A DNA stretch of 64,000 bases from NCBI GenBank assembly GCA_963665755.1, contig OY762445.1:146224-210223 (forward strand). Direction: 5' to 3'. This document shows, piece by piece, positions 1 through 64,000 of the stretch. The notes beneath the pieces were generated by a model. That model saw only the letters and a program-made list of their open reading frames with translations, was not told the origin of the DNA and did no database searches. The stretch is from a bacterium. Lineage in GTDB: Bacteria > JAAXHH01. Numbering within the stretch: the stretch's first letter is position 1; every line of letters starts with the position of its first letter. The translations under genes were made by a program, and so were the position numbers.

Positions 1-396
1 AGGATGGCCGACCCCTTTGCTGCGCTGACGGTCAACGTCATGGGCGAGGGCCAGAACCACGGCTGGCATTTCGACGAGGCCGAGGCTACAACCACCCTGA
101 TGGTACAGGCGCCCGAAGATGGCGGCGTCTTCGAGTACGCACCGAACGTCCGTCCGGAGGAAGATGGCGCATACGATACCGTGGACCGGGTGCTTCGCGG
201 CAGCTATCCGGACATACGTACGCTCGCCGTGAAACCCGGTACGCTGATCCTCTTCGTCGGCTACCATTCCATGCACCAGGTGACACCGGTCAAGGGCCCG
301 GTTACCCGGTATGTCGCCACGTTCTGCTACAAGGACCGGCCCAATGTCTGCAACAGCCCCGAGGTACAGAAGCTGTTTTACGGGCGAACGGCATGA
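1..396 (+). CDS. 2OG-Fe(II) dioxygenase family protein, C-terminal fragment (gene starts upstream of window)
   Basis: ORF 4-396 open to the window edge. Iron-binding pattern H-x-D (GWHFDE) plus a distal His (YHSMHQV) in a beta-rich segment. Resemblance to PF10014-type (IDO/ArpA-like) hydroxylases is from memory only. Confidence 0.45.
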   Translation, partial: RMADPFAALTVNVMGEGQNHGWHFDEAEATTTLMVQAPEDGGVFEYAPNVRPEEDGAYDTVDRVLRGSYPDIRTLAVKPGTLILFVGYHSMHQVTPVKGPVTRYVATFCYKDRPNVCNSPEVQKLFYGRTA

Positions 397-405
397 CGAA
401 GGGAG

Positions 406-1734
406 ATGAGCAGAAGAAAGTCGTTTTTGGAGATTGCTCAAGGACCAGGAGGTGGACCATTGCACGCAGTGATCATTGGGAACGGCGTAACAGGGGTAAC
501 AGCCGCCACGCGGCTCAGACAGCTTCAGCCCGACTGGAAGGTCTCGCTGGTTTCGGGTGAATCGGCCTTCCACTATTCCCGCCCCGCCCTCATGTACATC
601 TTCATGGGGCACATGACCTACGAGGCGACGAAACCCTTCGAGGACAGTTTCTGGCGAGACCAGCGGCTGGACCTGGTCCGAGACTGGGTCACCGCTATCG
701 ATATCGATGACAGGCAACTGGTACTTCACCGGAACGGTCGCCTGCCCTACGACCGTCTGCTGATCGCCACCGGCGCCAAGTCGAACAAGTTCGGATGGCC
801 GGGTCAGGACCTCGATGGCGTCCAGGGCCTGTACAACCTGAAAGACCTGCATCAATTGTATAAGAATGCAGAACGGACCAGCAACGCGGTCATCGTCGGC
901 GGCGGGCTGATCGGCCTCGAACTCGCCGAGATGCTGCATTCGAGGCATATCCACGTCACGTTTCTCATACGCGAGCCTTCCTACTGGTGCAACATCCTGC
1001 CCATGGAAGAATCGGGTATGCTGAACCGATTGATAGAGGAGCAGGGCATCGGCCTGATCAAGGAGACCAACCTGAAGGAAATAGTGGACGACGGCACAGG
1101 AAAGGTCGAAGCGGTCATTACCGAGTTCGACGACCGGATCGATTGCCAACTGGTCGGCCTGACGCCAGGTGTTTCGCCCAACACGGACCTGATCAAGTCG
1201 ACGCCTATCGAAACAGGTCGGGGCGTCCTGGTCGACAACTCCTTTCGAACGAACATACCCGACATCTACGCGGCAGGGGACTGCGCGGAAATCGTCAGCC
1301 GCAACGGGGGACGCAATCTGATCCAGCAGGTCTGGTACACAGGCAAAAAGCAGGGCAAGGTCGCCGGCGAGGTGCTGGCCGGACAGGATACGGAGTACGA
1401 CCCCGGGATCTGGTACAATTCGGCCAAGTTCTTCGATCTGGAGTACCAGACCTATGGCATGATTCTGAATACGCCCCAGCCCGGAGAGCGCCACCTTTTC
1501 TGGGAACATCCATCCCATCGCCACGCCGTCCGCGTAGTCGGCGTCGACGGGTGCATCAAGGCCTTCAATTTCATGGGTATACGGGCCCGTCACGAAGTAT
1601 GTGAGCGGTGGATTGCCGAGCGGCGTACCGTGGAGTACGTCCTGGACCACCTGGAAGAAGCCAACTTCGATCCGGAGTTTTTCGTCCGCCACGAGTCGGA
1701 GATCGTTCGCTCATTAAAGGAGCAACTCGCATGA
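406..1734 (+). CDS. FAD/NAD(P)-binding pyridine nucleotide-disulfide family oxidoreductase (ferredoxin/rubredoxin-reductase-like)
   Basis: AAGGGAG SD 5-6 nt upstream of ATG. Two Rossmann motifs (VIIGNGVTGV; VIVGGGLIGLELA). AAGDCA FAD-motif. 10-bp gap to the upstream oxygenase gene. Confidence 0.8.
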   Translation: MSRRKSFLEIAQGPGGGPLHAVIIGNGVTGVTAATRLRQLQPDWKVSLVSGESAFHYSRPALMYIFMGHMTYEATKPFEDSFWRDQRLDLVRDWVTAIDIDDRQLVLHRNGRLPYDRLLIATGAKSNKFGWPGQDLDGVQGLYNLKDLHQLYKNAERTSNAVIVGGGLIGLELAEMLHSRHIHVTFLIREPSYWCNILPMEESGMLNRLIEEQGIGLIKETNLKEIVDDGTGKVEAVITEFDDRIDCQLVGLTPGVSPNTDLIKSTPIETGRGVLVDNSFRTNIPDIYAAGDCAEIVSRNGGRNLIQQVWYTGKKQGKVAGEVLAGQDTEYDPGIWYNSAKFFDLEYQTYGMILNTPQPGERHLFWEHPSHRHAVRVVGVDGCIKAFNFMGIRARHEVCERWIAERRTVEYVLDHLEEANFDPEFFVRHESEIVRSLKEQLA

Positions 1735-3185
1735 GTACATCGCCCGCTGTACCGACGTTGATCGATCCGGAAACCATCTCGTACTTCTACGACGAGGAAG
1801 CCGAAGGGTTCGGCGAGCCCGAGTCCGCGGCGGAGGCGCCCAGGAACCCGGGCATGATGGTTTCCGCCGGCGTGATCGGGCTGGGTTTCCTCGCGCTCGT
1901 CGTATCCCTGCTCGGTATGCCGCTCTCCGGCGCCTGGACGCCCTTCCTGCTGTCCTTCGGCCTGCTGTCTGTCGGAACCATCGGTTACGTCTGGTTCACG
2001 TACAAGGACACGGTGCCCGGCATCAAGCACGACGGCATCATGTTCGGAAACACGACACACCGCGGCGCCATCGCCTGGGCGCTGGGTATCGCGCTCACCG
2101 GGTTCTACGTCGTACTGTACTGGTGGCCCGAATACCTGTCCCGTGCCATCGCGCTCGTTGAGCCGCTGTCCCAGGTCCTGGCGGGGCAGCCGGCGAACCA
2201 GTGGTTCCTATACGGGTTTCTCTACACGATGGCCGTGGTGCTCTTCGGATTCCGCATGTTCATGCGGTACCGCCACAACCGCTATCACATCATCCGAACG
2301 ATTTCGGTCATGTTCTTTCAACTGGTCCTGGCCTTCGTCCTTCCCCAGTTCCTCCGCGCGCTGAACGAACCGGAGTTCTACTTCAGCTACTTCTGGCCCC
2401 TGAAGTACGATTACCTGTTCCCCGGCACCGTGGATTACCTGGTCAACAGCCCGGGCGCCCTGGGTTCGTTCATGGTGTTCTGGGGGGTGGCCTGCACGTT
2501 TATCGCCACGCCCGTGCTGACCTATTTCTACGGCAAGCGGTGGTACTGTTCCTGGGTATGCGGCTGCGGCGGGCTCGCCGAGACCCTCGGCGACCCCTGG
2601 CGGCACCTGACGCCCAAATCGACCGTATCGTGGAAAATCGAACGGGCGATCATTTACGCGGTGCTCCTGCTCATCATCGCAACGACAGCCGTGCTCTGGG
2701 TGAGCAGCACGTCCGAGGGCGCGCTGAGCGCCATTTCCGCTCCGTTGAAACAGTGGTACGGTTTCTACATCGGCGCGGTCTTCGCCGGGGTCATCGGCGT
2801 GGGGTTCTATCCCGTCCTCGGCAACCGGGTCTGGTGCCGCTTCGGGTGCCCGATGGCCGCGGTGCTGGGCATCATCCAGCGCTTCTTCTCCCGGTTCCGA
2901 ATCACGACCAACGGCGGCCAGTGCATGTCCTGCGGTAACTGCACGACCTATTGCGAAATGGGAATCGACGTGCGGGCCTATGCGGAGCGCGGCGAGAATA
3001 TCGTCCGATCTTCCTGCGTGGGATGCGGGGTCTGTTCGGCCGTTTGTCCCCGAGGCGTGCTCAAGCTCGAGAACGGCATGTCCCACGGAGACCGCTACCC
3101 GGGGTCCGACAAACCGCTGAGCGCTTTCTCCGAGGCCGTCAGCAAGGGCGCCAGGGTCTACGGCGACCGCGATGGTTACGTATAG
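1731..3185 (+). CDS. membrane-bound polyferredoxin, NapH/MauN/RdxA-like (4Fe-4S binding)
   Basis: ATGA start/stop overlap with the upstream reductase, and an AAGGAG SD. Multiple TM helices. Two C-x3-C-P loop motifs (WVCGCGGLAE, WCRFGCPMAAV). C-terminal CMSCGNCTTYC and CVGCGVCSAVCP ferredoxin motifs. The ORF-track start at 1608 lies inside the upstream gene and is rejected. Confidence 0.75.
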   Translation: MSTSPAVPTLIDPETISYFYDEEAEGFGEPESAAEAPRNPGMMVSAGVIGLGFLALVVSLLGMPLSGAWTPFLLSFGLLSVGTIGYVWFTYKDTVPGIKHDGIMFGNTTHRGAIAWALGIALTGFYVVLYWWPEYLSRAIALVEPLSQVLAGQPANQWFLYGFLYTMAVVLFGFRMFMRYRHNRYHIIRTISVMFFQLVLAFVLPQFLRALNEPEFYFSYFWPLKYDYLFPGTVDYLVNSPGALGSFMVFWGVACTFIATPVLTYFYGKRWYCSWVCGCGGLAETLGDPWRHLTPKSTVSWKIERAIIYAVLLLIIATTAVLWVSSTSEGALSAISAPLKQWYGFYIGAVFAGVIGVGFYPVLGNRVWCRFGCPMAAVLGIIQRFFSRFRITTNGGQCMSCGNCTTYCEMGIDVRAYAERGENIVRSSCVGCGVCSAVCPRGVLKLENGMSHGDRYPGSDKPLSAFSEAVSKGARVYGDRDGYV

Positions 3186-3217
3186 TGGCCTTGCAGTACA
3201 GGGCGCCTGTACTACCA

Positions 3218-4123
3218 CTACCTGACCAGGAAAATAACCACCGCGACCGTGACGATGCTGCAGATGGTGGACAGGAACACGGCGTTGGCCGCAAAATCCT
3301 CCCGGCTGCCGAATTCCATCGCGATCAGCACGGTATTGATCGCGGTTGGATAACTGGTGGATACAACCAGGACCGGGGCGATCCTGGGATCGATGTCCAA
3401 CAGGAGCACGAGGCCGTAGCCGATCAGGGGAGAGACCAGCAGACGGCAGACCAGGGACGCCAGGCTGGCTTTCCACTCCAGGGTGATGGGAGTCCGGGCC
3501 AGCTGCATGCCCAGGGTGACCAGTGCCATGGGGACGAGCGCTTCGGCCAGGTACTCGATCGGAAGCCAGATAAAGCCCGGGAGTTGCAGGCCGTAGTTCC
3601 GGATCGCGAAGGCCAGGATCAGCGCATAGACGAAGGGCATCTTGAAGGACTGCAGGAAGGCTTTCCGGGCGGACAGGCGTCCAATCGAAACGAAGAACAG
3701 CCCCAGGGTGAAAACGAGAAAGTTCTGGACGGCCAGGACGATGGACTGGACGGCCAGGCCCAGGGAGGGAAAAGCCAGTTCGCTGGCCGGAAAGCCGTAA
3801 TTCCCGCTGTTGTAATACATGACGGACAGGCTGAAGGCCTGTTTCATGTCATTCCGGTACCGCATGACCAGGGATCCGATCACACTGAGCACGTAAAGCG
3901 CGACCAGCATGAGCAGACAGAATACGGCGGTGTCCCATACGAATTCGGAGGAGAGCTCAGACTGGGTGAGGGATACGACGAGCGTAGCGGGCATGACCAG
4001 GTACAGCAGTATCCGCGTCAGGGCCTGCAGGTCGAACCGCCATTTTTTCTGGAACAGGTACCCGAGCGAAATGAGCACGAAAATCGGGGCGATGATGTCG
4101 ATCAGGATGTTCAGGAATGGCAT
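3218..4123 (-). CDS. AEC (auxin efflux carrier / malate permease-like) family transporter
   Basis: About 300-aa polytopic membrane protein; N-terminal MPFLNILIDIIAPIFVLISLGY pattern typical of the AEC family. Confidence 0.65.
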   Translation of the reverse strand: MPFLNILIDIIAPIFVLISLGYLFQKKWRFDLQALTRILLYLVMPATLVVSLTQSELSSEFVWDTAVFCLLMLVALYVLSVIGSLVMRYRNDMKQAFSLSVMYYNSGNYGFPASELAFPSLGLAVQSIVLAVQNFLVFTLGLFFVSIGRLSARKAFLQSFKMPFVYALILAFAIRNYGLQLPGFIWLPIEYLAEALVPMALVTLGMQLARTPITLEWKASLASLVCRLLVSPLIGYGLVLLLDIDPRIAPVLVVSTSYPTAINTVLIAMEFGSREDFAANAVFLSTICSIVTVAVVIFLVR

Positions 4124-4184
4124 CGGATCGCCAAGGAAGGGGTCAGGACAGGTTGAGGTGGAGAGCTCGCACCGATGTCAGCTT

Positions 4185-4967
4185 TCACGCAAAAGGATCG
4201 AAGCGGCCGTCCGCCGCCGTCCACCCCCCGTCGACGAACATGACGGAACCCGTGGTGTATGAGCTGGCGTCAGAGGCCAGGTAGAGGACGGCCCCCGCAA
4301 TTTCCTCCGGTTTGGCCCATCGCCGGAGCATGGTCTTGTCGGCGTATGCGCCGTACCAGTCCGGCTGCCGTTTGATCTGGGCGGTCAGCGGCGTATCCAC
4401 GACGCCGGGGGCGATGGCGTTGGCCCGCACGCCCTTGTCGGCGAGTTCGGCCGCCAACGCGCGGATCATGAGGACCACGCCGGACTTGGTCGCTGCGTAG
4501 ACGCCCTGTCCGGGCTCCACCACCTGGGACCGGATACTCGAGAAAACGATGATGCTGCCTCTGCCGTTTTCAGACATGGACCGTGCAGTTTCACGTACGA
4601 GGCGGAAGGTTCCCTTCAAGTTGAGATCGACGACCCGGTCGTATTCCTCGTCCGTGTAGTCGAGAAGCTTTTTACGAATGTTGACGCCAGGCGTGCTGAC
4701 GAGGACGTCGGGAGGAGAAATCCGATCAAGCACCTGCTGGATCTTTCCGGTATCCCGCATATCGAGCGCGACCGCTTCGGCCGATTCACCGTGTGCGCGA
4801 ATCTCGTCGGATACGGAGTCCGCCGCCTCCTCCCGCACGTCCGCGCAGACCACGTGTGCGCCGAACTGGGCGAGGCACATGGCCGAGCACCGGCCGATGC
4901 CGCTGCCGGCGCCGACGACCAGCGCGTTTCTGCCCGTCATATCGAAGAGGTTCTTATAGTCGGCCAT
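4185..4967 (-). CDS. SDR family short-chain dehydrogenase/reductase
   Basis: TGxxxGIG cofactor motif (VVGAGSGIGR) and the YxxxK catalytic dyad (YAATK); about 260 aa. Confidence 0.8.
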   Translation of the reverse strand: MADYKNLFDMTGRNALVVGAGSGIGRCSAMCLAQFGAHVVCADVREEAADSVSDEIRAHGESAEAVALDMRDTGKIQQVLDRISPPDVLVSTPGVNIRKKLLDYTDEEYDRVVDLNLKGTFRLVRETARSMSENGRGSIIVFSSIRSQVVEPGQGVYAATKSGVVLMIRALAAELADKGVRANAIAPGVVDTPLTAQIKRQPDWYGAYADKTMLRRWAKPEEIAGAVLYLASDASSYTTGSVMFVDGGWTAADGRFDPFA

Positions 4968-5182
4968 GTAGGGTCTCGGGTTATCGATGATTACGTCCTG
5001 CCGTGCGTCATGTTGGCCGGTCGATCCGGAATCCGGTGGACCAGCGGAACGGCCACTATCTTAGAGTGAGGGTCCGCCCCTGTCAAGAGGTTCGGTCCTG
5101 AACGGGCTGGGCGTATAGTGTCGAATGAAGCAAGTATGCTCCAATGGAACCAGGGGTACGCAACGGCCTGGGGAGGAAGGAA

Positions 5183-6073
5183 ATGACCGGGAAAACGCTC
5201 ATTGTCGCGAATCCGAAATCGGGTAGCGGGCGTGGCGTGACCTACGCGGAGCGGGTACGGGAATCGTTGGCTGCGAACCAGGTGTCCGCCGAAATCCGCC
5301 ACACATCGACCCGGGGCGAGGCGGAGACCATCGCGGCGGAAGCCGTGCGCACCGGGTATTCCTGCGTCGCCGCATGCGGCGGCGACGGGACCGTGCACGA
5401 AGTAGTGAACGCACTGGCTGGAACGGATGTCAACCTCTGCATCCTTCCCTGCGGGCGCGGAAACGATTTCGCCCGGGCGATCGGTATCCCTGCCTCACCC
5501 GAAAAGGCGGCATCCATTCTACTTCAGAGCCATGTCAGGCCCTTCGACCTGGGCAAGGTGAACAACCGGTATTTCGCAACGGTCGTGACGCTGGGATTCG
5601 ATTCGGAGGTGGCCAGGCTGGTCTATGACGGCGAAGTGCCGCTCAAGGGCATGGCAGCCTACCTCTGGGGCCTGGCGCGTATGCTGCGTATTTACCGGGG
5701 CGTGGATCTGCGCATGTCCGGCGATTTCGGCACGATTAATCAAACGGTCCTGCTGGCGGCCACCGGGAACACCAGCACTTACGGCGGCGGGATAAAGATC
5801 GTGCCGAAAGCCAGTCCGACGGACGGGGAACTCGATGTCTGCCTCGTGCGTATGATGAGCCCGAGCCGTGTCCTGCGCATATTTCCAAGGGTCTACTGGG
5901 GCGGCCACCTGAATCACCCCAGCATCTTCTCGTACAGGACGGGTAGTTTGAAAATGGAAACGGAACAGCCGGTTGTGCTGTTCGCCGACGGCGAACCCAT
6001 TGGCGAGACGCCCGCGGAGATCAGGTCCGCGCCCGGCGCGCTGCGGGTAGTGTGCCCGGACCCTGCGGCCTGA
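5183..6073 (+). CDS. diacylglycerol/lipid kinase catalytic-domain family protein (YegS/DagK-like)
   Basis: GGAGGAAGG SD before ATG at 5183. GGDGT motif (ACGGDGTVHEV). DAGK_cat architecture. Confidence 0.75.
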   Translation: MTGKTLIVANPKSGSGRGVTYAERVRESLAANQVSAEIRHTSTRGEAETIAAEAVRTGYSCVAACGGDGTVHEVVNALAGTDVNLCILPCGRGNDFARAIGIPASPEKAASILLQSHVRPFDLGKVNNRYFATVVTLGFDSEVARLVYDGEVPLKGMAAYLWGLARMLRIYRGVDLRMSGDFGTINQTVLLAATGNTSTYGGGIKIVPKASPTDGELDVCLVRMMSPSRVLRIFPRVYWGGHLNHPSIFSYRTGSLKMETEQPVVLFADGEPIGETPAEIRSAPGALRVVCPDPAA

Positions 6074-6096
6074 ACGGCGTACTGGATTCTACTTCG

Positions 6097-7740
6097 TTAT
6101 TTCCGGCTTTTGTATAGCCGTGAATACATGAGGCCGCCCACGGTGCCGTCGGGGTACCTGGTATATCCCTTCAGGTTCGATTTGCGAAGCTGCATCGTGA
6201 GGGGATGGAACACAAAGGCGGCGGCGTAGTCCCCCACGAGAATCTCCTCCGCCTGCCTGTAGAGACTCGTGCGCCTTACCGGGTCCAATTCCGCGCCGGC
6301 GCTTTCCACCAGCGCATCGAATTCAGAATTCGCCCAGTCGTGCCGCCCCGCGCCTTTCGGCTGGGAGTGCCAGGTCATGTCGAGCATGTTGCGGGGATCC
6401 ATGTAATCGGCGACGAACCGCAGAAAACCGAAGTCCATTTCCCAGTTGTACAGTTTGCTCATGTAGGCCGTCCGGTCCAGGGTCCGGATGGAAACTTTAA
6501 CCCCGAGGTGCTCCAGCAGCATGCTCTGAATAGCCACGCCCGCCATCTGCATGGAAGGCGTCGGCGCCCGAATCCACATTTCCTGCCTGGGAAACCCTCT
6601 TCCGTTTGGATAGCCGGCCTCCCGCATCAGCGATTTCGCCCGCTCGAGATCGAAAGCCTGGTACGGTTTCATGGCTTCGCCGTTGTACTCCTTGAAGTCC
6701 GGGGGCATCATGGAATAGGCCGGCGCGGCAGCCCCTCTCAGGACCACCTGGCTGATAGCCTCCCTATTCAGCGCACGTGCAAAGGCCTCCCTTACTCGTA
6801 TGTCATTGAAGGGCGGATCGGACGTGTTGAAGAACAGGTACCAGGTCGTTCTACCGGGTGATCTGACGAGTTCCCGGCTGAGCACCGGGTGCCGTTCGAT
6901 TCGATCCAGGTCGTTGATGTCTACCGTTTCCACGTCCACCTCGTTGTTTTCGTAGGCCAGGACGGTCTGCGCTGCCGCATAGCGGAAGGGATGAATGACC
7001 TTCTCCAGCAAGGGTTTGTGGGGACCGTTGTACATGGGGTCGGGCACGAAGGTCATGTGGCTGCCGGTCGCCCACTCGGCCATCCGGAAGCCGGAATTCG
7101 ACACGATGTTTTCGACTTCGGTCCATCTCCGGCCATGTTTCTCGACGGCCCATCGCGGCGTGGGGTACGCCAGGCCGAAGGACACGACGTGGGGAAAATG
7201 GGGCGCGCCGCGCTCCAGAAGCACCTGCAGCGTGAGATCGTCCACGGCCCTGACGCCCAGTTGAGCCAGATCCTCGATATCTCCGAGACTGATGTCCTTT
7301 GCGTTCATGATGTCATAATAGAAGAAGGCGTAGGGATTGGCGTTGGCGGGATCGAGCATGCGTCTGAAAGCGTAGACGAAATCATGAGCCGTAACGGGCC
7401 TGCCGTCGTTCCAACGCGCGCCGGGACGCAGATGGAACGTCCATTCCCGGGCGTCGTCGGAGACGTCGTAACCGGTGGCGGCGGCCGGGATGGGCTGCCA
7501 CAACTCGTCTCTGATGAGCAGGGTCTCGAAGGGCAGCAGCGTGGACTCGCCGTCGTACAGGTTGATCTGGATGTCGAGGCTGCGCGGTTCGGGACTCATC
7601 ACGTGGAAAACCTGCTGGTCCGGCGGCGCCGCGTCGGCTGGCAAGGCGACACCGACCGAATTGAAGTGCTGACCATGGATAAGACAAGGCGGCGACAGAG
7701 TAGCCGCGGCTAGAAGCAAGACGGAGCGTATCCTGAACAT
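6097..7740 (-). CDS. ABC transporter substrate-binding protein, family 5 (oligopeptide/nickel type), secreted
   Basis: N-terminal signal peptide (MFRIRSVLLLAAATLS). About 547 aa, typical length and composition for SBP_bac_5. Confidence 0.75.
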   Translation of the reverse strand: MFRIRSVLLLAAATLSPPCLIHGQHFNSVGVALPADAAPPDQQVFHVMSPEPRSLDIQINLYDGESTLLPFETLLIRDELWQPIPAAATGYDVSDDAREWTFHLRPGARWNDGRPVTAHDFVYAFRRMLDPANANPYAFFYYDIMNAKDISLGDIEDLAQLGVRAVDDLTLQVLLERGAPHFPHVVSFGLAYPTPRWAVEKHGRRWTEVENIVSNSGFRMAEWATGSHMTFVPDPMYNGPHKPLLEKVIHPFRYAAAQTVLAYENNEVDVETVDINDLDRIERHPVLSRELVRSPGRTTWYLFFNTSDPPFNDIRVREAFARALNREAISQVVLRGAAAPAYSMMPPDFKEYNGEAMKPYQAFDLERAKSLMREAGYPNGRGFPRQEMWIRAPTPSMQMAGVAIQSMLLEHLGVKVSIRTLDRTAYMSKLYNWEMDFGFLRFVADYMDPRNMLDMTWHSQPKGAGRHDWANSEFDALVESAGAELDPVRRTSLYRQAEEILVGDYAAAFVFHPLTMQLRKSNLKGYTRYPDGTVGGLMYSRLYKSRK

Positions 7741-7845
7741 ACTGTTTCCCGGGTTGGTTTGAACTGGACCGTTTGTACCGATGATGAGCGGTCAATATAG
7801 ACCCGCCGGCGAAGGAAGGTCAAGAGATAGTCCATCGTCCTGTAT

Positions 7846-9039
7846 TTGCTTGACATCCTCCATCCCGGCGACTACTTGATTACACTGTTGTCCATCACTC
7901 TACATGCGCTGTTCCCGGTCATGCCCATGATGTCCAAAAACACCTTTACCTTCGACCGCGTAGTCCGGATCGCAATCGCCGCGGCGGTGATCTGGCTGCT
8001 GATTACCTTCATCGCCTACGTGAGCGACATTCTCATACCTTTCGCGGTCGCGCTGCTGCTCGCCTACCTGATTAACCCCCTGACTTCCTGGCTGCAGCGA
8101 AATCTGCCCTTCAAGCACCGGATCGTCTCCGTATTGCTGAGCCTGACGGTTATCCTCGGCGGCGTGGTCCTTTTCCTGGCGATTCTGATTCCCGTGATCG
8201 TGACCGAGGTCGTGCATATGCAAAATCTGCTGACCGGAGTGGTGAACACGGATCAGTGGCAGGCGGCGCTGCAGGACTACGTGCCCGAGGAAATTCGGGT
8301 CTACCTCACGGATCTCGTCGCGTTTGAAGAACTCGTCCAACTGCTGAACTTCGAAAACATCAGGGTTTTCTTCCAGCAGATCCTGCCAGGCATCTGGGGC
8401 GTGTTCTCGGGTACAGTCAGCTTCGTGATCGGGTTGGCGGTCGTGATCATCATATTGCTCTACCTGGTCTTCATTCTCCTTGATTACGACGAGATCACCG
8501 AGGGGTGGAAGGAATTGATCCCCGATCAATACAGGCAGGTGGTGCTGGACGTTGTATCCGACTTCACGACGGCCATGCGGGTCTATTTCCGTGCCCAGGC
8601 CCTCATAGCCTTTATCGTGGGATTGCTTTTCGCCCTGGGTTTCTGGTTGATCGGGCTGCCGATGGGTATTCTGCTGGGCCTTTTTATCGGCCTGCTCAAC
8701 ATGGTGCCCTACCTGCAGGTCGTGGGGCTCATTCCGTCCGTACTGTTTGCGATAGTTGCGTCGCTGGGTGCGGGCGAGAGTATCTGGATCATGCTGGGTC
8801 TCGTGCTTGCCGTGTTTGCCGTCGTGCAGGTAATTCAGGACGCCATACTGGTTCCCCGGATCATGGGAAAGGTGACCGGGTTCAATCCGGCCGTCATCCT
8901 GCTTTCCCTGTCCGTATGGGGCAAGCTGCTGGGCATTCTGGGACTGCTGATCGCGCTTCCGGCGACGTTCCTGATCCATTCGTACTACAAGAGATACCTG
9001 AAAGGCGCACTTACGGCGGAGAAGCCGGTTCAGCCTTGA
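7846..9039 (+). CDS. AI-2E family transporter (PerM/UPF0118-type permease)
   Basis: About 8 TM helices in the typical AI-2E arrangement. Start uncertain (ATG at 7846 or 7924). Confidence 0.7.
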   Translation: MLDILHPGDYLITLLSITLHALFPVMPMMSKNTFTFDRVVRIAIAAAVIWLLITFIAYVSDILIPFAVALLLAYLINPLTSWLQRNLPFKHRIVSVLLSLTVILGGVVLFLAILIPVIVTEVVHMQNLLTGVVNTDQWQAALQDYVPEEIRVYLTDLVAFEELVQLLNFENIRVFFQQILPGIWGVFSGTVSFVIGLAVVIIILLYLVFILLDYDEITEGWKELIPDQYRQVVLDVVSDFTTAMRVYFRAQALIAFIVGLLFALGFWLIGLPMGILLGLFIGLLNMVPYLQVVGLIPSVLFAIVASLGAGESIWIMLGLVLAVFAVVQVIQDAILVPRIMGKVTGFNPAVILLSLSVWGKLLGILGLLIALPATFLIHSYYKRYLKGALTAEKPVQP

Positions 9040-9123
9040 TTGGGCCATGACGACGAAGCGCTGCAACTCCCCGTTCAATAACCGACACATCCTGGGAAAC
9101 AGACTACGAATAAGGAGCAGTAA

Positions 9124-9618
9124 ATGGAAAGAATCTCCTGGGACGAGTATTTCCTTCGCATCGCATATGCCGTTTCGGCGCGTTCGAATTGCATTCGCAG
9201 GCATGTCGGCGCCGTGATCGTGAACGACAAGATCATTACCAGCACGGGCTACAACGGTACCCCCATGGGCATACCCAACTGCTTCGACGGTGGATGCAAA
9301 CGATGCAACTCGGACGGGCCGTCCGGGGCGAACCTCGACGAATGTGTCTGCATGCACGCCGAGGAAAACGCCATCCTTTTCGCCGCGCGCCACGGTTCGT
9401 CCACGAGCGGCGCAACGCTTTACGCCACCAACAAACCCTGCCTGGGCTGTCTTAAAAAGTCCATTCAGGCGGGGATTCGCCGGGTTGTTTATGCGGAGCA
9501 GTACACCTACACGAAATCCATTGAGGAAGTGTATGACTGGCTGGTGGAAGAATCCGGTATCGAGATGGTCGAATTGAAATTGGACGCGAGTCCTGAAGCG
9601 GTCGTGAATACCGCCTGA
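9124..9618 (+). CDS. dCMP deaminase (ComEB-type cytidine/deoxycytidylate deaminase)
   Basis: AAGGAG SD. Zinc motifs HAEENA and PCLGCLK. Confidence 0.8.
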   Translation: MERISWDEYFLRIAYAVSARSNCIRRHVGAVIVNDKIITSTGYNGTPMGIPNCFDGGCKRCNSDGPSGANLDECVCMHAEENAILFAARHGSSTSGATLYATNKPCLGCLKKSIQAGIRRVVYAEQYTYTKSIEEVYDWLVEESGIEMVELKLDASPEAVVNTA

Positions 9619-9712
9619 GGCTGGTGAGATTCTGCTTGACGCATGAATCGGAAGCACGGAAATTACGCGGCGACTCCTCCATCGATTCTGTACCCCTGTT
9701 ACGGGGGGCGTA

Positions 9713-10450
9713 TTGCATACCAGCGATCGCATAACGCAATCGGATTTCGAGTATCTCCGGCTGCAGGATACCGGGCCGGTGGGCATATCATTTTCCGATG
9801 TGTATCCCGATTACCATCCACAGGATCGCGTGGGGTTTGTTTGCCCCCGGCTGGAAGACGGTGTGCTCGGGCTGTGCGCTGCCGTCCTGGGCCTGGCGAC
9901 CGGGTTCTACGATCGGCTCCGGTCGAAAGGGAACGAATTCTTCGACTATCCACTGCACCACGCCTTCATCGGAGGGCGGGAGGCGCGGGTACGCACGCGA
10001 AGCGGGGATCTGGACCTGTCCATCGGGGAGATGGGAAGCGCCTGGGGATGGCTGGACGTCTGGCCGGAGACCAACTGGCATCTCTGCCCTGCGACTCCGG
10101 AAAAAATGCTCGAGGCGTTGTTTCGTCACCAGGTCAACCGGGTATGCTGGCCGGCTTCGTTCATGCCGGGTTCCGTAGAGAATCCGCTTTCGCATTACGC
10201 GTATAAGCTGTTGAGCGGCAGGCTGAAATCAGTCTGGTATTACGACTGCGGGGACGGGAACCTGGAAGTCCGGGCATCGGGTTCCGCGGCTGACGTCATC
10301 CAGGAGAGCCTGGAACGTCTTCCCCATGGTGCAGCGGTTAGGAACCAAGCGTCGGAAATTCCATGCGGCCCATGGATTGGAAACCATTTCAAAACAGTGA
10401 AACCCCAGGCATTTCTTGAAGATATGGCGGTCTGCTTTACTGATGATTGA
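9713..10450 (+). CDS. hypothetical protein
   Basis: 245-aa ORF with genome-typical GC3 codon bias. No recognisable motif. Sits 100 bp upstream of the PhyH-HEAT gene on the same strand. Confidence 0.4.
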   Translation: MHTSDRITQSDFEYLRLQDTGPVGISFSDVYPDYHPQDRVGFVCPRLEDGVLGLCAAVLGLATGFYDRLRSKGNEFFDYPLHHAFIGGREARVRTRSGDLDLSIGEMGSAWGWLDVWPETNWHLCPATPEKMLEALFRHQVNRVCWPASFMPGSVENPLSHYAYKLLSGRLKSVWYYDCGDGNLEVRASGSAADVIQESLERLPHGAAVRNQASEIPCGPWIGNHFKTVKPQAFLEDMAVCFTDD

Positions 10451-10550
10451 ACCAGTGGCTGGACGAGAAATCGGATTTCGGACGAACCACAGAAGGCCTG
10501 TCATGATGACCGTCAGGACAGGCCGCTGTGCAAGAAAGGAGAAGTGATTC

Positions 10551-11951
10551 ATGGTGGACAGATCCTACCTGTTCGATGACGACGCCATGCGCGACTTTAT
10601 CGTAAACGGCTACCACGTGATCAACGTGGATCAGCCGGTTGCGCTCCACGACGGGATTTACGAGAAGACGAAGGCGATCATCGACGATGACGGGAATCCG
10701 GGAAACAACCTGTTGCCGCGTGTGCCCGAGATCCAACAGGTCTACGACGATCCTGCCGTTCAAGGCGCACTGACGAGTCTGCTCGGACCGGACTACGTCA
10801 TGCACGCTCACCGCCACCCGCACGTGAACCCGCCGAACAGCCGTGGAGGCAACTGGCACAAGGACAGTTACTGGGGTTACAGCAAGGTGCGGGATCACCA
10901 TCCGCGGTGGATCATGGCCATGTACTACCCCCAGGACACCCCGGTTGAAATCGGACCGACGGGGGTAATACCCGGCAGCCACTACTTCGAGTCCCGCGAA
11001 GAGACCGTCGGAGGGAACGGGTCGGTCCCAGATGGATTCCCCGCGAGCGGCAAGGCGGGAACCATTACCATCATACACTTCGACCTCTGGCACCGGGCGT
11101 TTCCGAACGCAACGGACAAGGTCCGCTATATGATGAAATTCCAGTTTACGAGAATGTCAGAGCCGAACCACCCCTGCTGGAACAATCAACGAGACGAAAT
11201 CGACCTGGGCGACCTGTCGGACGATCCCCGGAGCGCCATGTGGCGGAACATGTGGCACTGGCTTGCCGGAAACGGGTCTGCGGGAACCAGGCGGGAAGGC
11301 GAGGAACACGTCGAAGCGCACGCCCAGGACCTGACGCATGAACTCGAACAGAAGCGTTTGCACGCGGCCTATAGCCTGGCGGAGTGCGGAGAATCCGCGC
11401 TACCGCATCTCCTCGAAGCACTGCAACACGAAAGGGATGAGGTCCGGCGTGAAGCGTGCTACGGACTAAGCGCGCTGGGTACCGCCGCCGTCGAACCGCT
11501 GGTATCCCTGCTCGGACACGAAAACGAACGCGTCAGGGGTTACGCGGTTTACGCCCTTGGAGACATCCGGCACCACAACCCTTCGGTTACGGGGCACCTC
11601 GCGGGTCATACAGACGACCCATCGCCTTTTGTCCGGCAGAACGTGGCCGATGCACTGGGCCAGATCAGGCTGGCTGCGGATTCGTCCGTTCCCGCGCTGA
11701 TCGGTATGATGAAGGACGTGGATGAGCAGGTTCGGTCCAGAACCGCCTACGCGCTGGCCCGATTCGGAGTCGAGGCTCAGACGGCCATTCAAGACCTTGC
11801 GGATGCGTGCTACGATGAAAACCGGTATGTACAGGGGCATGCCGCCGTTGCACTCGAACAAATCGGCACGCCGGAAGCCCTGCGCGCGCTGCTGCACTGG
11901 CTGCAGGCCTCGCGGTGGTGTCCCCTGACGACTGCGAAGAGCACGTTTTAG
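10551..11951 (+). CDS. phytanoyl-CoA dioxygenase (PhyH) family domain fused to C-terminal PBS-lyase-type HEAT repeats
   Basis: AAAGGAGAAG SD. N-terminal about 220 aa with H-x-D (NWHKDSY) and a distal His (FDLWHRAF) in PhyH-like context. C-terminal about 200 aa with at least five repeats of the x-VR-x-x-A-x-x-ALG-x-IG type (EVRREACYGLSALG, ERVRGYAVYALGDI, PFVRQNVADALGQI, EQVRSRTAYALARFG, RYVQGHAAVALEQIG). Confidence 0.75.
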   Translation: MVDRSYLFDDDAMRDFIVNGYHVINVDQPVALHDGIYEKTKAIIDDDGNPGNNLLPRVPEIQQVYDDPAVQGALTSLLGPDYVMHAHRHPHVNPPNSRGGNWHKDSYWGYSKVRDHHPRWIMAMYYPQDTPVEIGPTGVIPGSHYFESREETVGGNGSVPDGFPASGKAGTITIIHFDLWHRAFPNATDKVRYMMKFQFTRMSEPNHPCWNNQRDEIDLGDLSDDPRSAMWRNMWHWLAGNGSAGTRREGEEHVEAHAQDLTHELEQKRLHAAYSLAECGESALPHLLEALQHERDEVRREACYGLSALGTAAVEPLVSLLGHENERVRGYAVYALGDIRHHNPSVTGHLAGHTDDPSPFVRQNVADALGQIRLAADSSVPALIGMMKDVDEQVRSRTAYALARFGVEAQTAIQDLADACYDENRYVQGHAAVALEQIGTPEALRALLHWLQASRWCPLTTAKSTF

Positions 11952-12036
11952 CGGTCGGTAACCCCGATTAAATCCGTGGTCTTGCGCGGTCCATGCGGTC
12001 CATGCGGTCCGCCAGGTACGAGTTCACTCCCGCCTG

Positions 12037-14007
12037 CTACCAGTCGTGTATCATGTGGCCCTGTCCCGGATAGAACAAGGCATCCACAAAGAACGACAGA
12101 ACGATACCCAGCGTGTAACCGAGCAGGACGCCAAGGAAGAACCGCTGACCCGTGCGGTAGGTGCTGGTCCCGACCTTCAGCAGAATGAACTTGGCGAGCC
12201 ATGCGAGGAAGACGGACAGGATCGAGTCCCGGATATTGCTGGCGAAACAAATGGCGAAGCCCACCGGGGCGAGGGGCCACCAGACCAGCCAGTGCCGGAG
12301 TTTCAGCAGCAACAGGAAGGTCGCCGCGCCAGCCGCCATGAACCAGGGCTCGTTCTGACCCAGGGACAGCGGGTTCTTCATCCAGGTTACGATCTCGTCG
12401 TAGTAGTTCTTGTTGAGCCCGTCGAACGCCCCGCCTCCGAAGTTATAGGCTCCAATCGCATAGCCCGACTGTATCGAGTAAGCCAACGCCGTGACCATGC
12501 TTACGAGAAAGGTGGCGGCGAGTACGAGCAGCAACCCTTTCTTCCTCGGCCAGAATCCGTCCGCCAGGCGATCTGCCAGCACGACCGAACCCATACCCAG
12601 CCCGCGCCAGTTCCGCGCATACGCGCTGGCCAGGCCCAATGCCGTAAGGCTCGGCGCGGATACGTTCCCTGAACCCAGGGACAGCACCGTGATCTGGTGT
12701 GCGTTCACGGGCAAATCGAGGAACACCACCCCTGTTTCGGCGATCACCTTTGTCGTGCCGAAGTATAGAATGAACAGAAAGGCCAGGAACACCGCCATCA
12801 CCGAAAACGCCAGGCCGGACTGGTACAGCCATGCGCAGATAAATACGGATCCGAGCAGGAACCCGATCACGGCGGTCCTGTAGGATACGAGTTCCTTTGT
12901 ATCGTCCAGTCCGGAATCCCGCCCCATCGCTTTCTTGACTACGCCCGCCAGGTGCCGCCTGGCGGCCCAGAGACTGTAACCCACGTACACCAGGAATCCG
13001 CCGAAAAACTGTGCGTTGACGCCGCCGCTGCCGCCGGGACCGCTGCTGGCCGTGTTGAGTCCTATGTAATTCAGTGCGCCGATTTCGAGCAGCCCCAGCA
13101 TGAAGAAGACCCAGATGCTCAGCAGGATATCTACGTTGATAAAGTAGCCGAAGCCGAGCATGTAGGGGCTGATACGCAGGGGAATGGAGGGGAACATCGG
13201 ACTCAGTTGGAGCGGAGTCTCGAAGAAGGTGCCGACGGGGAGCTGCGGTACGATATGGGCGAAGGACACGATATTCCAGAGTGCGATGGCCAGCGCGAGG
13301 ACGAACCCGATCTGGAACAGGCGGTCATAGACCAGTTTCGGCCAGCGACCGGGCGACTGGTCCCCGGTTATGAGTTCGAGGGGTACCTGGACGAGGGGAA
13401 AAGTTAGCCGCTCGTACTCCACCCACTGTTTTCTGAATATGGTGGCCACGCAGGCGCCGACGACGAATATCGCGACGAAAAAGCTCATCCACCAGGCGAC
13501 GGGGATGATCCACGGGGACCAGGGTATGGCGCCTCCCGGAGGCAGCCCTTCGTAAAACCATCCCATGGCGTTGTTCTGGTTGCTCGCCACGAGCCATTCC
13601 GGCAGAAAGGGGTGGAAGAGCTCCACCCACTGGTTTTCCGGCTGGGCGAAGTAAAAGGGCGTCGATATGATGGTCAGGAAGTACGACACGAAGGCCTTGC
13701 CGGGTATGAGGCTCGAAATCAGCAGGATGCAGAAGATCAGCGCGAGTTCTCTGCCGGTGAAGGCGGCCCGTTGGTACATACCGCGTACAAGAGGGTTGTA
13801 CACGAAGGTGACGAGCAGAAAGAGAGCCAGGGCGGAAATGGGCAGGTGGGCCACCGACATGCGGGACGTGTGCAGGATATAGGTCCCGTACGTCACCCAG
13901 ATGTTGAGGATGATGGCCAGGACCAGTCCCGTGGCGAGGGACCTCGACGTGATCACGGAGGTTGGCGGGGTTTCCCTTGTCGGTATATGCTTGGTTGTGT
14001 CAGTCAA
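12037..14007 (-). CDS. large polytopic membrane protein of unknown function (paralog of 47334-49337)
   Basis: 656 aa with at least 14 predicted TM segments. Shares an ERLTFPL motif and overall architecture with the 674-aa protein at 47334-49337. Immediately downstream (63-bp gap) of the sulfatase gene. Confidence 0.7.
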   Translation of the reverse strand: MTDTTKHIPTRETPPTSVITSRSLATGLVLAIILNIWVTYGTYILHTSRMSVAHLPISALALFLLVTFVYNPLVRGMYQRAAFTGRELALIFCILLISSLIPGKAFVSYFLTIISTPFYFAQPENQWVELFHPFLPEWLVASNQNNAMGWFYEGLPPGGAIPWSPWIIPVAWWMSFFVAIFVVGACVATIFRKQWVEYERLTFPLVQVPLELITGDQSPGRWPKLVYDRLFQIGFVLALAIALWNIVSFAHIVPQLPVGTFFETPLQLSPMFPSIPLRISPYMLGFGYFINVDILLSIWVFFMLGLLEIGALNYIGLNTASSGPGGSGGVNAQFFGGFLVYVGYSLWAARRHLAGVVKKAMGRDSGLDDTKELVSYRTAVIGFLLGSVFICAWLYQSGLAFSVMAVFLAFLFILYFGTTKVIAETGVVFLDLPVNAHQITVLSLGSGNVSAPSLTALGLASAYARNWRGLGMGSVVLADRLADGFWPRKKGLLLVLAATFLVSMVTALAYSIQSGYAIGAYNFGGGAFDGLNKNYYDEIVTWMKNPLSLGQNEPWFMAAGAATFLLLLKLRHWLVWWPLAPVGFAICFASNIRDSILSVFLAWLAKFILLKVGTSTYRTGQRFFLGVLLGYTLGIVLSFFVDALFYPGQGHMIHDW

Positions 14008-14069
14008 TCAGGTCTCGCATCAGTTTATGGATATTGGATCAGCGGGCCGTCGCGGCGATTTTCAATGCA

Positions 14070-15419
14070 TCAGGCAGACTGTCGTTCCCGCCATTCGACC
14101 TCCATGGGATCGGGGATGGCGTAGGGTTTGACGCGTTGTTCGTGCAGCCACTCCGACAGGTAGTGATCCATGCGTTGCTGAATCTCCGGCCGTTCCCGGG
14201 CCAAGTTGTACGTCTGATTCGGGTCGTTACGCATATCATACAAGGCCACCGGATCGAACCGGTAACCGAAGTCATCGTACGTCCTGACCATGAGATGGCC
14301 GGGTGTCCGCACCGCCCGTTGCAGCGTGTACAGGCCGTGACCCCAGACCAGGTAGTCGTGCAGCTGGCAGCGTCCGGTCGCAAGTCCTTCCGCGAAAGAC
14401 CGGCCGTCATAGTATTCCGGTACTTCCCCGCCAATCAGGTCGATCAGCGTGGCGCTGAAATCCACATTGTACAGCAGGTCGTCACTAGAGGATCCTGGCG
14501 GCGTAGTCCCCGGCCACTTGATGATCAGCGGGACCCGGTGTATGCATTCGTCGGCGCAGACGTGATCCCCGTAGATGCCGTGCTCTCCCATGGCCTCGCC
14601 GTGATCCGCCGAGATAATGACCGCCGTGTCGTCCAGGCCGCCCAGGGCGTCCAGTATCTGCTCCACGTGGTGGTCGGTGTAGCGGATCTCCGTGTCGTAC
14701 CCGGTCACCATGTGATTCAGATCGCGGGTATCCCGGATGGCGTCCGGCATGTTCGGCGTGGGACTGGGCCGGTCGTGGGGAAAGAGGTGGGACGCGGTGA
14801 ACCAGCCGTCGATGTCCTGGTGGCCGCGGATCGTCTCGTTGTCCGGCCAACTCACAGCCGGCGGATGGGCCGCCATGCGGTCGAACCGGTCGCGGGGCGC
14901 TTCGTAGACCCGGTGCGGGTCCCAGTAGTTGATGTACAGGAAGTAATCGTCCCGGCCGCCGTTCGCGGCGATCCATTTCAGTACGGCTTCGTTGACCTCG
15001 TTCGCCGTCTCGTCCCCCGTCTTCAGGTTGGGCGAATGGAACTCCGACCAGCCCAGCCCGAACCAGGTCGCGCAGTGCCGGGTGGGGAAGTTGGAGAAGC
15101 AGACCGTGTCGTAGCCGTGTTGGCGCAACTTTCTCTGAACCAACTGGTTCCGTTCGTCGGGTCCGCCGTAGCGCTGCTCCAGGATGTGCAGCTTGGAAGC
15201 GGGACCGCCGTGGGTCACCACGCCGTTGTTGATCCCGAAACGGCCGGTTATCCAGCCGTGCCGCGAAGGCATGCAGGGCGAATCCGCGCAGTAGTACCGG
15301 TCGAACCGCATCCCCTGCGCGGCGATTTCATCGATGGCGGGCGAGGTGGGCCGGCCGTAGCCGTAGCAACCCAGGTGGTCGGGCCTCAGACTGTCGATGT
15401 CGAAATAGACGATGCGCAA
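14070..15419 (-). CDS. Cys-type sulfatase (alkaline-phosphatase superfamily), no signal peptide
   Basis: DSLRPDHLGCYGY metal-binding N-terminus. C-x-P-x-R FGly motif (CMPSRHG). No N-terminal signal sequence. Confidence 0.8.
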   Translation of the reverse strand: MRIVYFDIDSLRPDHLGCYGYGRPTSPAIDEIAAQGMRFDRYYCADSPCMPSRHGWITGRFGINNGVVTHGGPASKLHILEQRYGGPDERNQLVQRKLRQHGYDTVCFSNFPTRHCATWFGLGWSEFHSPNLKTGDETANEVNEAVLKWIAANGGRDDYFLYINYWDPHRVYEAPRDRFDRMAAHPPAVSWPDNETIRGHQDIDGWFTASHLFPHDRPSPTPNMPDAIRDTRDLNHMVTGYDTEIRYTDHHVEQILDALGGLDDTAVIISADHGEAMGEHGIYGDHVCADECIHRVPLIIKWPGTTPPGSSSDDLLYNVDFSATLIDLIGGEVPEYYDGRSFAEGLATGRCQLHDYLVWGHGLYTLQRAVRTPGHLMVRTYDDFGYRFDPVALYDMRNDPNQTYNLARERPEIQQRMDHYLSEWLHEQRVKPYAIPDPMEVEWRERQSA

Positions 15420-15457
15420 GGAGGATTACCGGAATCCTGTGTATATAAGGGAGACCG

Positions 15458-16729
15458 CTACGCCGCAACGGCCTTGTCGATGATTACCTTCATCTTGTCG
15501 CCGTGTTTGTGTCGGCTGGCGGCTTCGATTAGGGCTTCGATGGGTAGAAACCCGTTGTCCTGCAGCCAGTGGGCTATGGCGGCCAAAGCGGCGCCTTTCG
15601 GTCCGCCCGTCTTTCTGAAATCCCCGGTCACCACGTTGGACGGACCGGGCGGACCGAGCGGACCGGGACACCCTCCAAGCTCGGTACCAAGCTTCTTGTC
15701 CGCGATCACCAGGGTATGGCCGCCGATGCGGGACCGCACCTTGTCCAGCCCATCCTGCGATATGACGATCATGATGTCGGGACAGTCGATCCCGGTGTAA
15801 TGGATGGGGTTCCTGGAGAGGATGACTTCCGCGACGGAAAACCCCGTGCCGATCGTGATGGGGTAGTCGCCCTTCTTGGTGGCGGACAGGCCGGCCGTAA
15901 TGCCCGCGGTGGACAGCAGGTCACCCGCGGACTGGATGGCCTCACCGGCCGAACCTGCGACGATGATCTCCAGGCGGCCGTCCAGCGGCGCATCGCATGT
16001 GCGTTCGATTGGTTTAAGGGCGTCAAAGAGGGACTGGCCCATCAACCGGTGCGGCCGGGATACAGGCCGCTGGTTCCTTGTTACCACGCTCTCGTAGTCC
16101 GCCGTATCATGGAGTTCCTGTACTTTCCTCATTCCGTATGCGGGACACATCTCCACGATTTCGATGAGGGAGAATCCAGGTGTGGACAGGGCCTCCTTCC
16201 AGAGCTCGGAAGTGTCCTTGCCGATGAAAGTCCGCGCGGTGTACGCCGCGCCGGCGTTGTGCGCCAGGGCGCAGATGTCGTATCCTGGCACGGCCGATTC
16301 CGGTCGTTCCGGTTCCTTGAACTCGGTGGAGGACAGTCCGCTGGTCTGGCCGCCCGTCATCCCGTAAACCATGTTGTTCTGAACCACGAGGGTGAGATCC
16401 AGGTTGTGCCGTGCGGCTTCGAGCAGGTGCTGCAGGCCGATCGTGGCGCCGCCGTCGCCCTGCAGGGCGATGATCTTCTTCTCCGGATGCTCCAGGCCCA
16501 TGCGGATGCCCATGGCCAGGGCGACCGCCCGGCCGTGGAGCCCGTGAATGGTGTGGCAGGTCAGGAGCGGATCCACGAGCCCCGTGCAGCCGATGTCGCT
16601 TACCACGATGACGTCGAGGGGGTCCACGTCCATGTCCGCGAGCGCCTTGCTCATGGATTTGTTGGCGACGGTATGACCACAGCCCGGGCAGTAGGGCATT
16701 TTCAGGTCATTCAGGATGGTTTCCTGCAT
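15458..16729 (-). CDS. 2-oxoacid:ferredoxin oxidoreductase beta subunit (TPP-binding) fused to gamma domain
   Basis: N-terminal YCPGCGH with a GDGG TPP motif. C-terminal about 190 aa POR-gamma-like domain. 19-bp overlap with the alpha gene. Confidence 0.8.
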   Translation of the reverse strand: MQETILNDLKMPYCPGCGHTVANKSMSKALADMDVDPLDVIVVSDIGCTGLVDPLLTCHTIHGLHGRAVALAMGIRMGLEHPEKKIIALQGDGGATIGLQHLLEAARHNLDLTLVVQNNMVYGMTGGQTSGLSSTEFKEPERPESAVPGYDICALAHNAGAAYTARTFIGKDTSELWKEALSTPGFSLIEIVEMCPAYGMRKVQELHDTADYESVVTRNQRPVSRPHRLMGQSLFDALKPIERTCDAPLDGRLEIIVAGSAGEAIQSAGDLLSTAGITAGLSATKKGDYPITIGTGFSVAEVILSRNPIHYTGIDCPDIMIVISQDGLDKVRSRIGGHTLVIADKKLGTELGGCPGPLGPPGPSNVVTGDFRKTGGPKGAALAAIAHWLQDNGFLPIEALIEAASRHKHGDKMKVIIDKAVAA

Positions 16730-17844
16730 TGCCTTACTCCTTCCGCGATCTCCTGCGGGGTGATCATATTGCCGATTTTGTTGACACCGAAGACCCGGCC
16801 GTCCTGACGGTTGCCATAGAGCAGTTCCCGAAGCAGGCCGGCGATATTCTCCTCCACGACGACTATGTGCTCGTATGCGTCAAGCAGTTCGTAGATACGG
16901 GGCGGTACCGGCAGCAGCGTTTTCATGACCAGGAGCGAGACGGAGTCGCCGCCCGAGCGGAGTGAACCGACCGCTTCCCTGGCGGCTTCCGCCGAGATGC
17001 CGTAGGTCAGGATGACCGTATCGGCGTCTTCGACCCGATCGTGGTCGAAATAGGTGTAGTCATCGATACGCTGTTCGATCTTGTTCTTGAGCCGTTCGGT
17101 ATTGCCGAGGGCTTCGGGGCTGTTCTTCTGCGTAATACCTTCCATGTCATGGGTAGATGAATTCAGCCGGACCTGGTGCAGGTCGTTGCCCAGAGGCAGG
17201 AATGGCGGCGCCAGGTTCCCGTTGACCCCGTAGGTCTTGTATTCCCCGTTTCCTTCGAACACGTGGCGTTCCGCCCGCTGCACTTCCCGCAGGCCGGAAA
17301 TGTCCATGTTCTGGTTGGTCATGACCATTTCTTTCGAGGTCAATAACACCACCGGGGTGCGGAGGTTTACCGACGTATGCACGCTGGCGGCCGCCATGTC
17401 CCAGCAATCGTTCAGATTCGAGGGACAGAACACCGGAATCGAATACCCTCCGGAGATGCATCCCCTGAGGAGGAGCAGATCCCCCTGGCCGCCCGTCGTG
17501 GCCGAACCGGTACTCGGCCCGAGGCGCTGGGCGAGGATAATGACCATGGGCAGTTCCATCATGAAGGACATGTTGATGGATTCGATCATCAGGGCGAAGC
17601 CTGGAAAGGCGGAGGCGGTGACGGGAAACACGCCCGAAGACGAAAAACCGGCGGACCACTGCAGCGCGGTGATCTCGTCCGGCGCCTCCAGGGCGATGGG
17701 AATGCGCTGCTTGGCGCCCGCGAAGAGCCAGTTGACGGGCGTGATGGGGTATCCGATGTAGGCGCCCACCCCGGCCCGTGCCATCGCCTCGATGATCAGT
17801 CTGGATCCGTCCAGGAAGACCATGCGTTCACCGGCAGCAGTCAT
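16711..17844 (-). CDS. 2-oxoacid:ferredoxin oxidoreductase alpha subunit
   Basis: KorA/PorA-like N-terminal domain (GYPITPVN) and core domains; 377 aa. Confidence 0.8.
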   Translation of the reverse strand: MTAAGERMVFLDGSRLIIEAMARAGVGAYIGYPITPVNWLFAGAKQRIPIALEAPDEITALQWSAGFSSSGVFPVTASAFPGFALMIESINMSFMMELPMVIILAQRLGPSTGSATTGGQGDLLLLRGCISGGYSIPVFCPSNLNDCWDMAAASVHTSVNLRTPVVLLTSKEMVMTNQNMDISGLREVQRAERHVFEGNGEYKTYGVNGNLAPPFLPLGNDLHQVRLNSSTHDMEGITQKNSPEALGNTERLKNKIEQRIDDYTYFDHDRVEDADTVILTYGISAEAAREAVGSLRSGGDSVSLLVMKTLLPVPPRIYELLDAYEHIVVVEENIAGLLRELLYGNRQDGRVFGVNKIGNMITPQEIAEGVRQCRKPS

Positions 17845-17859
17845 CGTCGTGTTCTCCAG

Positions 17860-19875
17860 TTATTCCTGCATGGATTCCGCCACGATCTCGGCGATATCCC
17901 GGACCCGCATGGGTTCGCCGGCCCGCTTGTTGGCGTCGTTCATCATTCTGGCACAGAAGGGACAGCCCACGGCCAGGGTGTCCGCCCCGGTTTCTCTGGC
18001 CTCCCGGAAGCGATTATCACTGACCGCTTCCCTGCCTTCTTCTTCTTCTTTCCAGACCTGGGCGCCGCCCGCTCCGCAGCAGAATGACCGGTTCCTGCTC
18101 CGGGCCATCTCCACCAGGTTTGGCCCGGCGGCCGCCAGCGCTTCCCGAGGCGCTTCGTACTCGCCGCCGTGGCGTCCAAGATAACACGGGTCGTGATAGG
18201 TTGTCCGCGTCTCATCCTCTCCGTTTACCGCGATCCTGCCGTCGTTCCTGAGATCGGCGATGAGCTGCGTGTGGTGCATGACCTCGTAACGCCCGCCCAG
18301 CGCGCCGTACTCGTTCTTCAGGGTATGGAGGCAATGGGGGCAACCCGTAACGATGCGTTTACGGTCGGCGCCCGCCGCGTTCAACGTTTCGATGTTGCCT
18401 TCGGCAGCCATACTGAAAAGATACTCGTTTCCGGCCCTTCGCGCCAGATCTCCCGTGCAGGACTCGTCGTTTCCGAGCACGGCGAAGTCTACACCGGACC
18501 GGTGCATGACCGTGGCGATGGCCCGTGCCGTGTCCCGGGCGCCCGGGTCGAATGCGCCGGCGCAGCCGACCCATAGCAGCACGTCGTAGTCCGGATTCTC
18601 CGCGACGGTCGGCACCTTGAAATCCAGCTCCCTGGTCCACTCCATCCGGTCTCCGGCCATTTGCCATGGATTGCCGTTCCGTTCGATTCCGGTAAAGGCA
18701 CCTTTCAGTTCATTCGGAAAGGCACTTTCCATCAGCACCTGGTTCTGGCGCATGGAGAGGATGTCGAACATGGGTTCGTTGCCGACGGGGCAGGCTTCGG
18801 TACAGGCCCCGCAGGTCGTACACGCCCACAACGCGCTTTCGCTCATGGCGTAGGTGAGTAGTGGTTCTTCGTCGCCTCCACCCGTCGCCAGGGATTTCAT
18901 GTGATCGCGAAGGTGGAACCGCTTGTTCACCTCGAGTGCAGCGGGAGACAATTCCTTGCCGGTGGCATAGGCCGGGCAGGCGTCCTGGCACCGGTTGCAC
19001 ATGATGCAGGCGAAGGCGTCCGTAATGTGGGTCCGGTTCAGGTCGGTGATCCGGGCGGCGCCGAACTGCTCTACGGTTTCATCCTCTAAATCCAGGGCAT
19101 CCATCGTACCGGGACTGCTTCGATCCGGGGACGTCATCAGGTTGAAGGGGCCCATGAACAGATGGGCATGTTTCGAATAGGGGAACCAGGGCAGGAAGGC
19201 CAGCACCAGCCCGACGGCGATCCACCAACTGGCATGCAGGCCTGCCGTCAGGAATGAAGGTTCCAGATCCGCCCAGAGTCCGGCTGCCAGCGCGGCAACA
19301 GGCTGCCAGGGGTCCGGTCCGTGTATGGCGATGTCGAAAGAAGCGCCCAGCAGCCGGAAACCGACGTGGCCGAGGATGAAAAACCCCACGATCAGGGAAT
19401 CGCGCTTGATGCCGTCCACCGCGCCCGGGTGCAATTTAACCTGCGGAGCGACGTCGAGGGTCCTGGACTTCACGATGAATCGTCGGATGAGCAGGACAGC
19501 CATACCTGCCAGCACCGCCGCGGTCATTAGATCGACGAGGAGCCGATATATCCGCCCGGCGGCGTTCTCGCCCGGGAAAACGAAGCCGGGTACCATGCCT
19601 TCCAGCACGTCTATCAGGTTGACTGCCACGTAGAGGATAAACCCCCACGCGATCGCCGTGTGGGCCAGGGAAACGAAAGGCCGGTTTCGGATCATGTTGT
19701 TCTGGCTGACCATTGCCTTGATCCCGGTCATCAACCGGCCGGCAGGTCTGTCCCAGGACAGGCGCCCCTGGCCTCGCGTAATTATGCGGATCATGCGCCG
19801 AAAGGTGACGGATGCCAGGTACAGCGAGACCACTGCGACGATCGCAAAGAGGATTTTTTCGATGGGAGAAAGCAT
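17860..19875 (-). CDS. membrane-bound Fe-S oxidoreductase: HdrE/DsrM/NarI-like TM domain fused to an HdrD/DsrK-like module (2x 4Fe-4S + 2x CCG); ETF:quinone oxidoreductase-like (EMO-type)
   Basis: N-terminal 5-6 TM helices with conserved His. CIMCNRCQDACP and CTTCGACTEACP ferredoxin motifs. Two CCG-type cysteine clusters (GCAGAF; CCGAGG). Sits directly upstream of etfA. Confidence 0.75.
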   Translation of the reverse strand: MLSPIEKILFAIVAVVSLYLASVTFRRMIRIITRGQGRLSWDRPAGRLMTGIKAMVSQNNMIRNRPFVSLAHTAIAWGFILYVAVNLIDVLEGMVPGFVFPGENAAGRIYRLLVDLMTAAVLAGMAVLLIRRFIVKSRTLDVAPQVKLHPGAVDGIKRDSLIVGFFILGHVGFRLLGASFDIAIHGPDPWQPVAALAAGLWADLEPSFLTAGLHASWWIAVGLVLAFLPWFPYSKHAHLFMGPFNLMTSPDRSSPGTMDALDLEDETVEQFGAARITDLNRTHITDAFACIMCNRCQDACPAYATGKELSPAALEVNKRFHLRDHMKSLATGGGDEEPLLTYAMSESALWACTTCGACTEACPVGNEPMFDILSMRQNQVLMESAFPNELKGAFTGIERNGNPWQMAGDRMEWTRELDFKVPTVAENPDYDVLLWVGCAGAFDPGARDTARAIATVMHRSGVDFAVLGNDESCTGDLARRAGNEYLFSMAAEGNIETLNAAGADRKRIVTGCPHCLHTLKNEYGALGGRYEVMHHTQLIADLRNDGRIAVNGEDETRTTYHDPCYLGRHGGEYEAPREALAAAGPNLVEMARSRNRSFCCGAGGAQVWKEEEEGREAVSDNRFREARETGADTLAVGCPFCARMMNDANKRAGEPMRVRDIAEIVAESMQE

Positions 19876-19933
19876 CGGCGTCCTGCGATCTCGATGTGCC
19901 GCCGAGTGAAGACGCGATGCACGGTGTGCCGGA

Positions 19934-20920
19934 TTACCGGCCCAGCCGTTTCTTCACTTCTTCCGCTATGGCGGGCAGGTAGCTGAACAGGTCGCCGGCG
20001 ATACCGTAGTGAGCGTACTTGTAGATCGGCACGTCGGCGTCCTTGTTGATGGCAACGATCACACGGGCGTTTTTCATGCCCGCCAGGTGCTGAATCGCAC
20101 CGGAGATCCCACAGGCAATGTACAAATCGGGCTGTACCGTTTTCCCGGTCTGGCCGACCTGGTGGGCATAGGGGATCCAACCGGCGTCCACCGCGGCCCG
20201 GCTCGCGCCGAGCGCGCCGCCCAGGGCGTCAGCCAGTTCCCGTACTGGCTGAAAGCCCTCCGGTCCGCCCACGCCGCGGCCGCCGGAAACGATGATGCTT
20301 GCTTCGGTCAGGCTGACCTTGCCGTCCGCGGTCGCGACGGACTCCACCCGGGTTGGGATATCGTCTTCTGCCAGGTCGGCAGGAATGTCGACGGCTTCCC
20401 CGGTCCTGGTTTCATCCCGGGTGGCGGGTTGGAATACATTGCGCCGTACCGTGATGATCCGGTGTCCGGTCCCTGTGAATTTAATGGTGGAAACCAGGTT
20501 GCCCACCAGGGCCGGTCGGACCGCGACCAACTGGTCTCCCTCGATGTGCAGATCCGTGCAGTCCGGCGCCAGGCCCGCATCGGTGAGGGCGGCGACATAG
20601 GCCGTTAGCTCGAGGCCGGCCGTACTCGCCCCCGCCAGGATTACGGTGGGCGGTTCGTTCTCCAGTATCCGCGCCAGCAGTTTCGCATAGGGCTCCACCC
20701 GGTAACGGCTCAGAGAAGCGTCTTCCGTGGTATATACGCGGTCCGCGCCGGCTTCGATGGCCTGCCTTGCGATATCGCCGACCTGGTCGCCGAAAACGAC
20801 GGCGGTCAGGGATCCGCCGAGATCCCCGGCGACTTTCACCGCGGCGGCCATCGCCTGCCAGACGATCGGGTCCGCCTGCCCATCCTCCTGCTCAATCCAT
20901 ACGAGTACGTTGCTTGCCAT
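19934..20920 (-). CDS. etfA: electron transfer flavoprotein alpha subunit
   Basis: Canonical EtfA N-terminal fold and C-terminal FAD-binding domain; follows etfB by 15 bp. Confidence 0.85.
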   Translation of the reverse strand: MASNVLVWIEQEDGQADPIVWQAMAAAVKVAGDLGGSLTAVVFGDQVGDIARQAIEAGADRVYTTEDASLSRYRVEPYAKLLARILENEPPTVILAGASTAGLELTAYVAALTDAGLAPDCTDLHIEGDQLVAVRPALVGNLVSTIKFTGTGHRIITVRRNVFQPATRDETRTGEAVDIPADLAEDDIPTRVESVATADGKVSLTEASIIVSGGRGVGGPEGFQPVRELADALGGALGASRAAVDAGWIPYAHQVGQTGKTVQPDLYIACGISGAIQHLAGMKNARVIVAINKDADVPIYKYAHYGIAGDLFSYLPAIAEEVKKRLGR

Positions 20921-20935
20921 CTGAGATGTTTCCGC

Positions 20936-21727
20936 CTAAATGACCTTTTCTTCCATCAGCCGGTCTACCAGGTGCCTGGCCGCGTCTGCGGGATCGCCAT
21001 CGATCATTTCGACATTCCCCTCCCTGATTGGGGGAAGCTCCGCCTGCCAGGCGACCTTCGAAGCACCGGCACCTACAGCGGACGCATCGAGACCGAGATC
21101 TTCACATTTCCAAATGGGAATACTGGCCCTGGCCGCCTTGCGAATGCCGATGAGGCTCGGGTACCTGGGCTCGTTGATCTCCTTGACGACGGTGATCAGG
21201 GCCGGAAGGCCGCTGGTGACCGTTTCCCGGGCACGCTCCAGCAGGCGTACGGCCGTGATGGTCCGGGCCGACGGGTCCAGGTTCTTGAGATCCGCCACGT
21301 AGGAGATGAGCGGGACGCCGAGCAAGGCCGCGATCTGCACGGCCGTCGCGGCGGTATTGCCGTCTATCGCCGCCCTGCCGCCCACAATCAGATCGAATGC
21401 ACCGATCCTGCGGATGGCGGCGACCAGGATGCGCGCCGAAGTAAGGCAGTCGCTGTCCGCCATGACTGGGTCGGAGACAAGAATGGCTTCATCCACCCCC
21501 ATGGCCAGGGCGGTCTTCAACGCGTCGGCGGCTTCGGGAGGTCCCAGGCAAAGGGCGGTCACCTTGCCGCCATGCTCCTCCCGGGTCTGTATGGCCGTCT
21601 CCAGGGTGTATTCGTCCCAGGGATTGACGATCCGCGGTCCGCCCTCGGCGGAGAGTCTCATGCCGTCCATGGCGGCGGACAACTGTGCCGTATCGGGCGT
21701 CTGCTTCACCAGGGCGATGATATTCAA
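20936..21727 (-). CDS. etfB: electron transfer flavoprotein beta subunit
   Basis: Canonical EtfB sequence features; 263 aa. Confidence 0.85.
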   Translation of the reverse strand: MNIIALVKQTPDTAQLSAAMDGMRLSAEGGPRIVNPWDEYTLETAIQTREEHGGKVTALCLGPPEAADALKTALAMGVDEAILVSDPVMADSDCLTSARILVAAIRRIGAFDLIVGGRAAIDGNTAATAVQIAALLGVPLISYVADLKNLDPSARTITAVRLLERARETVTSGLPALITVVKEINEPRYPSLIGIRKAARASIPIWKCEDLGLDASAVGAGASKVAWQAELPPIREGNVEMIDGDPADAARHLVDRLMEEKVI

Positions 21728-21766
21728 CTAAACGTTTCCTTGTCATCACAGTACGGCTGTACGTGG

Positions 21767-22969
21767 TCAGTTCTGCCAGCAATCCGGATCGTAGCCGGGC
21801 ATTTCGCACCGGAGCGGCCGGTCGGTCCGGTTGCCGAACACGTAATCAGCCTGCATGAGCTGGTGTATCTGCGACGTGCCCTCGTAGATCACGGCGCTCT
21901 TGCTGTTGCGCAGATGGCGTTCCACGTCGTATTCGTCGGAGTATCCGTAGGCGCCGTGCACCTGCACCGCGTCGCTGGCCGTGGCGAAGGCCGATTCGGT
22001 GCAGTACCACTTGGCCATGCTCGTCTCGCGTGTGTTCCGTACGCCCCGGTTCTTAAGCCAGCCGACCTTGCGCACCGCCAGTTCGCCCAGGTCGATACGC
22101 TGCTTCATCTGGGCGATGAGTTGTTTCACGAGTTGATGGTCGCCGATAGGCTGGCCGAAAGTCCGCCGCTGGCGGGCGTACGACACGGACGCTTCCAGGC
22201 AGTATTTCATCAGGCCGACAGCACCCGCCGCGACGGTATAGCGGGCATTGTCCAGGCAGGACATGGCGATTTTGAATCCTTCTCCTTCTTCTCCAAGCCG
22301 ATGGGTTTCCGGCACGGGGACCTCGTCCATGTTGATCCAGCCCGTGTTGCTTGCCCGCACCCCCATCTTGCCCTTTATGGTACCGGTGGTCAGTCCTTCC
22401 CAGCCGCGCTCCAACAGGAATGCAGTGATACCGCGCGTACCCTCTTCCTGACTGGTTTTAGCAAAAACGAGGAACCTGTCGGCCACGTCCGAAAGTGTGA
22501 TCCACATTTTCTCGCCGCTGACCAGGTAGGTATCACCCTTCTTCCGTGCACGGCTGGTCATGGCGGCCACGTCTGATCCCGCGCCGGGCTCCGTCAGCCC
22601 GAAACAGGCGATGTGCTCACCCGTGGCCAGGGAAGGGAGGAACCGTTCCTTCTGCTCCTCCGTGCCCCACTGAAAGAGGGGCAGGGCGTGCAGCCCAAGG
22701 TGGACGGCAATCGTCTCCCGGATCGAAGAGTCGGCCCACTCCAGGCCCTCCGAAAGCAGTCCCAGGGAAATAAAGTCCATGCCGGCCCCGTCGTAACGAA
22801 CCGGGAGGCAGATACCCATGAATCCCTGGGCGGCCATCTTGGGCAGCAATTCGTGGGGAAAGGTACCGTTTCGATCATGTTCCCTGATGGTCGGAAGGAT
22901 CTCGTTGCGGGCGAAATCGTAGACCATCCGTTCCACCATTTTCTGTTCTTCGCTTAACTCGAATTCCAT
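21767..22969 (-). CDS. acyl-CoA dehydrogenase
   Basis: ACAD N-terminal, middle and C-terminal domains ([17 protein letters not shown]). First gene of the minus-strand operon that continues into etfBA. Confidence 0.85.
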
Positions 22970-23266
22970 GGGCGTGATTCACCGATCCGTGGGTAGTTTG
23001 TTATTTCATTATACCTGTACTGTTTGCCGCGCGAAAAACCGAACAGAAAGACCGGTGTCCGCAATCACCCGTATTTACTGGAATCGCTGTTGCATGTCAA
23101 GGGTAGAGTGGCAGACGAGAGGGGATGTTATTCAATCGAAGAAGCGGCTGATCTTTAGCAGTCGACGGAAGGCCTTTCAAGCCAGGGAGTGGACAGCAAG
23201 GCATGGCGAGTGGCAACCCGTCGACAGACAGGCTGCCTCGCAGAAGGACGGTCTGCTGTACGGAGC

Positions 23267-24451
23267 TCAACTGCCAGCCGCCCCGGCCGCTTTGCTGAAG
23301 TCTCTTCCGGGCTTTGCAGCCGGCCGGGTCACGGGGATGTCCCGCATGACTTCGAGGAACCGGTCCACGTCACCGTCCGTATTGTAGAAATGGGTGGAAA
23401 CACGGGCTCTTCCCACTCCGCCATAGGCTCCGAAGATCAGTACGTTCTGATCCTCCAGGGCCTGGGTGACGGCGTTGACATCCTCGGCGGTAAAACAGAC
23501 GTTGCCTGCCCGTTCCTTGGGCGCCCTGGGCGTGATGACTTCCCAGCCCAACTCCGTCAGGCCATCCCATACGCGGGTACTCAACCGCAGCACGTGGTCC
23601 TCGATCCGGTCGATGCCGATGCCCAGCAGGCAGTCGAGGGCGTTGTCCAGGATGTAAACCCCGATCCAGGTCTCGTTGCCTGGCGTAAACCTGCTGGCAT
23701 CCGCCCGGGGAATGTATGCGGAGGGTTCCTTCCAGTCGGGAAGATAGGCCGGAGTGTGCCAGCCCACAAAGGGAGGACTGAGTTCGGGTACACGTTCCCG
23801 GTTCCAGTAGAATATGCCCACGCCATGCACGGCCATGAGCCACTTGTAGCAACTCGACACGACGAAGTCCGCGTATCTCGCTTTGATCGGAACGGCGCCT
23901 GCGGAGTGGGTCACGTCGAGGCAGAGCAGGGCGTTCTTGCGATGCACGAGATCGGACAATTCCGGTAGTGGAAGACGTTGGCCCGTGAAGTAACTGACAT
24001 GACTCACGTTGACCACCCTGGTGTTCTCATCTATTGCTTTGTCAAGTTCATCCAAGTCTATGCGCCAGTTGTTGTTTTCAACGATCCGAAGCTCCACGCC
24101 CCGCTTCTTCAACAGGGTCCATGGAAGCACGTCCGAGGGAAACTCCACGTCGGCAACCACCACGTTGTCACCGGGTTTCCAGTCCAGGCCGTAGACGAGC
24201 AGGTTGATGCCCTCCGATGTAGAGGTCAGGAAACCAATATCATCGGCCGCGACGCCGAATAGACATCCGACTTTTTCCTTGCATTCCCCGGATACCACCT
24301 CGAGCCGCCTGCGTCCCTCTTCTCCCAGCAGCTTGTCCTCGAAGAAACGGTGGACCGCGTCACCGTGCGTTTTCAGCATAGGCGACTCGCCGCCTGTACA
24401 CAGGTGGGTAATCCCCTGGGTTCCAATGAACTCGGATTGATCGATCAACAT
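23267..24451 (-). CDS. class-V aminotransferase-fold PLP-dependent enzyme (cysteine desulfurase/kynureninase-like)
   Basis: SCYKWL PLP-lysine motif. AGGAGA SD before ATG at 24451. The longer ORF-track start at 24604 has no SD. Confidence 0.7.
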   Translation of the reverse strand: MLIDQSEFIGTQGITHLCTGGESPMLKTHGDAVHRFFEDKLLGEEGRRRLEVVSGECKEKVGCLFGVAADDIGFLTSTSEGINLLVYGLDWKPGDNVVVADVEFPSDVLPWTLLKKRGVELRIVENNNWRIDLDELDKAIDENTRVVNVSHVSYFTGQRLPLPELSDLVHRKNALLCLDVTHSAGAVPIKARYADFVVSSCYKWLMAVHGVGIFYWNRERVPELSPPFVGWHTPAYLPDWKEPSAYIPRADASRFTPGNETWIGVYILDNALDCLLGIGIDRIEDHVLRLSTRVWDGLTELGWEVITPRAPKERAGNVCFTAEDVNAVTQALEDQNVLIFGAYGGVGRARVSTHFYNTDGDVDRFLEVMRDIPVTRPAAKPGRDFSKAAGAAGS

Positions 24452-24746
24452 CGGTTTCTCCTGGTGAACATGGTGCGGTAATGATGCGTCTGAACCGACA
24501 TTACAAAATAGGGCGCTACGCCATCGGTGTACAGCAAATTCAACGCGGATCTTTCCCTGTGTGCCCCATCCCTTGTCCCGCCGATGGATATTTGATCCGA
24601 CCATGAAATCACGGACCCTGAACTCATGCCCGAAGATGCATCAGCGGAACTTTCAATAAATCGAACGAGTGCTTATTTTAGTTGGTCGCATGTTGTCACG
24701 CTCTATATTGGAATCAACTAGATCACTCCTCCCCCGGTTACGTGTT

Positions 24747-25727
24747 ATGGTTCTTGATTTCCACACCCATTTCTATACCTCCGCTTACCTTGACGAGATC
24801 GAAAAGGGAGGATACCAGGCGGTGCTGGTCAGGGATACCGACGGCAATCGCCTGCTGAAGCTGGATGGCGATTACAGCATGATCGCGCCGGGTCATTTCG
24901 ATGCCGACCGGGTGATCGAGCACATGGACCGGCATGGCGTGGAACGGCAACTCCTCACCTTTTCCATCCCGGGACTGCACGTCGAGGAGCCCGATGCCGG
25001 CCGCCGTCTCGCCCGGGTCGTGAACGAGGCTCTGGCCGAAACCGTCACCCGCCATCCCGACCGGCTGTCGGCCCTGGCCGTCCTTCCCCTGCAGGATCCG
25101 GCCGCTTCAGCGGCGGAACTGGTCCGCGCCGTGGAGTCGCTGAACCTGCGGGGCGGGCTGCTGTTCTCGAACATAAACGGCAAGTCCCCGGGGGATTACG
25201 TGTTTCACGAACTCTATGCCGCCGCGTCGACGCTGGACGTACCGCTTTTCCTGCACCCTACCAGTCCACCATCGATAAAACCATTTTTGCAGTACAGGCT
25301 TACGCCCATTGCGGGATTTCCCTTCGACACCACCCTGGCAGCCATCCAATTGGTGCTTAGCGGAACGATGGCGGCTTTCCCCGACTTGAAGATCGTACTC
25401 GGCAACCTGGGAGGGACCATCCCGTTTCTTGCGGGCCGGATCGATCAGGGGTATATTTCCTATCCCGAGGCCAGCGAAAAGCTGGACCGGCCACCGTCTG
25501 CATACCTCAGGAACATGTACTTCGAATCCGCGGGCATGCCCAGCGGCGGGGCGCTTCGCCTGGCGATCGACTTCGCCGGTGTCGATCGCGTGATGTTCGG
25601 TTCAGACTTCCCCCAGCAGATCGCCGATGTCGACCTGGGACTTAGAATCATTGAAGAACAGGGGCTGGATGAAGCGGACAGGCAGCGAATCGTCGGCCGG
25701 AACGCGGCAGGTCTTTTGAAGATATAA
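24747..25727 (+). CDS. amidohydrolase-2 family metal-dependent hydrolase (ACMSD-like TIM barrel)
   Basis: N-terminal D-x-H-x-H (LDFHTHFY) and a distal FGSDFP motif. Start ambiguous among 24669, 24690 and 24747. Confidence 0.65.
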   Translation: MVLDFHTHFYTSAYLDEIEKGGYQAVLVRDTDGNRLLKLDGDYSMIAPGHFDADRVIEHMDRHGVERQLLTFSIPGLHVEEPDAGRRLARVVNEALAETVTRHPDRLSALAVLPLQDPAASAAELVRAVESLNLRGGLLFSNINGKSPGDYVFHELYAAASTLDVPLFLHPTSPPSIKPFLQYRLTPIAGFPFDTTLAAIQLVLSGTMAAFPDLKIVLGNLGGTIPFLAGRIDQGYISYPEASEKLDRPPSAYLRNMYFESAGMPSGGALRLAIDFAGVDRVMFGSDFPQQIADVDLGLRIIEEQGLDEADRQRIVGRNAAGLLKI

Positions 25728-25748
25728 GGCTGTTCACGGGTAAGATTT

Positions 25749-25808
25749 AAATACCGTAATGCCAGGTAAAATACCGTAATGCCAAGCAAAATACCGTAAT
25801 GCCAGGCA
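25749..25808. repeat. 3 x 20-bp AT-rich tandem direct repeat (AAATACCGTAATGCCARGYA) in the polA upstream region
   Basis: Three adjacent units read directly: aaataccgtaatgccaggta / aaataccgtaatgccaagca / aaataccgtaatgccaggca. Confidence 0.9.
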
Positions 25809-25893
25809 AACAAGCTATAACAACAACGGCCGTGGATGGTGCGGGTTGCACCCGCCGCGGATCGGTTCCCTCGAAGCCGGAGCTCTAAACCTG

Positions 25894-28656
25894 ATGACCG
25901 AGTCTCAGAAGACCCTCTTTCTCCTGGATGGCATGGCCCTGGCCTACCGCGGTCATTTCGGCTTGATCCGCAACCCGAGGATGACCTCGACGGGCATGAA
26001 CGTTTCCATGGTGTTCGCCATCGCCAATACCATTCTGGGCATTCTGAACAAGAACAGGCCCACCCACATCGCCGCGGTGTTCGACACGCCCGAACCCACC
26101 CACCGGCACAAGCAGTACGCCGAGTACAAGGCGCAGCGGGACGCCATGCCCGAGGACCTGAGTATAGCTCTGCCCTACCTGTTCCGGTTGATCGAAGGTT
26201 TCAACATCCCGGTGATCCGCGTGCCCGGCTGGGAGGCCGACGACGTGATCGGCACCCTCGCGAAACAGGCCGACGAAGCGGGGTATACTACTTTCATGGT
26301 CACGCCGGACAAGGACTACGCGCAACTCGTCTCGGAGCAGTCCTTCATCTGCAAGCCCGGGAACACCGGGGACAACTTCGAAACCATGGGTGTGGATGAC
26401 GTGCTGGAGAAATGGGGGATCGAACGGATCGACCAGGTAATCGACATGCTTGGCCTGATGGGTGACGCCAGCGACAATGTGCCCGGCGTTCCGGGAGTCG
26501 GCGAGAAGACCGCGCAGAAGCTCATCGCACAGTTCGGTTCCGTGGAGAATCTGCTTGAGAACACGGAACAGTTGAAGGGCAAGCAGAAAGAGCGGATCGA
26601 GGAAAGCCGGGATATGGCCCTGTTATCGAAGAGTCTCGTCACCATCGAACGGAACGTCCCGCTCGAGGTCACGCCGGATTCGTTCACCGTGAAAGACAGG
26701 CGCGATGAGGACCTGAAGAAGCTGTTCGTCGAACTGGAGTTCAATACCCTGGGCAAGCGGCTATTCGGCGACGACTTCTCGGCGGCGCCAAGGTTGACCG
26801 TCGCCGGCAGCCAGGAAGACCTGTTCTCCGATGACCAGTTGAAGACGATTGCGGACGTGAAGCACGATTACCGGTGCGTCGATAGCCCCGAATCCCGCGC
26901 CGCGCTCATCGCAGCACTGTCCCGTGCCTCTTCTTTCTGCTTCGACATGGAGACGACCAGCCTTGATCCCAAGACCTGCGAGATCCTCGGTTTTGCCTTC
27001 GCGATCGAATCCCATACCGGATTCTACGTGCCCATGCCTGACGGACGGGAGGATGTACTGCGGGTCGCAGACGAATTCCAATTCCTCTTCGACGATACCG
27101 GCAAGGAACTCATCGGGCACAACATCAAGTTCGATCTGTCCGTGCTCCGGTGGCACGGCATCACGGTGTCCTGCCGCATCTTCGATACGATGCTCGCAGC
27201 CTACGTGACCGTGCCGGACCTGCGGAGGACCATGGACTACCTGTCGCAGGCCCTCCTGGGCTACACGCCGATCTCCATCACCACCCTCATCGGCGAGAAG
27301 GGCGAAGAGCAGGGCACGCTCAAGGATGCACCGCTGGAGAAAGTCGTCGAATACGCGGCGGAAGACGCGGATGTCACGCTGCAGCTCGCGGCATTGCTGC
27401 GGCCCCGGATCGGCGAGATGAACCAGGATACCGTCTTCACCGACATCGAGTGTCCCCTGGTGCCCGCCCTGGTGGAAATGGAACACGAAGGCGTGCGGAT
27501 GGACGTGGGGCAGCTAGAGCACCTGTCCAGCCTGCTGGACGAGGAGATACAGCGGTCCTCGGACCGGATCACCGAACTGGCAGGGGAACCCGTCGATTTC
27601 AATTCGGCAAAACAGCTTGGTCACATCCTCTTCGACAAGTTGCAGATCGATCCAAACGCAAAGCGCACAGCCAAGACCGGGCAGTATTCAACGGCGGAAG
27701 CCGTGCTCCGCAGACTGGCGCCCAAGCACGAAATCGTGGAGCAGATCCTTCATTACCGGATGTGTACCAAGCTCAATTCCGTGTACGTGAGCCAACTGCC
27801 CCATTCCGTATTCCAGCAAACCGGTCGGGTACATACCTCCTATGAACAGGCCGTGATTGCCACCGGCCGAATCCAGTCCCACGGACCCAACCTACAGACC
27901 ATTCCGGTCCGCACGGAGATGGGCCGCCAGATCCGAAAGGCCTTCGTGCCCCGGGACGACGACTTTTTTTTGATGGCTGCGGACTATTCCCAGATCGAAC
28001 TGCGCATCGCGGCCGAACTCAGCCGGGACGAAGGCATGATGGAGACCTTCATTCAGAAAGAGGACATCCACTCCGCTACGGCCATGAAAATCTATGACGT
28101 GGATCATGACAGGGTGACAGACGAGATGCGCAGGCGCGCCAAGACCGTCAATTTCGGCATCATCTACGGCATCTCCGCCTTCGGGCTGGCCGAACGCCTC
28201 AACATCCCGAGGGGACAGGGCCAGGAATTGATCGACCAGTACTTCGCGAAGTATCCCGGCACGCGCAAATACATGGACGAAACGATCAAATTCGCGGAAG
28301 AGAACGGTTTCGTAGAGACCATGACCGGTCGGCGTCGGTACCTGCGTGACATCAATTCGCGGAACAACACGACCAAGCGCGCCGAGGAGCGTGTCGCCAT
28401 CAACTCCCGCATCCAGGGCACGGCGGCCGACCTGATCAAGCTGGCCATGACCCGGATCCACGAAGAACTGAAAAATCGGGAATGCCGGACGCGCATGCTT
28501 TTGCAGGTGCATGATGAGCTCGTATTCGACCTGCATAAATCGGAAGAAGACTCCCTGCCCGGGCTGATCGAGGAGTGCATGCGGGGCGCGCTGCCCATGA
28601 CCGTGCCCATCGAGGTGGAGATCGGCATCGGCGCGAACTGGCTGGAAGCGCACTAG
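25894..28656 (+). CDS. polA: DNA polymerase I
   Basis: 5'-3' exonuclease, 3'-5' exonuclease and polymerase domains. Polymerase motifs RRRAKTVNFGIIYG and LLQVHDELV present. Confidence 0.9.
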   Translation: MTESQKTLFLLDGMALAYRGHFGLIRNPRMTSTGMNVSMVFAIANTILGILNKNRPTHIAAVFDTPEPTHRHKQYAEYKAQRDAMPEDLSIALPYLFRLIEGFNIPVIRVPGWEADDVIGTLAKQADEAGYTTFMVTPDKDYAQLVSEQSFICKPGNTGDNFETMGVDDVLEKWGIERIDQVIDMLGLMGDASDNVPGVPGVGEKTAQKLIAQFGSVENLLENTEQLKGKQKERIEESRDMALLSKSLVTIERNVPLEVTPDSFTVKDRRDEDLKKLFVELEFNTLGKRLFGDDFSAAPRLTVAGSQEDLFSDDQLKTIADVKHDYRCVDSPESRAALIAALSRASSFCFDMETTSLDPKTCEILGFAFAIESHTGFYVPMPDGREDVLRVADEFQFLFDDTGKELIGHNIKFDLSVLRWHGITVSCRIFDTMLAAYVTVPDLRRTMDYLSQALLGYTPISITTLIGEKGEEQGTLKDAPLEKVVEYAAEDADVTLQLAALLRPRIGEMNQDTVFTDIECPLVPALVEMEHEGVRMDVGQLEHLSSLLDEEIQRSSDRITELAGEPVDFNSAKQLGHILFDKLQIDPNAKRTAKTGQYSTAEAVLRRLAPKHEIVEQILHYRMCTKLNSVYVSQLPHSVFQQTGRVHTSYEQAVIATGRIQSHGPNLQTIPVRTEMGRQIRKAFVPRDDDFFLMAADYSQIELRIAAELSRDEGMMETFIQKEDIHSATAMKIYDVDHDRVTDEMRRRAKTVNFGIIYGISAFGLAERLNIPRGQGQELIDQYFAKYPGTRKYMDETIKFAEENGFVETMTGRRRYLRDINSRNNTTKRAEERVAINSRIQGTAADLIKLAMTRIHEELKNRECRTRMLLQVHDELVFDLHKSEEDSLPGLIEECMRGALPMTVPIEVEIGIGANWLEAH

Positions 28657-28669
28657 CAAGCCAGCCGTA

Positions 28670-28741
28670 ACTGGAAGATGGACAGCGTTGGGAAGGTGGA
28701 CAACGACTGGAAGATGGACAGTGATCTGGAGATTCTGATCG
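28670..28741. repeat. about 3.5 x 18-bp tandem direct repeat (ACTGGAAGATGGACAGYG) between polA and the Rieske-fusion operon
   Basis: Units read directly: actggaagatggacagcg / ttgggaaggtggacaacg / actggaagatggacagtg / atctggagattctgatcg. Confidence 0.85.
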
Positions 28742-28796
28742 CAGGCAGCCCGGAAGACATCAGCGAAAATCACACAAACAGAAAGGCAAGGATTCC

Positions 28797-30587
28797 ATGA
28801 GCACAGGAAACGGTTGGATCCGGGTCGGAACTACGACCGACATAGCGCCCGGGGAATCCCGCGCCGTTAGAATCAGCGAGGGCCGCAGCGTTGCCCTCTT
28901 CAACGTCAACGGCCGGATACATGCTACCGACAACCAATGTCCCCACATGGGGTTTCCACTGACCCGCGGCGTGGTGAAGGACGGCATCCTGACGTGCGAC
29001 TGGCATGGCCGCAGTTTCGATCTGGAAGGCGGCGGCTGCTTCAATTACGAATGCGACGACCTGGAGACGTTCCCAGTCGACATTCGTGGAGATGAACTGT
29101 GGGTGCAGGCCGGGGACGCCACCTACAAGCGGCGGGACCAGCACCTGCAACTGCTCTGGGAGGGCCTGCTGAGCGGGGACTCGTGGACGATTTCGAAGGC
29201 CACTGCCCTCCTTCTGTCCGGTGGTGTTTCAGAACACGACATCGTGCAGTTGATCTTGCGCCACCTGGGCCGTCACGTCGCTTCGGAACGGGACGCGGGC
29301 GGCGGCGGCGATGTCGTTTCACTCCTGGTCTCCGGTCTTGAAGTCGGCAAAAGGTTTGACGGAGAAGACAGGCTGATGGCGTTGTCGCTGGCAGGCCGCG
29401 CAGCGTCGGGGAGGGCGTCGGAAAGGCTCGAGGTCATTACGCTGCCCCCGCCGGTCCGCTGGGATCAGATAGACGACTGGGTACGCATGTTCTCCCGAAA
29501 CATGCAGGATTTCCGGATCGAACGGTGTTTGCACACGGCCTGCGAAAACGGCCACCAGGACCATATCTTCAAATTGTTGTTCGAGTGTGCGGTGGCGCCG
29601 TACTTCCTCGGATTTTCCCGTAACGTGGCCAGCCTGGGTGATCTCGCAAGGGTGGTGGATACCTTCGGATGGGGCGAGGCGTCCGAACTGGTCTGCAACC
29701 TCGGCGCAAAGATGACGGGGCGAGGGCGCGACGAGCCGGAGCGGTTCCACCGGGATGCCGTCCGGCTGCTCACCGAACTCGCGCCTGAACTGGAATCACA
29801 TGATTACGACGGGAACACGCGCGCGGAATACGACGAGAACGCCCTCGTAGACGCCCTGTTGAGCGTCGATGTCGAGCGGTCTTTCGAAGCCGTGACACGG
29901 GTCCTGCGGGACGGCGTGGCGCTCGAGCGTCTTATCACGACCTTCGTGCTGCTCGCCGCCGATCGCATGGCGCGTACGCCGGTGAACGTCGACGCGGGGT
30001 GGGGACCGCTGTCCACCGAGTTCAACCTGGCGGCTTCCCTGCGACATGTCCACGCATACGGTGGGCCCGCTGCAGCGGCGAAGGGCCTGTACCATGCGGC
30101 CTGGCAAATTTTCGACAACCGATGGATCAATATCCCCGCACGGTCGCTCGACGAACCCCTTCCCGCCCATCGAACGGACACACCGGACGCGGCAGCCGCT
30201 TCGGATCTCATTGTCCATTCCATCAAGTCGCTGGATATCCACGGGGTGGGCGACCAGGTGGTGGGTTACCTCAACAGCGGATTCGACGGGTCGGACCTGC
30301 TCAAGGAAGTGGGACGGGCGATCCTGTGGGACGATACCAACATGGAGCTCCTTCCCACACTGCGCGTCGCGTTCAACGAATGGGAAGGTTCAGGGGGTGG
30401 CGCAGGCGGCGGAGACGCAAGCGGGGGTGGCGCAGGTGGAAAGGGCCATCCGTCCCGGTATCAGCTCCTGGTGGGACTGGTGCGCTACGCCACGGATGTG
30501 CGATTGAACAAGAACAGCATGGCCTCCATCAACACGGCCATGCGATTTTCTGAAGGCCGGACGACCGTAGAGGTGTTCGACGAATAA
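28797..30587 (+). CDS. Rieske [2Fe-2S] domain fused to an uncharacterized ~480-aa domain (paralog A)
   Basis: Rieske ligands C-P-H-M-G ... C-D-W-H-G within the first 100 aa. Remainder unassignable but shares conserved blocks with paralog B (RHxGRHVAxER, LFECAVAPYFLG, LAADRMARTPVN, GLYHAAWQ, HPSRxQLLVGL). Contains a Gly-rich insert. Confidence 0.8.
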   Translation: MSTGNGWIRVGTTTDIAPGESRAVRISEGRSVALFNVNGRIHATDNQCPHMGFPLTRGVVKDGILTCDWHGRSFDLEGGGCFNYECDDLETFPVDIRGDELWVQAGDATYKRRDQHLQLLWEGLLSGDSWTISKATALLLSGGVSEHDIVQLILRHLGRHVASERDAGGGGDVVSLLVSGLEVGKRFDGEDRLMALSLAGRAASGRASERLEVITLPPPVRWDQIDDWVRMFSRNMQDFRIERCLHTACENGHQDHIFKLLFECAVAPYFLGFSRNVASLGDLARVVDTFGWGEASELVCNLGAKMTGRGRDEPERFHRDAVRLLTELAPELESHDYDGNTRAEYDENALVDALLSVDVERSFEAVTRVLRDGVALERLITTFVLLAADRMARTPVNVDAGWGPLSTEFNLAASLRHVHAYGGPAAAAKGLYHAAWQIFDNRWINIPARSLDEPLPAHRTDTPDAAAASDLIVHSIKSLDIHGVGDQVVGYLNSGFDGSDLLKEVGRAILWDDTNMELLPTLRVAFNEWEGSGGGAGGGDASGGGAGGKGHPSRYQLLVGLVRYATDVRLNKNSMASINTAMRFSEGRTTVEVFDE

Positions 30588-30611
30588 CGAACAACGGAGA
30601 GGTAACGGAAT

Positions 30612-32363
30612 ATGTCAACGGAACAAAACGGATTCGTACGGGTGGCGGCAACGGACGAAGTGGTGGACGGCAAGCCCAAGGCCGTCAAGGTGGAGGGAAG
30701 GAGCATCGCCCTCTTCAAGCATAACGGGTCGGTATTCGCCACGGACAATCAATGTCCGCACATGGGATACCCGCTCACGAGAGGGCGCGTTCGCAACGGC
30801 GTGCTGACTTGTGACTGGCACGGCTGGAGTTACGACCTCGGCGGCGGCGGTTGCTTCACCGGTGGGTGCGATGACCTGGAGACTTTTCCGGTCGAGGTAC
30901 GAAACGGCGACGTGTTCGTGAACGTTAGCGAAGGCGGATCCAAACGGTCGGACGCACACTTCCTGCTCTTGAAGGAAGGACTCTATTCAACGGATCAGTG
31001 GACCATCTCGAAGGCCGTGGCCATCATGCTGGCCCGGGGCGTGTCCGAGACGGACACGTTGAACCTCATCATCCGGCACGGCGGCCGTCACGTCGCGACT
31101 GAACGGGGCGCCAACGATGGTGGTGGAGAGGTCTCCGATTTCATCAATGGGATCAAGGTGGCCCGACAGTACGAGAGCGACGACCGGATCATCCCGCTGA
31201 CCTTTGCCGCCCACGGGCTATCCGGTCGCGCGGGGGACCGGCCGAGCATCCAGCGGTTGCCCGATCCGATCACCTGGGAGAAACTCGAGGGATGGATCCG
31301 GGTGTTCTCCACAGACAAGCAATGGGAAGGCATCGAGAAGTGCCTGATTACCGCCCGCCGGCTGGGCGGACACGATGGCGAGATCCTGCCGCTGCTCTAC
31401 GAATGCGCCGTGGCCCCGCATTTTCTCGGCAATTCGAACAACCTGCTCAACATCGGCTACATCGCGGAAGTGCTCGAGGAATTCGGCTGGGACGAAGCAG
31501 AGGAACTGGTCTGCAACCTCTCGGCCAAGATCCTGGGACAGGAGCGGGGACTGCCCGACGAGATCAGGCAGTCGGCCATCGACCGGTTCATCGCCGACAC
31601 CGAAACGCTGGATTCCATCGGCGACAGACCATCTGACGGTTCCGACGCAGCCTTCGACGAAGACGCCTTCGCGGAGGGTCTGGTAAGCGGCGAAATCGGA
31701 CCGACCTTCGGCGTGGTTACCCAGGCGCTCAAAGACGGCGTTTCTATCGAGCGCATCGTGACGACCATGGTGGTGCTCGCAGCGGACCGCATGGCGCGCA
31801 CGCCGGTTAACATGAACCCGGGATGGGGAGGCCTGGTCCGCGAGATGATGATGGCCAGCGCAATCCGAAAGGCTTTGAGGTACGGTGGGCACCGAGTTGC
31901 CGCCCAGGGTCTGTACCACGTCGCCTGGCAATTCTACGGCGACCGGTGGCTGAATATCACCCATCGTCCGTTGTCCGAGTCGCGTGGAGATCTGCAGCCG
32001 GGAAGCGCGGACGAGGCCGAAGCGATCGAAGGCGTCGTTTCATCCATTGAGCAGATCCAGATCAGGGAAATCGGAAGACAGACCCGGGACTACCTGCGGT
32101 CGGGGTACTCGGGCGACGCGTTGCTCCGGGAACTCGGTCTCGTGATCCTCAAGGACGACAACGGCCGGAACATCCTGTCCACGCTGCGCACGATCTTCGA
32201 CGAATGGACCTGGTGCGAAGATCACCCTTCGCGCAACCAGTTGCTGGTCGGCCTCGCACGCTGGGCCACCGACGTACGCCGCGCCACGGGAAGCCAGTCT
32301 GCCGCCGCTACCGCCCTGCGATTCGCCAAGGGACAGACCGCGGTGGACTTGTACGAGGCGTAA
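30612..32363 (+). CDS. Rieske [2Fe-2S] domain fused to an uncharacterized ~480-aa domain (paralog B)
   Basis: GGAGAGG SD. The same Rieske motifs (CPHMGYPL ... CDWHGWSYD) and the same conserved C-terminal blocks as paralog A. 24-bp gap after paralog A. Confidence 0.8.
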   Translation: MSTEQNGFVRVAATDEVVDGKPKAVKVEGRSIALFKHNGSVFATDNQCPHMGYPLTRGRVRNGVLTCDWHGWSYDLGGGGCFTGGCDDLETFPVEVRNGDVFVNVSEGGSKRSDAHFLLLKEGLYSTDQWTISKAVAIMLARGVSETDTLNLIIRHGGRHVATERGANDGGGEVSDFINGIKVARQYESDDRIIPLTFAAHGLSGRAGDRPSIQRLPDPITWEKLEGWIRVFSTDKQWEGIEKCLITARRLGGHDGEILPLLYECAVAPHFLGNSNNLLNIGYIAEVLEEFGWDEAEELVCNLSAKILGQERGLPDEIRQSAIDRFIADTETLDSIGDRPSDGSDAAFDEDAFAEGLVSGEIGPTFGVVTQALKDGVSIERIVTTMVVLAADRMARTPVNMNPGWGGLVREMMMASAIRKALRYGGHRVAAQGLYHVAWQFYGDRWLNITHRPLSESRGDLQPGSADEAEAIEGVVSSIEQIQIREIGRQTRDYLRSGYSGDALLRELGLVILKDDNGRNILSTLRTIFDEWTWCEDHPSRNQLLVGLARWATDVRRATGSQSAAATALRFAKGQTAVDLYEA

Positions 32364-32389
32364 CATGGGTTGAATCGGTTGCGAGGTGA

Positions 32390-33690
32390 ATGGGCATGGA
32401 CGCCGATCCGTCTGACAAGCGTCTTTACGAACGCTATCATCAAGACCCCGACGAGGCCGACCGGATACTGTTCGGCCGCCGGACTCACCCGGACCGTCGC
32501 GGTTTCCTTAAGAATGCGGGCCTGGCAACCATGGGCGCGTTGGTCGGCGCCGCGATTCCCTTTCATCGCAACGTCCCTGCCCATTTCATTCCGGTCGTGC
32601 TCGCCGCAGAGAACACCATTCAGGGCAAGGACGGCCTGACGGTCCTCAATGATCGCCCCATGTGCGCGGAAACCCCGCCACACCTCCTCGACGACGCCAT
32701 AACGCCCACCGCAAGGCATTTTGTTCGCAACAACGGGTTAGTTCCCGAGGATCTGGACGCCTCGCGCTGGAAGCTTGCGATCGACGGACTGGTCGACAGT
32801 CCGTTGATACTCAACCTCGAGGATCTTGAAGGCCGGTTCGAGGTCGTCACCCGGGCGTTGACCCTGGAATACGCGGGAAACGGCCGGGCATTTTTTAACC
32901 CGAAGACGAAAGGCGAACAGTGGACCTACGGCGCGGTGGCCTGCGCTGAATGGACGGGGGTGCGGCTATCCGACGTACTGACGGCCGCCGGAATGAAGCG
33001 CGAAGCAGTCTACACCGCGCACTACGGCGCAGATACCCACCTTTCCGGTGTGGAGGGCCGGACTTCCCATCTCCCGCGGCGTACCGATCGAAAAGGCCAT
33101 GGATGGACACAGCCTCATCGCCTTCGCCCAGAACAGCCGACCGATACACCCGATGAACGGCGGCCCGTTGCGCCTGATCATACCGGGATGGCTCGGGTCA
33201 TGTTCCCATAAATGGCTGAACCGCATAGAGATACGGGACCAGGTGCACGACGGGCCCAAGATGACAGGCACCTCGTATCGATTGCCGCGACGGGGCATCG
33301 AACCCGGCGAGATCGTGGACGAGAAAGACTTCCAAATCATAGAAAGCATGCCGGTGAAGTCGCTCATCACGCACCCGGCGACGGGGCACAGATCGAATGA
33401 CAGTTCAGTGGAAATAAGGGGCCATGCGGACAGGTAAGGGGCGCGTCTCCGCGGTTGATCTTTCGGTCGACTTCGGGGCGACCTGGAAGCGAGCGACGCT
33501 GGAGGAACCGGTCAACGCCTTCGCCTGGCAGAACTGGCGCGCTTCGTTTTCGTTGCCGCAGGATGGGTATTACGAGGTTTGGGCGAGGGCCACCGACTCT
33601 CTGGGCGTCAGCCAGCCCCACGCCATCGCGTGGAATCCGGGTGGCTACCTAAACAACGCCATGCACCGCGTCGCGGTGTACGTGGGGTAA
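32390..33690 (+). pseudogene. sulfite-oxidase-family molybdopterin oxidoreductase (Tat-exported), disrupted by two +1 frameshifts
   Basis: Twin-arginine motif RRGFLKNAGLATMGALVG. The Oxidored_molyb region reads in frame 1 to about 33050 (..HYGADTHLSG), continues in frame 2 (LPISRGVPIEKAMDGHSLIAFAQN..GGPLRLIIPGW) to about 33425, then frame 3 carries the Mo-co dimerisation domain (GKGRVSAVDLSVDFGATWKRA..WNPGGY). Confidence 0.6.
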
Positions 33691-33790
33691 GTAAACTGTC
33701 CTTCCGACGCACTTATTGTATTCGATAAAGCTCTCATGAATCCTACTAATCCGAAAGGGGATGGATCGATCGCTAAGTTTCTATTGACAG

Positions 33791-33808
33791 TGTATCAAAT
33801 TTGATACA
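33791..33808. promoter_or_regulatory. perfect 18-bp palindrome TGTATCAAATTTGATACA (candidate TA-module operator), preceded by TTGACA
   Basis: Read directly; lies in an AT-rich patch about 20 bp upstream of the toxin-remnant ORF. Confidence 0.35.
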
Positions 33809-33828
33809 CGTTATGGAACAGCATTTAC

Positions 33829-33930
33829 ATGTTGCGTGTTGTTTTCTACAAGACTGAAACTGGACGCGAGCCAGTGCGTGACAGGACCTACAGCCTGCAA
33901 TTTCGCGATCGGCAAAGCTGGGAGAAGCGA
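33829..33930 (+). pseudogene. N-terminal remnant of a Gp49-like/HigB-type toxin
   Basis: MLRVVFYKTETGREPVRD matches the conserved N-terminus of the phage Gp49-like RelE/ParE toxin family from memory. The rest of the about 110-aa toxin is missing and the frame runs into the antitoxin gene. Confidence 0.35.
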
Positions 33931-33934
33931 ATAG

Positions 33935-34222
33935 ATGACTATAGATACCCAACATGTTGGTGGCAACTTCGATGGATATTTGAAAGAAGAAGGTCTAATT
34001 GAGGAAGTAGAACAAGTAGCAGCAAAGCGTGCAGTTGCGTTACAAGTAAACCAATTCATGTCGAATCAGGGACTGAGCAAGACCGAAATGGCCCGACGTA
34101 TGCACACGAGTCGTGCCTCACTGGATCGCCTGCTGGATCCGGAGAATGGATCTGTCACACTGCAAACCCTGGAACGGGCGGCCGATGCACTGGGACGGCG
34201 CTTGCATATCTCGCTGGTTTGA
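33935..34222 (+). CDS. XRE-family HTH antitoxin (HigA-like)
   Basis: 95-aa protein with an HTH core (LSKTEMARRMHTSRASLDRLL), the typical partner of Gp49-like toxins. Low-GC context. Confidence 0.6.
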   Translation: MTIDTQHVGGNFDGYLKEEGLIEEVEQVAAKRAVALQVNQFMSNQGLSKTEMARRMHTSRASLDRLLDPENGSVTLQTLERAADALGRRLHISLV

Positions 34223-34329
34223 ACGTGACCTCGAAGGACTTCTGTAACGCAGTACTGATCTAGTTCACCATCCTGCGAGTACTCAATGTTGTGATCGTCA
34301 AATCACTGTGGACGGTTAGTCTCGCCTAC

Positions 34330-35184
34330 CTACACGCTATCCACCGCGGGGCGCGGCAGATCGGCCCAATGGCCCGTTGGATCGGATCCCTTGACGATCA
34401 CGCCTTCCTTGTTCCAGTTGAGTTCGGCGCGGACGGAGGCGGCGCAGAACCTGAGCGTCAGGCCGCAGCGGCGGCGGTCCGACGTGTTGAGTCCCGATCC
34501 GTGCAATAGCAGGTCGCTGTGGAGCGAGATCTCTCCCGCCTTGAGCTCGATATCTACCTCGGTCCCGAACATCCCCACTTCTTCCACGGTCTGGTTGAGC
34601 ACGTTGTTCTCGGCTTCTTCGCTCAGGTGGTAGGTCAGGTGCCCATGGTGATGGGATCCCGACACGAAGCGCATGCAGGCGTTGCCCGTGTCCGCGTCGT
34701 CGATGGCCAGCCAGGCGGTCACCGTTTTCGACGGCGAGAGGGGCCAGAAACTGGCGTCCTGGTGCCAGTTGACGATCTTGCCGTCCCCGGGAAGCTTGCA
34801 GAAGAAATGGGCGCCCCAGCCCACGATGTCGTCGCCCAGGAGGTCGCTGATGTAGGCGACGATTCTCGGCTCGTTCATGATGTCGTGGACCATGCCAGAT
34901 TTCAGGTGGGCCGATATGATGGAGTAATTGTGGTCCCCCCGCGCCATGACTTTTTCGATCATGCCGTCGAATTCATTCCGTATGTCGCCGATCTCCGCAT
35001 CCGAGTAGATCCTGAACGGCTTCAGGTAGCCTTGCTCATTGAACATGTCGATCTGCGTGCTCGATAACACGGCCGGATGCTCGTTGCGTACCGGGTGGTA
35101 CTGCAGGTCGCGGGACATGCGGACCAGGTCTTCCGGGGTAGGCATCTGCTTGAAACGGGTGTCCTGCAGGGTCGTCTGCGCCAT
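34330..35184 (-). CDS. phytanoyl-CoA dioxygenase (PhyH) family non-heme iron oxygenase
   Basis: H-x-D (NWHQDASFW) and a distal His (SLHSDLLLHGSG) in PhyH-like context; 284 aa. Confidence 0.8.
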   Translation of the reverse strand: MAQTTLQDTRFKQMPTPEDLVRMSRDLQYHPVRNEHPAVLSSTQIDMFNEQGYLKPFRIYSDAEIGDIRNEFDGMIEKVMARGDHNYSIISAHLKSGMVHDIMNEPRIVAYISDLLGDDIVGWGAHFFCKLPGDGKIVNWHQDASFWPLSPSKTVTAWLAIDDADTGNACMRFVSGSHHHGHLTYHLSEEAENNVLNQTVEEVGMFGTEVDIELKAGEISLHSDLLLHGSGLNTSDRRRCGLTLRFCAASVRAELNWNKEGVIVKGSDPTGHWADLPRPAVDSV

Positions 35185-35223
35185 GGTTTATTCTCCTGTT
35201 GGCCGTTGGCCCGATCGCCGTCT

Positions 35224-36204
35224 TCAGCCGTCGTTATTCGTCTTCAGAAATACGTTCTCGGATTCCCTTTCCCAGGTTTCGTTGTAGACCAGTGGCCTCG
35301 GCCTGCGTGGCGGGTAATCCGGCGGGGGATTATCCGGTTCGTTCAGTTCCAGGCGGTCGCGTCCCCGGGGCGCTTCGTACCAGTGCTTCTCCCGTTCGGC
35401 CGCTTCGATCTCCCTGCGGAGGATGAACTCCGCGTGATCGAATCCGGAGATCGCCGCGTCCGCCAGAAACACGCGATGCACCTCGCGGCCGTCCCAGGTT
35501 GCCAGATCCGGCAGGACCACGGGGCCCGTGCAGACCTGAAACTCGGCGTCTTCCTCGTTAATATTGATCAGATCCACGGGAAATTCAAGGGTAACCCGCA
35601 TGTTCCGGTCCGCCTGGCCTGCTTGGTCCGTTTGGTCCGCCTGGCCTGCTTGGTCCGTTGGGTCCGTTTGGTCCGCCTGGTCTGCTTGGCCCGTTTGGCC
35701 CGCCTGGTCTGCTTGACCCGGCTGGTCCGGATCATGGCAGTCGGTCCAGGCGATCCTGCCATTCATGAGATCCCGGTTGATCGTCGCGTCCACTACGGCC
35801 CGCGCGTCAGTCAGGGTTTCCTCGGAATCATACTGCCTGATATCGATTTCGTGGGCCTGGAACTGTTTTTCAAGCGGAGTACCCCTGTATTCGGCGGCCT
35901 CGTTACTCGGTCTTCGCGATATAGGGATGCTCTGACTTCGGCTAAACGCCATGCGCCATTCGTCGCTGGGAATCTGAAAGAGGTTTCGGCGGGCAATCGT
36001 GTATTCCGAGCGACACGGAGCGCCCAGGTATATTTTGGTACGGTGTCCCGAGTCGTCCTCCACGGTACAGGCCGCCTCGAGGTGGAACCGCACCTGGTAG
36101 GCCTGTCCCGGCACCCCGACAAAACCGCCCGTATACTTGAAAACCGGATCGGGTTTCCACGGCCAGGATTTCCAGTGGAAAGAAGAGCGATGGAATGCGA
36201 TCAT
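35224..36204 (-). CDS. hypothetical protein with internal (DQAGQAD)n low-complexity linker
   Basis: 326-aa ORF of balanced composition. The antisense 475-aa ORF is Arg/Val/Leu junk. 40-bp gap to the downstream PhyH gene on the same strand. Confidence 0.5.
35606..35730. repeat. about 4.7 x 27-bp tandem repeat (GGTCCGCCTGGCCTGCTTGGTCCGTTT) inside the CDS 35224-36204
   Basis: Read directly. On the coding (minus) strand it encodes (QTDQAGQAD)-type nonapeptide repeats. Confidence 0.85.
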
Positions 36205-36500
36205 GGGCTAGGTCTTCGGCTTGGCTCTTGTGGCATTCGCATACCGGGCCATCCGGGCTTGAAATGCGCTTCTCGGATTTGTACCGATTTGATGCGGCAA
36301 TGTCCCAAAATGACCTATTCCACCCAAGCAGGCAATACAAAACTGTGTTTTCGCCGTGCGGACAGCGACCGTGATTTTTGTTGCGAGCGTGGGGTCCGCA
36401 GGATACATTGGAAGTACGATTCAAGCGGCGAACAATGGCGCGCAGTTCCGGAAAATGACGGTGCGCAGCCCCATCGTTCACATCGGTCCACGGACTGGAA

Positions 36501-39182
<2,682 letters not shown>

Positions 39183-39239
39183 CCGGCGTAACGCGTAACT
39201 CCGCGTAACGCGTACTCCGCGTCCGCTGTTCGGTCGTGA

Positions 39240-40055
39240 TCAGGCGTACAGAGCGTTGCTGAAGGCGCGGCGATACTGGCGCGTCGTAGGGTCGCGCTCA
39301 CCGAGCAAACCGAAAATCGCCACGCAACTCCGGCGGGCGCCGTCGTCGTCGTAGGCTCTATTCCTCTCCAGCACTTCGATGAAACGCTGCAGGGCAAGAT
39401 CATATGCGCCCGACCTGAGGAATTCAATGCCCTGGACATAGACCGGCTTGACCGGATCTTCCTCCAGACCTTCCGGCGCGTCGAGGTGAAGGAACAGGCC
39501 GGCTATGGTCCGCATGGCCTCCGCCGAGTCATGAAATTCCGTACCAGGTTCGATCGGTCCCAACAGGTCCAGGCTCCGGCCGGGGTCTTCATTCAGAATA
39601 GTGCGTGCCAGGCATACCGCCGCCTGTTCGTTGTCCGGCTCGGACGACAGGACTTCCTCGAGCAATTCGCGGGCCGCTGCCATATCTCCTTCTCCAAGAC
39701 GCAGGAGCGCTACCTCCAGTTGTTGCGCGTGGGGACTCGGCAGCGCCTTTTTGAGCCACTGTTCGATCATGGGCTCCGGCAGTGCGCCCGTGAACTCGTC
39801 TCTTACCTCGCCGTCTACGAACATCTTGACGTTCGGTATTCCCTGAATCCCGTATTGCCGGGCAATTTCCGTGTGAACTTCGGTGTTTACCTTCACGAGT
39901 TCCCACCGGTCCCGGCTGCGTTCGGCTATGGATTCGATCACGGGTCCGAGCATCTTGCAGGGCCCGCACCATTCCGCCCAGAAATCGACCAGCACGGGGA
40001 TCGTGCGGCTTCGTTCCACGACCTCAGTATTGAAGTCCGAAACCTCGTAGTTCAT
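39240..40055 (-). CDS. thioredoxin-domain protein with C-terminal TPR-like domain (YbbN/CnoX-type chaperedoxin)
   Basis: WCGPC active site in an N-terminal Trx fold, followed by about 150 aa of helical TPR-like sequence. Confidence 0.75.
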   Translation of the reverse strand: MNYEVSDFNTEVVERSRTIPVLVDFWAEWCGPCKMLGPVIESIAERSRDRWELVKVNTEVHTEIARQYGIQGIPNVKMFVDGEVRDEFTGALPEPMIEQWLKKALPSPHAQQLEVALLRLGEGDMAAARELLEEVLSSEPDNEQAAVCLARTILNEDPGRSLDLLGPIEPGTEFHDSAEAMRTIAGLFLHLDAPEGLEEDPVKPVYVQGIEFLRSGAYDLALQRFIEVLERNRAYDDDGARRSCVAIFGLLGERDPTTRQYRRAFSNALYA

Positions 40056-40160
40056 CGCCAGTCCTCACCGGTTCACGGCGCGCTTGGTGACAAGCCGTCT
40101 GTTGACATACCTGTTGGCCGGGGTTATCTTTCGATGCGGTTTACCCGGGTGAACGGACCT

Positions 40161-40856
40161 TCATCCGTCGTCTCCGAAGAGTCTTCGTCGCGTATCGATC
40201 ACGATATCGGCCATGTTTTCCCACGACGTGCGGGACGTGTTGAAAACCATGTGGTACAGCGTCGGGTCCGTCCAGTCGCGGTGATAGTTGTGCTGCAAGT
40301 ACAATGCCCGCTGCCGGTCCTTCTCCTTGATGAGTTCAGCGGCCCGGTCATGCGCAAGGTTCATCTCGTCCATAATCACGTCGACCCGGTATTCGAATGG
40401 CGCGATGAACCGGGTGTGGAAGACGTTCTTGCTGTCCGACAGGATGCACTGGCTGCCGCGCCCGACGATGATGATATGTTTTCTGTCGGACAGCGAACGG
40501 ATGGTATCCTGGAGGATCTGGAGGTATTCTCCCCGATCCAGAAACGTGTTCTTGAGCGAAGTGGGATCCTTCGTTCCTTCGTCGTCCCCCGGTACATAGG
40601 GCCAGATGAGCGGCGGATATTCAGGGGACAGGGAGTAGACAGTTGTGGGGGTGAACAATTCGCCGAGAAATCGCCTGATGGTCGATTCTCCCACTTCGTC
40701 CAACTGCTCGACGACATCTTCCGAAACGCCCGCGGTATGAGCGATCTCGGCAATGAGTTCCTTGTCCACGCAATCATAGCCGAGGCGGTCCGCGATGATT
40801 TTCGCGATGTCCTTCCCGCCGCTGCCGTATTCTCTGGCAACCGTTATGATGCTCAT
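40161..40856 (-). CDS. cytidylate kinase-like family P-loop protein
   Basis: N-terminal P-loop (AREYGSGGKDIAKIIADRLGY) in the Cytidylate_kin2-like arrangement. Confidence 0.6.
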   Translation of the reverse strand: MSIITVAREYGSGGKDIAKIIADRLGYDCVDKELIAEIAHTAGVSEDVVEQLDEVGESTIRRFLGELFTPTTVYSLSPEYPPLIWPYVPGDDEGTKDPTSLKNTFLDRGEYLQILQDTIRSLSDRKHIIIVGRGSQCILSDSKNVFHTRFIAPFEYRVDVIMDEMNLAHDRAAELIKEKDRQRALYLQHNYHRDWTDPTLYHMVFNTSRTSWENMADIVIDTRRRLFGDDG

Positions 40857-40921
40857 GATGGACTCCTTAGTTGCGTGCAGCCGTCGAAGGAGGCGAGTAA
40901 ACCGTTAGAAAGCGCCCCGCC

Positions 40922-41770
40922 ATGCCCCTTCATGAACCGTTGGACGAGACCGCGGGCTTCCTGGGTTCGCAGGGGTTTGCAACGGCCCGTTTCGGGATGA
41001 TCCTGGGCACTGGATTCGGTGCTTGCGTCCAGGCAGTCGAACAGAAATCCGTTGTGCCCTACGGTTCTATCCCCCATTTTCCGGTGTCGACCGTTAAGGG
41101 CCACGAGGGCAACCTCGTCTTCGGCGCCATGGGCGAGGCATCCGTGATTGTGATGCAGGGCCGTATCCATCTGTACGAGGGATACGACGCGAGCCAGATT
41201 GCGTATCCCCTCGAGGTGATGCGCCGGTTCGGCGTCGAGGTTCTGATCGTGACCAATGCCGCCGGTGGACTGAATCCGCGGTACGCGCCGGGTGACCTCA
41301 TGGTCGTTCGCCAGCATATCCATCCCATTGGTCGTCACATGATGGGAAACCTGACTCCAGGTACAGACCGTGATCCCTGTTACGATGAGGATTTGAGGGC
41401 ATCGCTTCTACAGATTAGTATACAAAGAAATCGGTCTGTTCAACAGGGAATTTTAGCATGGATGCCAGGACCTTCTTTCGAGACCCGTGCCGAAATCTCT
41501 CTGCTGAAAACGCTGGGAGCAGATGCGGTGACCATGTCTACCGTACCGGAAGTACTGGCAGGCCGGGGGCTTGGTATGCGGACCGCGGCCGTATCGTGCA
41601 TTTCCAATGTCTGGACCGGTCGAACCGGCGAATCCGCAGACGTCGCCGACGTAGTGTCAACGGTTGAATCGTCGGCCGGCCTCTGTTCGGATCTGCTGGT
41701 CCGCCTGGTCCGCCTGGTCCGCCAGATCGGCCTGGCCGGTCGGGACCGCAGGGTGGCTGGCCAACATTAA
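40922..41770 (+). CDS. purine nucleoside phosphorylase (PNP-I family)
   Basis: GTGFG phosphate-binding motif and the SMSTVPE ... conserved core. The C-terminus is extended by an (LVR)3 repeat. Confidence 0.8.
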   Translation: MPLHEPLDETAGFLGSQGFATARFGMILGTGFGACVQAVEQKSVVPYGSIPHFPVSTVKGHEGNLVFGAMGEASVIVMQGRIHLYEGYDASQIAYPLEVMRRFGVEVLIVTNAAGGLNPRYAPGDLMVVRQHIHPIGRHMMGNLTPGTDRDPCYDEDLRASLLQISIQRNRSVQQGILAWMPGPSFETRAEISLLKTLGADAVTMSTVPEVLAGRGLGMRTAAVSCISNVWTGRTGESADVADVVSTVESSAGLCSDLLVRLVRLVRQIGLAGRDRRVAGQH

Positions 41771-41811
41771 GACGGTTGTAATTTAACATTTATAACGCAA
41801 GCGAGTCGAAT

Positions 41812-42687
41812 ATGGCCTGGTTTGAAAGAAGACAGCGGGGTTTAAACCCGCAGAAGCGCAAGGAAATCCCGAAGGGGTTATGGGTAAAGTGCGACAAGTG
41901 CGACGCCATGCTGTACAAGGCGGAGCTCGAACGGGACTTCAATGTGTGCACCCAGTGCGGGTTTCATTTCAAGATCGGCCATCAGGCGTATATCTCCCTG
42001 ATCATGGACACGGACACCTTCGAGGAGACCGACACGGATCTGCGCACCGTCGATCCGCTCGAGTTCAAGGAGAAGGAGAACTACCCGGACTACATGAAGC
42101 GGTACCAGAAAAGGACGGGCATGAGGGAGGCCGTGGTGTCGGGCACCGGCCGCATCGACGGAAGGCTCGTATCCCTGTCCATCCACGATGGTTCCTTCCT
42201 GGCCGGGAGCATGGGGTCCGTGGTCGGCGAGAAAGTGACGCGATCCATCAGAAGGTCGCTCGACCTGGAGATACCGCTGCTTGTGGTCGCCACTTCGGGG
42301 GGAGCCCGCATGCAGGAAGGCATCCTCTCCCTCATGCAGATGGCGAAGACTTCACTCTGGCTGAACCGCCTGTCGGAGGAGAAGATCCCTTTTGTCGTCG
42401 TGATTACGAATCCGACCATGGCCGGCGTGATGGCGAGTTATGCTTCGCTGGGAGACTTCACCCTGGCAGAGCCGGGCGCCATGATGGGCTTCGCCGGTGG
42501 AAGGGTGATCGAACAGACCATAGGGTCGAGTCTGCCGGAAGGATTCCAGACCGCCGAGTTTTTCCTGACCAAAGGTTTCGTGGACCAGGTCGTACCCAGG
42601 ACCAGTTTGCGGGAGAAGCTGGTCACGATCCTGGGTTTTTTCCCGGATCGGGAGAAGAAGGAAGCACAGGCAAAAGAAGCGCCTTGA
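41812..42687 (+). CDS. accD: acetyl-CoA carboxylase carboxyltransferase beta subunit
   Basis: N-terminal C4 zinc ribbon (CDKCDAMLYK..CTQCGFH) followed by the carboxyltransferase domain. Confidence 0.9.
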   Translation: MAWFERRQRGLNPQKRKEIPKGLWVKCDKCDAMLYKAELERDFNVCTQCGFHFKIGHQAYISLIMDTDTFEETDTDLRTVDPLEFKEKENYPDYMKRYQKRTGMREAVVSGTGRIDGRLVSLSIHDGSFLAGSMGSVVGEKVTRSIRRSLDLEIPLLVVATSGGARMQEGILSLMQMAKTSLWLNRLSEEKIPFVVVITNPTMAGVMASYASLGDFTLAEPGAMMGFAGGRVIEQTIGSSLPEGFQTAEFFLTKGFVDQVVPRTSLREKLVTILGFFPDREKKEAQAKEAP

Positions 42688-42824
42688 TATGCCTGCCGCC
42701 AGGCAGGATGGCCCTGCCCTGTCGCCCTGTCATGAGCGGTACGAGTGGTACCGTCCCTGGATCAGTGCGCCTCTGGCGGCTCGCAGCCTCAGGCGGCTCG
42801 CATGCCTCAGGCAGCTCGCAGGCG

Positions 42825-44234
42825 CTACGATTCCAGCATGAGCTTGTTAAGTGAATCTTCGGGGACGACCGGGTAGTCTCCGCTGAAGCAGGCCGTACAA
42901 TACCCCGTCCCTGACTTGCCGTATTCCTTCGCGATTTTTACCATGCCCTCGATGGACAAGTAACCCAGGCTGTCCGCACCCAGGTATGTGCGGATCTCAT
43001 CCACCCGAGTCTGCGAAGCGATGAGCTCACCCCGGCTCTGCATGTCGATCCCGTAATAGCACGGGTGGCGGATGGGGGGACTGCTGATCCGCACGTGTAC
43101 CTCGGAGGCACCCGCGCTGCGGATGAGCCTTACCAGCTGATTGAGCGTCGTGCCCCGCACGATGGAATCGTCCACGAGGACCACCCGCCGGTTTCGCAGC
43201 ACGCCCTGGACCGGGTTGTACTTCAGTCTCACCGTGAACTCCCGCATGGACTGGTCCGGGTCGATAAATGACCGTCCCACGTAGTGATTTCTGATCAGGC
43301 CGATTTCGAACCGGATTCCCGAATGCTCTGAGTAGCCCAGCGCGGCGGTTGTGGCGGAATCGGGCACGGCGATAACGATATCGGCGTTCACGGGGTGCTC
43401 CTCCGCCAGCCGGCGGCCGAAACGCCGGCGGAACTTGTCGCTGTTTTCCCCGAAAACCTTGCTGTCGGGCCGGGCGAAATAAATGTATTCGAAGATGCAG
43501 GAGGCAGGTTCCGCGCGATCGAAGGGAAAGTAGGACTGGATTCCGTTCTCGTCGATGACGACCATTTCCCCCGGGTTCACTTCCCTGACGTACTCCGCGT
43601 TCATGATGTCGAAGGCGCAGGTTTCCGAAGCGAGCACGTGGGCATCCCCGATGCGTCCCAGACATAGCGGGCGGAATCCGCGGGGATCCCGAACGCCAAT
43701 GAGTTGCGTCCCGGACAGGAATACGATGGAATAGGCGCCTTCGACGTGGCGTAAGGCGTCGGAGATCATGGAGGGAAGGTCTGGCTCGTTGGATCGGGCG
43801 ATGAGATGCAGGACGATCTCGCTGTCGGACGAGGTGCGGAATATGGATCCGGTCTCTTCCATCGACAGGTGGAGCGCGCCGGTATTGGTGAAATTACCGT
43901 TGTGAGCGGTGGCCAACTGTCCGCGCTTGAAGTTGACCATGAAGGGCTGTGCGTTGTCGACGTTGGACGTGCCGGTGGTGGAATACCGGTTGTGGCCGAT
44001 GGCGATATGGCCATCGAGATCGGCCACGCGATCGCCGTGCTCATAGGCTTCGCTGACCAGTCCCATGGCGCGGTGGGACTCGATATGGTCGCCGTCGGAG
44101 ACGGCCATGCCGGAGCTTTCCTGGCCGCGGTGCTGGAGGGCGTATAGGCCCAGAAAGGTCAGCTTGGCGGCAGCCGGGTCGCCGTAAATGCCGAAGACAC
44201 CGCACTCCTCGCGAATTTCGTCGTCTTCCCACAT
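42825..44234 (-). CDS. purF: amidophosphoribosyltransferase
   Basis: N-terminal nucleophile CGVFGI after a short propeptide, and a PRTase domain. Confidence 0.9.
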   Translation of the reverse strand: MWEDDEIREECGVFGIYGDPAAAKLTFLGLYALQHRGQESSGMAVSDGDHIESHRAMGLVSEAYEHGDRVADLDGHIAIGHNRYSTTGTSNVDNAQPFMVNFKRGQLATAHNGNFTNTGALHLSMEETGSIFRTSSDSEIVLHLIARSNEPDLPSMISDALRHVEGAYSIVFLSGTQLIGVRDPRGFRPLCLGRIGDAHVLASETCAFDIMNAEYVREVNPGEMVVIDENGIQSYFPFDRAEPASCIFEYIYFARPDSKVFGENSDKFRRRFGRRLAEEHPVNADIVIAVPDSATTAALGYSEHSGIRFEIGLIRNHYVGRSFIDPDQSMREFTVRLKYNPVQGVLRNRRVVLVDDSIVRGTTLNQLVRLIRSAGASEVHVRISSPPIRHPCYYGIDMQSRGELIASQTRVDEIRTYLGADSLGYLSIEGMVKIAKEYGKSGTGYCTACFSGDYPVVPEDSLNKLMLES

Positions 44235-44346
44235 TGGCTCACCCCGGTTGTGTTTTCAAGAAACCCACCGACATTATACGTGCCGGCCGCCACAAAGTCC
44301 ACCGCAATTTCAAAGAATCGTCGTACTTTGTAACCGGGCCATTTTC

Positions 44347-44376
44347 GTTGACACTGTGGGTAGCGAAACCTACATT
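44347..44376 (+). promoter_or_regulatory. candidate sigma70-like promoter for ndk (TTGACA-18-TACATT)
   Basis: Hexamers read directly in the purF/ndk divergent intergenic region. Confidence 0.3.
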
Positions 44377-44429
44377 GCACGAGGTTGAAATCCACTGAGT
44401 CGACCCACTTTTTCAAGGAGAATCAGTCC

Positions 44430-44891
44430 GTGGAACGAACGCTTGTACTCATCAAGCCGGATGCCGTGCAGCGCGGGATGATCGGCCTCGTCACCGGCCG
44501 TTTCGAAAGCAAGGGGCTCAAGGTCGCCGGTCTCAAGATGATGCAGCTGACCGATGGGATACTGAACGAGCACTACGGACACCTGTCCGACAAGCCCTTT
44601 TTCCCCCGAATCAAGTCCTTCATGCAGGAAACGCCGGTAGTGGCAATGTGTCTTGAAGGCGTCGATGCCGTGGACGTCGTGCGGAGCCTTTGCGGTGTGA
44701 CGAACGCGCGGCAGGCCTCCCCGGGCACGATCAGAGGCGATTTCGGCATGAGCGTGCAGTGCAACCTGGTGCACGCTTCCGATTCCCTGGAGACGGCGCG
44801 GGCCGAAGTGCCCCGTTTCTTTTCCGACGCCGAGCTGTTCACCTACGCGAAGGCGGATGACACCGTAGTCTACGCCGACGATGAGCGGTAG
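44430..44891 (+). CDS. ndk: nucleoside diphosphate kinase
   Basis: AAGGAGAA SD 8 nt before GTG at 44430. Active-site NLVHASD. The ORF-track ATG at 44385 adds an untypical 15-aa extension. Confidence 0.85.
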   Translation: MERTLVLIKPDAVQRGMIGLVTGRFESKGLKVAGLKMMQLTDGILNEHYGHLSDKPFFPRIKSFMQETPVVAMCLEGVDAVDVVRSLCGVTNARQASPGTIRGDFGMSVQCNLVHASDSLETARAEVPRFFSDAELFTYAKADDTVVYADDER

Positions 44892-44912
44892 TCGTCCCCA
44901 CCCCGGTCAGGC

Positions 44913-47129
44913 ATGGACATTCTCACCGGTACCATCGAACGCATCACCTACCAGAGCGAGGAGACCGGCTACACGGTCGCGCGAATGCGCGCCGAACCGG
45001 ACGCCTGCCGGACTACCGAGAACCTTGCCCGCGCATCCACGCGGGACGGACTGCTGACCATAACGGGCGAACTTGCGAAAATGGCGCCCGGCGAACGCGT
45101 CGAAGTCGCCGGATACTGGGTAACACACAAGCAGTACGGCAAGCAGTTCAAGATCGTAGATTCCAAGACGATCCAGCCCACTTCCGCGGACGGCATACGC
45201 AAGTACCTGGGTTCGGGGCTCATCAAGGGACTGGGGCCGGCCAAGGCCGCGATGATCGTCGATCACTTCGGCGAAGACACCCTCACGGTCATCGAAAAGA
45301 CGCCGAACCGGCTGTCCGAAGTCAAGGGCATCGCGCGGAAGACCATCGCCGTAATCAGATCGGGCTGGGAGGAACAGAAGCACATCCAGGAGGTCATGCA
45401 GTTTCTGATCGGTCATAACGTCAGCATGGCCTACGCGGTGAAAATCTACAAGACTTACGGTAACGAGGCCATCAGGCAGGTCACGGAGAATCCATACCGC
45501 CTGTCCACGGACATCTGGGGCATCGGTTTCAAGACCGCCGACAAGATCGCCATGAACCTGGGAGTCGATCCCGGAGACCCCGCCCGGGTCCAGGCCGGCA
45601 TCCGGTATGTCCTGGAGACCCAGGCCGACGACGGTCACGTCTACGTGCCCTTCGAAGCGCTCGTCGAGGAGTGCATCGGCTTTCTGGACGTGGATCCCGC
45701 CGCCGTTCCGACCGGTCTTGAAGCCCTGGTCAAGGCCGAGGTCGTCCTTCGCGATGACGACCGGGTTTATCTCCAGCCTCTCTATTACGCCGAGCAGGGG
45801 ATAGCGCGGAATATCGCCCGCCTGGCCGATCATCGGCGCACCCCGCCGTCCACCGGACGAATCGACGAACACATCGGGCATATAGAAAAGGAACGGGGCA
45901 TCGTCTTCAACGGGGAACAGCGCGAGGCGATCCACACTTCGGCTTCTCAGAGCGTCCTGGCGATAACCGGAGGGCCCGGAACCGGCAAGACCACCTGCGT
46001 GCAGGGCATTGTCTACCTGTTCACGCGCGTGGGCGGAAAAGTGTTGCTCGCGGCGCCGACCGGCCGTGCCGCGAAACGGCTGTCCGAAGTGACCGGCGCC
46101 GAAGCGAAGACCATCCACCGGCTGCTCGAGTTCAACCCGGGCGTCATGGAATTCGGCCGCGACCAGGATAACCGGCTGGAAGCCGACCTGGTCATCCTGG
46201 ACGAGTCCTCCATGGTGGATACGGTCCTGATGAACGCCCTGCTTCGGGCCGTGAAGACCTCCGCCCGCTTCATCATGGTCGGCGACGTCGACCAGTTGCC
46301 TTCGGTGGGCGCGGGCAACGTCCTCCGGGATATGATCGACGCCGGCCATGTACCAGTGGTCCGACTGACCGAGATCTTTCGCCAGGCCCTGGAAAGCAGC
46401 ATCGTGATGAATGCGCACCGGGTAAACCGGGGCGAAATGCCGGACACGAAGAACAGGAACGAGGGCGATTTCTTTTTCATCAACGAACCCGACCCGTCGG
46501 CCGGCGCAGATCGGATCGCCGAACTGTGCACGGATCGCCTGCCCCGAAGCTACGGACTCGATCCCTTCAACGATATCCAGGTGATCACCCCCATGTACCG
46601 CGGGGATATCGGCGTGGATCAACTCAACCTGAAGCTGCAGCAGGTGCTGAACCCGTCGGGGTCCTCCCTGCAGCGGGGCGACCGGGAATTGCGCGAAGGC
46701 GACAAGGTCCTGCAGACGCGGAACAATTACGGGAAAATGACCTTCAACGGCGATATCGGCCGCATCAGGCAGATCGACCCGGATGCCCAGACCGTGGACA
46801 TCTCCTTCCAGGATACCGTCCGGTACGACTATGGCGAACTGGACGAACTGATCCTGGCTTACGCCATCAGCGTCCACAAAAGCCAGGGGTCCGAGTATCC
46901 GGCCATCATCCTGCCGCTCTACAGCACCCACTACATCATGCTGCAGCGAAACCTGCTGTATACCGCGCTGACCCGGGCCAGGGCGCTGGCCGTCATCATC
47001 GGGACGCCCAAGGCCCTTGCCATCGCGGTGAAGAATAACCAGGTCGTCGAGCGCTACACGGGTCTCCGGGAAGCGCTGGGCGCATCGATCGGCGACCGGA
47101 CCGGGGTCCTTCCGGGCCTTTCGTCATGA
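44913..47129 (+). CDS. recD2: ATP-dependent RecD-like DNA helicase
   Basis: N-terminal OB/HhH region. Walker A GGPGTGKTT. RecD-type helicase motifs and a C-terminal SH3-like domain. Confidence 0.85.
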   Translation: MDILTGTIERITYQSEETGYTVARMRAEPDACRTTENLARASTRDGLLTITGELAKMAPGERVEVAGYWVTHKQYGKQFKIVDSKTIQPTSADGIRKYLGSGLIKGLGPAKAAMIVDHFGEDTLTVIEKTPNRLSEVKGIARKTIAVIRSGWEEQKHIQEVMQFLIGHNVSMAYAVKIYKTYGNEAIRQVTENPYRLSTDIWGIGFKTADKIAMNLGVDPGDPARVQAGIRYVLETQADDGHVYVPFEALVEECIGFLDVDPAAVPTGLEALVKAEVVLRDDDRVYLQPLYYAEQGIARNIARLADHRRTPPSTGRIDEHIGHIEKERGIVFNGEQREAIHTSASQSVLAITGGPGTGKTTCVQGIVYLFTRVGGKVLLAAPTGRAAKRLSEVTGAEAKTIHRLLEFNPGVMEFGRDQDNRLEADLVILDESSMVDTVLMNALLRAVKTSARFIMVGDVDQLPSVGAGNVLRDMIDAGHVPVVRLTEIFRQALESSIVMNAHRVNRGEMPDTKNRNEGDFFFINEPDPSAGADRIAELCTDRLPRSYGLDPFNDIQVITPMYRGDIGVDQLNLKLQQVLNPSGSSLQRGDRELREGDKVLQTRNNYGKMTFNGDIGRIRQIDPDAQTVDISFQDTVRYDYGELDELILAYAISVHKSQGSEYPAIILPLYSTHYIMLQRNLLYTALTRARALAVIIGTPKALAIAVKNNQVVERYTGLREALGASIGDRTGVLPGLSS

Positions 47130-47151
47130 GATTCGGGAAAGGAAATACACC

Positions 47152-47179
47152 TTGACAGTGATAAGTGGGGTCCTATCTT
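47152..47179 (+). promoter_or_regulatory. candidate sigma70-like promoter (TTGACA-16-TATCTT) ahead of membrane paralog B
   Basis: Read directly, followed by an AT-rich about 150-nt leader. Confidence 0.3.
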
Positions 47180-47333
47180 GTCTGACTTGGTATCCGACCA
47201 TGCATGACCCTACGAGTTTTAAATAGATAACTGCCAATGTATATAATTAGTATCTAGTTGGCGTACAGGGTGTTACAGGAATCAACCGCTGTATCCCTTC
47301 AGGGGGTGTCCGGTGTCGGTGCGTGAAGAGGAA

Positions 47334-49337
47334 ATGAAGGAAGACAGACCGGAACAGTATCGGAATGCCGATACCGCGTTGTTCGGAGAATCGGACGAAC
47401 CCTACCTTTCAGGATTCAACCTGAAGACGATCTGGGCGTGCCTGTTCGTCGGTTTCGTCATGTTGCCGGGATCGATCTACCTGAGCCTGGTGACGGGTGG
47501 GCAGACCGGCGCGGCGGACTGGGTTACCGTCATCCTGTTCCTCGAGATCGCCAAACGGTCCCTCGTCAAGATGACCCGGCAGGAAATCATGATCCTGTAC
47601 TGGGCCGCGGCCGGACTGGCCGCCGCGGGGAACGCGATGAACACCGGCATCACCGGCGGTCCCTTCGCCCACCTGATCTGGGAGCAGTACTACCTGCAGT
47701 CTCCGGAAGCCACGGGCATCGCCACGCTGATCCCCACCTGGGTCGTTCCGACGCTGGATTCCGGGGCGCTGGCGAGCCGGACGTTCTTCCACATGGACTG
47801 GTTCGTGCCCGTCCTCGTCCTCACCGCGGTGACCGTCCTCTTCGCGGTCAATTCCTATTCGATGGGGTACATTCTCTTCCGGGTTACCAACGACGTGGAG
47901 AGGCTGACCTTCCCCCTGGCGAGGGTGCACGCGGGCGGCGCAACGGCGCTGGCCGAGACTTCGCAGAACAAGGAGGGCTGGCGATGGCGGGCATTCAGCA
48001 TCGGATCCGTAATCGGGGTGTCCTGGGGACTCCTGTACGTGATGATACCCATCCTGTCCAGCACGTTCCTGGTCACGCCCATCACCATATTGCCCATCCC
48101 CTTCATCGATTTCACCACCAGTCTCAAGGAAGTGTTGCCCGCGACCATGGTGGGCATCGGGACCGATCTCGGCACCCTCGTCGCGGGATTCGTCCTGCCC
48201 TTCTGGGTCGTGATCGGCACCTTCGTGTCGTCGGCCGTAATCGCCCTCGTCGCCAATCCCCTGCTCTATCACAACGGCATCCTGACCACCTGGGAACCCG
48301 GGATGTCGCTCATTCCGACCCAGATATCCAACAACATCGATTTCTGGCTCAGCTTCACCATTGGCGCCTCCCTCGTCATCGGCATCGTTGGATTCACGGC
48401 GACCATCCGGGCCATACTGAAATCCAACCGGGAGAAGCGTAACGACCCCGACGGGGACACGGGGGTGCGCCCGACGCCGGAGGGCCGGGGCGACCTGCCG
48501 ATCTGGCTCGTATTCATCTTCTGGTTCGTCAGCACGACGGGATTCGTGGTCATACTCTACTTTCTGATCCCCGACTTTCCGTGGTGGATCAGCGCCATCT
48601 TCGGATACCTCTGGTCGCCGGTATTTTCCTATATCGGGGCCCGGATGATCGGCATCACCGGCTCGCCATACGGTTCCTCCTTCCCCTTCGTCAAGGAAGC
48701 ATCCTTCCTGCTGTCAGGCTACAAGGGGGTCGCCGTGTGGTTCGCGCCGATACCCATCTTCGAACACGGAAAGGTGGCGGAAACCTTCAAGCAGCTGGAT
48801 CTCACCAAGACGACCTTCGGCAGCGTGGTCAAGCTGACCGCGGTGACCACCATCCTGATGTTCGTCTGCAGCTTCATCTTCTACTCGCTCGTGTGGAAGC
48901 TCAACCCGATCCCGTCGGCAGCCTATCCCTTCGTGCAGAAGATGTGGCCCCTCAACGCGGCCATGCGGACCATCTGGGTGAAGTCCACCCTGCCCGGCGG
49001 CATCACGTTCATCTTCGATATCATCAAGATCGAGTATATCATCGCCGGCCTGGGCGTAACGGGCGGGCTGTTCGGTCTGCTCACGCTCGTGGGCGCCTCG
49101 CCGCTTTTCTTCTACGGCCTGGTCGGCGGCCTGGCCATGCCGCTCTGGCAGACCCTGCCGACCTTCTTCGGCGCCATCCTTGGGCGCTACTACTTCTCCA
49201 AGCGCTTCGGCGAAGAGAAATGGATGGCATACGTGCCCATTGTTCTGGCCGGCTACGGGGCCGGCATCGGACTCATAGGCATGATCGCCATCGCCATCGC
49301 GCTGATATCCAAGGCGATTTCGCAGATCGTGTACTGA
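47334..49337 (+). CDS. large polytopic membrane protein of unknown function (paralog of 12037-14007)
   Basis: GAGGAA SD before ATG at 47334. At least 14 TM segments. Shares the ERLTFPL motif and architecture with 12037-14007. Confidence 0.7.
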   Translation: MKEDRPEQYRNADTALFGESDEPYLSGFNLKTIWACLFVGFVMLPGSIYLSLVTGGQTGAADWVTVILFLEIAKRSLVKMTRQEIMILYWAAAGLAAAGNAMNTGITGGPFAHLIWEQYYLQSPEATGIATLIPTWVVPTLDSGALASRTFFHMDWFVPVLVLTAVTVLFAVNSYSMGYILFRVTNDVERLTFPLARVHAGGATALAETSQNKEGWRWRAFSIGSVIGVSWGLLYVMIPILSSTFLVTPITILPIPFIDFTTSLKEVLPATMVGIGTDLGTLVAGFVLPFWVVIGTFVSSAVIALVANPLLYHNGILTTWEPGMSLIPTQISNNIDFWLSFTIGASLVIGIVGFTATIRAILKSNREKRNDPDGDTGVRPTPEGRGDLPIWLVFIFWFVSTTGFVVILYFLIPDFPWWISAIFGYLWSPVFSYIGARMIGITGSPYGSSFPFVKEASFLLSGYKGVAVWFAPIPIFEHGKVAETFKQLDLTKTTFGSVVKLTAVTTILMFVCSFIFYSLVWKLNPIPSAAYPFVQKMWPLNAAMRTIWVKSTLPGGITFIFDIIKIEYIIAGLGVTGGLFGLLTLVGASPLFFYGLVGGLAMPLWQTLPTFFGAILGRYYFSKRFGEEKWMAYVPIVLAGYGAGIGLIGMIAIAIALISKAISQIVY

Positions 49338-49455
49338 GGAAATCCGGAACCGTTCGAGGATACTGCAGAAACCGGTCGGTTGGTGGCGCTACGCCACTGG
49401 TACCTTCCGTTGCGCGGCGCCTCTTATCGAGTGCATCGGTGCGCGGAGTCAATGC

Positions 49456-50406
49456 CTAGTGGTATTCCCGCAGCGGATTAATTGATTCAGCCACGAGATC
49501 GGCTATGTCCCGCGGCACCCGCGGATTGAACGGACCGCCCTCGCCCGCCTCCACGTCTTCCCACCCCCCGATGATCATCGCCTCGATTACCGCGGAATAG
49601 TTGTACTGCCGGCTATTCATGAACCGCAGATGTTCGAGGCCTGATATGCAGGCTTCCACGCAGGCAGATTCCGCGAAGTCGCCCCGACGCTGGGCGTTGT
49701 TGATTTCATCCGCCGCGCGGGCCGCGACGATGGCGATGCCCGAGGTGTGGCCCCTGGCGCCCATTTCGGCGGCCCGGGTGCTCCGGTCGCCGATCCCCCA
49801 CATGACGATGCCGTCATCGCCGATGCCTTCGATAAGCGGAGCGACCTCTTCCTCGTTCGTACCCACCTTCACGCCGACGATGTATTGGGAGTCTTTGACG
49901 AGCCGGGTGATCGGGTTCACGTAGTCCTTCGACCGCATGTACAGCAGGAAGCGGGCGCCGCAGGATGCACCGAGCCGTTCGGCGAAAGCCATGTAATCCT
50001 CGTAGGTCTCTTCGTGATCGGCTACGCCGGTCAGCGGCATGATGAGGTAAACGTCCGGCGGACGGGGCAGGGCCGATTGCCTGCGAACGAGGTCCCCGGC
50101 CTGGGAAAGGGGATTCGGCACGATACCCGACATCAGGAACCCGTCGTCACCCATCTCCTCGCCGGTCGCAGCGATGACCCGCATCTGGTCCTCGAAGGAA
50201 AAGTGGTGGATCAGGCTCGTGCCCGCGATCCCGATCACGCGCTTCCGGTTTCCGTCCAGATAGTTGTTGTCCATCAGGTACCGGACGTTCTTCCGGTGAC
50301 CGTCCAGGTCGATGGCGCGGCCGCGGTAAGGCACGACGGGTATGGCGGTTACGGAATTCAGCGTGTCGTACAGTGCTTCTGTATGCATTGATCGGTATCC
50401 TTTCAT
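49456..50406 (-). CDS. dihydrodipicolinate synthase/N-acetylneuraminate lyase family (class I aldolase) protein
   Basis: TIM-barrel aldolase-like N-terminus (AIPVVPY..IDLDGHRKNVRYLMD); assignment moderate. Confidence 0.5.
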   Translation of the reverse strand: MKGYRSMHTEALYDTLNSVTAIPVVPYRGRAIDLDGHRKNVRYLMDNNYLDGNRKRVIGIAGTSLIHHFSFEDQMRVIAATGEEMGDDGFLMSGIVPNPLSQAGDLVRRQSALPRPPDVYLIMPLTGVADHEETYEDYMAFAERLGASCGARFLLYMRSKDYVNPITRLVKDSQYIVGVKVGTNEEEVAPLIEGIGDDGIVMWGIGDRSTRAAEMGARGHTSGIAIVAARAADEINNAQRRGDFAESACVEACISGLEHLRFMNSRQYNYSAVIEAMIIGGWEDVEAGEGGPFNPRVPRDIADLVAESINPLREYH

Positions 50407-50466
50407 CTGGCGGCTGCGGATCAGCCAGACATCGGGTCGACTCGGTGTGTCTCCAGGCCACCGGCC

Positions 50467-51258
50467 TCAGGGGCTGTACACGGTGGACTGGTTATACGGA
50501 ATGATCAGGGGTTCCGGTCCGCTTTCCGGCAGATGGGATGCCCATTCCCGGGGATCGTAGTCACGGGCGACGAAACAGGCGTAATGGGCGGGCACGGCGG
50601 TTTTCAGCCCAAGGGAAACGGCGATGCGGGCCGATCCGTCGAAGAAGGGGAATTCGCCCTCGTTCGGGTGATTGGTCAGAAAGCCGATATGCGGCCGCAG
50701 GTCCCGTACCGGTGCGAGCAGGGATTCGTGGTTGCCGAACGTATTGACCGGGTCGCCGGAGATGTACACACGGACCGGTCCCATTTCGACGACGTAGCCA
50801 AGGTGTTGCACGTCGGGCGGTGCGATGCTGTCTTGGGGCAGGCCCTCAGGCGGTTTGGCCCATACCGTGTGCGCCTTCGACGATCCAATTTCGGCAGTGT
50901 CCCCCGCCGTGACAACCGTCATGCTCCCGCTGTTGAATCCTGCTTCCTTGAGCGCGTTCATGCTCTCGATCGGACCCACGAAACGAACATCTCGAAAGGC
51001 GGTCGACAGGCGCCCCAGCGATTCCACGCAGGTGTGATCGCCGTGGTTGTGGGTCAGCAGCACGAAGTCGGTCTTCAGCGTCCCTTCGTCCAGGGGCGGA
51101 CGGGCATGGACGAACCGGTCCGCGGGCCGTTCGCGGGGGAAGTAGGGATCGACCTGGATCACCGTGCCGTCCGGGTGCTTTAGTCCGAAAGAGCTCTGTC
51201 CGAACCAGTGGATGCCCACGCTTCCTTCGGGCACGTGCAGGTCTTCGAAGGGATGCAT
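50467..51258 (-). CDS. MBL-fold metallo-hydrolase
   Basis: HNHGDH zinc motif. GGGAAAGGA SD before ATG at 51258. The upstream part of the long ORF is Pro/Thr-rich and lacks an SD. Confidence 0.7.
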   Translation of the reverse strand: MHPFEDLHVPEGSVGIHWFGQSSFGLKHPDGTVIQVDPYFPRERPADRFVHARPPLDEGTLKTDFVLLTHNHGDHTCVESLGRLSTAFRDVRFVGPIESMNALKEAGFNSGSMTVVTAGDTAEIGSSKAHTVWAKPPEGLPQDSIAPPDVQHLGYVVEMGPVRVYISGDPVNTFGNHESLLAPVRDLRPHIGFLTNHPNEGEFPFFDGSARIAVSLGLKTAVPAHYACFVARDYDPREWASHLPESGPEPLIIPYNQSTVYSP

Positions 51259-51480
51259 GCGGTTATGTCCTTTCCCAGGTGTTCTGTGAAATCCATTCGC
51301 CAGGTGCATGAAGGGCACGGAGAACTTAGCGTCCAGGCCATTGCGTGTCAAGCAGGGTAGGGTCCACGCAGGAGTTGTCCGAGCGGTAGGATTCGGCGAG
51401 GGTCCGCCAGGGCTCCTGTTCATGGACTCGTCGTGATTTGCCTTGCTCCGGCCAGGGGGCCAACTTAGACTGAACGGACC

Positions 51481-52140
51481 ATGCTGCTATCTCGTTTTTT
51501 CAAGAAAAAAGGACGGGGTGCGGGCCCTGTTTCCCCCCAGGATCGGATGATCGAGGAGCAGATCGTCGGGCGCGGCATCGACGAACCCCGGCTGATCGAG
51601 GCCATGCGCGCCGTGCCGCGGCATCGGTTCATTCCCGAGGCGTTCAGGTCTCACGCCTACGAAGACTGTGCCGTGTCTCTCGACCTGGGACAGACCGTGT
51701 CCCAACCCTATATCGTGGGGCTGATGACCAGGCTGCTCGATGCGAATGAATCGGACCGGATCCTGGAGATCGGCACGGGATCGGGCTATCAGACGGCGAT
51801 CCTGGCCCGGCTCGCCCGATCCGTATACACGGTGGAACGGCTGGGTGTCCTGGGCCGGCGAGCGCGGGAGACGCTGGAATCCCTTGGGTACGACAACATC
51901 CATTACCGGATCGGAGACGGCCACGGGGGTTGGCCCGCGGAAGCGCCTTTCGACGGCATCATGGTGACGGCGGCGCCTAGGGTCCTGCCAAATATCCTAT
52001 TCGGCCAGCTGAAGAACAGAGGGAAAATGGTCGTCCCCATCGGGGAGGAACTGTACACCGTAACGCGGTCGGGGGACGAAGCGGTCAAGGTTCACCACGG
52101 CGGCGTGCGGTTCGTGCCCATGGTGGAGGATGGGGCTTAG
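51481..52140 (+). CDS. pcm: protein-L-isoaspartate O-methyltransferase
   Basis: SAM motif LEIGTGSGYQTAILA and Pcm-like termini. The true start may be at 51547. Confidence 0.85.
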   Translation: MLLSRFFKKKGRGAGPVSPQDRMIEEQIVGRGIDEPRLIEAMRAVPRHRFIPEAFRSHAYEDCAVSLDLGQTVSQPYIVGLMTRLLDANESDRILEIGTGSGYQTAILARLARSVYTVERLGVLGRRARETLESLGYDNIHYRIGDGHGGWPAEAPFDGIMVTAAPRVLPNILFGQLKNRGKMVVPIGEELYTVTRSGDEAVKVHHGGVRFVPMVEDGA

Positions 52141-52185
52141 CGGTTTACTACTCCGATCAGGCGGCGCCCTGGTTTACTAATATGG

Positions 52186-53193
52186 TCAGGCGGCGCCCAG
52201 CACTTCCCGTGCGGCCTGCGTGGTCTCACGGACCTGGTCCAGGGTCCCCATCCCGAACATGGAGGCCGAAACGCCGATCTCATCGAATACGTACTCGAAG
52301 GCCTTGTGTCCCAGGTAGCGGCCGCCGGCCATCGGCTTGATGGCGATGACGGGCTTACTGGCCTGCCTGATGGCGTCGATGGCCACGTCACGGGTGGGAA
52401 ACATGAAGGTGCCGGGGGCATTTACGGTAGTCAGGTAGCCGTCGACGGGGATGTTCTCGGCCTCGAGCAGCGGCAGGGTGACCCCGGCGTGGTGGACGCT
52501 CGTGATCACGGTGTCGAACCTTTCCCTCAGAAAGTCGAGGTACTCCCGGATCAGATCGAAGCGCCCGGTCATCGCGAGCAGGTCGATCTCGGCGCCCGGG
52601 TCGGCTACGAGGATATCGCACCCGGCGAAGAAACCCAGGTACTGCTCCAGGATACCGTAATCGATCTCGAAACGGGCGGCGTCCGCTTCCGTGTACGGCG
52701 GTACGGTCTCCGGCGTGACGATGCCTTCAAAGGTGTCCCCCAGGTTATAGCGGATGATGTCGTCGCGGCTGAAGTGGTCACGGAAGGCCTGGCCGGCGAG
52801 GGCTTCGTTGCGGCCGTAGAAGGTCGAATGGGCACGATCCGAATAGGAGACGATTTCGCCGTCCAGCGTGACCGGGATCAGGATGTATGCCACGATGCCC
52901 AGTTGCGTGGCGGTCTGCTGCTCGGTTTCCCAGATGGCCTGCAGATGCAGCCGGTCGAGTTTGGGCAGCATGTGATCTACTTGGATGGCCGTGATGCCGC
53001 CTTCCTCGACGGCGTATCTAAGCACGGCGGCCACCGATTGTACGCGGCTGAAGGAGCGTAAATTCGCCGCATCCCGCGCCTTGTCCTGGTAGGAACAGCC
53101 ATCGTAGGGATGGATGCCCATGATCAGGCGGGGGACCTCGGCCTGGCCGATTTGTGTCGTGGGTACGCCGCAGCCTTCCAGATATGTCTTCAT
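52186..53193 (-). CDS. hypothetical protein
   Basis: 335-aa ORF with good codon bias; no motif recognised. Confidence 0.45.
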   Translation of the reverse strand: MKTYLEGCGVPTTQIGQAEVPRLIMGIHPYDGCSYQDKARDAANLRSFSRVQSVAAVLRYAVEEGGITAIQVDHMLPKLDRLHLQAIWETEQQTATQLGIVAYILIPVTLDGEIVSYSDRAHSTFYGRNEALAGQAFRDHFSRDDIIRYNLGDTFEGIVTPETVPPYTEADAARFEIDYGILEQYLGFFAGCDILVADPGAEIDLLAMTGRFDLIREYLDFLRERFDTVITSVHHAGVTLPLLEAENIPVDGYLTTVNAPGTFMFPTRDVAIDAIRQASKPVIAIKPMAGGRYLGHKAFEYVFDEIGVSASMFGMGTLDQVRETTQAAREVLGAA

Positions 53194-53315
53194 TGCATCC
53201 CGGTCCCGGACTCAGTGACTCATTCCATAGAAACCAAACGTAACTACAGGCCTAATACTGCTTTGTATATAACTCTTCTGGTTTGGCTAATATATACCTT
53301 TGAATACCAGGTATG

Positions 53316-53356
53316 CAAGTCCCGGCCGTCTTGGAATACAAGTCCCGGCCGTCTTG
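53316..53356. promoter_or_regulatory. 2 x 18-bp direct repeat CAAGTCCCGGCCGTCTTG, 5-bp spacer, in a divergent promoter region
   Basis: Read directly at 53316-53333 and 53339-53356, between the minus-strand hypothetical gene and the SMP-30 gene. Confidence 0.4.
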
Positions 53357-53524
53357 CCACACACGATCCCGGAATCCCGTGCCGGCCCCACCGGATTTCC
53401 CCCATGTCCCGCCTTGACCCTTGACATCTTTTGGTATATATACTTGCAATCCCGTCGATACGTCCTTCCCCGGCGGTACCGCACGCGTACATTTCTGTTC
53501 TGTGGCAGGTCGATTTCTGCCTTC

Positions 53525-54463
53525 ATGACCGATCAACCGGAGTATGCCATGTTGGCGACCATTGAAAAGATTGCAGAAGTAGATGCGACGGTGGGCGAGG
53601 GGCCCGTCTGGGATCCGGACAGCGGGACGCTGATGTGGACCGACATCCGGACCGGCAGGTTCTTCTCGTATGACCCGGCGACGAATCAGAACCGACAGGT
53701 GCACGACGGCTTCAACGTAGGCGGGTTCGCCTTCAACGAATACGGCGGCCTTGTGGCCTGCATCTGGGACGGCGTCGTACTATGGAACTCCGACGAGGAC
53801 TGGGTGCGCATTTTCGACGAGACCCATGAAGGAGAACCGTTGTGCTTCAATGACGTGACGGCCGACCCCGGCGGCCGGATGTTCGCTGGCTCCCTGATCG
53901 ACGGCGGTCTGGGCAAACTGTACCGCTTCGATCCGGACGGCGGTGTGGAAGTCATCGAGGAGGGGATCGGGTGCAGCAACGGCATGGGTTACTCGCCGGA
54001 CGAATCCATCATGTACTACACCGATTCGGCCGTGCGGACGATCTACGCCTATGATTACGATCGGGCGACCGGCTCGGTCTCCAACCGTCGGGATTTCGTC
54101 AAGCTGCCCGATACGGCGGGTGTGCCGGACGGGATGACCGTCGATTCCGAAGGTTACGTCTGGACGGCGGTCTGGTTCGACGGATGCATTATCCGGTTCG
54201 ACCCGGACGGCGTGGAGGAGCGTCGCATCGCGCTACCGGCTATACAGACTTCGAGCGTCATGTTCGGAGGTCCGGATCTGACTGACATCTACGTCACGAC
54301 CGCCGGGATCGAAGTGATACCCGGCTCGCCTCTCGACCCCAAGGACTACGATTGGGAGGCATATGGACAGGGTTACCGCGGCGGCGGCCTGTTCCGCGTA
54401 CGGCAGGACATTCAAGGCAAGCCCGAATACAAAGCCCGTTTTCCGTGGCCTGATAAATCATGA
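53525..54463 (+). CDS. SMP-30/gluconolactonase/LRE family protein
   Basis: Six-bladed beta-propeller signature (GPVWDPDSGTLMWTDI; NGMGYSPD; DGMTVDSEGYVWTA). Confidence 0.8.
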   Translation: MTDQPEYAMLATIEKIAEVDATVGEGPVWDPDSGTLMWTDIRTGRFFSYDPATNQNRQVHDGFNVGGFAFNEYGGLVACIWDGVVLWNSDEDWVRIFDETHEGEPLCFNDVTADPGGRMFAGSLIDGGLGKLYRFDPDGGVEVIEEGIGCSNGMGYSPDESIMYYTDSAVRTIYAYDYDRATGSVSNRRDFVKLPDTAGVPDGMTVDSEGYVWTAVWFDGCIIRFDPDGVEERRIALPAIQTSSVMFGGPDLTDIYVTTAGIEVIPGSPLDPKDYDWEAYGQGYRGGGLFRVRQDIQGKPEYKARFPWPDKS

Positions 54464-54475
54464 CTGGAGGAATGA

Positions 54476-56020
54476 ATGGCCTTCGACGTCGTCATTCGCG
54501 GCGGTGAGGTAATCGATGGTACCGGGAAAACCGGCCGGTACCGGGCAGACGTGGGACTGCGGGACGGCCGCGTGGAAGGGATCGGAGACCTGGCGGATGT
54601 CGAGGCCGCCCGGACCATCGACGCCGGTGGCCACATCGTCTGCCCCGGCTTTATCGACGTCCACGTACACTCCGAGAATTCCCTGCTAGGCGGCCGCGAC
54701 CAGATGGGCGGTCTCCGTCAGGGCGTGACGACCCACTTGCTCGCGCCGGATGGATTCGGCTGGGCGGGTTTGGCTCCCGAGGATGCCCTGCCCCTATGGC
54801 ACTACACGCAGTTTGCCTACGGCGAGCCTTTGGAACCGGTCAATTGGCCCACCATCGAATCCTACCTGGACCTCTTTCCCGGCCGCTCGCCGGCCAATGT
54901 GTATCCGCAGGTTCCGCACTGCGCCGTCCGCGTCAAGGCCATGGGATGGGATCCCGGGCCTCCTAGTCCGGACCAGTTGAAAGTCATGGAAACGGAGACC
55001 CGTGCGTGGATGGAAGCAGGCGCCGGATGCCTCTGCCTGGGACTGGACTACCAGCCCAGCGCCAACGCGCCTTTCGAGGAACTGGTGGCGCTATGCAAGG
55101 TGGCCCTGGAATACGACGGGATCTACGCCGCGCACCTGAGGTACCAGATCCTGGGACGGGACCGGGCCTGGCAGGAGATCATCGACCTGAATCGCGCCAG
55201 CGGCATACCCGTTCACGTATCCCACGAACGCGTCGACGGCATGACGGGCCCGATCCTTGAACAGGCGATGAAGGACGGGGTGGACATCACCTTCGAGTCC
55301 TATCTCTATCCGGCCGGCATGACGCATATCACGATGCAGCTGCCCATGTGGGTCCAGACGGGCAGTCCGGATGAAGTCCTCGAACGGATGCGCCAGCCGG
55401 AAACCCGCCGCGAAGCGCTCGAATATCTGAAATCGACGAACCTGGCTGACAGACAGTACATCGGATATACGCGATCCGGCAACTTCGCGGGGATGACCCT
55501 GGGCGAGGCCGCGCGGAGCGTGAACAAGTCCAACGAGGAGTTTGCCTACGACCTCGTGCTCGATGAAGACGGCATACAGACGTTCATCATGTTCTGGCCG
55601 GTTCCGCAGGAGGAAGTCGACGCCGTGTTGAACCGGACGGCGTCCCATCCCCTCATGATGGTCGCCAGCGACGGCGTCTATGATTGCACCCATCCCCATC
55701 CCCGGGGGCAGGGATGTTTCGCCCAGATGCTCAGGAAATTCGTAAGGGAGCGCGATCTGCTCTCCCTTGAAGAAGCCGTATACAAGATGAGCGGCTTCCC
55801 GGCGGAACGCTACCGGTTGAAAGACCGGGGCGTGTTGCGCGAAGGCGCTCCGGCGGACGTGGTCGTCTTCGATCCGCAAACCGTGGCCGACCGGGCCACC
55901 TTCGAAGCGCCGATTCAGCCTCCCGACGGCATTCCCCATGTTTTCGTCAACGGCATTCCGGTTATCGAAGACCACGAGCCCACGAAGCACCGTCCGGGCC
56001 GGGTCCTGCGCAGAGGATAG
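54476..56020 (+). CDS. N-acyl-D-amino-acid deacylase (D-aminoacylase) family amidohydrolase
   Basis: N-terminal DVVIRGGEVIDGTG...PGFIDVHVH motif and C-terminal domain typical of the D-aminoacylase family. Confidence 0.8.
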   Translation: MAFDVVIRGGEVIDGTGKTGRYRADVGLRDGRVEGIGDLADVEAARTIDAGGHIVCPGFIDVHVHSENSLLGGRDQMGGLRQGVTTHLLAPDGFGWAGLAPEDALPLWHYTQFAYGEPLEPVNWPTIESYLDLFPGRSPANVYPQVPHCAVRVKAMGWDPGPPSPDQLKVMETETRAWMEAGAGCLCLGLDYQPSANAPFEELVALCKVALEYDGIYAAHLRYQILGRDRAWQEIIDLNRASGIPVHVSHERVDGMTGPILEQAMKDGVDITFESYLYPAGMTHITMQLPMWVQTGSPDEVLERMRQPETRREALEYLKSTNLADRQYIGYTRSGNFAGMTLGEAARSVNKSNEEFAYDLVLDEDGIQTFIMFWPVPQEEVDAVLNRTASHPLMMVASDGVYDCTHPHPRGQGCFAQMLRKFVRERDLLSLEEAVYKMSGFPAERYRLKDRGVLREGAPADVVVFDPQTVADRATFEAPIQPPDGIPHVFVNGIPVIEDHEPTKHRPGRVLRRG

Positions 56021-56041
56021 GAAGGGAAGAGTTTCAACTAC

Positions 56042-57844
56042 ATGGATTGGGATCTGGCTTCTTACTTTCCTGCTTTTGACGGACCGGAGATGCGCCGATT
56101 CAAGGCCGACCTGAAGGCCGACCTGGATGCTTTGCTGACTGAAGCATCGGACACGGCGGCACTGGACTCCGGTAACCAGAAAGCGTGGGAGCGTATTGTC
56201 CTCTCCTTCGAAAGTGCCGTCACCCGGTTGAGGCACCTGGGTTCCTATGTCTCCTGTATAACCTCCGCCGACGCGAACAACGAGGATTTTGCCGCCGAAG
56301 AAGGCGCGTTGAGCCTGCTGAACGCACGGATGTCGAAGGTTCACGTCGAACTGCAGCGGGGGTTCGAGTCTCCTTCAGACGAAGATTTCGAATCTTTCGT
56401 TTCCCGTTCCGCGCTCCGCGACGCCCGGTACCGAATCTCGCGTATCCGGGTGCAGTCCCGGCATACCATGTCCACGGAAAAAGAACACCTGGCATCGGAC
56501 CTGGGCGTCGACGGTATCGAGGCCTGGGGCCGTCTCTACGACCGTATATCGGGCAAGCTGACCTTCGAGATGGCCTATCCGGACGGCCGGCGGGAAGAGA
56601 TTCCCATGTCGCAGCGACGGGCACTGATGGAACACTCCGACCGGCGGGTTCGCCGCGCCGCATTCGAGGGGGGCAACGAGACCTGGGCGTCTATTGAAAC
56701 CGTGCCGGCGGCCGCATTGAACGCCATCGGGGGCACGCGGTTGACGCTGTACCGCCATCGAGGCATAGACCACTATCTCGACCGGGCCCTCTTCCAGGCG
56801 GCGATCTCACGGGAGACGCTGGAAGCCATGTTTGAAGCAGTATTTGCTGAGATCGACGTCGCCCGGAGCATCCTGGCGTTCAAGGCAAGCCTCATGGGCG
56901 GCGAACACATGGGCTGGTACGATATATCGGCGCCCCTGACGGTACAGTACCAGGACGAGCCTTCCTGGGATGACGCCACGGCCCTGGTGCACCGGGCATT
57001 TGCAGCCGGGTATCCGGCCCTGGCGGACTATACGGCCGAAGCTTACGAGAAGAAGTGGATCGACTGGTCGCAACGGCCGGGCAAGCGCCCCGGAGCCTTC
57101 TGCACGGGATCTCCCCTGACGAAAGAGTCCCGGGTCTACATGACCTACAACGACAACATGGGCGACGTTTTGACCCTCGCCCACGAGCTGGGACACGCCT
57201 TTCATGGCCACTTGATGCGTACGGAACGTACGCTGAACCGCGCCTATCCCATGACCCTGGCCGAATCGGCTTCCACCTTCGGCGAGATGCTGCTCATGCG
57301 CGGGTTGCTGGAGGAGCCGGAGGTCGGCGCGGAGACCAGGGCGTTTCTGCTCAACCTGGAGGCCAGCGACGGGGCCACCTACCTGCTGGACATTCCCGTG
57401 AGATTCGAGTTCGAGACGTCGTTTCATGATGAAAGGGCGAATGGAGAAGTCGCTGTCGGACGGTTGAAGGAACTGATGGTCGACACACAGCGCCGCGTAC
57501 TGGGTAACGTGCTGGACCCCGCGGGCGCCGATCCCTATTTCTGGGCGTCCAAACTCCATTTTTACATCACGGGTACCACGTTTTACAATTTTCCCTATAC
57601 CTTCGGCTATCTGCTCAGCCGAGGTCTCTTCGCCCGGTACGAGCAGGAAGGCCTGGATTTTCTGCCGAGATACGAGCAGTACCTGAAACTGACCGGTAGC
57701 GACACGGCCGAAAACGTGGTCCGGCGAACCGTGGGGATCGACCTCACGGATCCCGGGTTCTGGTCCGACGCCATACGCGGCCTGGAGGACGTTTTGGAAC
57801 AGCTCAAGGCCAGTGTGGCGGATAGCCGGGCCGTATTGAATTAG
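56042..57844 (+). CDS. M3 family oligoendopeptidase (PepF-like)
   Basis: HELGHAFH zinc motif plus a downstream Glu; 600 aa. Confidence 0.8.
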   Translation: MDWDLASYFPAFDGPEMRRFKADLKADLDALLTEASDTAALDSGNQKAWERIVLSFESAVTRLRHLGSYVSCITSADANNEDFAAEEGALSLLNARMSKVHVELQRGFESPSDEDFESFVSRSALRDARYRISRIRVQSRHTMSTEKEHLASDLGVDGIEAWGRLYDRISGKLTFEMAYPDGRREEIPMSQRRALMEHSDRRVRRAAFEGGNETWASIETVPAAALNAIGGTRLTLYRHRGIDHYLDRALFQAAISRETLEAMFEAVFAEIDVARSILAFKASLMGGEHMGWYDISAPLTVQYQDEPSWDDATALVHRAFAAGYPALADYTAEAYEKKWIDWSQRPGKRPGAFCTGSPLTKESRVYMTYNDNMGDVLTLAHELGHAFHGHLMRTERTLNRAYPMTLAESASTFGEMLLMRGLLEEPEVGAETRAFLLNLEASDGATYLLDIPVRFEFETSFHDERANGEVAVGRLKELMVDTQRRVLGNVLDPAGADPYFWASKLHFYITGTTFYNFPYTFGYLLSRGLFARYEQEGLDFLPRYEQYLKLTGSDTAENVVRRTVGIDLTDPGFWSDAIRGLEDVLEQLKASVADSRAVLN

Positions 57845-57875
57845 CAGGATCGCAGGAGAGAAAGGACCGTAGTGT

Positions 57876-58628
57876 ATGACGAAGGTGATCGAGGGGGAAC
57901 GTAACCGTTTCCACGGCGTGGAAGTTGGTTCCGAAGACCTGCCCGACACACCGGATGGATTCAAGGAGCGTCTGGACCATTCGATCCGGGAGTGGAAGGC
58001 GGAGGGTTTACAGGTTGCCTGGTTCAAGGTCCCCCTGTCCCGGGCCTTCCTCATTCCCCCACTGGTGGACGCGGGCGGAGTATTCCATCACAGTACCACC
58101 GACTACCTGATGCTGACGCTCCGCCTGGCCGAAAGCGCCTTCGTGCCGCTGTACGCTACCCATTACATCGGCGCGGGCGGCGTGGTGATCAACGAGAAGA
58201 ACGAACTGCTCGTGGTCTGCGAACGGTTTCGCGGGGGACGCGCGCCGTATTACAAGCTGCCCGGAGGCGCGCTGCAGCCGGAGGAACACCTGGCCGAGGG
58301 CGTGGTCCGTGAAGTCTTCGAGGAAACGGGCGTGCCGACCAGTTTCGACGGGCTGGTCTGCTTCCGGCACTGGCATGGCTACCGGTACGACAAGTCGGAC
58401 ATCTACTTCGTCTGCCGGTTGAAGCCGCTGCACCAGATCATCAAAATGCAGGCCACGGAGATCGAAGAGTGTTTCTGGATGCCCGTGGATACCTACATGG
58501 GCTCGGAAAACGTCAGCCAGTTCAACAAGCTCATCGTCAAGGCCGCGGTGGAAAACGAAGGCCTGAAGGAAACATGGGTCGACGGATACGGCGATCCGGA
58601 CCGGTACGAGTTTTTCATGCCGGAGTAG
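57876..58628 (+). CDS. Nudix hydrolase (NUDT6-like, with N-terminal Nudix_N_2-type domain)
   Basis: Nudix box GGALQPEEHLAEGVVREVFEETGV. Confidence 0.75.
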   Translation: MTKVIEGERNRFHGVEVGSEDLPDTPDGFKERLDHSIREWKAEGLQVAWFKVPLSRAFLIPPLVDAGGVFHHSTTDYLMLTLRLAESAFVPLYATHYIGAGGVVINEKNELLVVCERFRGGRAPYYKLPGGALQPEEHLAEGVVREVFEETGVPTSFDGLVCFRHWHGYRYDKSDIYFVCRLKPLHQIIKMQATEIEECFWMPVDTYMGSENVSQFNKLIVKAAVENEGLKETWVDGYGDPDRYEFFMPE

Positions 58629-58700
58629 GACCGCGGGTTCAGGACCACTTTTGTCTGAGGGAATATCAACAGGTCAACTTATCTCAACGAGGACCAACCC

Positions 58701-60107
58701 ATGGCTAAGACACGCCGCCGAAAGAAGAAGCGCCCCAATATCGTATTGCTGGGCGTGGATTCCCTTCTGGCCGATCACATGAGCTGCTACGGATATCATC
58801 GGCACACCACGCCCCATATCGACCGGTTCGCCGAGGGAGGCGCGCTGTTCGAGAAGACCTACAGCGCCCATATCCCCACGACGAGCGCCTATGCCTCCAT
58901 GCTGACCGGCCTGGACGCCTTTGGCACCCAGGTAGTGGCTCTGCGGCATAAGGGCGGACTCCGGGAGGACGTGCAGACGCTGCCCGAGATCCTGCGGGAG
59001 CACGGATATGCGTCCACCTGCGTGGGTTTCGGGGGAAACCCGTCCTCGCGAGGTTTCGACAAGTACATCGAGTATCCGAGCTGGGGCAGCTGGAACGAGG
59101 GGCGCAGTCCCAAGGCGCAGAATCTGAACGACGTGGCGATCCCGGAGCTGGACCGGCTGGCCAAACGGCGCGGACCTTTCTTCCTGTTTCTGCGCCATAT
59201 GGATCCTCATGCGCCGTACCTGCCGCCGGAACCCTACGAACGCATGTTCTATCACGGCGACGAGTGCGATCCTGAAAACCGGTCCATGGATCCCGTCAAG
59301 GCGTTCAAGCCTTTCTGTGATTTCTTCGCCGCGTGGATGCCTCCCGGCATCACCGACAAAGACTACGTCATCGCCCAGTACGACGGCGCCGTCGCGTATA
59401 TGGACGCCTGTATCCAGACCATCTTCAACGCTCTGGAAGCCCACGGCATCATGGACGAAACGATCGTGATCTTAAATGGGGATCACGGCGAGACCCTCTA
59501 CGACCACGAATGCTGGTTCGATCACCACGGGCTCTACGATGTTACGCTCCACGTCCCGCTCATCATCCGGTATCCAGGCAGGATCCCTGCGGGTAGCCGC
59601 ATCAGCGGGTACAACCAGCACAAGGATCTCGTCCCCACCATCATGGATCTGGCCGAAATCGACGCTGGGATCGACTACGACGGGGACAGCCTGATGGCGC
59701 TGGTCGACGGCACGGTTTCCTCCTTCGACAGCGAATTCTATATCACCGAGTGCACGTGGATGCGCAAGCACGGCTGGCGGACGCCGCAGTGGAAGCTGAT
59801 GGTCGCCCTGGAGCCGGATTTCCACTTCAAGCCGACGATTGAGCTGTACAACCTGGTGGAGGACCCGGACGAGAACCGGAACCTGGCCGAGGAGTTGCCG
59901 GAGGTGGTGAGCCTGCTCAAGCGGCGGATGAACAACTGGATACGGAAGCGGGTGAAAGAGACCGGAAAGCGTAATCCCATGCTTACCCAGGGGGACTGGC
60001 ACGGGCACGAGGGCGTGGGTGCCTTCAAGACATCGCAGCAGGCCTACGACACGATGCACATCGGCGACCCTGATCAGGCCGCCAGTCTGCAGGCGCGCAG
60101 CAGGTAG
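58701..60107 (+). CDS. sulfatase-fold (alkaline-phosphatase superfamily) hydrolase/transferase with Thr at the FGly position; no signal peptide
   Basis: DSLLADHMSCYGY metal-binding N-terminus. The position of the C-x-P-x-R motif reads IPTTSAY (Cys->Thr, Arg->Tyr). Basic N-terminus MAKTRRRKKKRP. Confidence 0.75.
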   Translation: MAKTRRRKKKRPNIVLLGVDSLLADHMSCYGYHRHTTPHIDRFAEGGALFEKTYSAHIPTTSAYASMLTGLDAFGTQVVALRHKGGLREDVQTLPEILREHGYASTCVGFGGNPSSRGFDKYIEYPSWGSWNEGRSPKAQNLNDVAIPELDRLAKRRGPFFLFLRHMDPHAPYLPPEPYERMFYHGDECDPENRSMDPVKAFKPFCDFFAAWMPPGITDKDYVIAQYDGAVAYMDACIQTIFNALEAHGIMDETIVILNGDHGETLYDHECWFDHHGLYDVTLHVPLIIRYPGRIPAGSRISGYNQHKDLVPTIMDLAEIDAGIDYDGDSLMALVDGTVSSFDSEFYITECTWMRKHGWRTPQWKLMVALEPDFHFKPTIELYNLVEDPDENRNLAEELPEVVSLLKRRMNNWIRKRVKETGKRNPMLTQGDWHGHEGVGAFKTSQQAYDTMHIGDPDQAASLQARSR

Positions 60108-60243
60108 AGCGCACCGCGCCTCGCGCACCGAAGTCGAAACCTGGGGTAAAAACCCGACTGCATAATCTACACAAGTAACGGTAAAAATACAGTTTAACGC
60201 GCGTAAAACGAAACACGAAGAATCCGCAAAGGAGTGATTGAAG

Positions 60244-61239
60244 ATGGGTCTGAATATCGCGGTGGTTGGTTTGGGCGGCATCGGAAACAACCATGCCCGG
60301 AACTACCAGGCACATGAAGCGTGCACGATAGTGGCCGTTTGCGACGCCCTGAAGGACAAGGCCGATCAGGCGGCGCAGGCTTACGGCTGCAAGGCGTTCT
60401 ACAGCGTCGGCGACCTGCTGAACAGCGGACTGAAGGTGGACGTGGCCAGCGTCTGTACGGCTGGCGTGGAGAACGGCGGCGACCACTACGAACCGACGAT
60501 GGAATTGCTCGGTGGCGGCATCGCCGTGCTGGGCGAGAAGCCCATATCCAACGAGATCCCGAAGGCCAGGGAGATGGTCGCGCTGGCGCGGGATCGGGGC
60601 CTTCGCTACGGGATCAACCTGAACCACCGCTTCACGCCTGCCGCGCTGCGTGCGAAGGAGTGGGTCGAGGCAGACAGGCTGGGCGAACTCAATATCATCA
60701 ATATGACGATGTGGATCAACAACCCCAACGAGAGTTCGCCTCATTTCCACATGCGCGCGCTCCATCCCCATTCCATCGACGTGATGCGCTATTTCTGCGG
60801 CGACGTGGAAAAGGTCCAGGCCTTCTTCAAGAAGGGCAGGGGCCGGAAGATCTGGTCAAACGTGCAGGTCAACATGCTGTTCGAAAATGGTGTTGTGGGC
60901 CACCTGACGGGAAGCTACGACGCCGGGGGCAGTTATGGACTTGAAACCTGCGAAGTCGTGGGATCCGACGCCCGGTTCGTCATACGCGAAGCCTGCGAGC
61001 AACTGGAATATTACCCCAGGCATTCCCGGGAAGTAGAAACCTTTCAATACCTGGGCGGTATGATGGGATTCTCCGAGACTTTCGGTTCGCGGATTACGCG
61101 CTGGATCGAACAGAACCTGGAAGGCACGGCGCCTGAGGAGATCGACGCCAAAGCCGAGGATGCCTTGCGCGCCCAGTTGATCATTGAGAGTGCCATTGAA
61201 TCCTGGGATACCCATTCCGTGGTAACGGTACAATACTGA
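60244..61239 (+). CDS. Gfo/Idh/MocA family NAD(P)-dependent oxidoreductase
   Basis: AAGGAG SD. Rossmann motif VVGLGGIGNNHA. GEKP and a C-terminal alpha/beta domain. Confidence 0.8.
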   Translation: MGLNIAVVGLGGIGNNHARNYQAHEACTIVAVCDALKDKADQAAQAYGCKAFYSVGDLLNSGLKVDVASVCTAGVENGGDHYEPTMELLGGGIAVLGEKPISNEIPKAREMVALARDRGLRYGINLNHRFTPAALRAKEWVEADRLGELNIINMTMWINNPNESSPHFHMRALHPHSIDVMRYFCGDVEKVQAFFKKGRGRKIWSNVQVNMLFENGVVGHLTGSYDAGGSYGLETCEVVGSDARFVIREACEQLEYYPRHSREVETFQYLGGMMGFSETFGSRITRWIEQNLEGTAPEEIDAKAEDALRAQLIIESAIESWDTHSVVTVQY

Positions 61240-61327
61240 ATGGGAAACCGGTCCATACCGCTCGATCCGGTAATCGAGGGTCAGCCCGTTGCCCGTTCCA
61301 ATGCGTCAAAACACCAAAGGAGAGAAC

Positions 61328-62125
61328 ATGAAGCTCGGGGCAAACTCGGTACTGTTCGGTGGATACGACATGGAAACGGCTTTTAAATACCTGGCCATGG
61401 CCGGGTATGATGGCATAGAGGTGTCAGCGATCGGCGGCATGAGCGAGCATCTCGTCCTGTCGGACTGGCGGGCTATCGCGCCGGAAATCAAGCGGTTGTC
61501 GCGGGAGTACGGTCTGGAACTGCTGGCCATGGAGCAGCCGTCTCAGGATGAGGACATCATGGAAGCCGCTTTACAGGCCGCGTCCGAGACGGGCATCCCG
61601 ATCATCAACTGCGGACCCGGCGGATCCTCAGGCGACGAGGATAGCCTGCAGGCGTCCATTGACTCCCTTGGCCGGCTGGCGGACAGGGCGGAGACCTACG
61701 GTGTTACGCTCTGCGTCAAGGCCCACGTAGGCGCCAGTATTTTCGATACGCCAACGACGCTGAGGGCCATGGAAGCGATCTCTTCGCCCGCATTCGGAAT
61801 CGACATGGATCCCTCCCATATCCACCGTGCCGATGAAAACCCCGTGGAGGCCATCAAGGCGGTGCTTCCTCGCGTTCGGCATGTCCACATCCGCGACTGC
61901 AAGGGCCGTCAGGCTGGTCCGGGCGCGCCGGAGAACCAGGCCAACGGCCGCGGCGATATCGATCTGGTGGGCTATGTGCGAGCCCTTCACGAAGGCGGGT
62001 ACGACGGACCACTGAACCTCGAGGTCATCGGGGCAAAAGAGTATTCGCTGGAGCAGTGCTGCGTAATCGCCGCAGAGACCCGGGGACACATGCAGGCGTG
62101 TCTGCAGGCATGCGGAGCGCGGTAG
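61328..62125 (+). CDS. sugar phosphate isomerase/epimerase (xylose-isomerase-like TIM barrel)
   Basis: AAGGAGAG SD. AP_endonuc_2-like barrel; 266 aa. Confidence 0.75.
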   Translation: MKLGANSVLFGGYDMETAFKYLAMAGYDGIEVSAIGGMSEHLVLSDWRAIAPEIKRLSREYGLELLAMEQPSQDEDIMEAALQAASETGIPIINCGPGGSSGDEDSLQASIDSLGRLADRAETYGVTLCVKAHVGASIFDTPTTLRAMEAISSPAFGIDMDPSHIHRADENPVEAIKAVLPRVRHVHIRDCKGRQAGPGAPENQANGRGDIDLVGYVRALHEGGYDGPLNLEVIGAKEYSLEQCCVIAAETRGHMQACLQACGAR

Positions 62126-62137
62126 GGAGTATACCAA

Positions 62138-62800
62138 GTGAAAATACCGACTTCTGACAAACTGTTGTCCGAAGGGAAGATAAAACAGGCAATGGAATGG
62201 TCATATGAAAAGGCAGTAAACGGTGTTGCGGGTCTTGGCACAGCGATAGAATTAGCCGAGAACTACATGGAGACAAATGACTCTCCCATTAAGCAGGCAG
62301 ATTCATTGATACGATGGCAAATTACCAAGGCAGGAACGACTGGATTTGTTACGGGATTAGGTGGTTTAGTAACAATGCCTGTGACCGTGCCCGTTAACAT
62401 TGCCAGTGTACTTTATGTTCAAATCAGAATGATTGCGGCAATTGCTCATATCGGCGGCCATGATTTGAGCGATGATCGTATAAAAACTCTAGTTTATGTG
62501 TGTTTAGTAGGAAACGGTGCAAGAGAGGTAATTCAAGAAACTGGCATCATCATTTCAAAAAACCTTACAAAGGGTGCAATAAAAGCGATACCGGGCAAAT
62601 CTCTAATCGCAATTAATAAGAAAGTAGGATTTCGCCTGTTAACGAAATTCGGAGAAAAAGGTGCCGTTAATTTAGGTAAAGTGGTTCCGGTGGCTGGTGG
62701 GATAGTAGGGTTCGCAGTTGATGCTGTGACTACGAAACTGATTGGTAAAGTTGCTAAAAACGTATTTATAACAGAAGATTGTGATGAATCAAATAGTTGA
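62138..62800 (+). CDS. EcsC family protein (low-GC gene)
   Basis: 220 aa, EcsC-like from memory. GC about 42% versus about 62% around it. GTG start 12 bp after the upstream gene, and 13 bp before the downstream gene. Confidence 0.6.
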   Translation: MKIPTSDKLLSEGKIKQAMEWSYEKAVNGVAGLGTAIELAENYMETNDSPIKQADSLIRWQITKAGTTGFVTGLGGLVTMPVTVPVNIASVLYVQIRMIAAIAHIGGHDLSDDRIKTLVYVCLVGNGAREVIQETGIIISKNLTKGAIKAIPGKSLIAINKKVGFRLLTKFGEKGAVNLGKVVPVAGGIVGFAVDAVTTKLIGKVAKNVFITEDCDESNS

Positions 62801-62813
62801 ATAGAGGCGCAAC

Positions 62814-63917
62814 ATGAAAATCACCAAGCTGGAGACGTTCCTGGTCAAGCCCCGCTGGCTTTTTCTCAAGATCCACACCGACGAGGGCCTGGTGGGACTC
62901 GGCGAGCCTATACTGGAGGGCCGGGCGAAGACCTGCGCGCAGGCCGTGGCGGAACTGGAACCCTACCTGGTCGGCAAAGACCCCACCCGGGTGGTCCACC
63001 ACTGGCAGGCCATGTACCGCCACGCCTTCTACCGTGGCGGTCCGATCCTGACCAGCGCGCTCAGTGGGGTGGAGCAGGCGCTGTGGGACCTCGCAGGCAA
63101 GGCCCTGGGCGTCCCGGTATACCAGATGCTCGGCGGTCCCACGCGCGACCGGATCCGAATCTACAAGGGCGGAGGAGACCCGGAAACCATCAAGGACTGG
63201 ATCGCGCAGGGTTTCACCTGTTTCAAGACGGGACCGTACAAGGAACGGCCGTCCCGGATCATAGAGAACAAGGCGTTTATCGACACGGCAGCCGATCATT
63301 TCGCGCGGTTACGGGAAGTCGCCGGACCGGAAATCGATCTTGCCATCGACTTCCACGGCGCGATCAGCCCCCAGACGGCCAAGGTGCTCATCAAGGAACT
63401 CGAACCCTACCAGCCTTTCTTCGTGGAAGAGCCCGTTCAGTGCCAGAACGTCGACGTGCTCGCGGAAATCGCCCGGGGTACTCATCTGCCAATCGCCACG
63501 GGCGAACGCGTCTTCACCAAGTGGGGGTTCCGGGAGATACTGGAGAAGCAGGCCGCGTCCATTCTGCAGCCGGACCTGTGCCACGCGGGAGGCATCTTCG
63601 AAGTAAGACTGATCGCGGGCATGGCGGAGGCCTATTACGGTGGCATCGCGCCGCACAATCCCCTGGGGCCCATTTCTCTGGCAGCCTGCCTGCAATTGGA
63701 CGCCTCAATCCCCAATTTCGTCGCCCAGGAGCATACCACGCTGGGCGAGGGATACCTGAAAAAGCCCTTCGTCTTCAAGGATGGATTCGTGGAACTGCCC
63801 ACGGAACCGGGGCTCGGGATCGAGCTGGACGACGATGCCATGGAGGACAAGATCGACCACGACTGGCGGAACGGAGAGAGTTACCTGGCCGACGACGGTT
63901 CCGTGGTGGACTGGTAG
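62814..63917 (+). CDS. enolase-superfamily D-galactonate dehydratase family protein
   Basis: MKITKLETFLVKPRWLFLKIHTDEGLVGLGEP N-terminus typical of the DgoD/mandelate racemase subgroup; full-length barrel. Confidence 0.8.
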   Translation: MKITKLETFLVKPRWLFLKIHTDEGLVGLGEPILEGRAKTCAQAVAELEPYLVGKDPTRVVHHWQAMYRHAFYRGGPILTSALSGVEQALWDLAGKALGVPVYQMLGGPTRDRIRIYKGGGDPETIKDWIAQGFTCFKTGPYKERPSRIIENKAFIDTAADHFARLREVAGPEIDLAIDFHGAISPQTAKVLIKELEPYQPFFVEEPVQCQNVDVLAEIARGTHLPIATGERVFTKWGFREILEKQAASILQPDLCHAGGIFEVRLIAGMAEAYYGGIAPHNPLGPISLAACLQLDASIPNFVAQEHTTLGEGYLKKPFVFKDGFVELPTEPGLGIELDDDAMEDKIDHDWRNGESYLADDGSVVDW

Positions 63918-64000
63918 AGAGAGCGAACAAGACGAAAACCATCGGCTATGGCCGCCAGCGGGTCGGGAAGTCCGGGGTTCATTTCCAGGCTCACCGGACC

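Follow-up and report, generated by a model that had tools for sequence, protein, structure and literature searches.

The first 3,185 nucleotides of the window (the whole stretch of DNA analysed, 64 kb long) carry a 2OG oxygenase gene followed by genes for a flavoreductase and a membrane polyferredoxin, and raise the question of what this reductase and polyferredoxin serve. The first-pass annotation read the three genes as one translationally coupled unit with the reductase dedicated to the oxygenase. The three same-strand open reading frames it listed (g1, g2 and g3) are all real. The features of the locus are as follows.

1..396, + strand: g1, cut at the window edge; C-terminal 131 codons, stop codon TGA at 394-396
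397..459, + strand: g1-g2 spacer of 63 nt, with a non-conserved ATG at 406 and a Shine-Dalgarno sequence AGGAGG at 446-451
460..1734, + strand: g2, predicted FAD flavoprotein of 424 aa; TTG start, in agreement with homologue lengths
1731..1734, + strand: ATGA overlap of g2 and g3; the ATG start of g3 shares bases with the TGA stop of g2
1731..3185, + strand: g3, membrane polyferredoxin of 484 aa, predicted in the inner membrane; the NapH-like core is its second half
2547..2567, + strand: Cys motif 1 of g3, C273-S-W-V-C277-G-C279, within the invariant stretch GKRWYCSWVCGCGGLAET; predicted cytoplasmic loop after TM6
2835..2852, + strand: Cys motif 2 of g3, C369-R-F-G-C373-P; predicted cytoplasmic, directly after TM8
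2922..3050, + strand: 2x[4Fe-4S] ferredoxin domain of g3, C-terminal and predicted cytoplasmic, with motifs CMSCGNCTTYC and CVGCGVCSAVCP

Gene boundaries and the place of the 2OG oxygenase

The gap between g1 and g2 had been given as 10 bp, a value that depended on the ATG at 406. In an alignment with the two closest relatives (L088 and L089), this ATG is replaced by TTT and GTT and its frame is broken by a 7-nt indel in one of the two, whereas the TTG at 460, with AGGAGG ahead of it, is conserved. Because the conserved start is TTG 460 and not ATG 406, g2 encodes 424 amino acids and the spacer measures 63 nt; g2 homologues are all 421-431 amino acids long. Of the proposed three-gene translational coupling, the part across this spacer is therefore lost. 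Coupling is limited to g2 and g3 through the ATGA overlap, which the first-pass annotation had read correctly, and at least 22 related loci have the same 4-nt overlap. A scan of the 98%-identical locus L088 revealed neither a terminator-like nor a promoter-like site between g1 and g2, either of which would have spoken against an operon, and the spacer RNA formed no fold more stable than those of shuffled sequences (z = +0.84). Read-through from g1 may result in its co-transcription with g2 and g3 in the window lineage.

The g1 fragment matched Pfam HalD (6e-12, 45.9 bits) as well as 2OG-FeII_Oxy_3, and a full-length relative scored 65.5 bits against the HalD cutoff of 26; full-length relatives are 265-303 amino acids as called. 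In the BesD/HalD family, an HxG or HxA facial triad marks a halogenase and HxD a hydroxylase. Since the HalD match is above the cutoff and g1 aligns HFD where the HalD halogenase structure 7u6h has HWG, g1 is, as judged from sequence, a BesD/HalD family member of the hydroxylase type.

Homologues of g1 keep a different partner. A divergent amino-acid permease was retained in 9 of 10 g1-homologue loci with upstream DNA, and the g2+g3 pair was present in just half of those with enough downstream DNA (4/8). Conversely, a g1 homologue occurred near the pair in just 3 of the 87 loci collected first, and was lacking in 80 of the 83 with upstream DNA. These counts speak against both a reductase dedicated to the oxygenase and a three-gene functional unit. 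A single strand, a short spacer with no terminator detected and the recurrence of the g1-g2-g3 order in the window lineage, a Zixibacteria contig and a Gemmatimonadota MAG would fit one unit in which g2 and g3 serve the oxygenase, perhaps by returning its iron to the reduced state. However, an opposite-strand ORF separates g1 from g2 in the Zixibacteria contig, and 2OG oxygenases are not known to need a protein reductase; together with the counts above, such a unit is very improbable. g1 is a lineage-specific neighbour that belongs with the permease, outside the conserved module, and is not its client.

The flavoprotein and the membrane polyferredoxin

g2 matched Pyr_redox_2 in Pfam (1.5e-47). 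Its best solved relatives in the PDB search were 1xhc, 8c0z_E and 3fg2; the solved relatives comprise an NADH oxidase, rubredoxin and ferredoxin reductases, and the FAD subunit of AOR, which docks on a polyferredoxin. Motifs GNGxxG, GGGLIG, R171-E/D172 and GDC are invariant, and the NAD beta2 strand ends in a conserved acidic residue. No redox-active Cys of the CoADR/Nox type was found in the homologue alignment, in which g2 has HYSRPALMY where CoADR and Nox carry the active Cys. The features of the ferredoxin/rubredoxin-NAD+ reductase class are thus all found in g2 (FAD GxGxxG, NAD GxGxxG with the acidic residue, GD, no redox Cys). No NCBIfam model reached its cutoff for the g2 or g3 proteins, and g2 fell below the cutoffs of all named ferredoxin-reductase equivalogs (HcaD, AndAa, NorW, CoADR, NirB): the best equivalog score was 145.8 bits against 578.8, with HcaD at 139.5 against 450 and NorW at 123.6 against 392. 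By these signatures g2 is a soluble flavoprotein of the ferredoxin/rubredoxin-reductase type that probably binds FAD, and one motif predicts NADH rather than NADPH as its coenzyme.

The relatedness of g3 to NapH, proposed in the first-pass annotation, was borne out by matches to NapH/MauN (3e-15) and Fer4_5, and by an hhalign alignment of g3 residues 259-447 to residues 91-278 of E. coli NapH (probability 97.6%, E = 4e-12). The expected 2x[4Fe-4S] domain was also matched as a dicluster domain in Pfam (Fer4_21, Fer4_9, Fer4_10, Fer4_7), and its eight Cys are all invariant. C-x3-C-P loops had been claimed as well. The second Cys motif has this form, with C369, R370, C373 and P374 invariant in 86 homologues, but the first is C-x3-C-x-C, likewise invariant in these homologues; in the hhalign alignment the two motifs correspond to the first and second CX3CP of NapH. 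Given these two motif forms, g3 contains five invariant membrane-proximal Cys residues. The topology prediction called for earlier, based on hydropathy and positive-inside analysis, gave eight transmembrane helices with both termini in the cytoplasm, and placed all 13 invariant Cys on the cytoplasmic side. Loops on both membrane faces are conserved and aromatic-rich. An AF2 model of g3 had a pLDDT of 76.6 and a pTM of 0.79, and no solved membrane protein matched g3 significantly.

Distribution, fused forms and genomic context

That the reductase and the polyferredoxin form a coupled pair was supported by their conservation: g2 and g3 were adjacent and on the same strand in 83/83 loci with upstream DNA, which span more than 12 phyla. 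The pair was matched in more than 596 species, which is a lower bound, and occurs in Latescibacterota, Gemmatimonadota, Planctomycetota, Bacteroidota, Rhodothermales, Ignavibacteria, Myxococcota and others, with each protein ~55-70% identical between phyla. In seven Hymenobacteraceae/Cytophagales loci, g2 and g3 are separated by an inserted ORF that has two TM segments and a poly-His tail.

Fused polyferredoxins were identified in Gammaproteobacteria (Pseudoalteromonas, Alteromonas), Lentisphaeria and Eisenbacteria. These proteins of ~770-810 amino acids (e.g., Pseudoalteromonas WP_007378779.1) carry at the N-terminus a different flavoreductase, a Pyr_redox_3 protein of the TrxR/YpdA-like (thioredoxin-reductase-like) type, which was the only fusion partner among ten longer relatives checked. 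Their polyferredoxin half is 27% identical to g3 (BLASTP 5e-39) and shares the signatures CSW[VI]C.C and CRF.CP. In the stretch that links the cytoplasmic reductase to the ferredoxin domain, five segments exceed the hydropathy threshold; we read a sixth, equivalent to TM4 of g3, from the alignment, which would give six helices as compared with eight in g3. The fusion is a single polypeptide with another flavoprotein subfamily and, presumably, the same chemistry, and is as uncharacterised as the split pair. Database entries for the fusions are named 'NAD(P)-binding domain-containing protein' or 'YccM'.

In most phyla the pair stands alone among variable neighbours. A glycosyltransferase (GT) set or its associated families was found beside or around the module in 27/40 Bacteroidota split-pair loci, and the GT set also in 5/6 fusion loci, which represent three phyla, as well as in two Latescibacterota loci (L001, L009); the GT neighbours of fusion loci match those of the Bacteroidota split-pair loci. 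The operon members include a synthase-like GT2, a GT2 resembling AglJ/polyprenyl-phosphate-hexose synthase, a GT87/MptA_B-like GT-C, a DUF547 or outer-membrane-barrel-like protein, and TIGR04282 and TIGR04169 ('arsenosugar-associated') proteins, and in several loci the stop codon of one gene overlaps the start codon of the next or almost touches it. In contrast, no GT or 'arsenosugar-associated' gene was nearby in 38/40 non-Bacteroidota split-pair loci, and none (TIGR04282/TIGR04283/TIGR04169) was found in the 64-kb window. The GT association in Bacteroidota could partly reflect shared ancestry, and the client outside Bacteroidota, including in this window, may differ from that of the GT-set loci. 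We found neither a description of the GT, DUF547 and TIGR04282/TIGR04169 gene set nor a published function for the g2+g3 cassette in the literature.

'Arsenosugar-associated' families lie near relatives of the module above cutoff at L094 and as phmmer matches at L035, L059, L070, L073 and L080, and ArsM-like methyltransferase and radical SAM genes also adjoin such relatives. DUF547 is the most common immediate upstream neighbour (8/72) and occurs at one fusion locus, and one locus adjoins a metal-uptake operon (Fe_dep_repressor, ZnuA, ABC-3).

Proposed function and relation to known systems

With about even confidence, we consider positions 460-3185 to encode a self-contained two-protein redox module for NADH-driven electron input to a membrane-associated acceptor. 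In this scheme g2 would oxidise NADH and pass the electrons to its FAD, from which they would flow to the two [4Fe-4S] clusters expected in the C-terminal domain of g3. A putative five-Cys site (C273/C277/C279 and C369/C373) on the cytoplasmic membrane face would receive them and may reduce a membrane-embedded or thiophilic acceptor. Because many other lineages have the module next to or within a GT operon, which argues against a purely respiratory role, we think that it usually provides reducing power for a biosynthetic or metal(loid)-handling step at the membrane and not for bulk respiration. More tentatively, the split and fused forms may be members of an unrecognised, very widespread class of membrane reductases driven by NADH, each a flavoreductase with a CX3CXC/CX3CP polyferredoxin; a reductive step at the five-Cys site on a thiophilic metal(loid) or lipid-linked intermediate would then serve a conserved and uncharacterised pathway for an envelope glycoconjugate or an organo-metalloid ('arsenosugar-associated') compound.

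The first-pass annotation had favoured a conduit to or from the quinone pool, and a quinone acceptor keeps some plausibility since known NapH-family members have been discussed as quinol-linked. The module would then act in respiration as an unconventional NAD(P)H:menaquinone oxidoreductase in which Fe-S electrons reach quinone in the eight-helix domain, a thermodynamically downhill reaction; the aromatic-rich loops of g3 and the solitary pair in most phyla also count in its favour. However, a position in the middle of GT operons with overlapping stop and start codons (Bacteroidota, Gammaproteobacteria, Lentisphaeria, Eisenbacteria) is unexpected for a housekeeping respiratory enzyme, and NapH-like proteins have neither a known quinone site nor a solved structure; we regard this reading as rather unlikely. 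Somewhat less probable still is a metal or metalloid reductase, in which the five cytoplasmic Cys would bind a thiophilic ion such as Cu(II), As(V) or a methylated arsenical to be reduced by NADH-derived electrons via Fe-S clusters. Its precedent is CcoG, a NapH-like polyferredoxin that has two [4Fe-4S] clusters and two Cu sites, reduces Cu(II) and has no known physiological donor (PMC7558416). The TIGR04282, TIGR04169, ArsM-like and radical SAM neighbours, the poly-His-tailed ORF and the adjoining metal-uptake operon all point in the same direction, but arsenic-type neighbours are a minority of loci, mostly below family cutoffs in Gammaproteobacteria, and TIGR04282 and TIGR04283 owe their 'arsenosugar' labels to annotation by co-occurrence. 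In addition, g3 lacks the FixG_C Ig-like domain in Pfam, CcoG models are absent among the NCBIfam matches listed, and no cco genes (ccoNOQP, ccoHIS) were found near g3.

NapH-like proteins such as NosR, PceC and those of flavinylated systems have been proposed to pass electrons across the membrane (PMC8238504), and g3 might likewise export electrons to a periplasmic acceptor, for example the DUF547 protein, which has a signal peptide and a C-x4-C-P motif and whose gene is the most frequent one directly upstream. With all 13 invariant Cys predicted cytoplasmic, none periplasmic, and with no FMN-bind domain or haem motif, no redox centre of g3 is predicted in the outer half of the membrane, and export appears improbable. 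NADH-driven reduction on the cytoplasmic face, in a biosynthetic or metal(loid)-handling step, is the reading that we prefer.

NapH-like polyferredoxins are common, but little is understood of their chemistry or of the partners with which they exchange electrons. In the g3 family the donor is named genetically, by an obligate neighbour and then by fusion, whereas CcoG is a biochemically characterised relative without a known donor. The family has members in hundreds of species, among them cultured Hymenobacter, Pontibacter, Cyclobacterium, Alteromonas and Pseudoalteromonas, and is therefore a tractable entry point to the role of NapH-type Cys motifs and to the function of the GT/DUF547/TIGR04282/TIGR04169 gene set. 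Annotation also gains: the 2OG oxygenase and permease unit is set apart from the redox cassette, and the start codon of g2 is corrected.

Compared with known polyferredoxin systems, g3 scored below the cutoffs of both TIGR02163 (56.3 bits against 213) and NF007013 (55.4 against 234). NapH is reported to have both termini in the cytoplasm and cytoplasmic Cys motifs, as is predicted for g3. The NapH likeness is confined to the C-terminal ~190 residues, which run from the end of TM6 through TM7 and TM8 and take in both Cys motifs as well as the 2x[4Fe-4S] domain, whereas the N-terminal ~260 residues are unmatched; the common region consists of two helices, two cytoplasmic Cys motifs at like positions and the C-terminal clusters. 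g3 has CRFGCP and both 4Fe-4S motifs of the NapH set, but its first motif, CSWVCGC, has no Pro and an extra Cys (CX3CXC in place of CX3CP), and eight helices are predicted as compared with four in the NapH membrane module (PMC5928378). The window and the first set of 87 related loci contained no neighbouring napG/napA or mau genes; unlike NapH, g3 is accompanied by an obligate cytoplasmic flavoreductase.

CcoG/FixG/RdxA proteins share with g3 a Fer4_5-type region, two [4Fe-4S] clusters and cytoplasm-facing chemistry in a membrane polyferredoxin, and CcoG is of similar size. The g3 family brings its electron donor, g2, along, whereas that of CcoG is unknown (PMC7558416). The NapH-type core serves as a modular electron link with a variety of partners (PMC8238504, PMC5928378). 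NosR/NirI, PceC/RdhC and flavinylated 'NapH-like' systems have this membrane core and two Cys motifs in common with g3; unlike these, g3 has no periplasmic FMN-binding domain (no FMN_bind match in Pfam; NosR model 17.8 bits against a cutoff of 1000) or ApbE context, and its partner is a cytoplasmic NAD(P)H flavoprotein. No Rnf (RnfB-G) or Nqr (NqrA-F) families were found in g2 or g3 by Pfam, NCBIfam and PDB searches, so that the known-system homology considered in the first pass did not emerge. AlkT/AlkG, NorW/NorV, putidaredoxin reductase and the AOR FAD subunit share fold family and motifs with g2, and in these two-component systems, as proposed for g2 and g3, electrons pass from NADH through FAD to an Fe-S protein encoded by the adjoining gene. 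In those systems this partner is a small soluble protein, whereas here it is an integral membrane polyferredoxin.

Gene layout and the start of the reductase gene

Three plus-strand open reading frames occupy window positions 1-3185: g1, the FAD flavoreductase gene g2, and g3. A convergent gene follows.

1-396, +, HalD-like 2OG oxygenase gene (g1), its 5′ part lying beyond the window start; stop TGA at 394-396
1731-3185, +, NapH-like membrane polyferredoxin gene (g3); start ATG at 1731, in an ATGA overlap with the g2 stop
3218-4123, −, Mem_trans-family gene, convergent, 3′ of g3; identity from syntenic loci

The first-pass annotation described these as a translationally coupled three-gene operon with 10-bp spacing. 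The same-strand arrangement stands, but the spacing does not. Homologues of g2 are 421-431 aa long and align to only 96% of the 442 aa read from ATG 406. The sequence around the g1-g2 junction was compared with its counterparts in L088 (g2 98% identical) and L089 (88%), the loci most closely related to that of the window. The position of ATG 406 is TTT or GTT in these loci, and a 7-nt indel in L089 breaks the frame, which excludes ATG 406 as the start. Because this codon is not conserved and CAGGAGGTGGACCATTG is invariant among the three sequences, g2 starts at TTG 460, with AGGAGG at 446-451, giving a 424-aa protein and a g1-g2 spacer of 63 nt. Read from ATG 406, positions 406-459 would add 18 plausible N-terminal codons to the reductase, but these are not conserved even at the locus with the 98%-identical reductase; ATG 406 is thus a pitfall for by-eye start-codon calling.

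A terminator or promoter between g1 and g2, previously named as a sign against the operon, was looked for. Scanning the spacer, at the L088 locus, revealed no terminator-like or sigma-70-like site, and its predicted RNA fold was no better than shuffles (z = +0.84). Transcription may therefore read through from g1 into g2. Translational coupling, on the other hand, is predicted only for g2/g3, at the ATGA overlap, and not across the 63-nt spacer. Folding of the g3 3′ end likewise gave nothing above shuffled controls, and no tRNA or Rfam matches were found across the window.

The reductase-polyferredoxin pair and a natural fusion

Conservation of the reductase and polyferredoxin in other genomes, a check proposed with the original description, was clear. 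More than 8000 clusters of g3 homologues (at 90% identity) were scored, and homologues keep about 55-70% identity between phyla. When one genome was scanned for each GTDB species, at least 596 species matched, and 80 loci were kept, from Latescibacterota, Gemmatimonadota, Dadabacteria/Thermodesulfobacteriota, Planctomycetota, Calditrichia, Ignavibacteria, Rhodothermales, Myxococcota, Armatimonadota, Spirochaetota and many Bacteroidota, the last including cultured Hymenobacter, Pontibacter, Cyclobacterium and Solirubrum. A g2 homologue lay directly 5′ of g3 on the same strand in all 83 loci with upstream DNA, often with the 4-nt overlap kept. Two genes, rather than three, make up the conserved unit. 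In seven Hymenobacteraceae/Cytophagales loci (L055, L068, L070, L072, L074, L080 and L082; e.g., L074:7540-7810), a conserved poly-His open reading frame of 74-88 aa, with two transmembrane (TM) helices as read and a C-terminus ...NLFGKP..HHHHH, was present between the g2 and g3 homologues, and it may encode a metal-binding third subunit.

The g2 product matched Pyr_redox_2 (Pfam, 1.5e-47); its nearest NCBIfam models were ferredoxin, rubredoxin, CoA-disulfide and nitrite reductases, all far under their cutoffs. Invariant features were the FAD motif GNGxxG, the NAD motif GGGLIG, an R-E/D pair ending the NAD beta2 strand, and GDC. An acidic residue at the end of this strand is the classical NADH signature. 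g2 reads HYSRPALMY at the position of the redox cysteine of CoA-disulfide reductases and NADH oxidases. Its best solved relatives were Pyrococcus NADH oxidase (1xhc), rubredoxin, putidaredoxin and biphenyl ferredoxin reductases, and 8c0z_E, the FAD subunit of tungsten aldehyde oxidoreductase, which exchanges electrons with a polyferredoxin subunit.

In Pfam/NCBIfam searches g3 matched NapH/MauN (3e-15; 56 bits, cutoff 213), a dicluster 2x[4Fe-4S] domain and Fer4_5. Thirteen Cys residues were invariant in 86 homologues, among them the eight of the ferredoxin domain. The C-x3-C-P loops proposed at first pass were half right: the second Cys motif is CRFGCP, whereas the first is CSWVCGC. Hydropathy and charge, applied to the topology check suggested earlier, predicted eight helices, N-in/C-in, with the two Cys motifs, like the ferredoxin domain, on the cytoplasmic side; helix positions in the AF2 model (pLDDT 76.6, pTM 0.79) matched the hydropathy prediction. 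Profile comparison aligned g3 259-447 with E. coli NapH 91-278 (probability 97.6%, E = 4e-12), placing the g3 Cys motifs onto both CX3CP motifs. For the first ~260 residues no relative is known, and this N-terminal half is matched by neither an NCBIfam model nor a Pfam family. Within the region lie a conserved acidic peptide at the N-terminus (DEExxGFxEP), a PGIK loop and, on the periplasmic side, an aromatic loop (EPEFYFSYFWPLKYDY).

A natural fusion was identified by tblastn of g3 against plasmids: Pseudoalteromonas sp. Bsw20308 WP_007378779.1 (784 aa), in which residues 80-340 form a TrxR/YpdA-like Pyr_redox_3 flavoreductase and the rest is a NapH-like polyferredoxin. The polyferredoxin half is 27% identical to g3 131-444 (E = 5e-39) and shares GK.(W/A)YCSW(V/I)C.CG, WCRF.CP and both 4Fe-4S motifs. 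Six TM segments were read between two cytoplasmic domains; hydropathy marks five above threshold, and we infer the sixth by aligning the protein to TM4 of g3. This predicted layout agrees with that of g3. The fused proteins make up a large family of their own, with members in Pseudoalteromonas, Cognaticolwellia, Parashewanella, Thalassotalea, Alteromonas, Oleispira, Aliikangiella, the BD1-7 clade, Lentisphaeria and Eisenbacteria. A phmmer search run exhaustively over 1.84 billion representatives yielded 255 clusters at E <= 1e-30. The N-terminal flavoreductase was the only fusion partner among ten longer relatives checked. Flavoreductases of two different lineages thus accompany the polyferredoxin in its split and fused forms, and this genomic pattern strongly indicates that the core function is the link from flavoprotein to polyferredoxin.

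Gene neighborhoods of the module

No universal third partner emerged when all neighbors of 87 loci were clustered and nearest-neighbor Pfam families were tallied. In Bacteroidota, the pair adjoins a recurring set of glycosyltransferase (GT) and other genes, and in many cases stop and start codons overlap or almost touch:

synthase-like GT2, ~490 aa, PgaC/CelA-like with a GT21 match
GT2, ~230 aa, resembling AglJ, dolichyl-phosphate hexose transferase or PpgS
GT-C, GT87- or MptA_B-like
DUF547 protein with a signal peptide

For example, the order in L034 is DUF547, g2, g3, GT2, AglJ-like, GT-C. The fusion lies mid-set at the Pseudoalteromonas and Alteromonas loci, at L092 and on a Lentisphaeria contig. 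In these four an outer-membrane-barrel-like protein replaces DUF547, and three of them also contain DUF2064. An Eisenbacteria MAG carries, in order, the fusion, AglJ-like GT2, GT87, TIGR04282 (196 bits vs cutoff 134), a TIGR04169 AhpD-like protein (173 vs 120) and DUF547. Bacteroidota split pairs, too, can have TIGR04282-like, TIGR04169-like and ArsM-like genes nearby.

Loci in which one or more GT-set genes lie within 8 kb of the module

Bacteroidota split pairs: 27/40
Latescibacterota split pairs (GTDB loci): 1/2
Unclassified split pairs: 1/2
Split pairs of other phyla: 0/36
Fusion loci: 5/6

A GT-C and a GT2 were also present in L001, a Latescibacterota-like metagenome-assembly locus; the 64-kb window itself contains no GT-set genes. 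The operon of the fusion loci, conserved and apparently undescribed, comprises an outer-membrane-barrel-like or DUF547 protein, synthase-like GT2, GT87/MptA_B GT-C, the fusion, AglJ-like GT2 and DUF2064/TIGR04282, and some loci add a TIGR04169 AhpD-like, ArsM-like methyltransferase or radical SAM gene. It spans:

L090, 1033-9656
L091, 4277-11877
L092, 4230-14056
L094, 681-6845
L095, 2675-9421

Several other neighbors were observed. A Zixibacteria contig (L004:15784-17449) encodes a radical SAM/methyltransferase fusion (833 aa as called) 6 kb downstream of the pair, with a 94-bit phmmer match to the radical SAM protein encoded in the L092 cluster. An NAD kinase gene is divergently upstream of the pair in five of five Rhodothermales loci (L025, L033, L047, L053, L060) and only there. 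MerA/PRK06370-like flavoprotein disulfide reductases lie a few kb from the module in three unrelated lineages (L047:3519-4937, L077:12120-13547, L094:8582-10426). Within the window we noted:

10551-11951, +, 466-aa protein with a PhyH-type 2OG oxygenase domain fused to HEAT repeats; position kept in L088 and L089
12037-14007, −, 656-aa protein with DUF6785 (4.6e-115) and DUF6784, adjoining a sulfatase gene (14070-15419)
15458-22969, −, redox cluster: 2-oxoacid:ferredoxin oxidoreductase (two subunits), 671-aa Fe-S protein with CCG domain, ETF alpha, probable ETF beta, acyl-CoA dehydrogenase

The redox cluster points to ferredoxin-linked metabolism in the host, encoded ~12 kb from g1-g3. Judging by named members of the closest clusters, the host probably belongs to the FCB group, for example to Latescibacterota or Zixibacteria.

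Candidate functions and comparison with known systems

In Pfam/NCBIfam searches g1 matched HalD (6e-12) and the 2OG-Fe(II) oxygenase superfamily. Its triad is H-F-D, versus H-W-G in the halogenase HalD (7u6h); the HxD triad rules out a halogenase, and g1 is thus predicted to be a hydroxylase-type member of the BesD/HalD family. This family contains both lysine halogenases and hydroxylases, and a partnership with the permease would fit this. In L088 and L089 the order is amino-acid permease (−), HalD-like gene, reductase, polyferredoxin and Mem_trans (−). The idea that the reductase is dedicated to the oxygenase did not hold up: g1 homologues were present in only 3 of 87 g3 loci (one Zixibacteria contig, represented twice, and one Gemmatimonadota MAG). 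A survey starting from g1 gave 13 metagenome loci with homologues; nine of the ten with upstream DNA kept the divergent permease, yet among the eight with at least 6 kb downstream the pair was present in four and absent in four. Service of g2+g3 to g1 is therefore unlikely.

The best supported reading is that g2+g3 constitute an autonomous electron-input module. NADH would reduce the FAD of g2, which would pass electrons to the two [4Fe-4S] clusters of g3 and from there to a five-cysteine site (C273/C277/C279 and C369/C373) at the cytoplasmic face of the membrane. In Bacteroidota, Gammaproteobacteria, Lentisphaeria and Eisenbacteria the module is embedded in glycosyltransferase operons, which favors a role in membrane-associated biosynthesis or metal(loid) handling over one in bulk respiration.

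The same embedding, in four lineages, weighs against an NADH:menaquinone oxidoreductase, which we nevertheless keep as a live alternative given the NapH homology of g3 and the stand-alone occurrence of the module in most phyla. Also kept is a metal(loid) or thiol reductase, with which the thiol-rich AhpD-like and DUF547 (C-x4-C-P motif) neighbors, the ArsM-like and radical SAM neighbors and the poly-His protein are consistent; CcoG, a cupric reductase with unknown donor (PMC7558416), offers a precedent. Electron export to the periplasm is unlikely, since all invariant g3 Cys residues are predicted to be cytoplasmic and g3 has no FMN or haem motif.

The pair was not traced to a characterized system. 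g3 scores below the NapH/MauN family cutoff (56 vs 213 bits), and Pfam/NCBIfam searches did not place it in NosR/NirI or CcoG and showed no homology to Rnf/Nqr. Full-text literature searches turned up no account of the pair, of the fusion or of the GT gene set that accompanies them. The module is a "conserved unknown" that is very widespread and clearly accessible to experiment. In its working, g2+g3 resembles ferredoxin and rubredoxin reductase systems; however, the Fe-S partner of the module is a NapH-type membrane protein.

Follow-up and report, generated by a model that had tools for sequence, protein, structure and literature searches.

The 466-aa protein encoded at positions 10551 to 11951 of the window (the whole stretch of 64,000 nucleotides that was analysed) is best read, from its intact iron triad and the arginine R192, as a catalytically competent cytoplasmic Fe(II)/2OG oxygenase of the PhyH clade to which a solenoid of HEAT repeats is fused. 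Tentatively, we propose that the HEAT module and the C-terminal tail serve this active oxygenase as a substrate-recognition lid for a bulky, imported polar metabolite.

Reading frame and catalytic domain

The sequence-only reading had described two genes on the same strand, one for a 245-aa protein and one that joins a PhyH-type oxygenase to PBS-lyase-type HEAT repeats, and the coordinates it gave for both (9713-10450 and 10551-11951) were exact. The genes, the spacer between them and the elements of the catalytic domain are:

9713..10450, + strand: upstream gene, 245 aa, TTG start; predicted LmbE/PIG-L-like fold, conserved partner in this clade
10488..10530, + strand: stable stem-loop in the 100-nt intergenic spacer (RNA fold)
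10535..10541, + strand: ribosome-binding site AAAGGAG of the fusion gene, read from the sequence and kept in the spacer alignment
10551..11951, + strand: fusion gene, 466 aa, ATG start, with AAAGGAG in front
10551..11285, + strand: catalytic domain (residues 1-245), double-stranded beta-helix of a PhyH-clade Fe(II)/2OG oxygenase with a Trp-rich linker helix
10689..10730, + strand: family-specific invariant loop (D/E)-G-N-P-G-N-N-x-L-P-R-x-P-E, residues 47-60
10800..10823, + strand: family-specific His ladder M84-H85-x-H87-R88-H89-x-H91 on a beta-strand
10857..10865, + strand: codons of H103-K104-D105, proximal iron ligands (HxD), invariant and aligned with WHQD of ThoJ and WHSD of EctD
11091..11126, + strand: codons from H181 (distal iron ligand) to R192 (Arg for the 2OG C5-carboxylate, H+11), invariant

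The presence of both domains in one gene was borne out by Pfam and by a single continuous open reading frame. The frame is uninterrupted around residue 230, where a stop or frameshift would have separated the domains, and homologs of 452-508 aa, with identities between 42% and 97%, are co-linear with it; therefore, a hidden stop or frameshift at this position does not exist, and with more than 120 co-linear homologs a split of the fusion is ruled out. The spacer in front of the gene (10451-10550) folds with an energy of -34.7 kcal/mol (z -3.3), and its stem-loop was seen in the closest relatives and is missing from short spacers such as those of loci L003 and L007. The stem-loop had no Rfam match, Rfam and tRNA scans of the window gave no matches at all, and a scan for promoters and terminators stayed at background level.

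Residues 59-192 matched PhyH (PF05721) with an E-value of 2.5e-14 and 54.5 bits, compared to a gathering cut-off of 22. The H-K-D ... H motif named from the sequence was identified as H103-K104-D105 plus the distal H181, and the 2-His-1-carboxylate facial triad H103/D105/H181 was invariant in an alignment of 32 homologs with 42-97% identity. R192, located 11 residues past H181, is likewise invariant and corresponds to the 2OG-binding arginine of EctD and SptF; the segment from H181 to R192 was aligned with MH...R of EctD and WH...R of SptF. The fold of the domain is a double-stranded beta-helix close to that of solved PhyH-clade members. In the comparison with ThoJ, EctD, SptF/AusE/AndA/TlxI, SnoK, KanJ, EvdO/HygX, human PHYH and PHYHD1, the double-stranded beta-helix, HxD...H and the Arg 11 residues past the distal His were shared, but identity to the solved members was only 13-20% and three features are peculiar to the family of the fusion: the GNPGNN loop, a ladder of four His with one Arg on the strand that precedes HxD, and S-Y-W-G after HxD. 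The loop, with the invariant columns G48, N49, G51, N52, N53, L55, P56 and P59, is present in 119 of 120 full-length homologs. The His ladder, which lies on strand 83-93 of the model and is invariant or nearly so, is present in 117 of 120 and was not found in the aligned sequences of ThoJ or EctD. A further difference concerns the region after the core, which is a short lid in solved PhyH enzymes but in the fusion consists of the HEAT solenoid, with 220 residues, and the conserved tail.

A census of the domain architecture, which had been suggested as a check, was run. All of the best 120 homologs were full-length fusions, and relatives were found in at least 538 species genomes. With the N-terminal domain alone as query, 107 of the 150 closest cluster representatives (~71%) carried HEAT repeats and most others looked truncated. 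Within its own family the fusion is thus nothing unusual and, by the homologs collected here, is the standard form of a large, multi-phylum, uncharacterised bacterial family and not a one-off. The family occurs in Gemmatimonadota, Latescibacterota, Poribacteria, Zixibacteria, Armatimonadota and planctomycete-like genomes, with a patchy rather than universal distribution across these few environmental phyla; among the sampled loci, many relatives came from sponge- or coral-associated and aquatic Gemmatimonadota and Latescibacterota. In Poribacteria, PhyH-type oxygenases are the most expanded protein family, and most have no assigned function (PMC3909097). A literature search returned no paper naming DUF6785, a family encoded next to the fusion gene, none with both PF05721 and PF13646, and nothing relevant among the matches listed.

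HEAT module and C-terminal tail

The C-terminal half of the protein is composed of two elements:

11301..11912, + strand: cap helix and six PBS-lyase-type HEAT repeats (residues 251-454), acidic, repeats 4-6 most conserved
11913..11951, + strand: C-terminal tail R455-W-C457-P-x-T-T460-x-x-S-T-F and stop codon

Over residues ~269-450, the Pfam models HEAT_2 (6e-34), HEAT (3e-19), HEAT_EZ (3e-18) and HEAT_PBS (5e-16) were matched, and the AF2 model revealed 13 helices between residues 251 and 454, which make up a cap helix and six repeats of ~31 residues. Five or more HEAT-like repeats had been described; six are present, and the HMM scores are far past chance. Both the repeat HMMs (PF13646/PF03130) and the paired-helix alpha-solenoid identify the repeats as the PBS-lyase type. 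The whole fusion was modelled as a two-domain chain with a pLDDT of 89.4 and a pTM of 0.90 and, therefore, a fixed packing of the two domains is predicted; the model implies a fixed module in which the solenoid is packed rigidly on the catalytic domain.

The two H-E dipeptides noticed before were confirmed (QHERDEVR at 292-299 and GHENERVR at 322-329). Deoxyhypusine hydroxylase (DOHH) holds a di-iron centre inside its solenoid by means of four conserved His-Glu motifs and lacks a DSBH domain, whereas the fusion has the classical mononuclear triad as its metal site, within the PhyH domain. H293-E294 and H323-E324 are the only H-E pairs, and in 32 sequences H293 and H323 are replaced by N, D, G, S, T, L or A; because the dipeptides are not conserved, a DOHH-like di-iron hydroxylase is ruled out, in agreement with the sequence-only reading. 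Membership in the bilin lyases (CpcE/CpcF/CpeY, NblB) is also ruled out, since the scores of 16-35 bits fall far below the NCBIfam equivalog cut-offs of 220-600, and judging from these scores the resemblance is at the level of the repeats only. Compared to the PBS-HEAT proteins CpcE/CpcF, NblB, E. coli YibA, MTH187 and the alphaRep consensus, the repeats of the fusion are joined to an oxygenase and followed by a unique R-W-C-P tail, and most host phyla are not phototrophic.

The tail and HEAT repeats 4-6, including concave-face positions that are normally hypervariable, are conserved like the catalytic core. The near-invariant tail motif, S-R-W-C-P-x-T-T-x-x-S-T-F, has low pLDDT in the model and is present in 117 of 120 homologs, with R455, C457 and T460 invariant. 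Pair identity across clades was highest in the tail (0.66), followed by the catalytic domain (0.58), repeats 4-6 (0.52) and the linker (0.32). At the positions that are hypervariable in alphaRep proteins, the family has an invariant R425 and Y426 and a near-invariant G429 and H430. This conservation, together with the confident packing, counts in favour of the earlier suggestion that the oxygenase may have a protein or another large substrate or may join a complex. In the first form of that suggestion, the HEAT domain would clamp a specific protein and the PhyH domain would hydroxylate a side chain, as in a housekeeping-type post-translational modification. We consider this somewhat doubtful, but a protein substrate stays in contention as a serious rival. 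Against it stand the patchy distribution, the fact that the acidity of the HEAT domain is generic to consensus PBS-HEAT repeats, and the structural neighbours of the catalytic domain, which use free small molecules save for the carrier-protein-dependent halogenases.

In the second form, the HEAT domain would be a scaffold for oligomerisation, stability or docking, for example on the cytoplasmic face of DUF6785/DUF6784, and specificity would reside wholly in the PhyH domain. A flexible tail with low pLDDT and the highest conservation is typical of docking motifs, and the match to NCBIfam PRK13800, a flavoprotein with a HEAT tail, fits the C-terminal PBS-HEAT domains that occur on other bacterial enzymes. 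However, by the pTM of 0.90 the solenoid should lie against the catalytic domain and not stick out on its own, and the conserved positions include those that normally contact ligands, so a mere scaffold is improbable.

The net charge of the HEAT domain averaged -12 in 32 homologs, with a range of -2 to -25. This bears on binding of tRNA, rRNA or DNA by the solenoid, as in AlkD and QueG, with oxidation or demethylation of a nucleoside by the PhyH domain, as in PHYHD1-type 2'-O-methyl-nucleoside demethylases. The domain is strongly acidic in 32 of 32 homologs, the opposite of the surface needed, and with this uniform acidity nucleic-acid binding was judged unlikely; moreover, about 20 other PhyH enzymes are at least as close as PHYHD1 and the deaminase gene is missing from other lineages. 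We give an oxygenase of nucleic acids hardly any credence.

Upstream protein and gene neighbourhood

The upstream protein had been called unassignable. This holds for motifs and families: no Pfam or NCBIfam match was found at E <= 0.01-0.1, including PIG-L (PF02585), and a profile search of the PDB at E <= 10 returned no LmbE-family chain and hence no sequence-level link to LmbE structures. It does not hold for the fold, since the predicted structure has the Rossmann-like fold of the LmbE type and is assignable as LmbE/PIG-L-like. The family comprises 48 homologs with an invariant N-terminal M-H-T-S and conserved H2, D38, R39, H82, D115, K172 and several Trp. In LmbE proteins such as MshB and TT1542, the zinc site consists of an A-H-P-D-D motif after beta-1 and a downstream His. 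Compared to the LmbE/PIG-L proteins MshB, BshB-type BC1534, diacetylchitobiose deacetylase, TT1542, Dbv21, LnmX and the hydratase GalB, the upstream family shows P-R/L/H/Q-L-E-D-G in place of this motif and conserves other residues. The loop after beta-1 (residues 39-44) reads P45-x-x-E48-D49-G50, with a conserved acidic pair; where the ligand His would be expected, the residue varies (R/L/H/Q/Y/C/V/D). From their conservation, H2, H82 and D115 could stand in as zinc-site residues. The suggested co-conservation with the fusion was found in part: the pair is kept while other synteny decays, but at only 18 of 80 loci. An obligate partnership is ruled out by this number and by divergent members located elsewhere. 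Distant relatives of the upstream protein lie beside a sugar ABC transporter and a sulfatase, beside GH127, or beside UxuA/rhaM and PhyH.

Two genes downstream of the fusion are of interest:

12037..14007, - strand: polytopic membrane protein with DUF6785 and DUF6784 (Pfam 4.6e-115 and 8e-16), convergent with the fusion gene
14070..15419, - strand: Cys-type sulfatase (C-M-P-S-R, no signal peptide) with SGSH_C (Pfam 2e-37 and 1e-15)

DUF6785/DUF6784 was the only neighbour family that recurred across phyla in 80 loci. It was present in 27 of them, adjoined the fusion directly in three lineages, convergent or divergent, and was almost never found elsewhere in the 10-kb flanks. The direct adjacency in three lineages speaks for docking of a HEAT scaffold on this membrane protein, but most loci have no DUF6785 within 10 kb. 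Paralogs of DUF6785 were found in a string of sulfatase, SDR, AP_endonuc_2 and GFO_IDH genes and also beside a stand-alone PhyH gene, whose product is only 21% identical to the catalytic domain of the fusion.

The sulfatase of the window, which belongs to the same gene string as DUF6785, is possibly linked in function to the fusion. The fusion gene of Armatimonas rosea is followed after 42 bp by a gene for a sulfatase with these two domains, and it is part of a run of ROK, sulfatase, GDSL, GFO_IDH and SASA genes on the same strand. As a general rule this linkage is ruled out: it was seen in two lineages only, and the sulfatases are non-orthologous, with a mutual identity of only 25-27%. A bold reading, which we regard as a long shot, makes the fusion a HEAT-guided protein-modifying oxygenase of a new bacterial post-translational modification system. 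The acidic solenoid would clamp the unfolded C-x-P-x-R of nearby cytoplasmic Cys-type sulfatases and the PhyH domain would hydroxylate the C-beta of the cysteine to give formylglycine; if true, this would be a third, Fe/2OG-dependent maturation route beside FGE and the radical-SAM anSME. In a milder form, the oxygenase would be docked via HEAT domain and tail onto DUF6785/DUF6784 as a transport-coupled oxidation unit.

In most lineages the fusion is surrounded by unrelated housekeeping genes. Clustering of the neighbours at 80 loci gave no pan-family operon and only clade-specific housekeeping genes (gyrase, shikimate kinase, YjeF, M20 peptidase, an MBL-fold protein and a cyclase), and in Latescibacterota, one Poribacteria clade, Capsulimonadales and planctomycete-like genomes no DUF6785, sulfatase or LmbE-like gene was found within 10 kb. 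These genomes carry multiple copies of PhyH, sulfatase and DUF6785 genes, so that a degree of adjacency would arise by chance alone. The minus-strand string of the window encodes mostly energy metabolism (acyl-CoA dehydrogenase, ETF, 2-oxoacid:ferredoxin oxidoreductase). For a protein hydroxylase, no candidate substrate gene co-occurs across lineages, and the recurrent neighbours are instead a membrane protein, an LmbE-fold enzyme and sulfatases or sugar enzymes. By both these gene neighbours and the structural neighbours of the catalytic domain, whose substrates are all small molecules or natural products, a metabolic substrate is indicated at least as strongly as a protein.

Proposed function and meaning for the family

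In the reading that we favour, a recognition lid for a metabolite, the usual C-terminal lid region would be replaced by the Trp-rich linker helix, six PBS-type HEAT repeats and the near-invariant tail, and solenoid and tail would form a built-in clamp over the active site. The GNPGNN loop and the His ladder (H85/H87/H89/H91 with R88) may line a pocket for a bulky, polar, possibly anionic substrate, which the gene neighbourhoods suggest to be a metabolite rather than a protein. DUF6785/DUF6784 would take up or handle this substrate, and in the Gemmatimonadota clade the putatively co-transcribed LmbE-fold protein would also process it; genes for cytoplasmic sulfatases and sugar-modifying enzymes recur in this setting. 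The reaction would be a hydroxylation, either by itself or as the trigger of a cleavage, for example an oxidative deamination, a dealkylation or a desulfation.

In sum, a coherent PhyH subfamily with a hard-wired HEAT domain is defined here, for which the GNPGNN loop, the MHxHRHxH ladder and the R-W-C-P tail are diagnostic and which has a cultured representative in Armatimonas rosea. The LmbE-fold protein, the DUF6785/6784 membrane protein and the cytoplasmic sulfatases are candidate partners for a test, and the analysis gives a first structural lead for two unannotated families, the LmbE-fold upstream family and DUF6785. Since alphaRep-type repeats lend themselves to redesign, the combination of solenoid and oxygenase is of interest to enzyme engineers. 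If HEAT domain and tail are indeed a recognition device, this would be, to our knowledge, the first known alpha-solenoid that serves as the specificity module of a 2OG oxygenase.

The fusion protein and its family

The sequence-only reading had described two same-strand open reading frames of 245 and 466 aa and had assigned a PhyH oxygenase and HEAT repeats to one gene, the second. Both frames lie exactly where it had placed them:

9713-10450, plus strand: gene of the upstream protein, 245 aa, TTG start
10551-11951, plus strand: gene of the fusion, 466 aa, ATG start

They are separated by a spacer of 100 nt with an AAAGGAG ribosome-binding site at its end. In Pfam, the 466-aa protein matched PhyH (E 2.5e-14, 54.5 bits, cut-off 22) and, strongly, HEAT_2, HEAT, HEAT_EZ and HEAT_PBS (E 6e-34 to 5e-16, residues ~269-450), and the reading frame is uninterrupted. 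Since the frame is unbroken, the other outcomes considered by that reading, two separate genes or repeats that are not HEAT-like, do not apply.

The spacer contains a stable stem-loop (10488-10530, plus strand) just upstream of the ribosome-binding site; the spacer folds with -34.7 kcal/mol (z -3.3). The closest relatives keep the stem-loop, with changes in parts of the stem, and it is missing where the spacer measures just ~50 nt (L003, L007). It has neither a T-run nor an Rfam match and may act in mRNA processing or stability. A 218-aa antisense frame inside the fusion gene (10437-11093, minus strand) has counterparts that cluster across 59 loci. Most likely it is no gene but a shadow ORF, left free of stops by the conservation and high GC content of the sense frame.

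Among 5.8 billion proteins searched, more than 1,267 matched the fusion. The best 120 were examined and all 120 carry both PhyH and HEAT; they are full-length (452-508 aa) and 42-97% identical to the query, and their fullest annotation is "HEAT repeat domain-containing protein" or "phytanoyl-CoA dioxygenase". A scan with one genome per species found relatives in at least 538 genomes of Gemmatimonadota, Latescibacterota, Poribacteria, Zixibacteria, Armatimonadota (including the cultured Armatimonas rosea), Capsulimonadales and Planctomycetota, many of them sponge or coral MAGs. Since the closest of the loci listed shares 97% identity, the window comes from a Gemmatimonadota-type MAG. The census that the earlier reading had proposed thus revealed a widespread architecture. 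When 1.84 billion cluster representatives were searched with the catalytic domain alone (residues 1-245), 279 clusters matched at E <= 1e-30; a HEAT domain was present in 107 of the best 150, and most of the other 43 were short with junk-like ends. In this PhyH subfamily the fusion is therefore the norm rather than a local peculiarity. The copy in the window is an ordinary family member.

In some Poribacteria (L048, L050, L060, L062), the matched gene is followed, at a distance of about 1.7-2.5 kb, by a second, tandem paralog of the fusion; in L048, for example, the two have 460 aa and 472 aa. This arrangement suggests duplication and divergence of specificity inside the family. Taxonomic labels clash between loci L005, L006, L008 and L022 and loci L001, L003 and L007: some records give Latescibacterota, others Gemmatimonadota. 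The fusion proteins at these loci are 88-89% identical to the query, with the same synteny, and at least one set of MAG labels is probably wrong.

Catalytic domain and HEAT module

Across 32 aligned homologs, H103, D105, H181 and R192 do not vary. In pairwise HMMER alignments, W-H103-K-D105 matched WHQD of ThoJ and WHSD of EctD, and W-H181...R192 matched the segment with the distal His and the 2OG-binding Arg of EctD and SptF. Three features are specific to the family and were found in 117-119 of the 120 homologs:

Residues 47-60: loop (D/E)GNPGNNxLPRxPE, invariant
M84-H85-x-H87-R88-H89-x-H91: beta-strand with four His on one face
Directly after HxD: S-Y-W-G

Neither ThoJ nor EctD shows the His ladder in the alignment. 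As judged from the N-termini, the fusion has no signal peptide. The 466-aa protein is firmly placed as an active-looking, cytoplasmic PhyH-clade Fe/2OG oxygenase of a large uncharacterised family.

Identity between cross-clade pairs was 0.58 in the catalytic core, 0.32 in the linker, 0.44 in repeats 1-3 and 0.52 in repeats 4-6, and reached 0.66 in the last 12 residues (R455-W-C457-P-x-T-T460-x-x-S-T-F). In repeat 6, R425 and Y426 are invariant, and G429 and H430 nearly so, at positions that are the hypervariable binder positions of alphaRep proteins. HEAT domain and tail are clearly a permanently attached, functionally constrained module; that it serves purely for scaffolding or docking appears improbable. 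For two halves of ~230 residues in one chain, the pTM of 0.90 of the predicted model implies that their mutual orientation is confidently fixed, and we infer that the solenoid or the tail may cover the active site. The HEAT domain is acidic in all 32 homologs (mean net charge -12), which disfavours a nucleic-acid substrate; despite the precedent of PHYHD1 (PMC12709175), such a substrate is highly improbable.

The two H-E dipeptides in the repeats, already read as no support for a DOHH-like di-iron site, are not conserved in the homolog alignment, and such a site was therefore ruled out. Membership in CpcE, CpcF, CpeY or NblB was rejected as well, the equivalog models scoring ten-fold under their cut-offs.

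The upstream protein and the gene neighbourhood

The 245-aa upstream protein, described before as having no recognisable motif, indeed had zero matches in Pfam and NCBIfam, and neither Pfam nor a profile search of the PDB linked its sequence to LmbE families. Its family is small (48 homologs, mostly Gemmatimonadota), starts with an invariant M-H-T-S and conserves D38-R39, F-Y-x-x-x-R70, F-F-x-Y-P-x-H82, W-G-W-L-D115-V-W-P-E, W146-P and L-K172-S-V-W-Y. The loop after beta-1 reads P-x-x-E-D-G, and its residue at the position of the zinc-ligand His of A-H-P-D-D is variable. The metal site of this predicted LmbE-fold protein is therefore probably non-canonical and may even have been lost.

Co-conservation with the fusion, suggested as a check, is confined to one clade: the gene lies directly upstream of the fusion on the same strand in 18 of 80 related loci, all in the clade whose fusion proteins share 53% identity or more with the query, and not in the remaining loci. 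Within the clade the pair persists where the remaining synteny has changed; a TARA marine contig retains the block SBP_bac_5, AI-2E, dCMP deaminase, LmbE-like protein, fusion, DUF6785 and sulfatase. None of the divergent LmbE-fold homologs examined adjoins a fusion; three of them neighbour a sugar ABC transporter and Sulfatase/SGSH_C, GH127, or rhaM/UxuA and a stand-alone PhyH.

Upstream of the gene pair lie an AI-2E family transporter and then a ComEB/dCMP-deaminase-like gene (window 7846-9618, plus strand; L086 3295-4947). This synteny is retained as far as the TARA contig, with an LmbE-fold protein only 52% identical, and reflects either functional linkage or slow rearrangement. On the contig of a 65% identical relative (P0017), FGE-sulfatase-domain genes flank the pair, one of them intact with 295 aa, the other two fragmentary with 77 and 155 aa; GatCAB is inserted upstream there, likewise in L082.

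Clustering of all neighbours revealed a single family that recurs across phyla, a DUF6785+DUF6784 membrane protein (27 of 80 loci) for which neither annotation nor literature was found. Its gene is immediately convergent with the fusion in the Gemmatimonadota clade (gaps 18-157 bp) and a Gemmatimonadales MAG; one Poribacteria clade has it directly divergent (160-405 bp) or at most a few kb away, and it is almost never found elsewhere in the flanks. The family has several copies per genome; other paralogs end a sulfatase/AP_endonuc_2/SDR string, and one converges on a stand-alone PhyH that shares just 21% identity with the catalytic domain of the fusion. Adjacent paralog pairs are convergent in L092 (6001-9923), closing a Sulfatase/SGSH_C, AP_endonuc_2, SDR string, and tandem in L093 (6001-9978). 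The A. rosea fusion has a ROK gene on one side and, 42 bp downstream, a Sulfatase/SGSH_C gene on the other; all three belong to a same-strand run with rhamnosidase, SASA, GDSL and GFO_IDH genes. In the window, the fusion is followed by:

12037-22969, minus strand: eight tightly spaced genes, energy metabolism plus sulfatase and DUF6785/6784

This string unusually combines genes of energy metabolism with genes for a sulfatase and for transport: mostly acyl-CoA dehydrogenase, ETF (beta, alpha) and 2-oxoacid:ferredoxin oxidoreductase (alpha, beta/gamma), with an Fe-S/CCG oxidoreductase, DUF6785/6784 and a Cys-type sulfatase, which carries a CMPSR motif and, lacking a signal peptide, is presumably cytoplasmic. 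The energy-metabolism genes of this string, the housekeeping genes that are the only neighbours in many lineages and the low identity among fusion-linked sulfatases (25-27%) argue against over-reading the link to DUF6785 and sulfatases.

Possible function

We tentatively prefer a clamp mechanism with a bulky polar metabolite as substrate. Where other PhyH-clade enzymes have a short C-terminal lid, solenoid and tail would take its place and act as a substrate-recognition clamp; the metabolite would be handled by the DUF6785 membrane protein and, in the window's clade, by the LmbE-fold partner too. The main rival is the earlier idea that the oxygenase acts on a protein or peptide, which we consider rather doubtful.

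An expansion of PhyH proteins, mostly of unknown function, was described for Poribacteria (Kamke et al., PMC3909097). The literature searched gave no account of the PhyH-HEAT architecture or of DUF6785. The architecture, a PhyH oxygenase whose alpha-solenoid would be its lid or specificity module, was already present, unremarked, in public databases. At the level of domains the finding is solid, and the large family includes a cultured representative.

Follow-up and report, generated by a model that had tools for sequence, protein, structure and literature searches.

An 18-nt tandem repeat array in the spacer between polA and two Rieske-fusion genes: anatomy, distribution and probable origin

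The spacer between polA and the first of two genes for Rieske-fusion proteins (Rieske1 and Rieske2) carries a short direct repeat, which raises the question of whether the repeat serves as a regulatory input of the downstream operon or is a by-product of local duplication. An earlier note on this DNA had described about 3.5 near-identical, helically phased 18-bp repeats filling most of the gap, and had read them either as iteron-like regulatory sites or as a hypervariable minisatellite. In the following, the window denotes the whole 64 kb stretch of DNA that was analysed, and all coordinates refer to it unless a related locus is named.

Anatomy and alleles of the array

The location of the array, its unit, the flanking genes and the gap of 140 nt between polA and Rieske1 were described correctly in the earlier note, and an 18-nt array consisting of three units and a degenerate fourth was confirmed inside the gap. 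The three units span 28670-28723 and the fourth 28724-28741, so that the array takes up 72 of the 140 nt, roughly one half, where the earlier note had spoken of most of the gap. The region is composed of the following features:

28654-28656, + strand: stop codon TAG of polA (936 aa; Pfam DNA_pol_A match up to residue 934 of 936, both exonuclease domains present)
28636..28656, + strand: last seven codon positions of polA, AAC TGG CTG GAA GCG CAC TAG (N W L E A H stop)
28657..28669, + strand: proximal spacer, unrepeated, CAAGCCAGCCGTA, with a single A/G difference among alleles
28670..28687, + strand: unit 1, A-type, ACTGGAAGATGGACAGCG, first 14 nt invariant across all alleles
28688..28705, + strand: unit 2, TTGGGAAGGTGGACAACG, 13/18 matches to unit 1
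28706..28723, + strand: unit 3, A-type, ACTGGAAGATGGACAGTG, 16 nt invariant across all alleles
28724..28741, + strand: unit 4, degenerate, ATCTGGAGATTCTGATCG, about 9/18 ungapped matches, resembling the B-type unit of the sister allele
28742..28779, + strand: older distal spacer, containing CCGGAAGACATCAGCG (28750-28765) and CACAC, common to more distant relatives
28780..28792, + strand: Shine-Dalgarno (SD) region, AGAAAGGCAAGGA, 4-10 nt before the Rieske1 ATG
28797..30587, + strand: first Rieske-fusion gene, Rieske1 (596 aa; Pfam Rieske E = 1.5e-16, residues 7-92)
30612..32363: second Rieske-fusion gene, Rieske2, followed by a molybdopterin-oxidoreductase ORF

Tandem Repeats Finder (TRF) reported the array at 28673-28721 with a period of 18, 2.7 copies, 77% matches and a score of 63, and the repeat search found three in-register copies together with an exact 16-nt pair (28670-28685 and 28706-28721) lying 36 nt apart. 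The description as near-identical holds for units 1 and 3, which match at 17/18 positions, but neither for unit 2 nor for the supposed half unit, which is the degenerate fourth. When up to three mismatches were allowed, the 18-mer had two sites in the 64 kb window, both of them in the array, against 0.13 expected, and the repeat therefore exceeds chance. Helical phasing was contradicted by the geometry: 18 bp correspond to 1.71 helical turns, so that the units are not phased, and between the identical units, at a distance of 36 bp, the phase is off by about 154 degrees.

The distribution of the array was determined from a one-genome-per-species scan with the Rieske1 protein, which resulted in 34 loci, 21 of them with polA directly upstream of Rieske1. 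The MAGs among these relatives are labelled Gemmatimonadota, Latescibacterota or "bacterium", and several of them, as we read their isolate names, come from sponge or coral holobiont projects. Two further assemblies (L105 and L106) were found by exact-protein look-up with Rieske1 and are essentially the same strain as the window, L105 being identical at all 2,891 compared positions and L106 differing at 3. The same look-up with Rieske2 returned solely contigs beginning inside Rieske1, and with the Mo-domain protein no record.

The array is restricted to the species-level group of the window, which comprises six assemblies with two alleles. The window, L105 and L106 share the window allele with an identical array, and L001, L002 and L042 carry the sister allele; the Rieske1 proteins of L001 and the window are 99% identical. 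The array is absent from 17 other genomes with the order polA-Rieske1-Rieske2, the spacers of which measure 19-118 nt. Furthermore, the search for other copies of the 18-mer that the earlier note had proposed was carried out in the window, the related loci, metagenomes and viral contigs, and the 18-mer is not dispersed in any of them. The metagenome scan gave 70 matches, with L042 as the sole orthologous locus and 69 single chance matches in unrelated DNA, which is about the number expected for 17.5 specified bases; no match was found in viral contigs.

The sister allele has the layout ABAB with a period of about 18.5, where A is ACTGGAAGATGGACA and B is TCTGGA(A)GATT(CT)GAT, and TRF reported a period of 19 and 2.9-3.3 copies for L001. 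At the position of unit 2, the sister alleles contain a B-type unit of 19 nt, TCTGGAAGATTGATAG(Y)TA. In the window, this first B unit of the layout is replaced by an A-like unit, a replacement that amounts to about 10 differences within 23 nt, while 4-fold sites differ by 4-9% between the alleles. The number of units was 3+1 in 6/6 assemblies, a small sample in which copy-number hypervariability was not observed. The reading as a hypervariable minisatellite is hence closer to the evidence in one part, the lineage-restricted tandem duplication in a variable spacer, but not in the other, as the copy number was constant among the strains compared.

Duplications at the polA-Rieske1 junction

The terminus of polA is kept in 20/20 genomes of the clade, and in related genomes it has repeatedly been copied into the spacer. 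The sole block conserved across all clade spacers is AGAAAGG, the Shine-Dalgarno tract, and in the minimal spacer, that of L003, the polA stop abuts this tract (AGAAGAAAGGAAAGG). Eight genomes lack any spacer expansion (19-46 nt). The spacers of L007, L012, L017 and L033 share homology with the distal spacer of the window (28742-28796; local alignment p ~0.002), whereas no match to the array part was found among the spacers of other species (best p 0.08-0.10), which identifies the array as a young insertion beside an older spacer.

The own polA terminus is resembled by 7/19 spacers at p <= 0.01, compared to 0/19 for a cross-control terminus. The copies in the relatives take in the final 13-26 nt of polA with its stop codon and are perfect or near-perfect:

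L030: 21 nt x2, perfect
L010: 26 nt x2.8, plus 11 nt x2
L005: 18 nt, missing from the 4%-diverged sister L009
L028: 16 nt x2, perfect
L014: 16 nt
L006 and L008: about 13 nt each
L011: relic copy of the polA end
L004: 13 nt x2.7, seen by eye and by TRF, not significant in the terminus test (p 0.11)

These duplications differ in unit and boundary and are located on separate terminal branches of a neighbour-joining tree; stop-spanning duplication has arisen many times independently at one gene junction. The signal was found at 7/19 polA-Rieske1 junctions versus 4/119 other gene ends in the same loci, the latter predicted with a codon-usage model for which six Pfam-supported genes had served as training set. 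This makes the polA-Rieske1 junction a genuine duplication hotspot, which a purely neutral, genome-wide mutation model fails to explain. The next junction is also affected: the Rieske1-Rieske2 spacer measures 23-129 nt in relatives and contains a 29-nt duplication in L007 and GACGAATAG x3 in L015.

Further downstream, the spacer between Rieske2 and the next gene ranges from 6 to 196 nt in relatives, with a copy of the Rieske2 end in L004 that was recognised by eye, and several of the relatives' downstream intercistronic spacers hold relics of the upstream gene's last codons and stop. The corresponding spacers of the window are minimal, with 24 nt between Rieske1 and Rieske2 (30588-30611) and 26 nt between Rieske2 and the next gene (32364-32389).

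For the 18-nt unit of the window itself, neither the comparison with its own polA end (p = 0.22) nor that with the older distal element (p = 0.24) was significant. Unit and polA end share AACTGG / CTGGAAG, an intermediate is present in L011 (AACTGGAAGCACAC), and L007 has TTGGAAGCATGACAGCAC. These similarities are suggestive and make a descent of the unit from the polA end plausible.

By a hand count on the alignment of the window, L001 and L042, about 23 of 141 spacer columns vary, where 18.8 would be expected from 4-fold sites. Taken as a whole, the spacer thus evolves roughly neutrally, and one replacement stands out as a cluster. No allele differs in the cores of the A units (14 + 16 nt, from units 1 and 3); given 13.4% variable 4-fold sites in the three-genome comparison, 30 nt would all stay unchanged with p 0.014, a value calculated post hoc. 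This hints that the A units are either constrained or homogenised with each other.

It is rather likely that the array is a young, lineage-specific and near-neutral tandem-duplication array in an intercistronic spacer, without a sequence-specific function of its own. It would have originated by serial short tandem duplication, through replication slippage or template switching, in a fast-changing, purine-rich and unstructured spacer. The ancestral spacer was probably about 20 nt long, with the polA stop followed directly by the Shine-Dalgarno tract as in L003, and across the clade it has grown repeatedly by tandem duplications that spanned the polA stop or copied its earlier relics. As such duplications leave the polA protein and the ribosome-binding site of Rieske1 intact, they would be tolerated and decay later. 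In the lineage of the window, a GGAAG-containing 18-nt unit would have been amplified to four copies, one of which was presumably replaced or converted later. A longer spacer or GGAAG motifs might also have been selected for. An att-like integration-site duplication of the polA end was weighed and dismissed: the copies follow one another strictly in tandem without intervening sequence, and the whole clade keeps the gene order.

Such an origin means that intergenic DNA can come from coding termini via stop-spanning tandem duplication and subsequent decay. The process is not confined to the clade, as two unrelated contigs with stop-spanning repeats indicate: L022 at about 10695-10963 (Poribacteria MAG, 69 nt x4) and L074 at 9157-9193 (metagenome contig, 14 nt x2.6), where the first unit holds the last codons and the stop of the gene. 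A literature search on stop-spanning short tandem duplications yielded no directly relevant paper and no named phenomenon.

Transcription, RNA and coding signals

A scan of 28000-29400 for sigma-70 promoters and intrinsic terminators detected nothing. Within the 300 nt upstream of Rieske1, a sigma-70-like promoter was absent in 19/20 genomes (present in 1/20). Upstream of polA, a promoter-like site was found in 11/20 genomes, and an extended -10 element (TGGTAAAAT) just past the stop of the upstream amidohydrolase gene is conserved in 9/20. Rieske operons of the outgroup that are not preceded by polA (L022 and L025) show TTGACA-17-TATAAT promoters by eye. Spacers down to 19 nt, together with the missing promoter signal of Rieske1, point to read-through from polA or to a promoter inside polA. 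Clade-wide, the Rieske-fusion genes downstream of polA appear to lack a recognisable promoter of their own, which suggests that they are transcribed in one of these two ways. The array, too, would most likely be transcribed along with them, either by read-through from polA or from an internal polA promoter; its sole effect would then be to widen the gap between the two cistrons from about 20 to 140 nt. The repeat should not be counted as a regulatory input of the Rieske-fusion genes, a mostly negative result for the operon.

No regulator gene was found beside the cluster, the single candidate being a degraded HigBA-like pair. At 33829-34222, a truncated Gp49/HigB-like ORF (57 aa, start MLRVVFYKTETGREP), a putative HigB by its motif, overlaps an ORF of 95 aa for an XRE-type HTH protein. 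The pair looks like a decayed HigBA-type toxin-antitoxin module at the end of the Rieske cluster.

At the RNA level, an Rfam search of the whole window at the gathering threshold and of 28550-28900 at E <= 1 revealed no match. The spacer RNA is less stable than dinucleotide shuffles on both strands (z = +1.3 and +1.5), its sense strand is 59-69% purine, and the 118 nt that precede the SD region hold eight GGA motifs, while the SD region itself contains AAGGA. GGAAG was observed 20 times in the clade spacers versus 2.7 expected, an enrichment of about 7-fold. With these properties, the GGA-rich, unstructured tract in the Rieske1 leader could act as a ribosome standby site or translation enhancer, or as a CsrA/Rsm-type platform, and its expansion could have been selected to uncouple the initiation of Rieske1 from ribosomes terminating on polA. 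The recurrent independent expansions at one junction fit selection for a longer leader, and so does the polA stop that abuts the SD tract in the minimal spacer. RNAs of the CsrA/Rsm type carry several GGA motifs, typically in hairpin loops, one of them overlapping the SD sequence. The GGA motifs of the spacer do not lie in hairpin loops, and no CsrB/Rsm-like Rfam match was obtained. Moreover, descent of the units from the polA end (CTGGAAGC) would by itself produce a GGAAG enrichment, the eight unexpanded spacers of 19-46 nt belong to the same clade, and GGAAG abuts an ATG without spacing, so that the units are not productive start sites. An RNA-level role of this kind, or selection for a longer spacer, is considered rather unlikely; it is given some weight because duplications concentrate at this junction, GGAAG is enriched and the A cores do not vary.

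A broader reading, which we hold to be unlikely, concerns the entire marine-invertebrate-associated clade. According to it, stop-spanning duplications repeatedly rebuild the polA-Rieske1-Rieske2 spacers with polA-Rieske1 as a true hotspot, and the GGAAG-rich arrays, among them the 18-nt array of the window with its invariant A cores, may either be selected, as a means at the RNA level of uncoupling Rieske-fusion translation from polA or of tuning it, or mark sequence-directed duplication at all-purine Shine-Dalgarno tracts. Should selection or a sequence-directed mechanism lie behind the hotspot, the finding would be relevant to the study of operon architecture and translational coupling.

The iteron-like regulatory input proposed in the earlier note, i.e., iteron-like or response-regulator-type sites for a transcription factor controlling the Rieske operon, is quite improbable. 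Iterons and direct-repeat operators, such as those of plasmid Rep proteins and OmpR/PhoB-type boxes, are direct repeats of about 17-22 bp spaced at integral helical turns. The array resembles them in unit length, direct orientation and the presence of three to four head-to-tail copies, with a TGGA half-site at 7/11-nt spacing; it lies upstream of the first gene of the operon, and the cores of both A units are invariant among the alleles. Measured by the similarity of the units, only two agree at 17/18 positions, followed by 13/18 and about 9/18. Unlike iterons, the units are off integral-turn spacing, and neither a cognate binding-protein gene nor an origin or promoter context is found among the neighbouring genes. 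The array is not conserved with the operon that it would regulate, being missing in the 17 genomes with the same operon, and some of the spacers (19-34 nt) are too short for an operator plus promoter. In addition, the 64 kb window has no further site at three mismatches, no promoter-like site accompanies the array, and unit 2 is swapped between close alleles.

A translated small ORF across the repeats, serving as a coupling or leader peptide, is very improbable. An ORF of 40 codons (28678..28800, 40 aa) runs through the repeats in the polA frame, its TGA overlaps the Rieske1 ATG (ATGA), and its codon log-odds are positive (0.28 per codon); a shorter ORF starts at the ATG of unit 3, and the peptide MDSDLEILIAG can be read in 4/4 alleles. 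The 40-codon frame is shifted or stopped in L001, L002 and L042 (in L001 by a +1 indel and a TAA), and the shorter ORF ends after 11-13 codons in L002 and L042, short of the Rieske1 start. With GGAAG immediately adjacent to the ATG, no SD sits at a usable distance. The ATGA overlap follows from the conserved Met-Ser at the start of Rieske1, and DNA derived from an in-frame coding terminus would be expected to score positively for codon usage. As its frames are broken in the sister alleles, the 40-codon ORF was not considered coding and the leader-peptide reading was rejected.

Finally, a non-sigma-70 promoter in the repeats that drives the operon, e.g., of the sigma-54 type, is hardly credible and was rejected for its poor consensus match: the A units read TGGAAGATGGACAGC with a GG-N10-GC spacing by eye, but match only 6/11 consensus positions of TGGCAC-N5-TTGCW and lack the TTGC element, no enhancer-binding-protein gene is located nearby, and the element is not conserved in relatives.

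Known repeat systems and other repeats of the window

The array is another case of an already known kind, the bacterial intergenic VNTR-like repeat. In common with VNTRs and minisatellites, it consists of head-to-tail copies of a unit of the 10-100 nt class in non-coding DNA, above chance and without secondary structure, it is restricted to one lineage, and it shows turnover of units between close relatives at an orthologous site that is variable. Unlike them, its copy number is constant in the six assemblies and its copies are already degenerate (77% matches).

A second comparison is offered by the mycobacterial-type element MIRU. In the summary of Supply et al. (1997) given in PMC5056196, MIRUs are described as direct tandem repeats in the spacers of co-directional genes, oriented with transcription. 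The same summary counts them as a dispersed family with 41 loci in H37Rv and units of 40-100 bp. A small translated coupling or leader ORF through the repeats, overlapping the flanking stop and start codons, has been proposed for MIRUs. The array is likewise intercistronic between co-directional genes, and in the window an ORF through the repeats abuts the downstream start codon. It differs in that its 18-nt unit is unique to one locus in the window and the metagenomes searched, and in that its small ORF is not conserved in L001, L002 and L042.

In a comparison with CsrA/Rsm leaders, the spacer shows the eight GGA motifs in 118 nt and the AAGGA at the SD, in a tract that is unstructured (z = +1.3) and has no Rfam match. 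The spacer differs from structured cis-regulatory RNAs by the missing Rfam match, stable fold and terminator-like site. Duplications of gene 3' ends that span the stop, by comparison, were seen in the polA ends of the relatives, in L074 and L022, and in the window at 52142-52198; for the window's own 18-nt unit, such an origin is suggestive.

The latter site carries a 29-nt tandem duplication (GGGCGCCGCCTGA x2) that spans the stop of the minus-strand gene 52186..53193 and lies between this gene and the convergent PCMT gene 51481..52140. It is an event of the same kind as the polA-end duplications and one of the 4/119 other gene ends mentioned above.

Intergenic tandem repeats with a period >= 9 and a score >= 50 were counted using rough gene calls and amounted to 0.84 per kb of intergenic DNA in the window, 0.50 in the clade loci and 0.13 in 69 unrelated metagenome contigs, which the window exceeds about sixfold. 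The genic tandem-repeat density was equal across the sets with 5-7 per 100 kb. Further intergenic repeats of the window are located just past gene ends at 11986-12010 (9 nt x2.8), 39186-39222 (17 nt x2.2) and 42769-42821 (17 nt x3.1).

In the spacer between the amidohydrolase gene and polA, a 20-nt repeat (AAATACCGTAATGCCAGGCA x3) was found at 25749-25810, downstream of the extended -10 element, which reads GGGTAAGAT in the window and TGGTAAAAT in relatives. This repeat is probably part of the 5' leader of polA. It is present in three copies in the window, in three diverged copies in L001, in two copies in L042 and in a single copy in more distant relatives, and these differences in copy number indicate that short tandem arrays in this genome are dynamic.

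Coding repeats were observed as well. Near its C-terminus, Rieske1, which varies between 582 and 603 aa among relatives, contains a Gly-rich 15-nt coding repeat (GGGAGGGDASGGGAGG, 30393-30434). A 9-nt coding repeat with about 12 copies at 35607-35729 encodes a (D/G)Q(A/T) linker in the minus-strand ORF 35224..36204, the product of which has 326 aa and no Pfam match.

Downstream of Rieske2, a sulfite-oxidase-like molybdoenzyme (32390-33690) is distributed over three frames: 32390..33211 (Oxidored_molyb), 33048..33437 and 33424..33690 (Mo-co_dimer). It is either a frameshifted pseudogene or requires recoding. The molybdoenzyme is likewise split, into 271 + 88 aa, in the independent assemblies L107, L108 and L110.

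Follow-up and report, generated by a model that had tools for sequence, protein, structure and literature searches.

A probable recent pseudogene of a SorA-like sulfite dehydrogenase in a Gemmatimonadota lineage

The stretch of DNA analyzed here (64 kb in length, referred to throughout as the window) very probably contains a genuine and recent pseudogene, apparently fixed in its lineage, of an ancestral Tat-exported SorA-like enzyme disabled by three mutations. The organism is a Gemmatimonadota bacterium that probably lives with sponges. As assigned by sequence, the ancestral gene would have encoded a molybdenum-cofactor enzyme of the sulfite-oxidase family, a SorA-like sulfite dehydrogenase exported by the Tat pathway. 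Within ~560 bp of the window copy lie three independent mutations: a Cys to Tyr substitution, the insertion of one G, and a 2-nt deletion. Each of these would be sufficient to abolish function, and presumably no functional enzyme is made. The locus is ordinary in kind, a pseudogene of a known enzyme family, and its novelty is low. It should be annotated as a pseudogene and excluded from sulfite-oxidizing capacity in metabolic reconstructions of this symbiont, and it provides a clean example of an early-stage pseudogene, with three hits in place and a dN/dS signal not yet present.

Reading frames, family identity and lesions

The gene is divided into three fragments, given here with the export motif and the lesions:

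32396..33690, + strand: whole pseudogene, SorA-like, sulfite-oxidase family with a Tat signal (DNA alignment, tblastn, Pfam, and 92% amino-acid identity to the intact orthologue P0001)
32396..33211, + strand: fragment 1, a 271-aa ORF in frame 2 (exact product P0121 on 8 contigs)
32495..32512, + strand: twin-arginine motif R-R-G-F-L-K, then a hydrophobic stretch (read from the sequence; TIGR01409 on P0001)
32870..32872, + strand: lesion 1, TGC (Cys) to TAC (Tyr), G to A at 32871 (DNA alignment; 120 homologues all Cys)
33055..33057, + strand: lesion 2, a 1-nt insertion, GG to GGG, frame 2 to 0 (DNA alignment)
33057..33427, + strand: fragment 2, the homologous middle part in frame 0, PISRGVPIEKAM ... 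GGPLRLIIPGW ... VEIRGHA (tblastn)
between 33427 and 33428, + strand: lesion 3, a 2-nt deletion, frame 0 to 1 (alignment, tblastn)
33430..33690, + strand: fragment 3, the C-terminal Mo-co dimerization part in frame 1 (P0123 on 8 contigs; Mo-co_dimer Pfam match)

The three ORFs (32390/32396-33211, 33048-33437, and 33424-33690) lie in successive frames (coordinate mod 3 = 2, 0, 1), and tblastn of P0001 against the window returns one HSP in each of frames 2, 3, and 1, for residues 1-220, 221-344, and 346-430 respectively, which bears out the succession of three frames described in the original prediction. Homology of fragment 1 to the orthologues ends at ~33055, beyond which the ORF runs out of frame for 52 codons to a TAA stop; the ORF of fragment 2 continues to a TAA stop at 33435-33437; and fragment 3 is called as an 88-aa ORF at 33424-33690. 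The frame-repaired product is 434 aa in length and matches both Pfam Oxidored_molyb (PF00174; 1.8e-47, 161.5 bits) and the C-terminal dimerization domain Mo-co_dimer (PF03404; 6.4e-20). Members of the sulfite-oxidase family carry both domains in a single uninterrupted frame. In the window gene they are spread over three frames, with the Moco-binding domain Oxidored_molyb divided between fragments 1 and 2 and Mo-co_dimer between fragments 2 and 3. The signal-peptide part is still intact: D-R-R-G-F-L-K at 32492-32512 is followed by NAGLATMGALVGAAIPF, in keeping with the Tat pattern of S/T-R-R-x-F-L-K plus a hydrophobic region, and in the alignment of homologues RRGFL is invariant and K almost invariant. 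The profile TIGR01409 (TAT_signal_seq) recognizes P0001 at 18.1 bits, above its cutoff of 16.7. Together with the two Pfam matches on the repaired product, this confirms the RRGFLK motif and the sulfite-oxidase-family regions as they had been read from the sequence alone.

The lesions were defined by DNA alignment of the window against the syntenic loci L001 and L002. Lesion 1, the Cys to Tyr change at 32870-32872, is a third lesion that the first reading of the sequence had overlooked. Among the changes private to the window, it alone falls at a column that does not vary in the 120 homologues; a count of one such change is in itself not unusual (the same is seen in 30 of 121 sequences), and only its position matters. 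The Tyr aligns with Cys104 of SorA (2blf_A), in a column shared with Cys185 of chicken sulfite oxidase that we take to be the molybdenum ligand. Animal sulfite oxidase is inactive when this Cys is replaced by Ser, and PDB 3hbg is such a C185S mutant, of the chicken enzyme. On this alignment, the G to A change at 32871 is predicted to destroy the molybdenum-coordinating Cys and to leave the gene without the Mo ligand expected of its family. Two other candidates for invariant-column changes, P269L and G250S, came from a 12-sequence alignment and were rejected because their columns vary among the 120 homologues.

The two indels account for the changes of frame. The original prediction had taken each junction for a single-base indel, which is correct for junction 1 (GG to GGG); junction 2 is instead a 2-nt deletion that has the same net effect on the frame. 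At this second site the orthologues read CATGCGTGGAC or CATGCCTGGAC and the window reads CATGC--GGAC, outside any homopolymer. An invariant Trp codon is lost with the deleted bases, and the tblastn HSPs leave out residue 345 of P0001.

The best match among solved structures is SorA, the catalytic subunit of the sulfite:cytochrome c oxidoreductase SorAB of Starkeya novella (PDB 2blf; E 3e-48, residues 77-427). Common to both are the Moco-binding and dimerization layout, Tat export, and the conserved Mo-ligand Cys column. The differences from SorA are as follows: 1) P0001 reaches 231.2 bits with NF052245, the SorA equivalog model of NCBIfam, whose cutoff is 600; 2) the orthologue has an N-terminal extension of ~35 residues before the RR motif; 3) the Gemmatimonadota copies, unlike SorAB, have no adjacent cytochrome c gene; and 4) the window copy is dead, with the Cys to Tyr change and two frameshifts. 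The sulfite dehydrogenases SorT (Sinorhizobium meliloti) and SoxC and the animal and plant sulfite oxidases (1sox, 1ogp) share the same Pfam domains and fold family, and the orthologue matches SoxC (5e-65), SorT (2.5e-58), and chicken sulfite oxidase (2e-43) with scores that are all below the family cutoffs. These enzymes differ in their partners, and the animal enzyme has a haem domain. Since the NCBIfam equivalog cutoffs for SorA, SoxC, and SorT are widely missed, the gene and its orthologues belong to a separate SorA-like clade.

Intact relatives, selection and mode of loss

Comparison with related genomes, which had been proposed as a check, finds the gene unbroken in all six syntenic Gemmatimonadota genomes (L001/L003, L002, L094, L012, L099, and L100), where the orthologues are 431-433 aa in length; L001/L003 is OX638340.1, recorded as ‘uncultured Gemmatimonadota bacterium’. 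A database search found more than 100 intact single-ORF homologues of ~431-433 aa, the closest of them 92% identical. Beyond the six syntenic orthologues, at least 75% identity is shared by more than 40 intact homologues with lengths of 425-448 aa. Apart from the broken fragment, the 90% cluster contains just two proteins, both intact and at 90-92% identity, and no alleles with just one or two of the lesions were found. A second pseudogenization event was considered for the cluster-mate fragment P0125 (L098) and rejected, as the break there is an N gap in the scaffold.

Loss would have come about by ordinary mutation in a lineage where selection for periplasmic sulfite oxidation was relaxed or absent; sister lineages still hold the gene under purifying selection. 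Pairwise NG86 dN/dS is 0.144 for the repaired gene against L001 and 0.151 between two intact orthologues, and parsimony counts give a window-private N:S of 11:10, from which the intact branches do not differ significantly (Fisher p = 0.5). No signature of relaxed selection was detected by pairwise NG86 dN/dS for 12 genes or by counts of private substitutions. As neither dN/dS nor N:S is raised, the gene would have been under purifying selection until recently; the unraised dN/dS fits a very recent inactivation without positively supporting it. GC to AT transitions make up 8 of the 11 window-private non-synonymous changes.

Immediately downstream is a toxin-antitoxin pair of which one member is also damaged:

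33829-34002, + strand: remnant of a Gp49/HigB-like toxin, ~230 bp deleted, ~20 N-terminal codons recognizable
33935-34222: HTH antitoxin of 95 aa, intact in the window, L001, and L002

In L001 the toxin is intact (11429-11773, 114 aa, Pfam Gp49 3.2e-18), and in L002 it has an independent 1-nt deletion. The deletion in the window is evidence of real decay at the locus. In several respects the locus is like the ordinary pseudogenes of host-associated or reduced genomes: there are multiple independent inactivating lesions, the sister orthologues are intact, the neighboring toxin is decaying, and the private non-synonymous changes are mostly GC to AT transitions. It is unlike those cases in that the rest of the 64-kb window is densely coding and intact.

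The loss could also have been adaptive. Sulfite oxidation might have been selected against, or become redundant, in the holobiont, with the triple-hit allele swept through the lineage and co-existing sister strains keeping the enzyme. We consider this improbable. The related proposal of an adaptive loss in a host-associated lineage, or of a new non-catalytic role for the exportable 271-aa N-terminal fragment, we consider highly improbable. The observations that lend themselves to such readings are that every recovered contig of the lineage carries the broken allele, with no near-identical intact allele found, that three lesions have struck one gene with intact neighbors, and that the Tat signal is still present together with the start codon and the N-terminal ORF. 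However, no observation distinguishes selection from drift. The contigs are near-clonal (100%), and fixation could therefore reflect hitch-hiking or a bottleneck; the neighboring toxin gene shows similar, neutral-looking decay; and what is missing from the fragment, the ligand Cys and the second half of the Moco-binding domain, argues against a new role. If the loss were adaptive, the locus would be a natural marker of sulfur partitioning (e.g. of taurine-derived sulfite) among sponge symbionts.

The lesions across assemblies and the question of recoding

That the gene is a genuine pseudogene and not a product of poor sequence quality, as the original prediction had argued, is upheld by its intact state in relatives and by the exact reproduction of the lesions in other assemblies. 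Six assemblies (ERZ23492301, ERZ23492361, ERZ12815470, ERZ12815472, ERZ27263417, and Logan ERR3887494) are 100% identical to the window over 32396-33690, all three lesions included. Their contig names indicate SPAdes- and MEGAHIT-type assemblies plus one Logan assembly, and independent biological samples are established for two of the six (SAMEA3642066 and SAMEA3642064, of the Illumina project PRJEB11585). In a public protein collection, the truncated products P0121 (271 aa) and P0123 (88 aa) each occur on 8 contigs. Pattern scans of JGI metagenome contigs for intact or broken junction-1 alleles found nothing. Project PRJEB11585 comprises four Spongia officinalis specimens as well as seawater and sediment (PMC7883442), and the lineage is apparently linked to this sponge.

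The damage is also confined in extent. When ~19.3 kb of coding DNA was aligned to L001, the only uncompensated coding indels were the two in the sulfite-oxidase gene; all other indels either fall between genes, are compensated within 3 nt, or have a length divisible by three. Given the aligned coding DNA, the chance that both of two random coding indels would strike this gene is ~0.005. Each of twelve neighboring genes has the same length as in L001. Tiling of the whole 64-kb window by ORFs and GC3 revealed no other split gene, with the rest densely coding and intact. A possible frameshift at 9643-10450 was rejected, as the GC3 frame plot there supports a single frame. The statement that no other gene in the window is so broken accordingly stands for frameshifts, on the alignment and the tiling, and fails for the downstream Gp49-type toxin with its loss of ~230 bp.

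It follows that an error of sequencing or assembly, in which the gene would truly be an intact ORF of ~431 aa and the indels consensus artefacts, has virtually no chance of being correct. In its favor, junction 1 lies in a short G run, a context in which long-read consensus errors arise. Against it, identical lesions are carried by six separately assembled contigs, two of them from Illumina samples; lesion 3 is a 2-nt deletion outside a homopolymer and lesion 1 a substitution at a catalytic residue; and ~19 kb of flanking coding sequence is free of uncompensated frameshifts. Six identical assemblies, made with more than one type of assembler, with damage confined to this one gene, exclude assembly error. 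Where the same allele is present in several metagenomes, exact-sequence look-ups across public assemblies can thus settle the choice between frameshift and error without recourse to reads.

Programmed recoding, in which two +1 ribosomal frameshifts of the prfB type would restore the full-length enzyme, had been left as an alternative in the original prediction and is almost certainly wrong. Both shifts are in the same (+1) direction, and site 2 is closely followed, within three codons, by the rare codon AGG and a TAA stop (GCG GAC AGG TAA). However, the orthologues have one continuous frame, and the break is conserved in none of the six syntenic orthologues or the more than 100 homologues. Site 1 (GAG GGC CGG) shows neither a stop nor a rare codon nor a slippery motif, and frame 2 continues without a stop for another 52 codons. 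The Trp codon at site 2 is physically deleted, and even if both shifts were perfect, the protein would still lack the Mo-ligand Cys as well as the invariant Trp. With unbroken orthologues, no recoding context at site 1, and the Cys and Trp lost regardless, the programmed FRAMESHIFTING reading is rejected. The only feature that the window gene has in common with +1 frameshift genes such as prfB/RF2 and those of the antizyme type is the direction of the frame change; unlike them, its shift is unconserved in orthologues, its site 1 carries no recoding signal, and essential residues are lost.

The Rieske pair and other neighbors

The pseudogene lies in a gene order shared by seven Gemmatimonadota genomes (the window lineage, L001, L002, L094, L012, L099, and L100): PolA, Rieske-596, Rieske-583, zero to two inserts, the sulfite-oxidase (SO) gene, PhyH, a hypothetical gene, and PDH-E1. 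Among 82 loci tested, the Rieske pair is found upstream of the SO enzyme in Gemmatimonadota only, and a search for the pair near the SO clade outside this phylum found it at 0 of 78 loci. Conservation of the linkage, a question raised at the outset, thus holds in Gemmatimonadota, with inserts in L012 and L099, and fails in the 78 loci outside. The link between the Rieske and SO genes amounts to lineage-specific synteny and nothing more. In related genomes, the interval from Rieske-583 to SO is an insertion hotspot: the insert in L012 (6568-7866) encodes a secreted protein with nine Sel1 repeats, and those in L099 (2984-5986) encode a 624-aa hypothetical protein and a Fic-domain protein.

The SO enzyme had been put forward as the only periplasmic partner candidate for the adjacent cytoplasmic Rieske proteins. 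Two results speak against this. The tandem Rieske pair occurs without any SO gene at three loci outside the Gemmatimonadota group (one Candidatus Poribacteria record), and in the window the pair has a dN/dS of 0.05-0.11, which denotes strong purifying selection even though the SO gene is dead. As the pair exists elsewhere without SO and stays under strong selection beside a dead copy, the proposed partnership is not supported, and the suggested functional tie between the SO enzyme and the neighboring Rieske fusions is removed.

A different partner is usual elsewhere in the clade. A downstream gene for a c-type cytochrome (~218 aa, two CxxCH motifs, median distance 12 nt) is present in 71 of 81 SO-clade loci, which parallels the position of sorB after sorA, and genes for an ECF sigma factor and an anti-sigma factor are often close by in these cytochrome-bearing loci. 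No SorB-like cytochrome gene adjacent to SO was found in the window or in the Gemmatimonadota loci L001/L003, L002, and L012; apparent tblastn cytochrome matches in the window were rejected as artefacts of ORFs overlapping the SO gene.

A gene of the PhyH family (phytanoyl-CoA dioxygenase-like) lies no more than a few kb from the Rieske pair, both in the Gemmatimonadota loci and in two loci outside this group, L095 and L097:

window 34330-35184, - strand: PhyH-family gene
L095 2477-3268: PhyH-family gene
L097 1543-2316 (Candidatus Poribacteria): PhyH-family gene

PhyH is a more plausible functional neighbor of the Rieske pair than the SO gene. The Rieske C-terminal domains have no Pfam match at E<=10, and a PDB profile search with them returned Rieske domains only. 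The Rieske fusions may be self-contained, putative cytoplasmic oxygenases of undescribed architecture, which we offer as a lead; if so, they would seem to be the more interesting genes of the locus. A scan for promoters and terminators around the operon gave results at chance level. Several contigs from short reads break off or diverge at 34440-34447, within the window PhyH gene (- strand), and scaffold L084 is without 48 bp (window 34441-34488), which frameshifts PhyH there. The difference at 34441-34488 is either an assembly breakpoint or strain micro-heterogeneity.

Several minor features of the window were also recorded. Upstream of the toxin-antitoxin pair, at 33784-33809, a TTGACA hexamer runs straight into a perfect 20-bp palindrome, GTGTATCAAATTTGATACAC. 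Most of this is conserved in both L001 and L002, and it probably serves as the operator/promoter of the pair. The hypothetical protein at 35224-36204 (- strand) contains a low-complexity repeat of the (A/T)DQ(A/T)GQ type, especially at 35560-35720. Its length differs between relatives through in-frame indels (326, 340, 294, 285, 306, and 265 aa), and Pfam gives no match for it. Across the syntenic block (window 23267-42687), synonymous divergence varies widely: in comparisons with the window, dS values of 0.26-0.38 for the SO gene and 0.26-0.29 for Aminotran_5 and Amidohydro_2 stand beside values of 0.03-0.14 for most other compared genes (up to 0.21 for PolA). This pattern suggests recombination between strains or divergent alleles at SO, Aminotran_5, and Amidohydro_2. 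Toward the end of the window, at 62001-63000, G+C falls to 0.48, compared with ~0.60 elsewhere, and this region holds a 220-aa ORF of the EcsC family (62138-62800).
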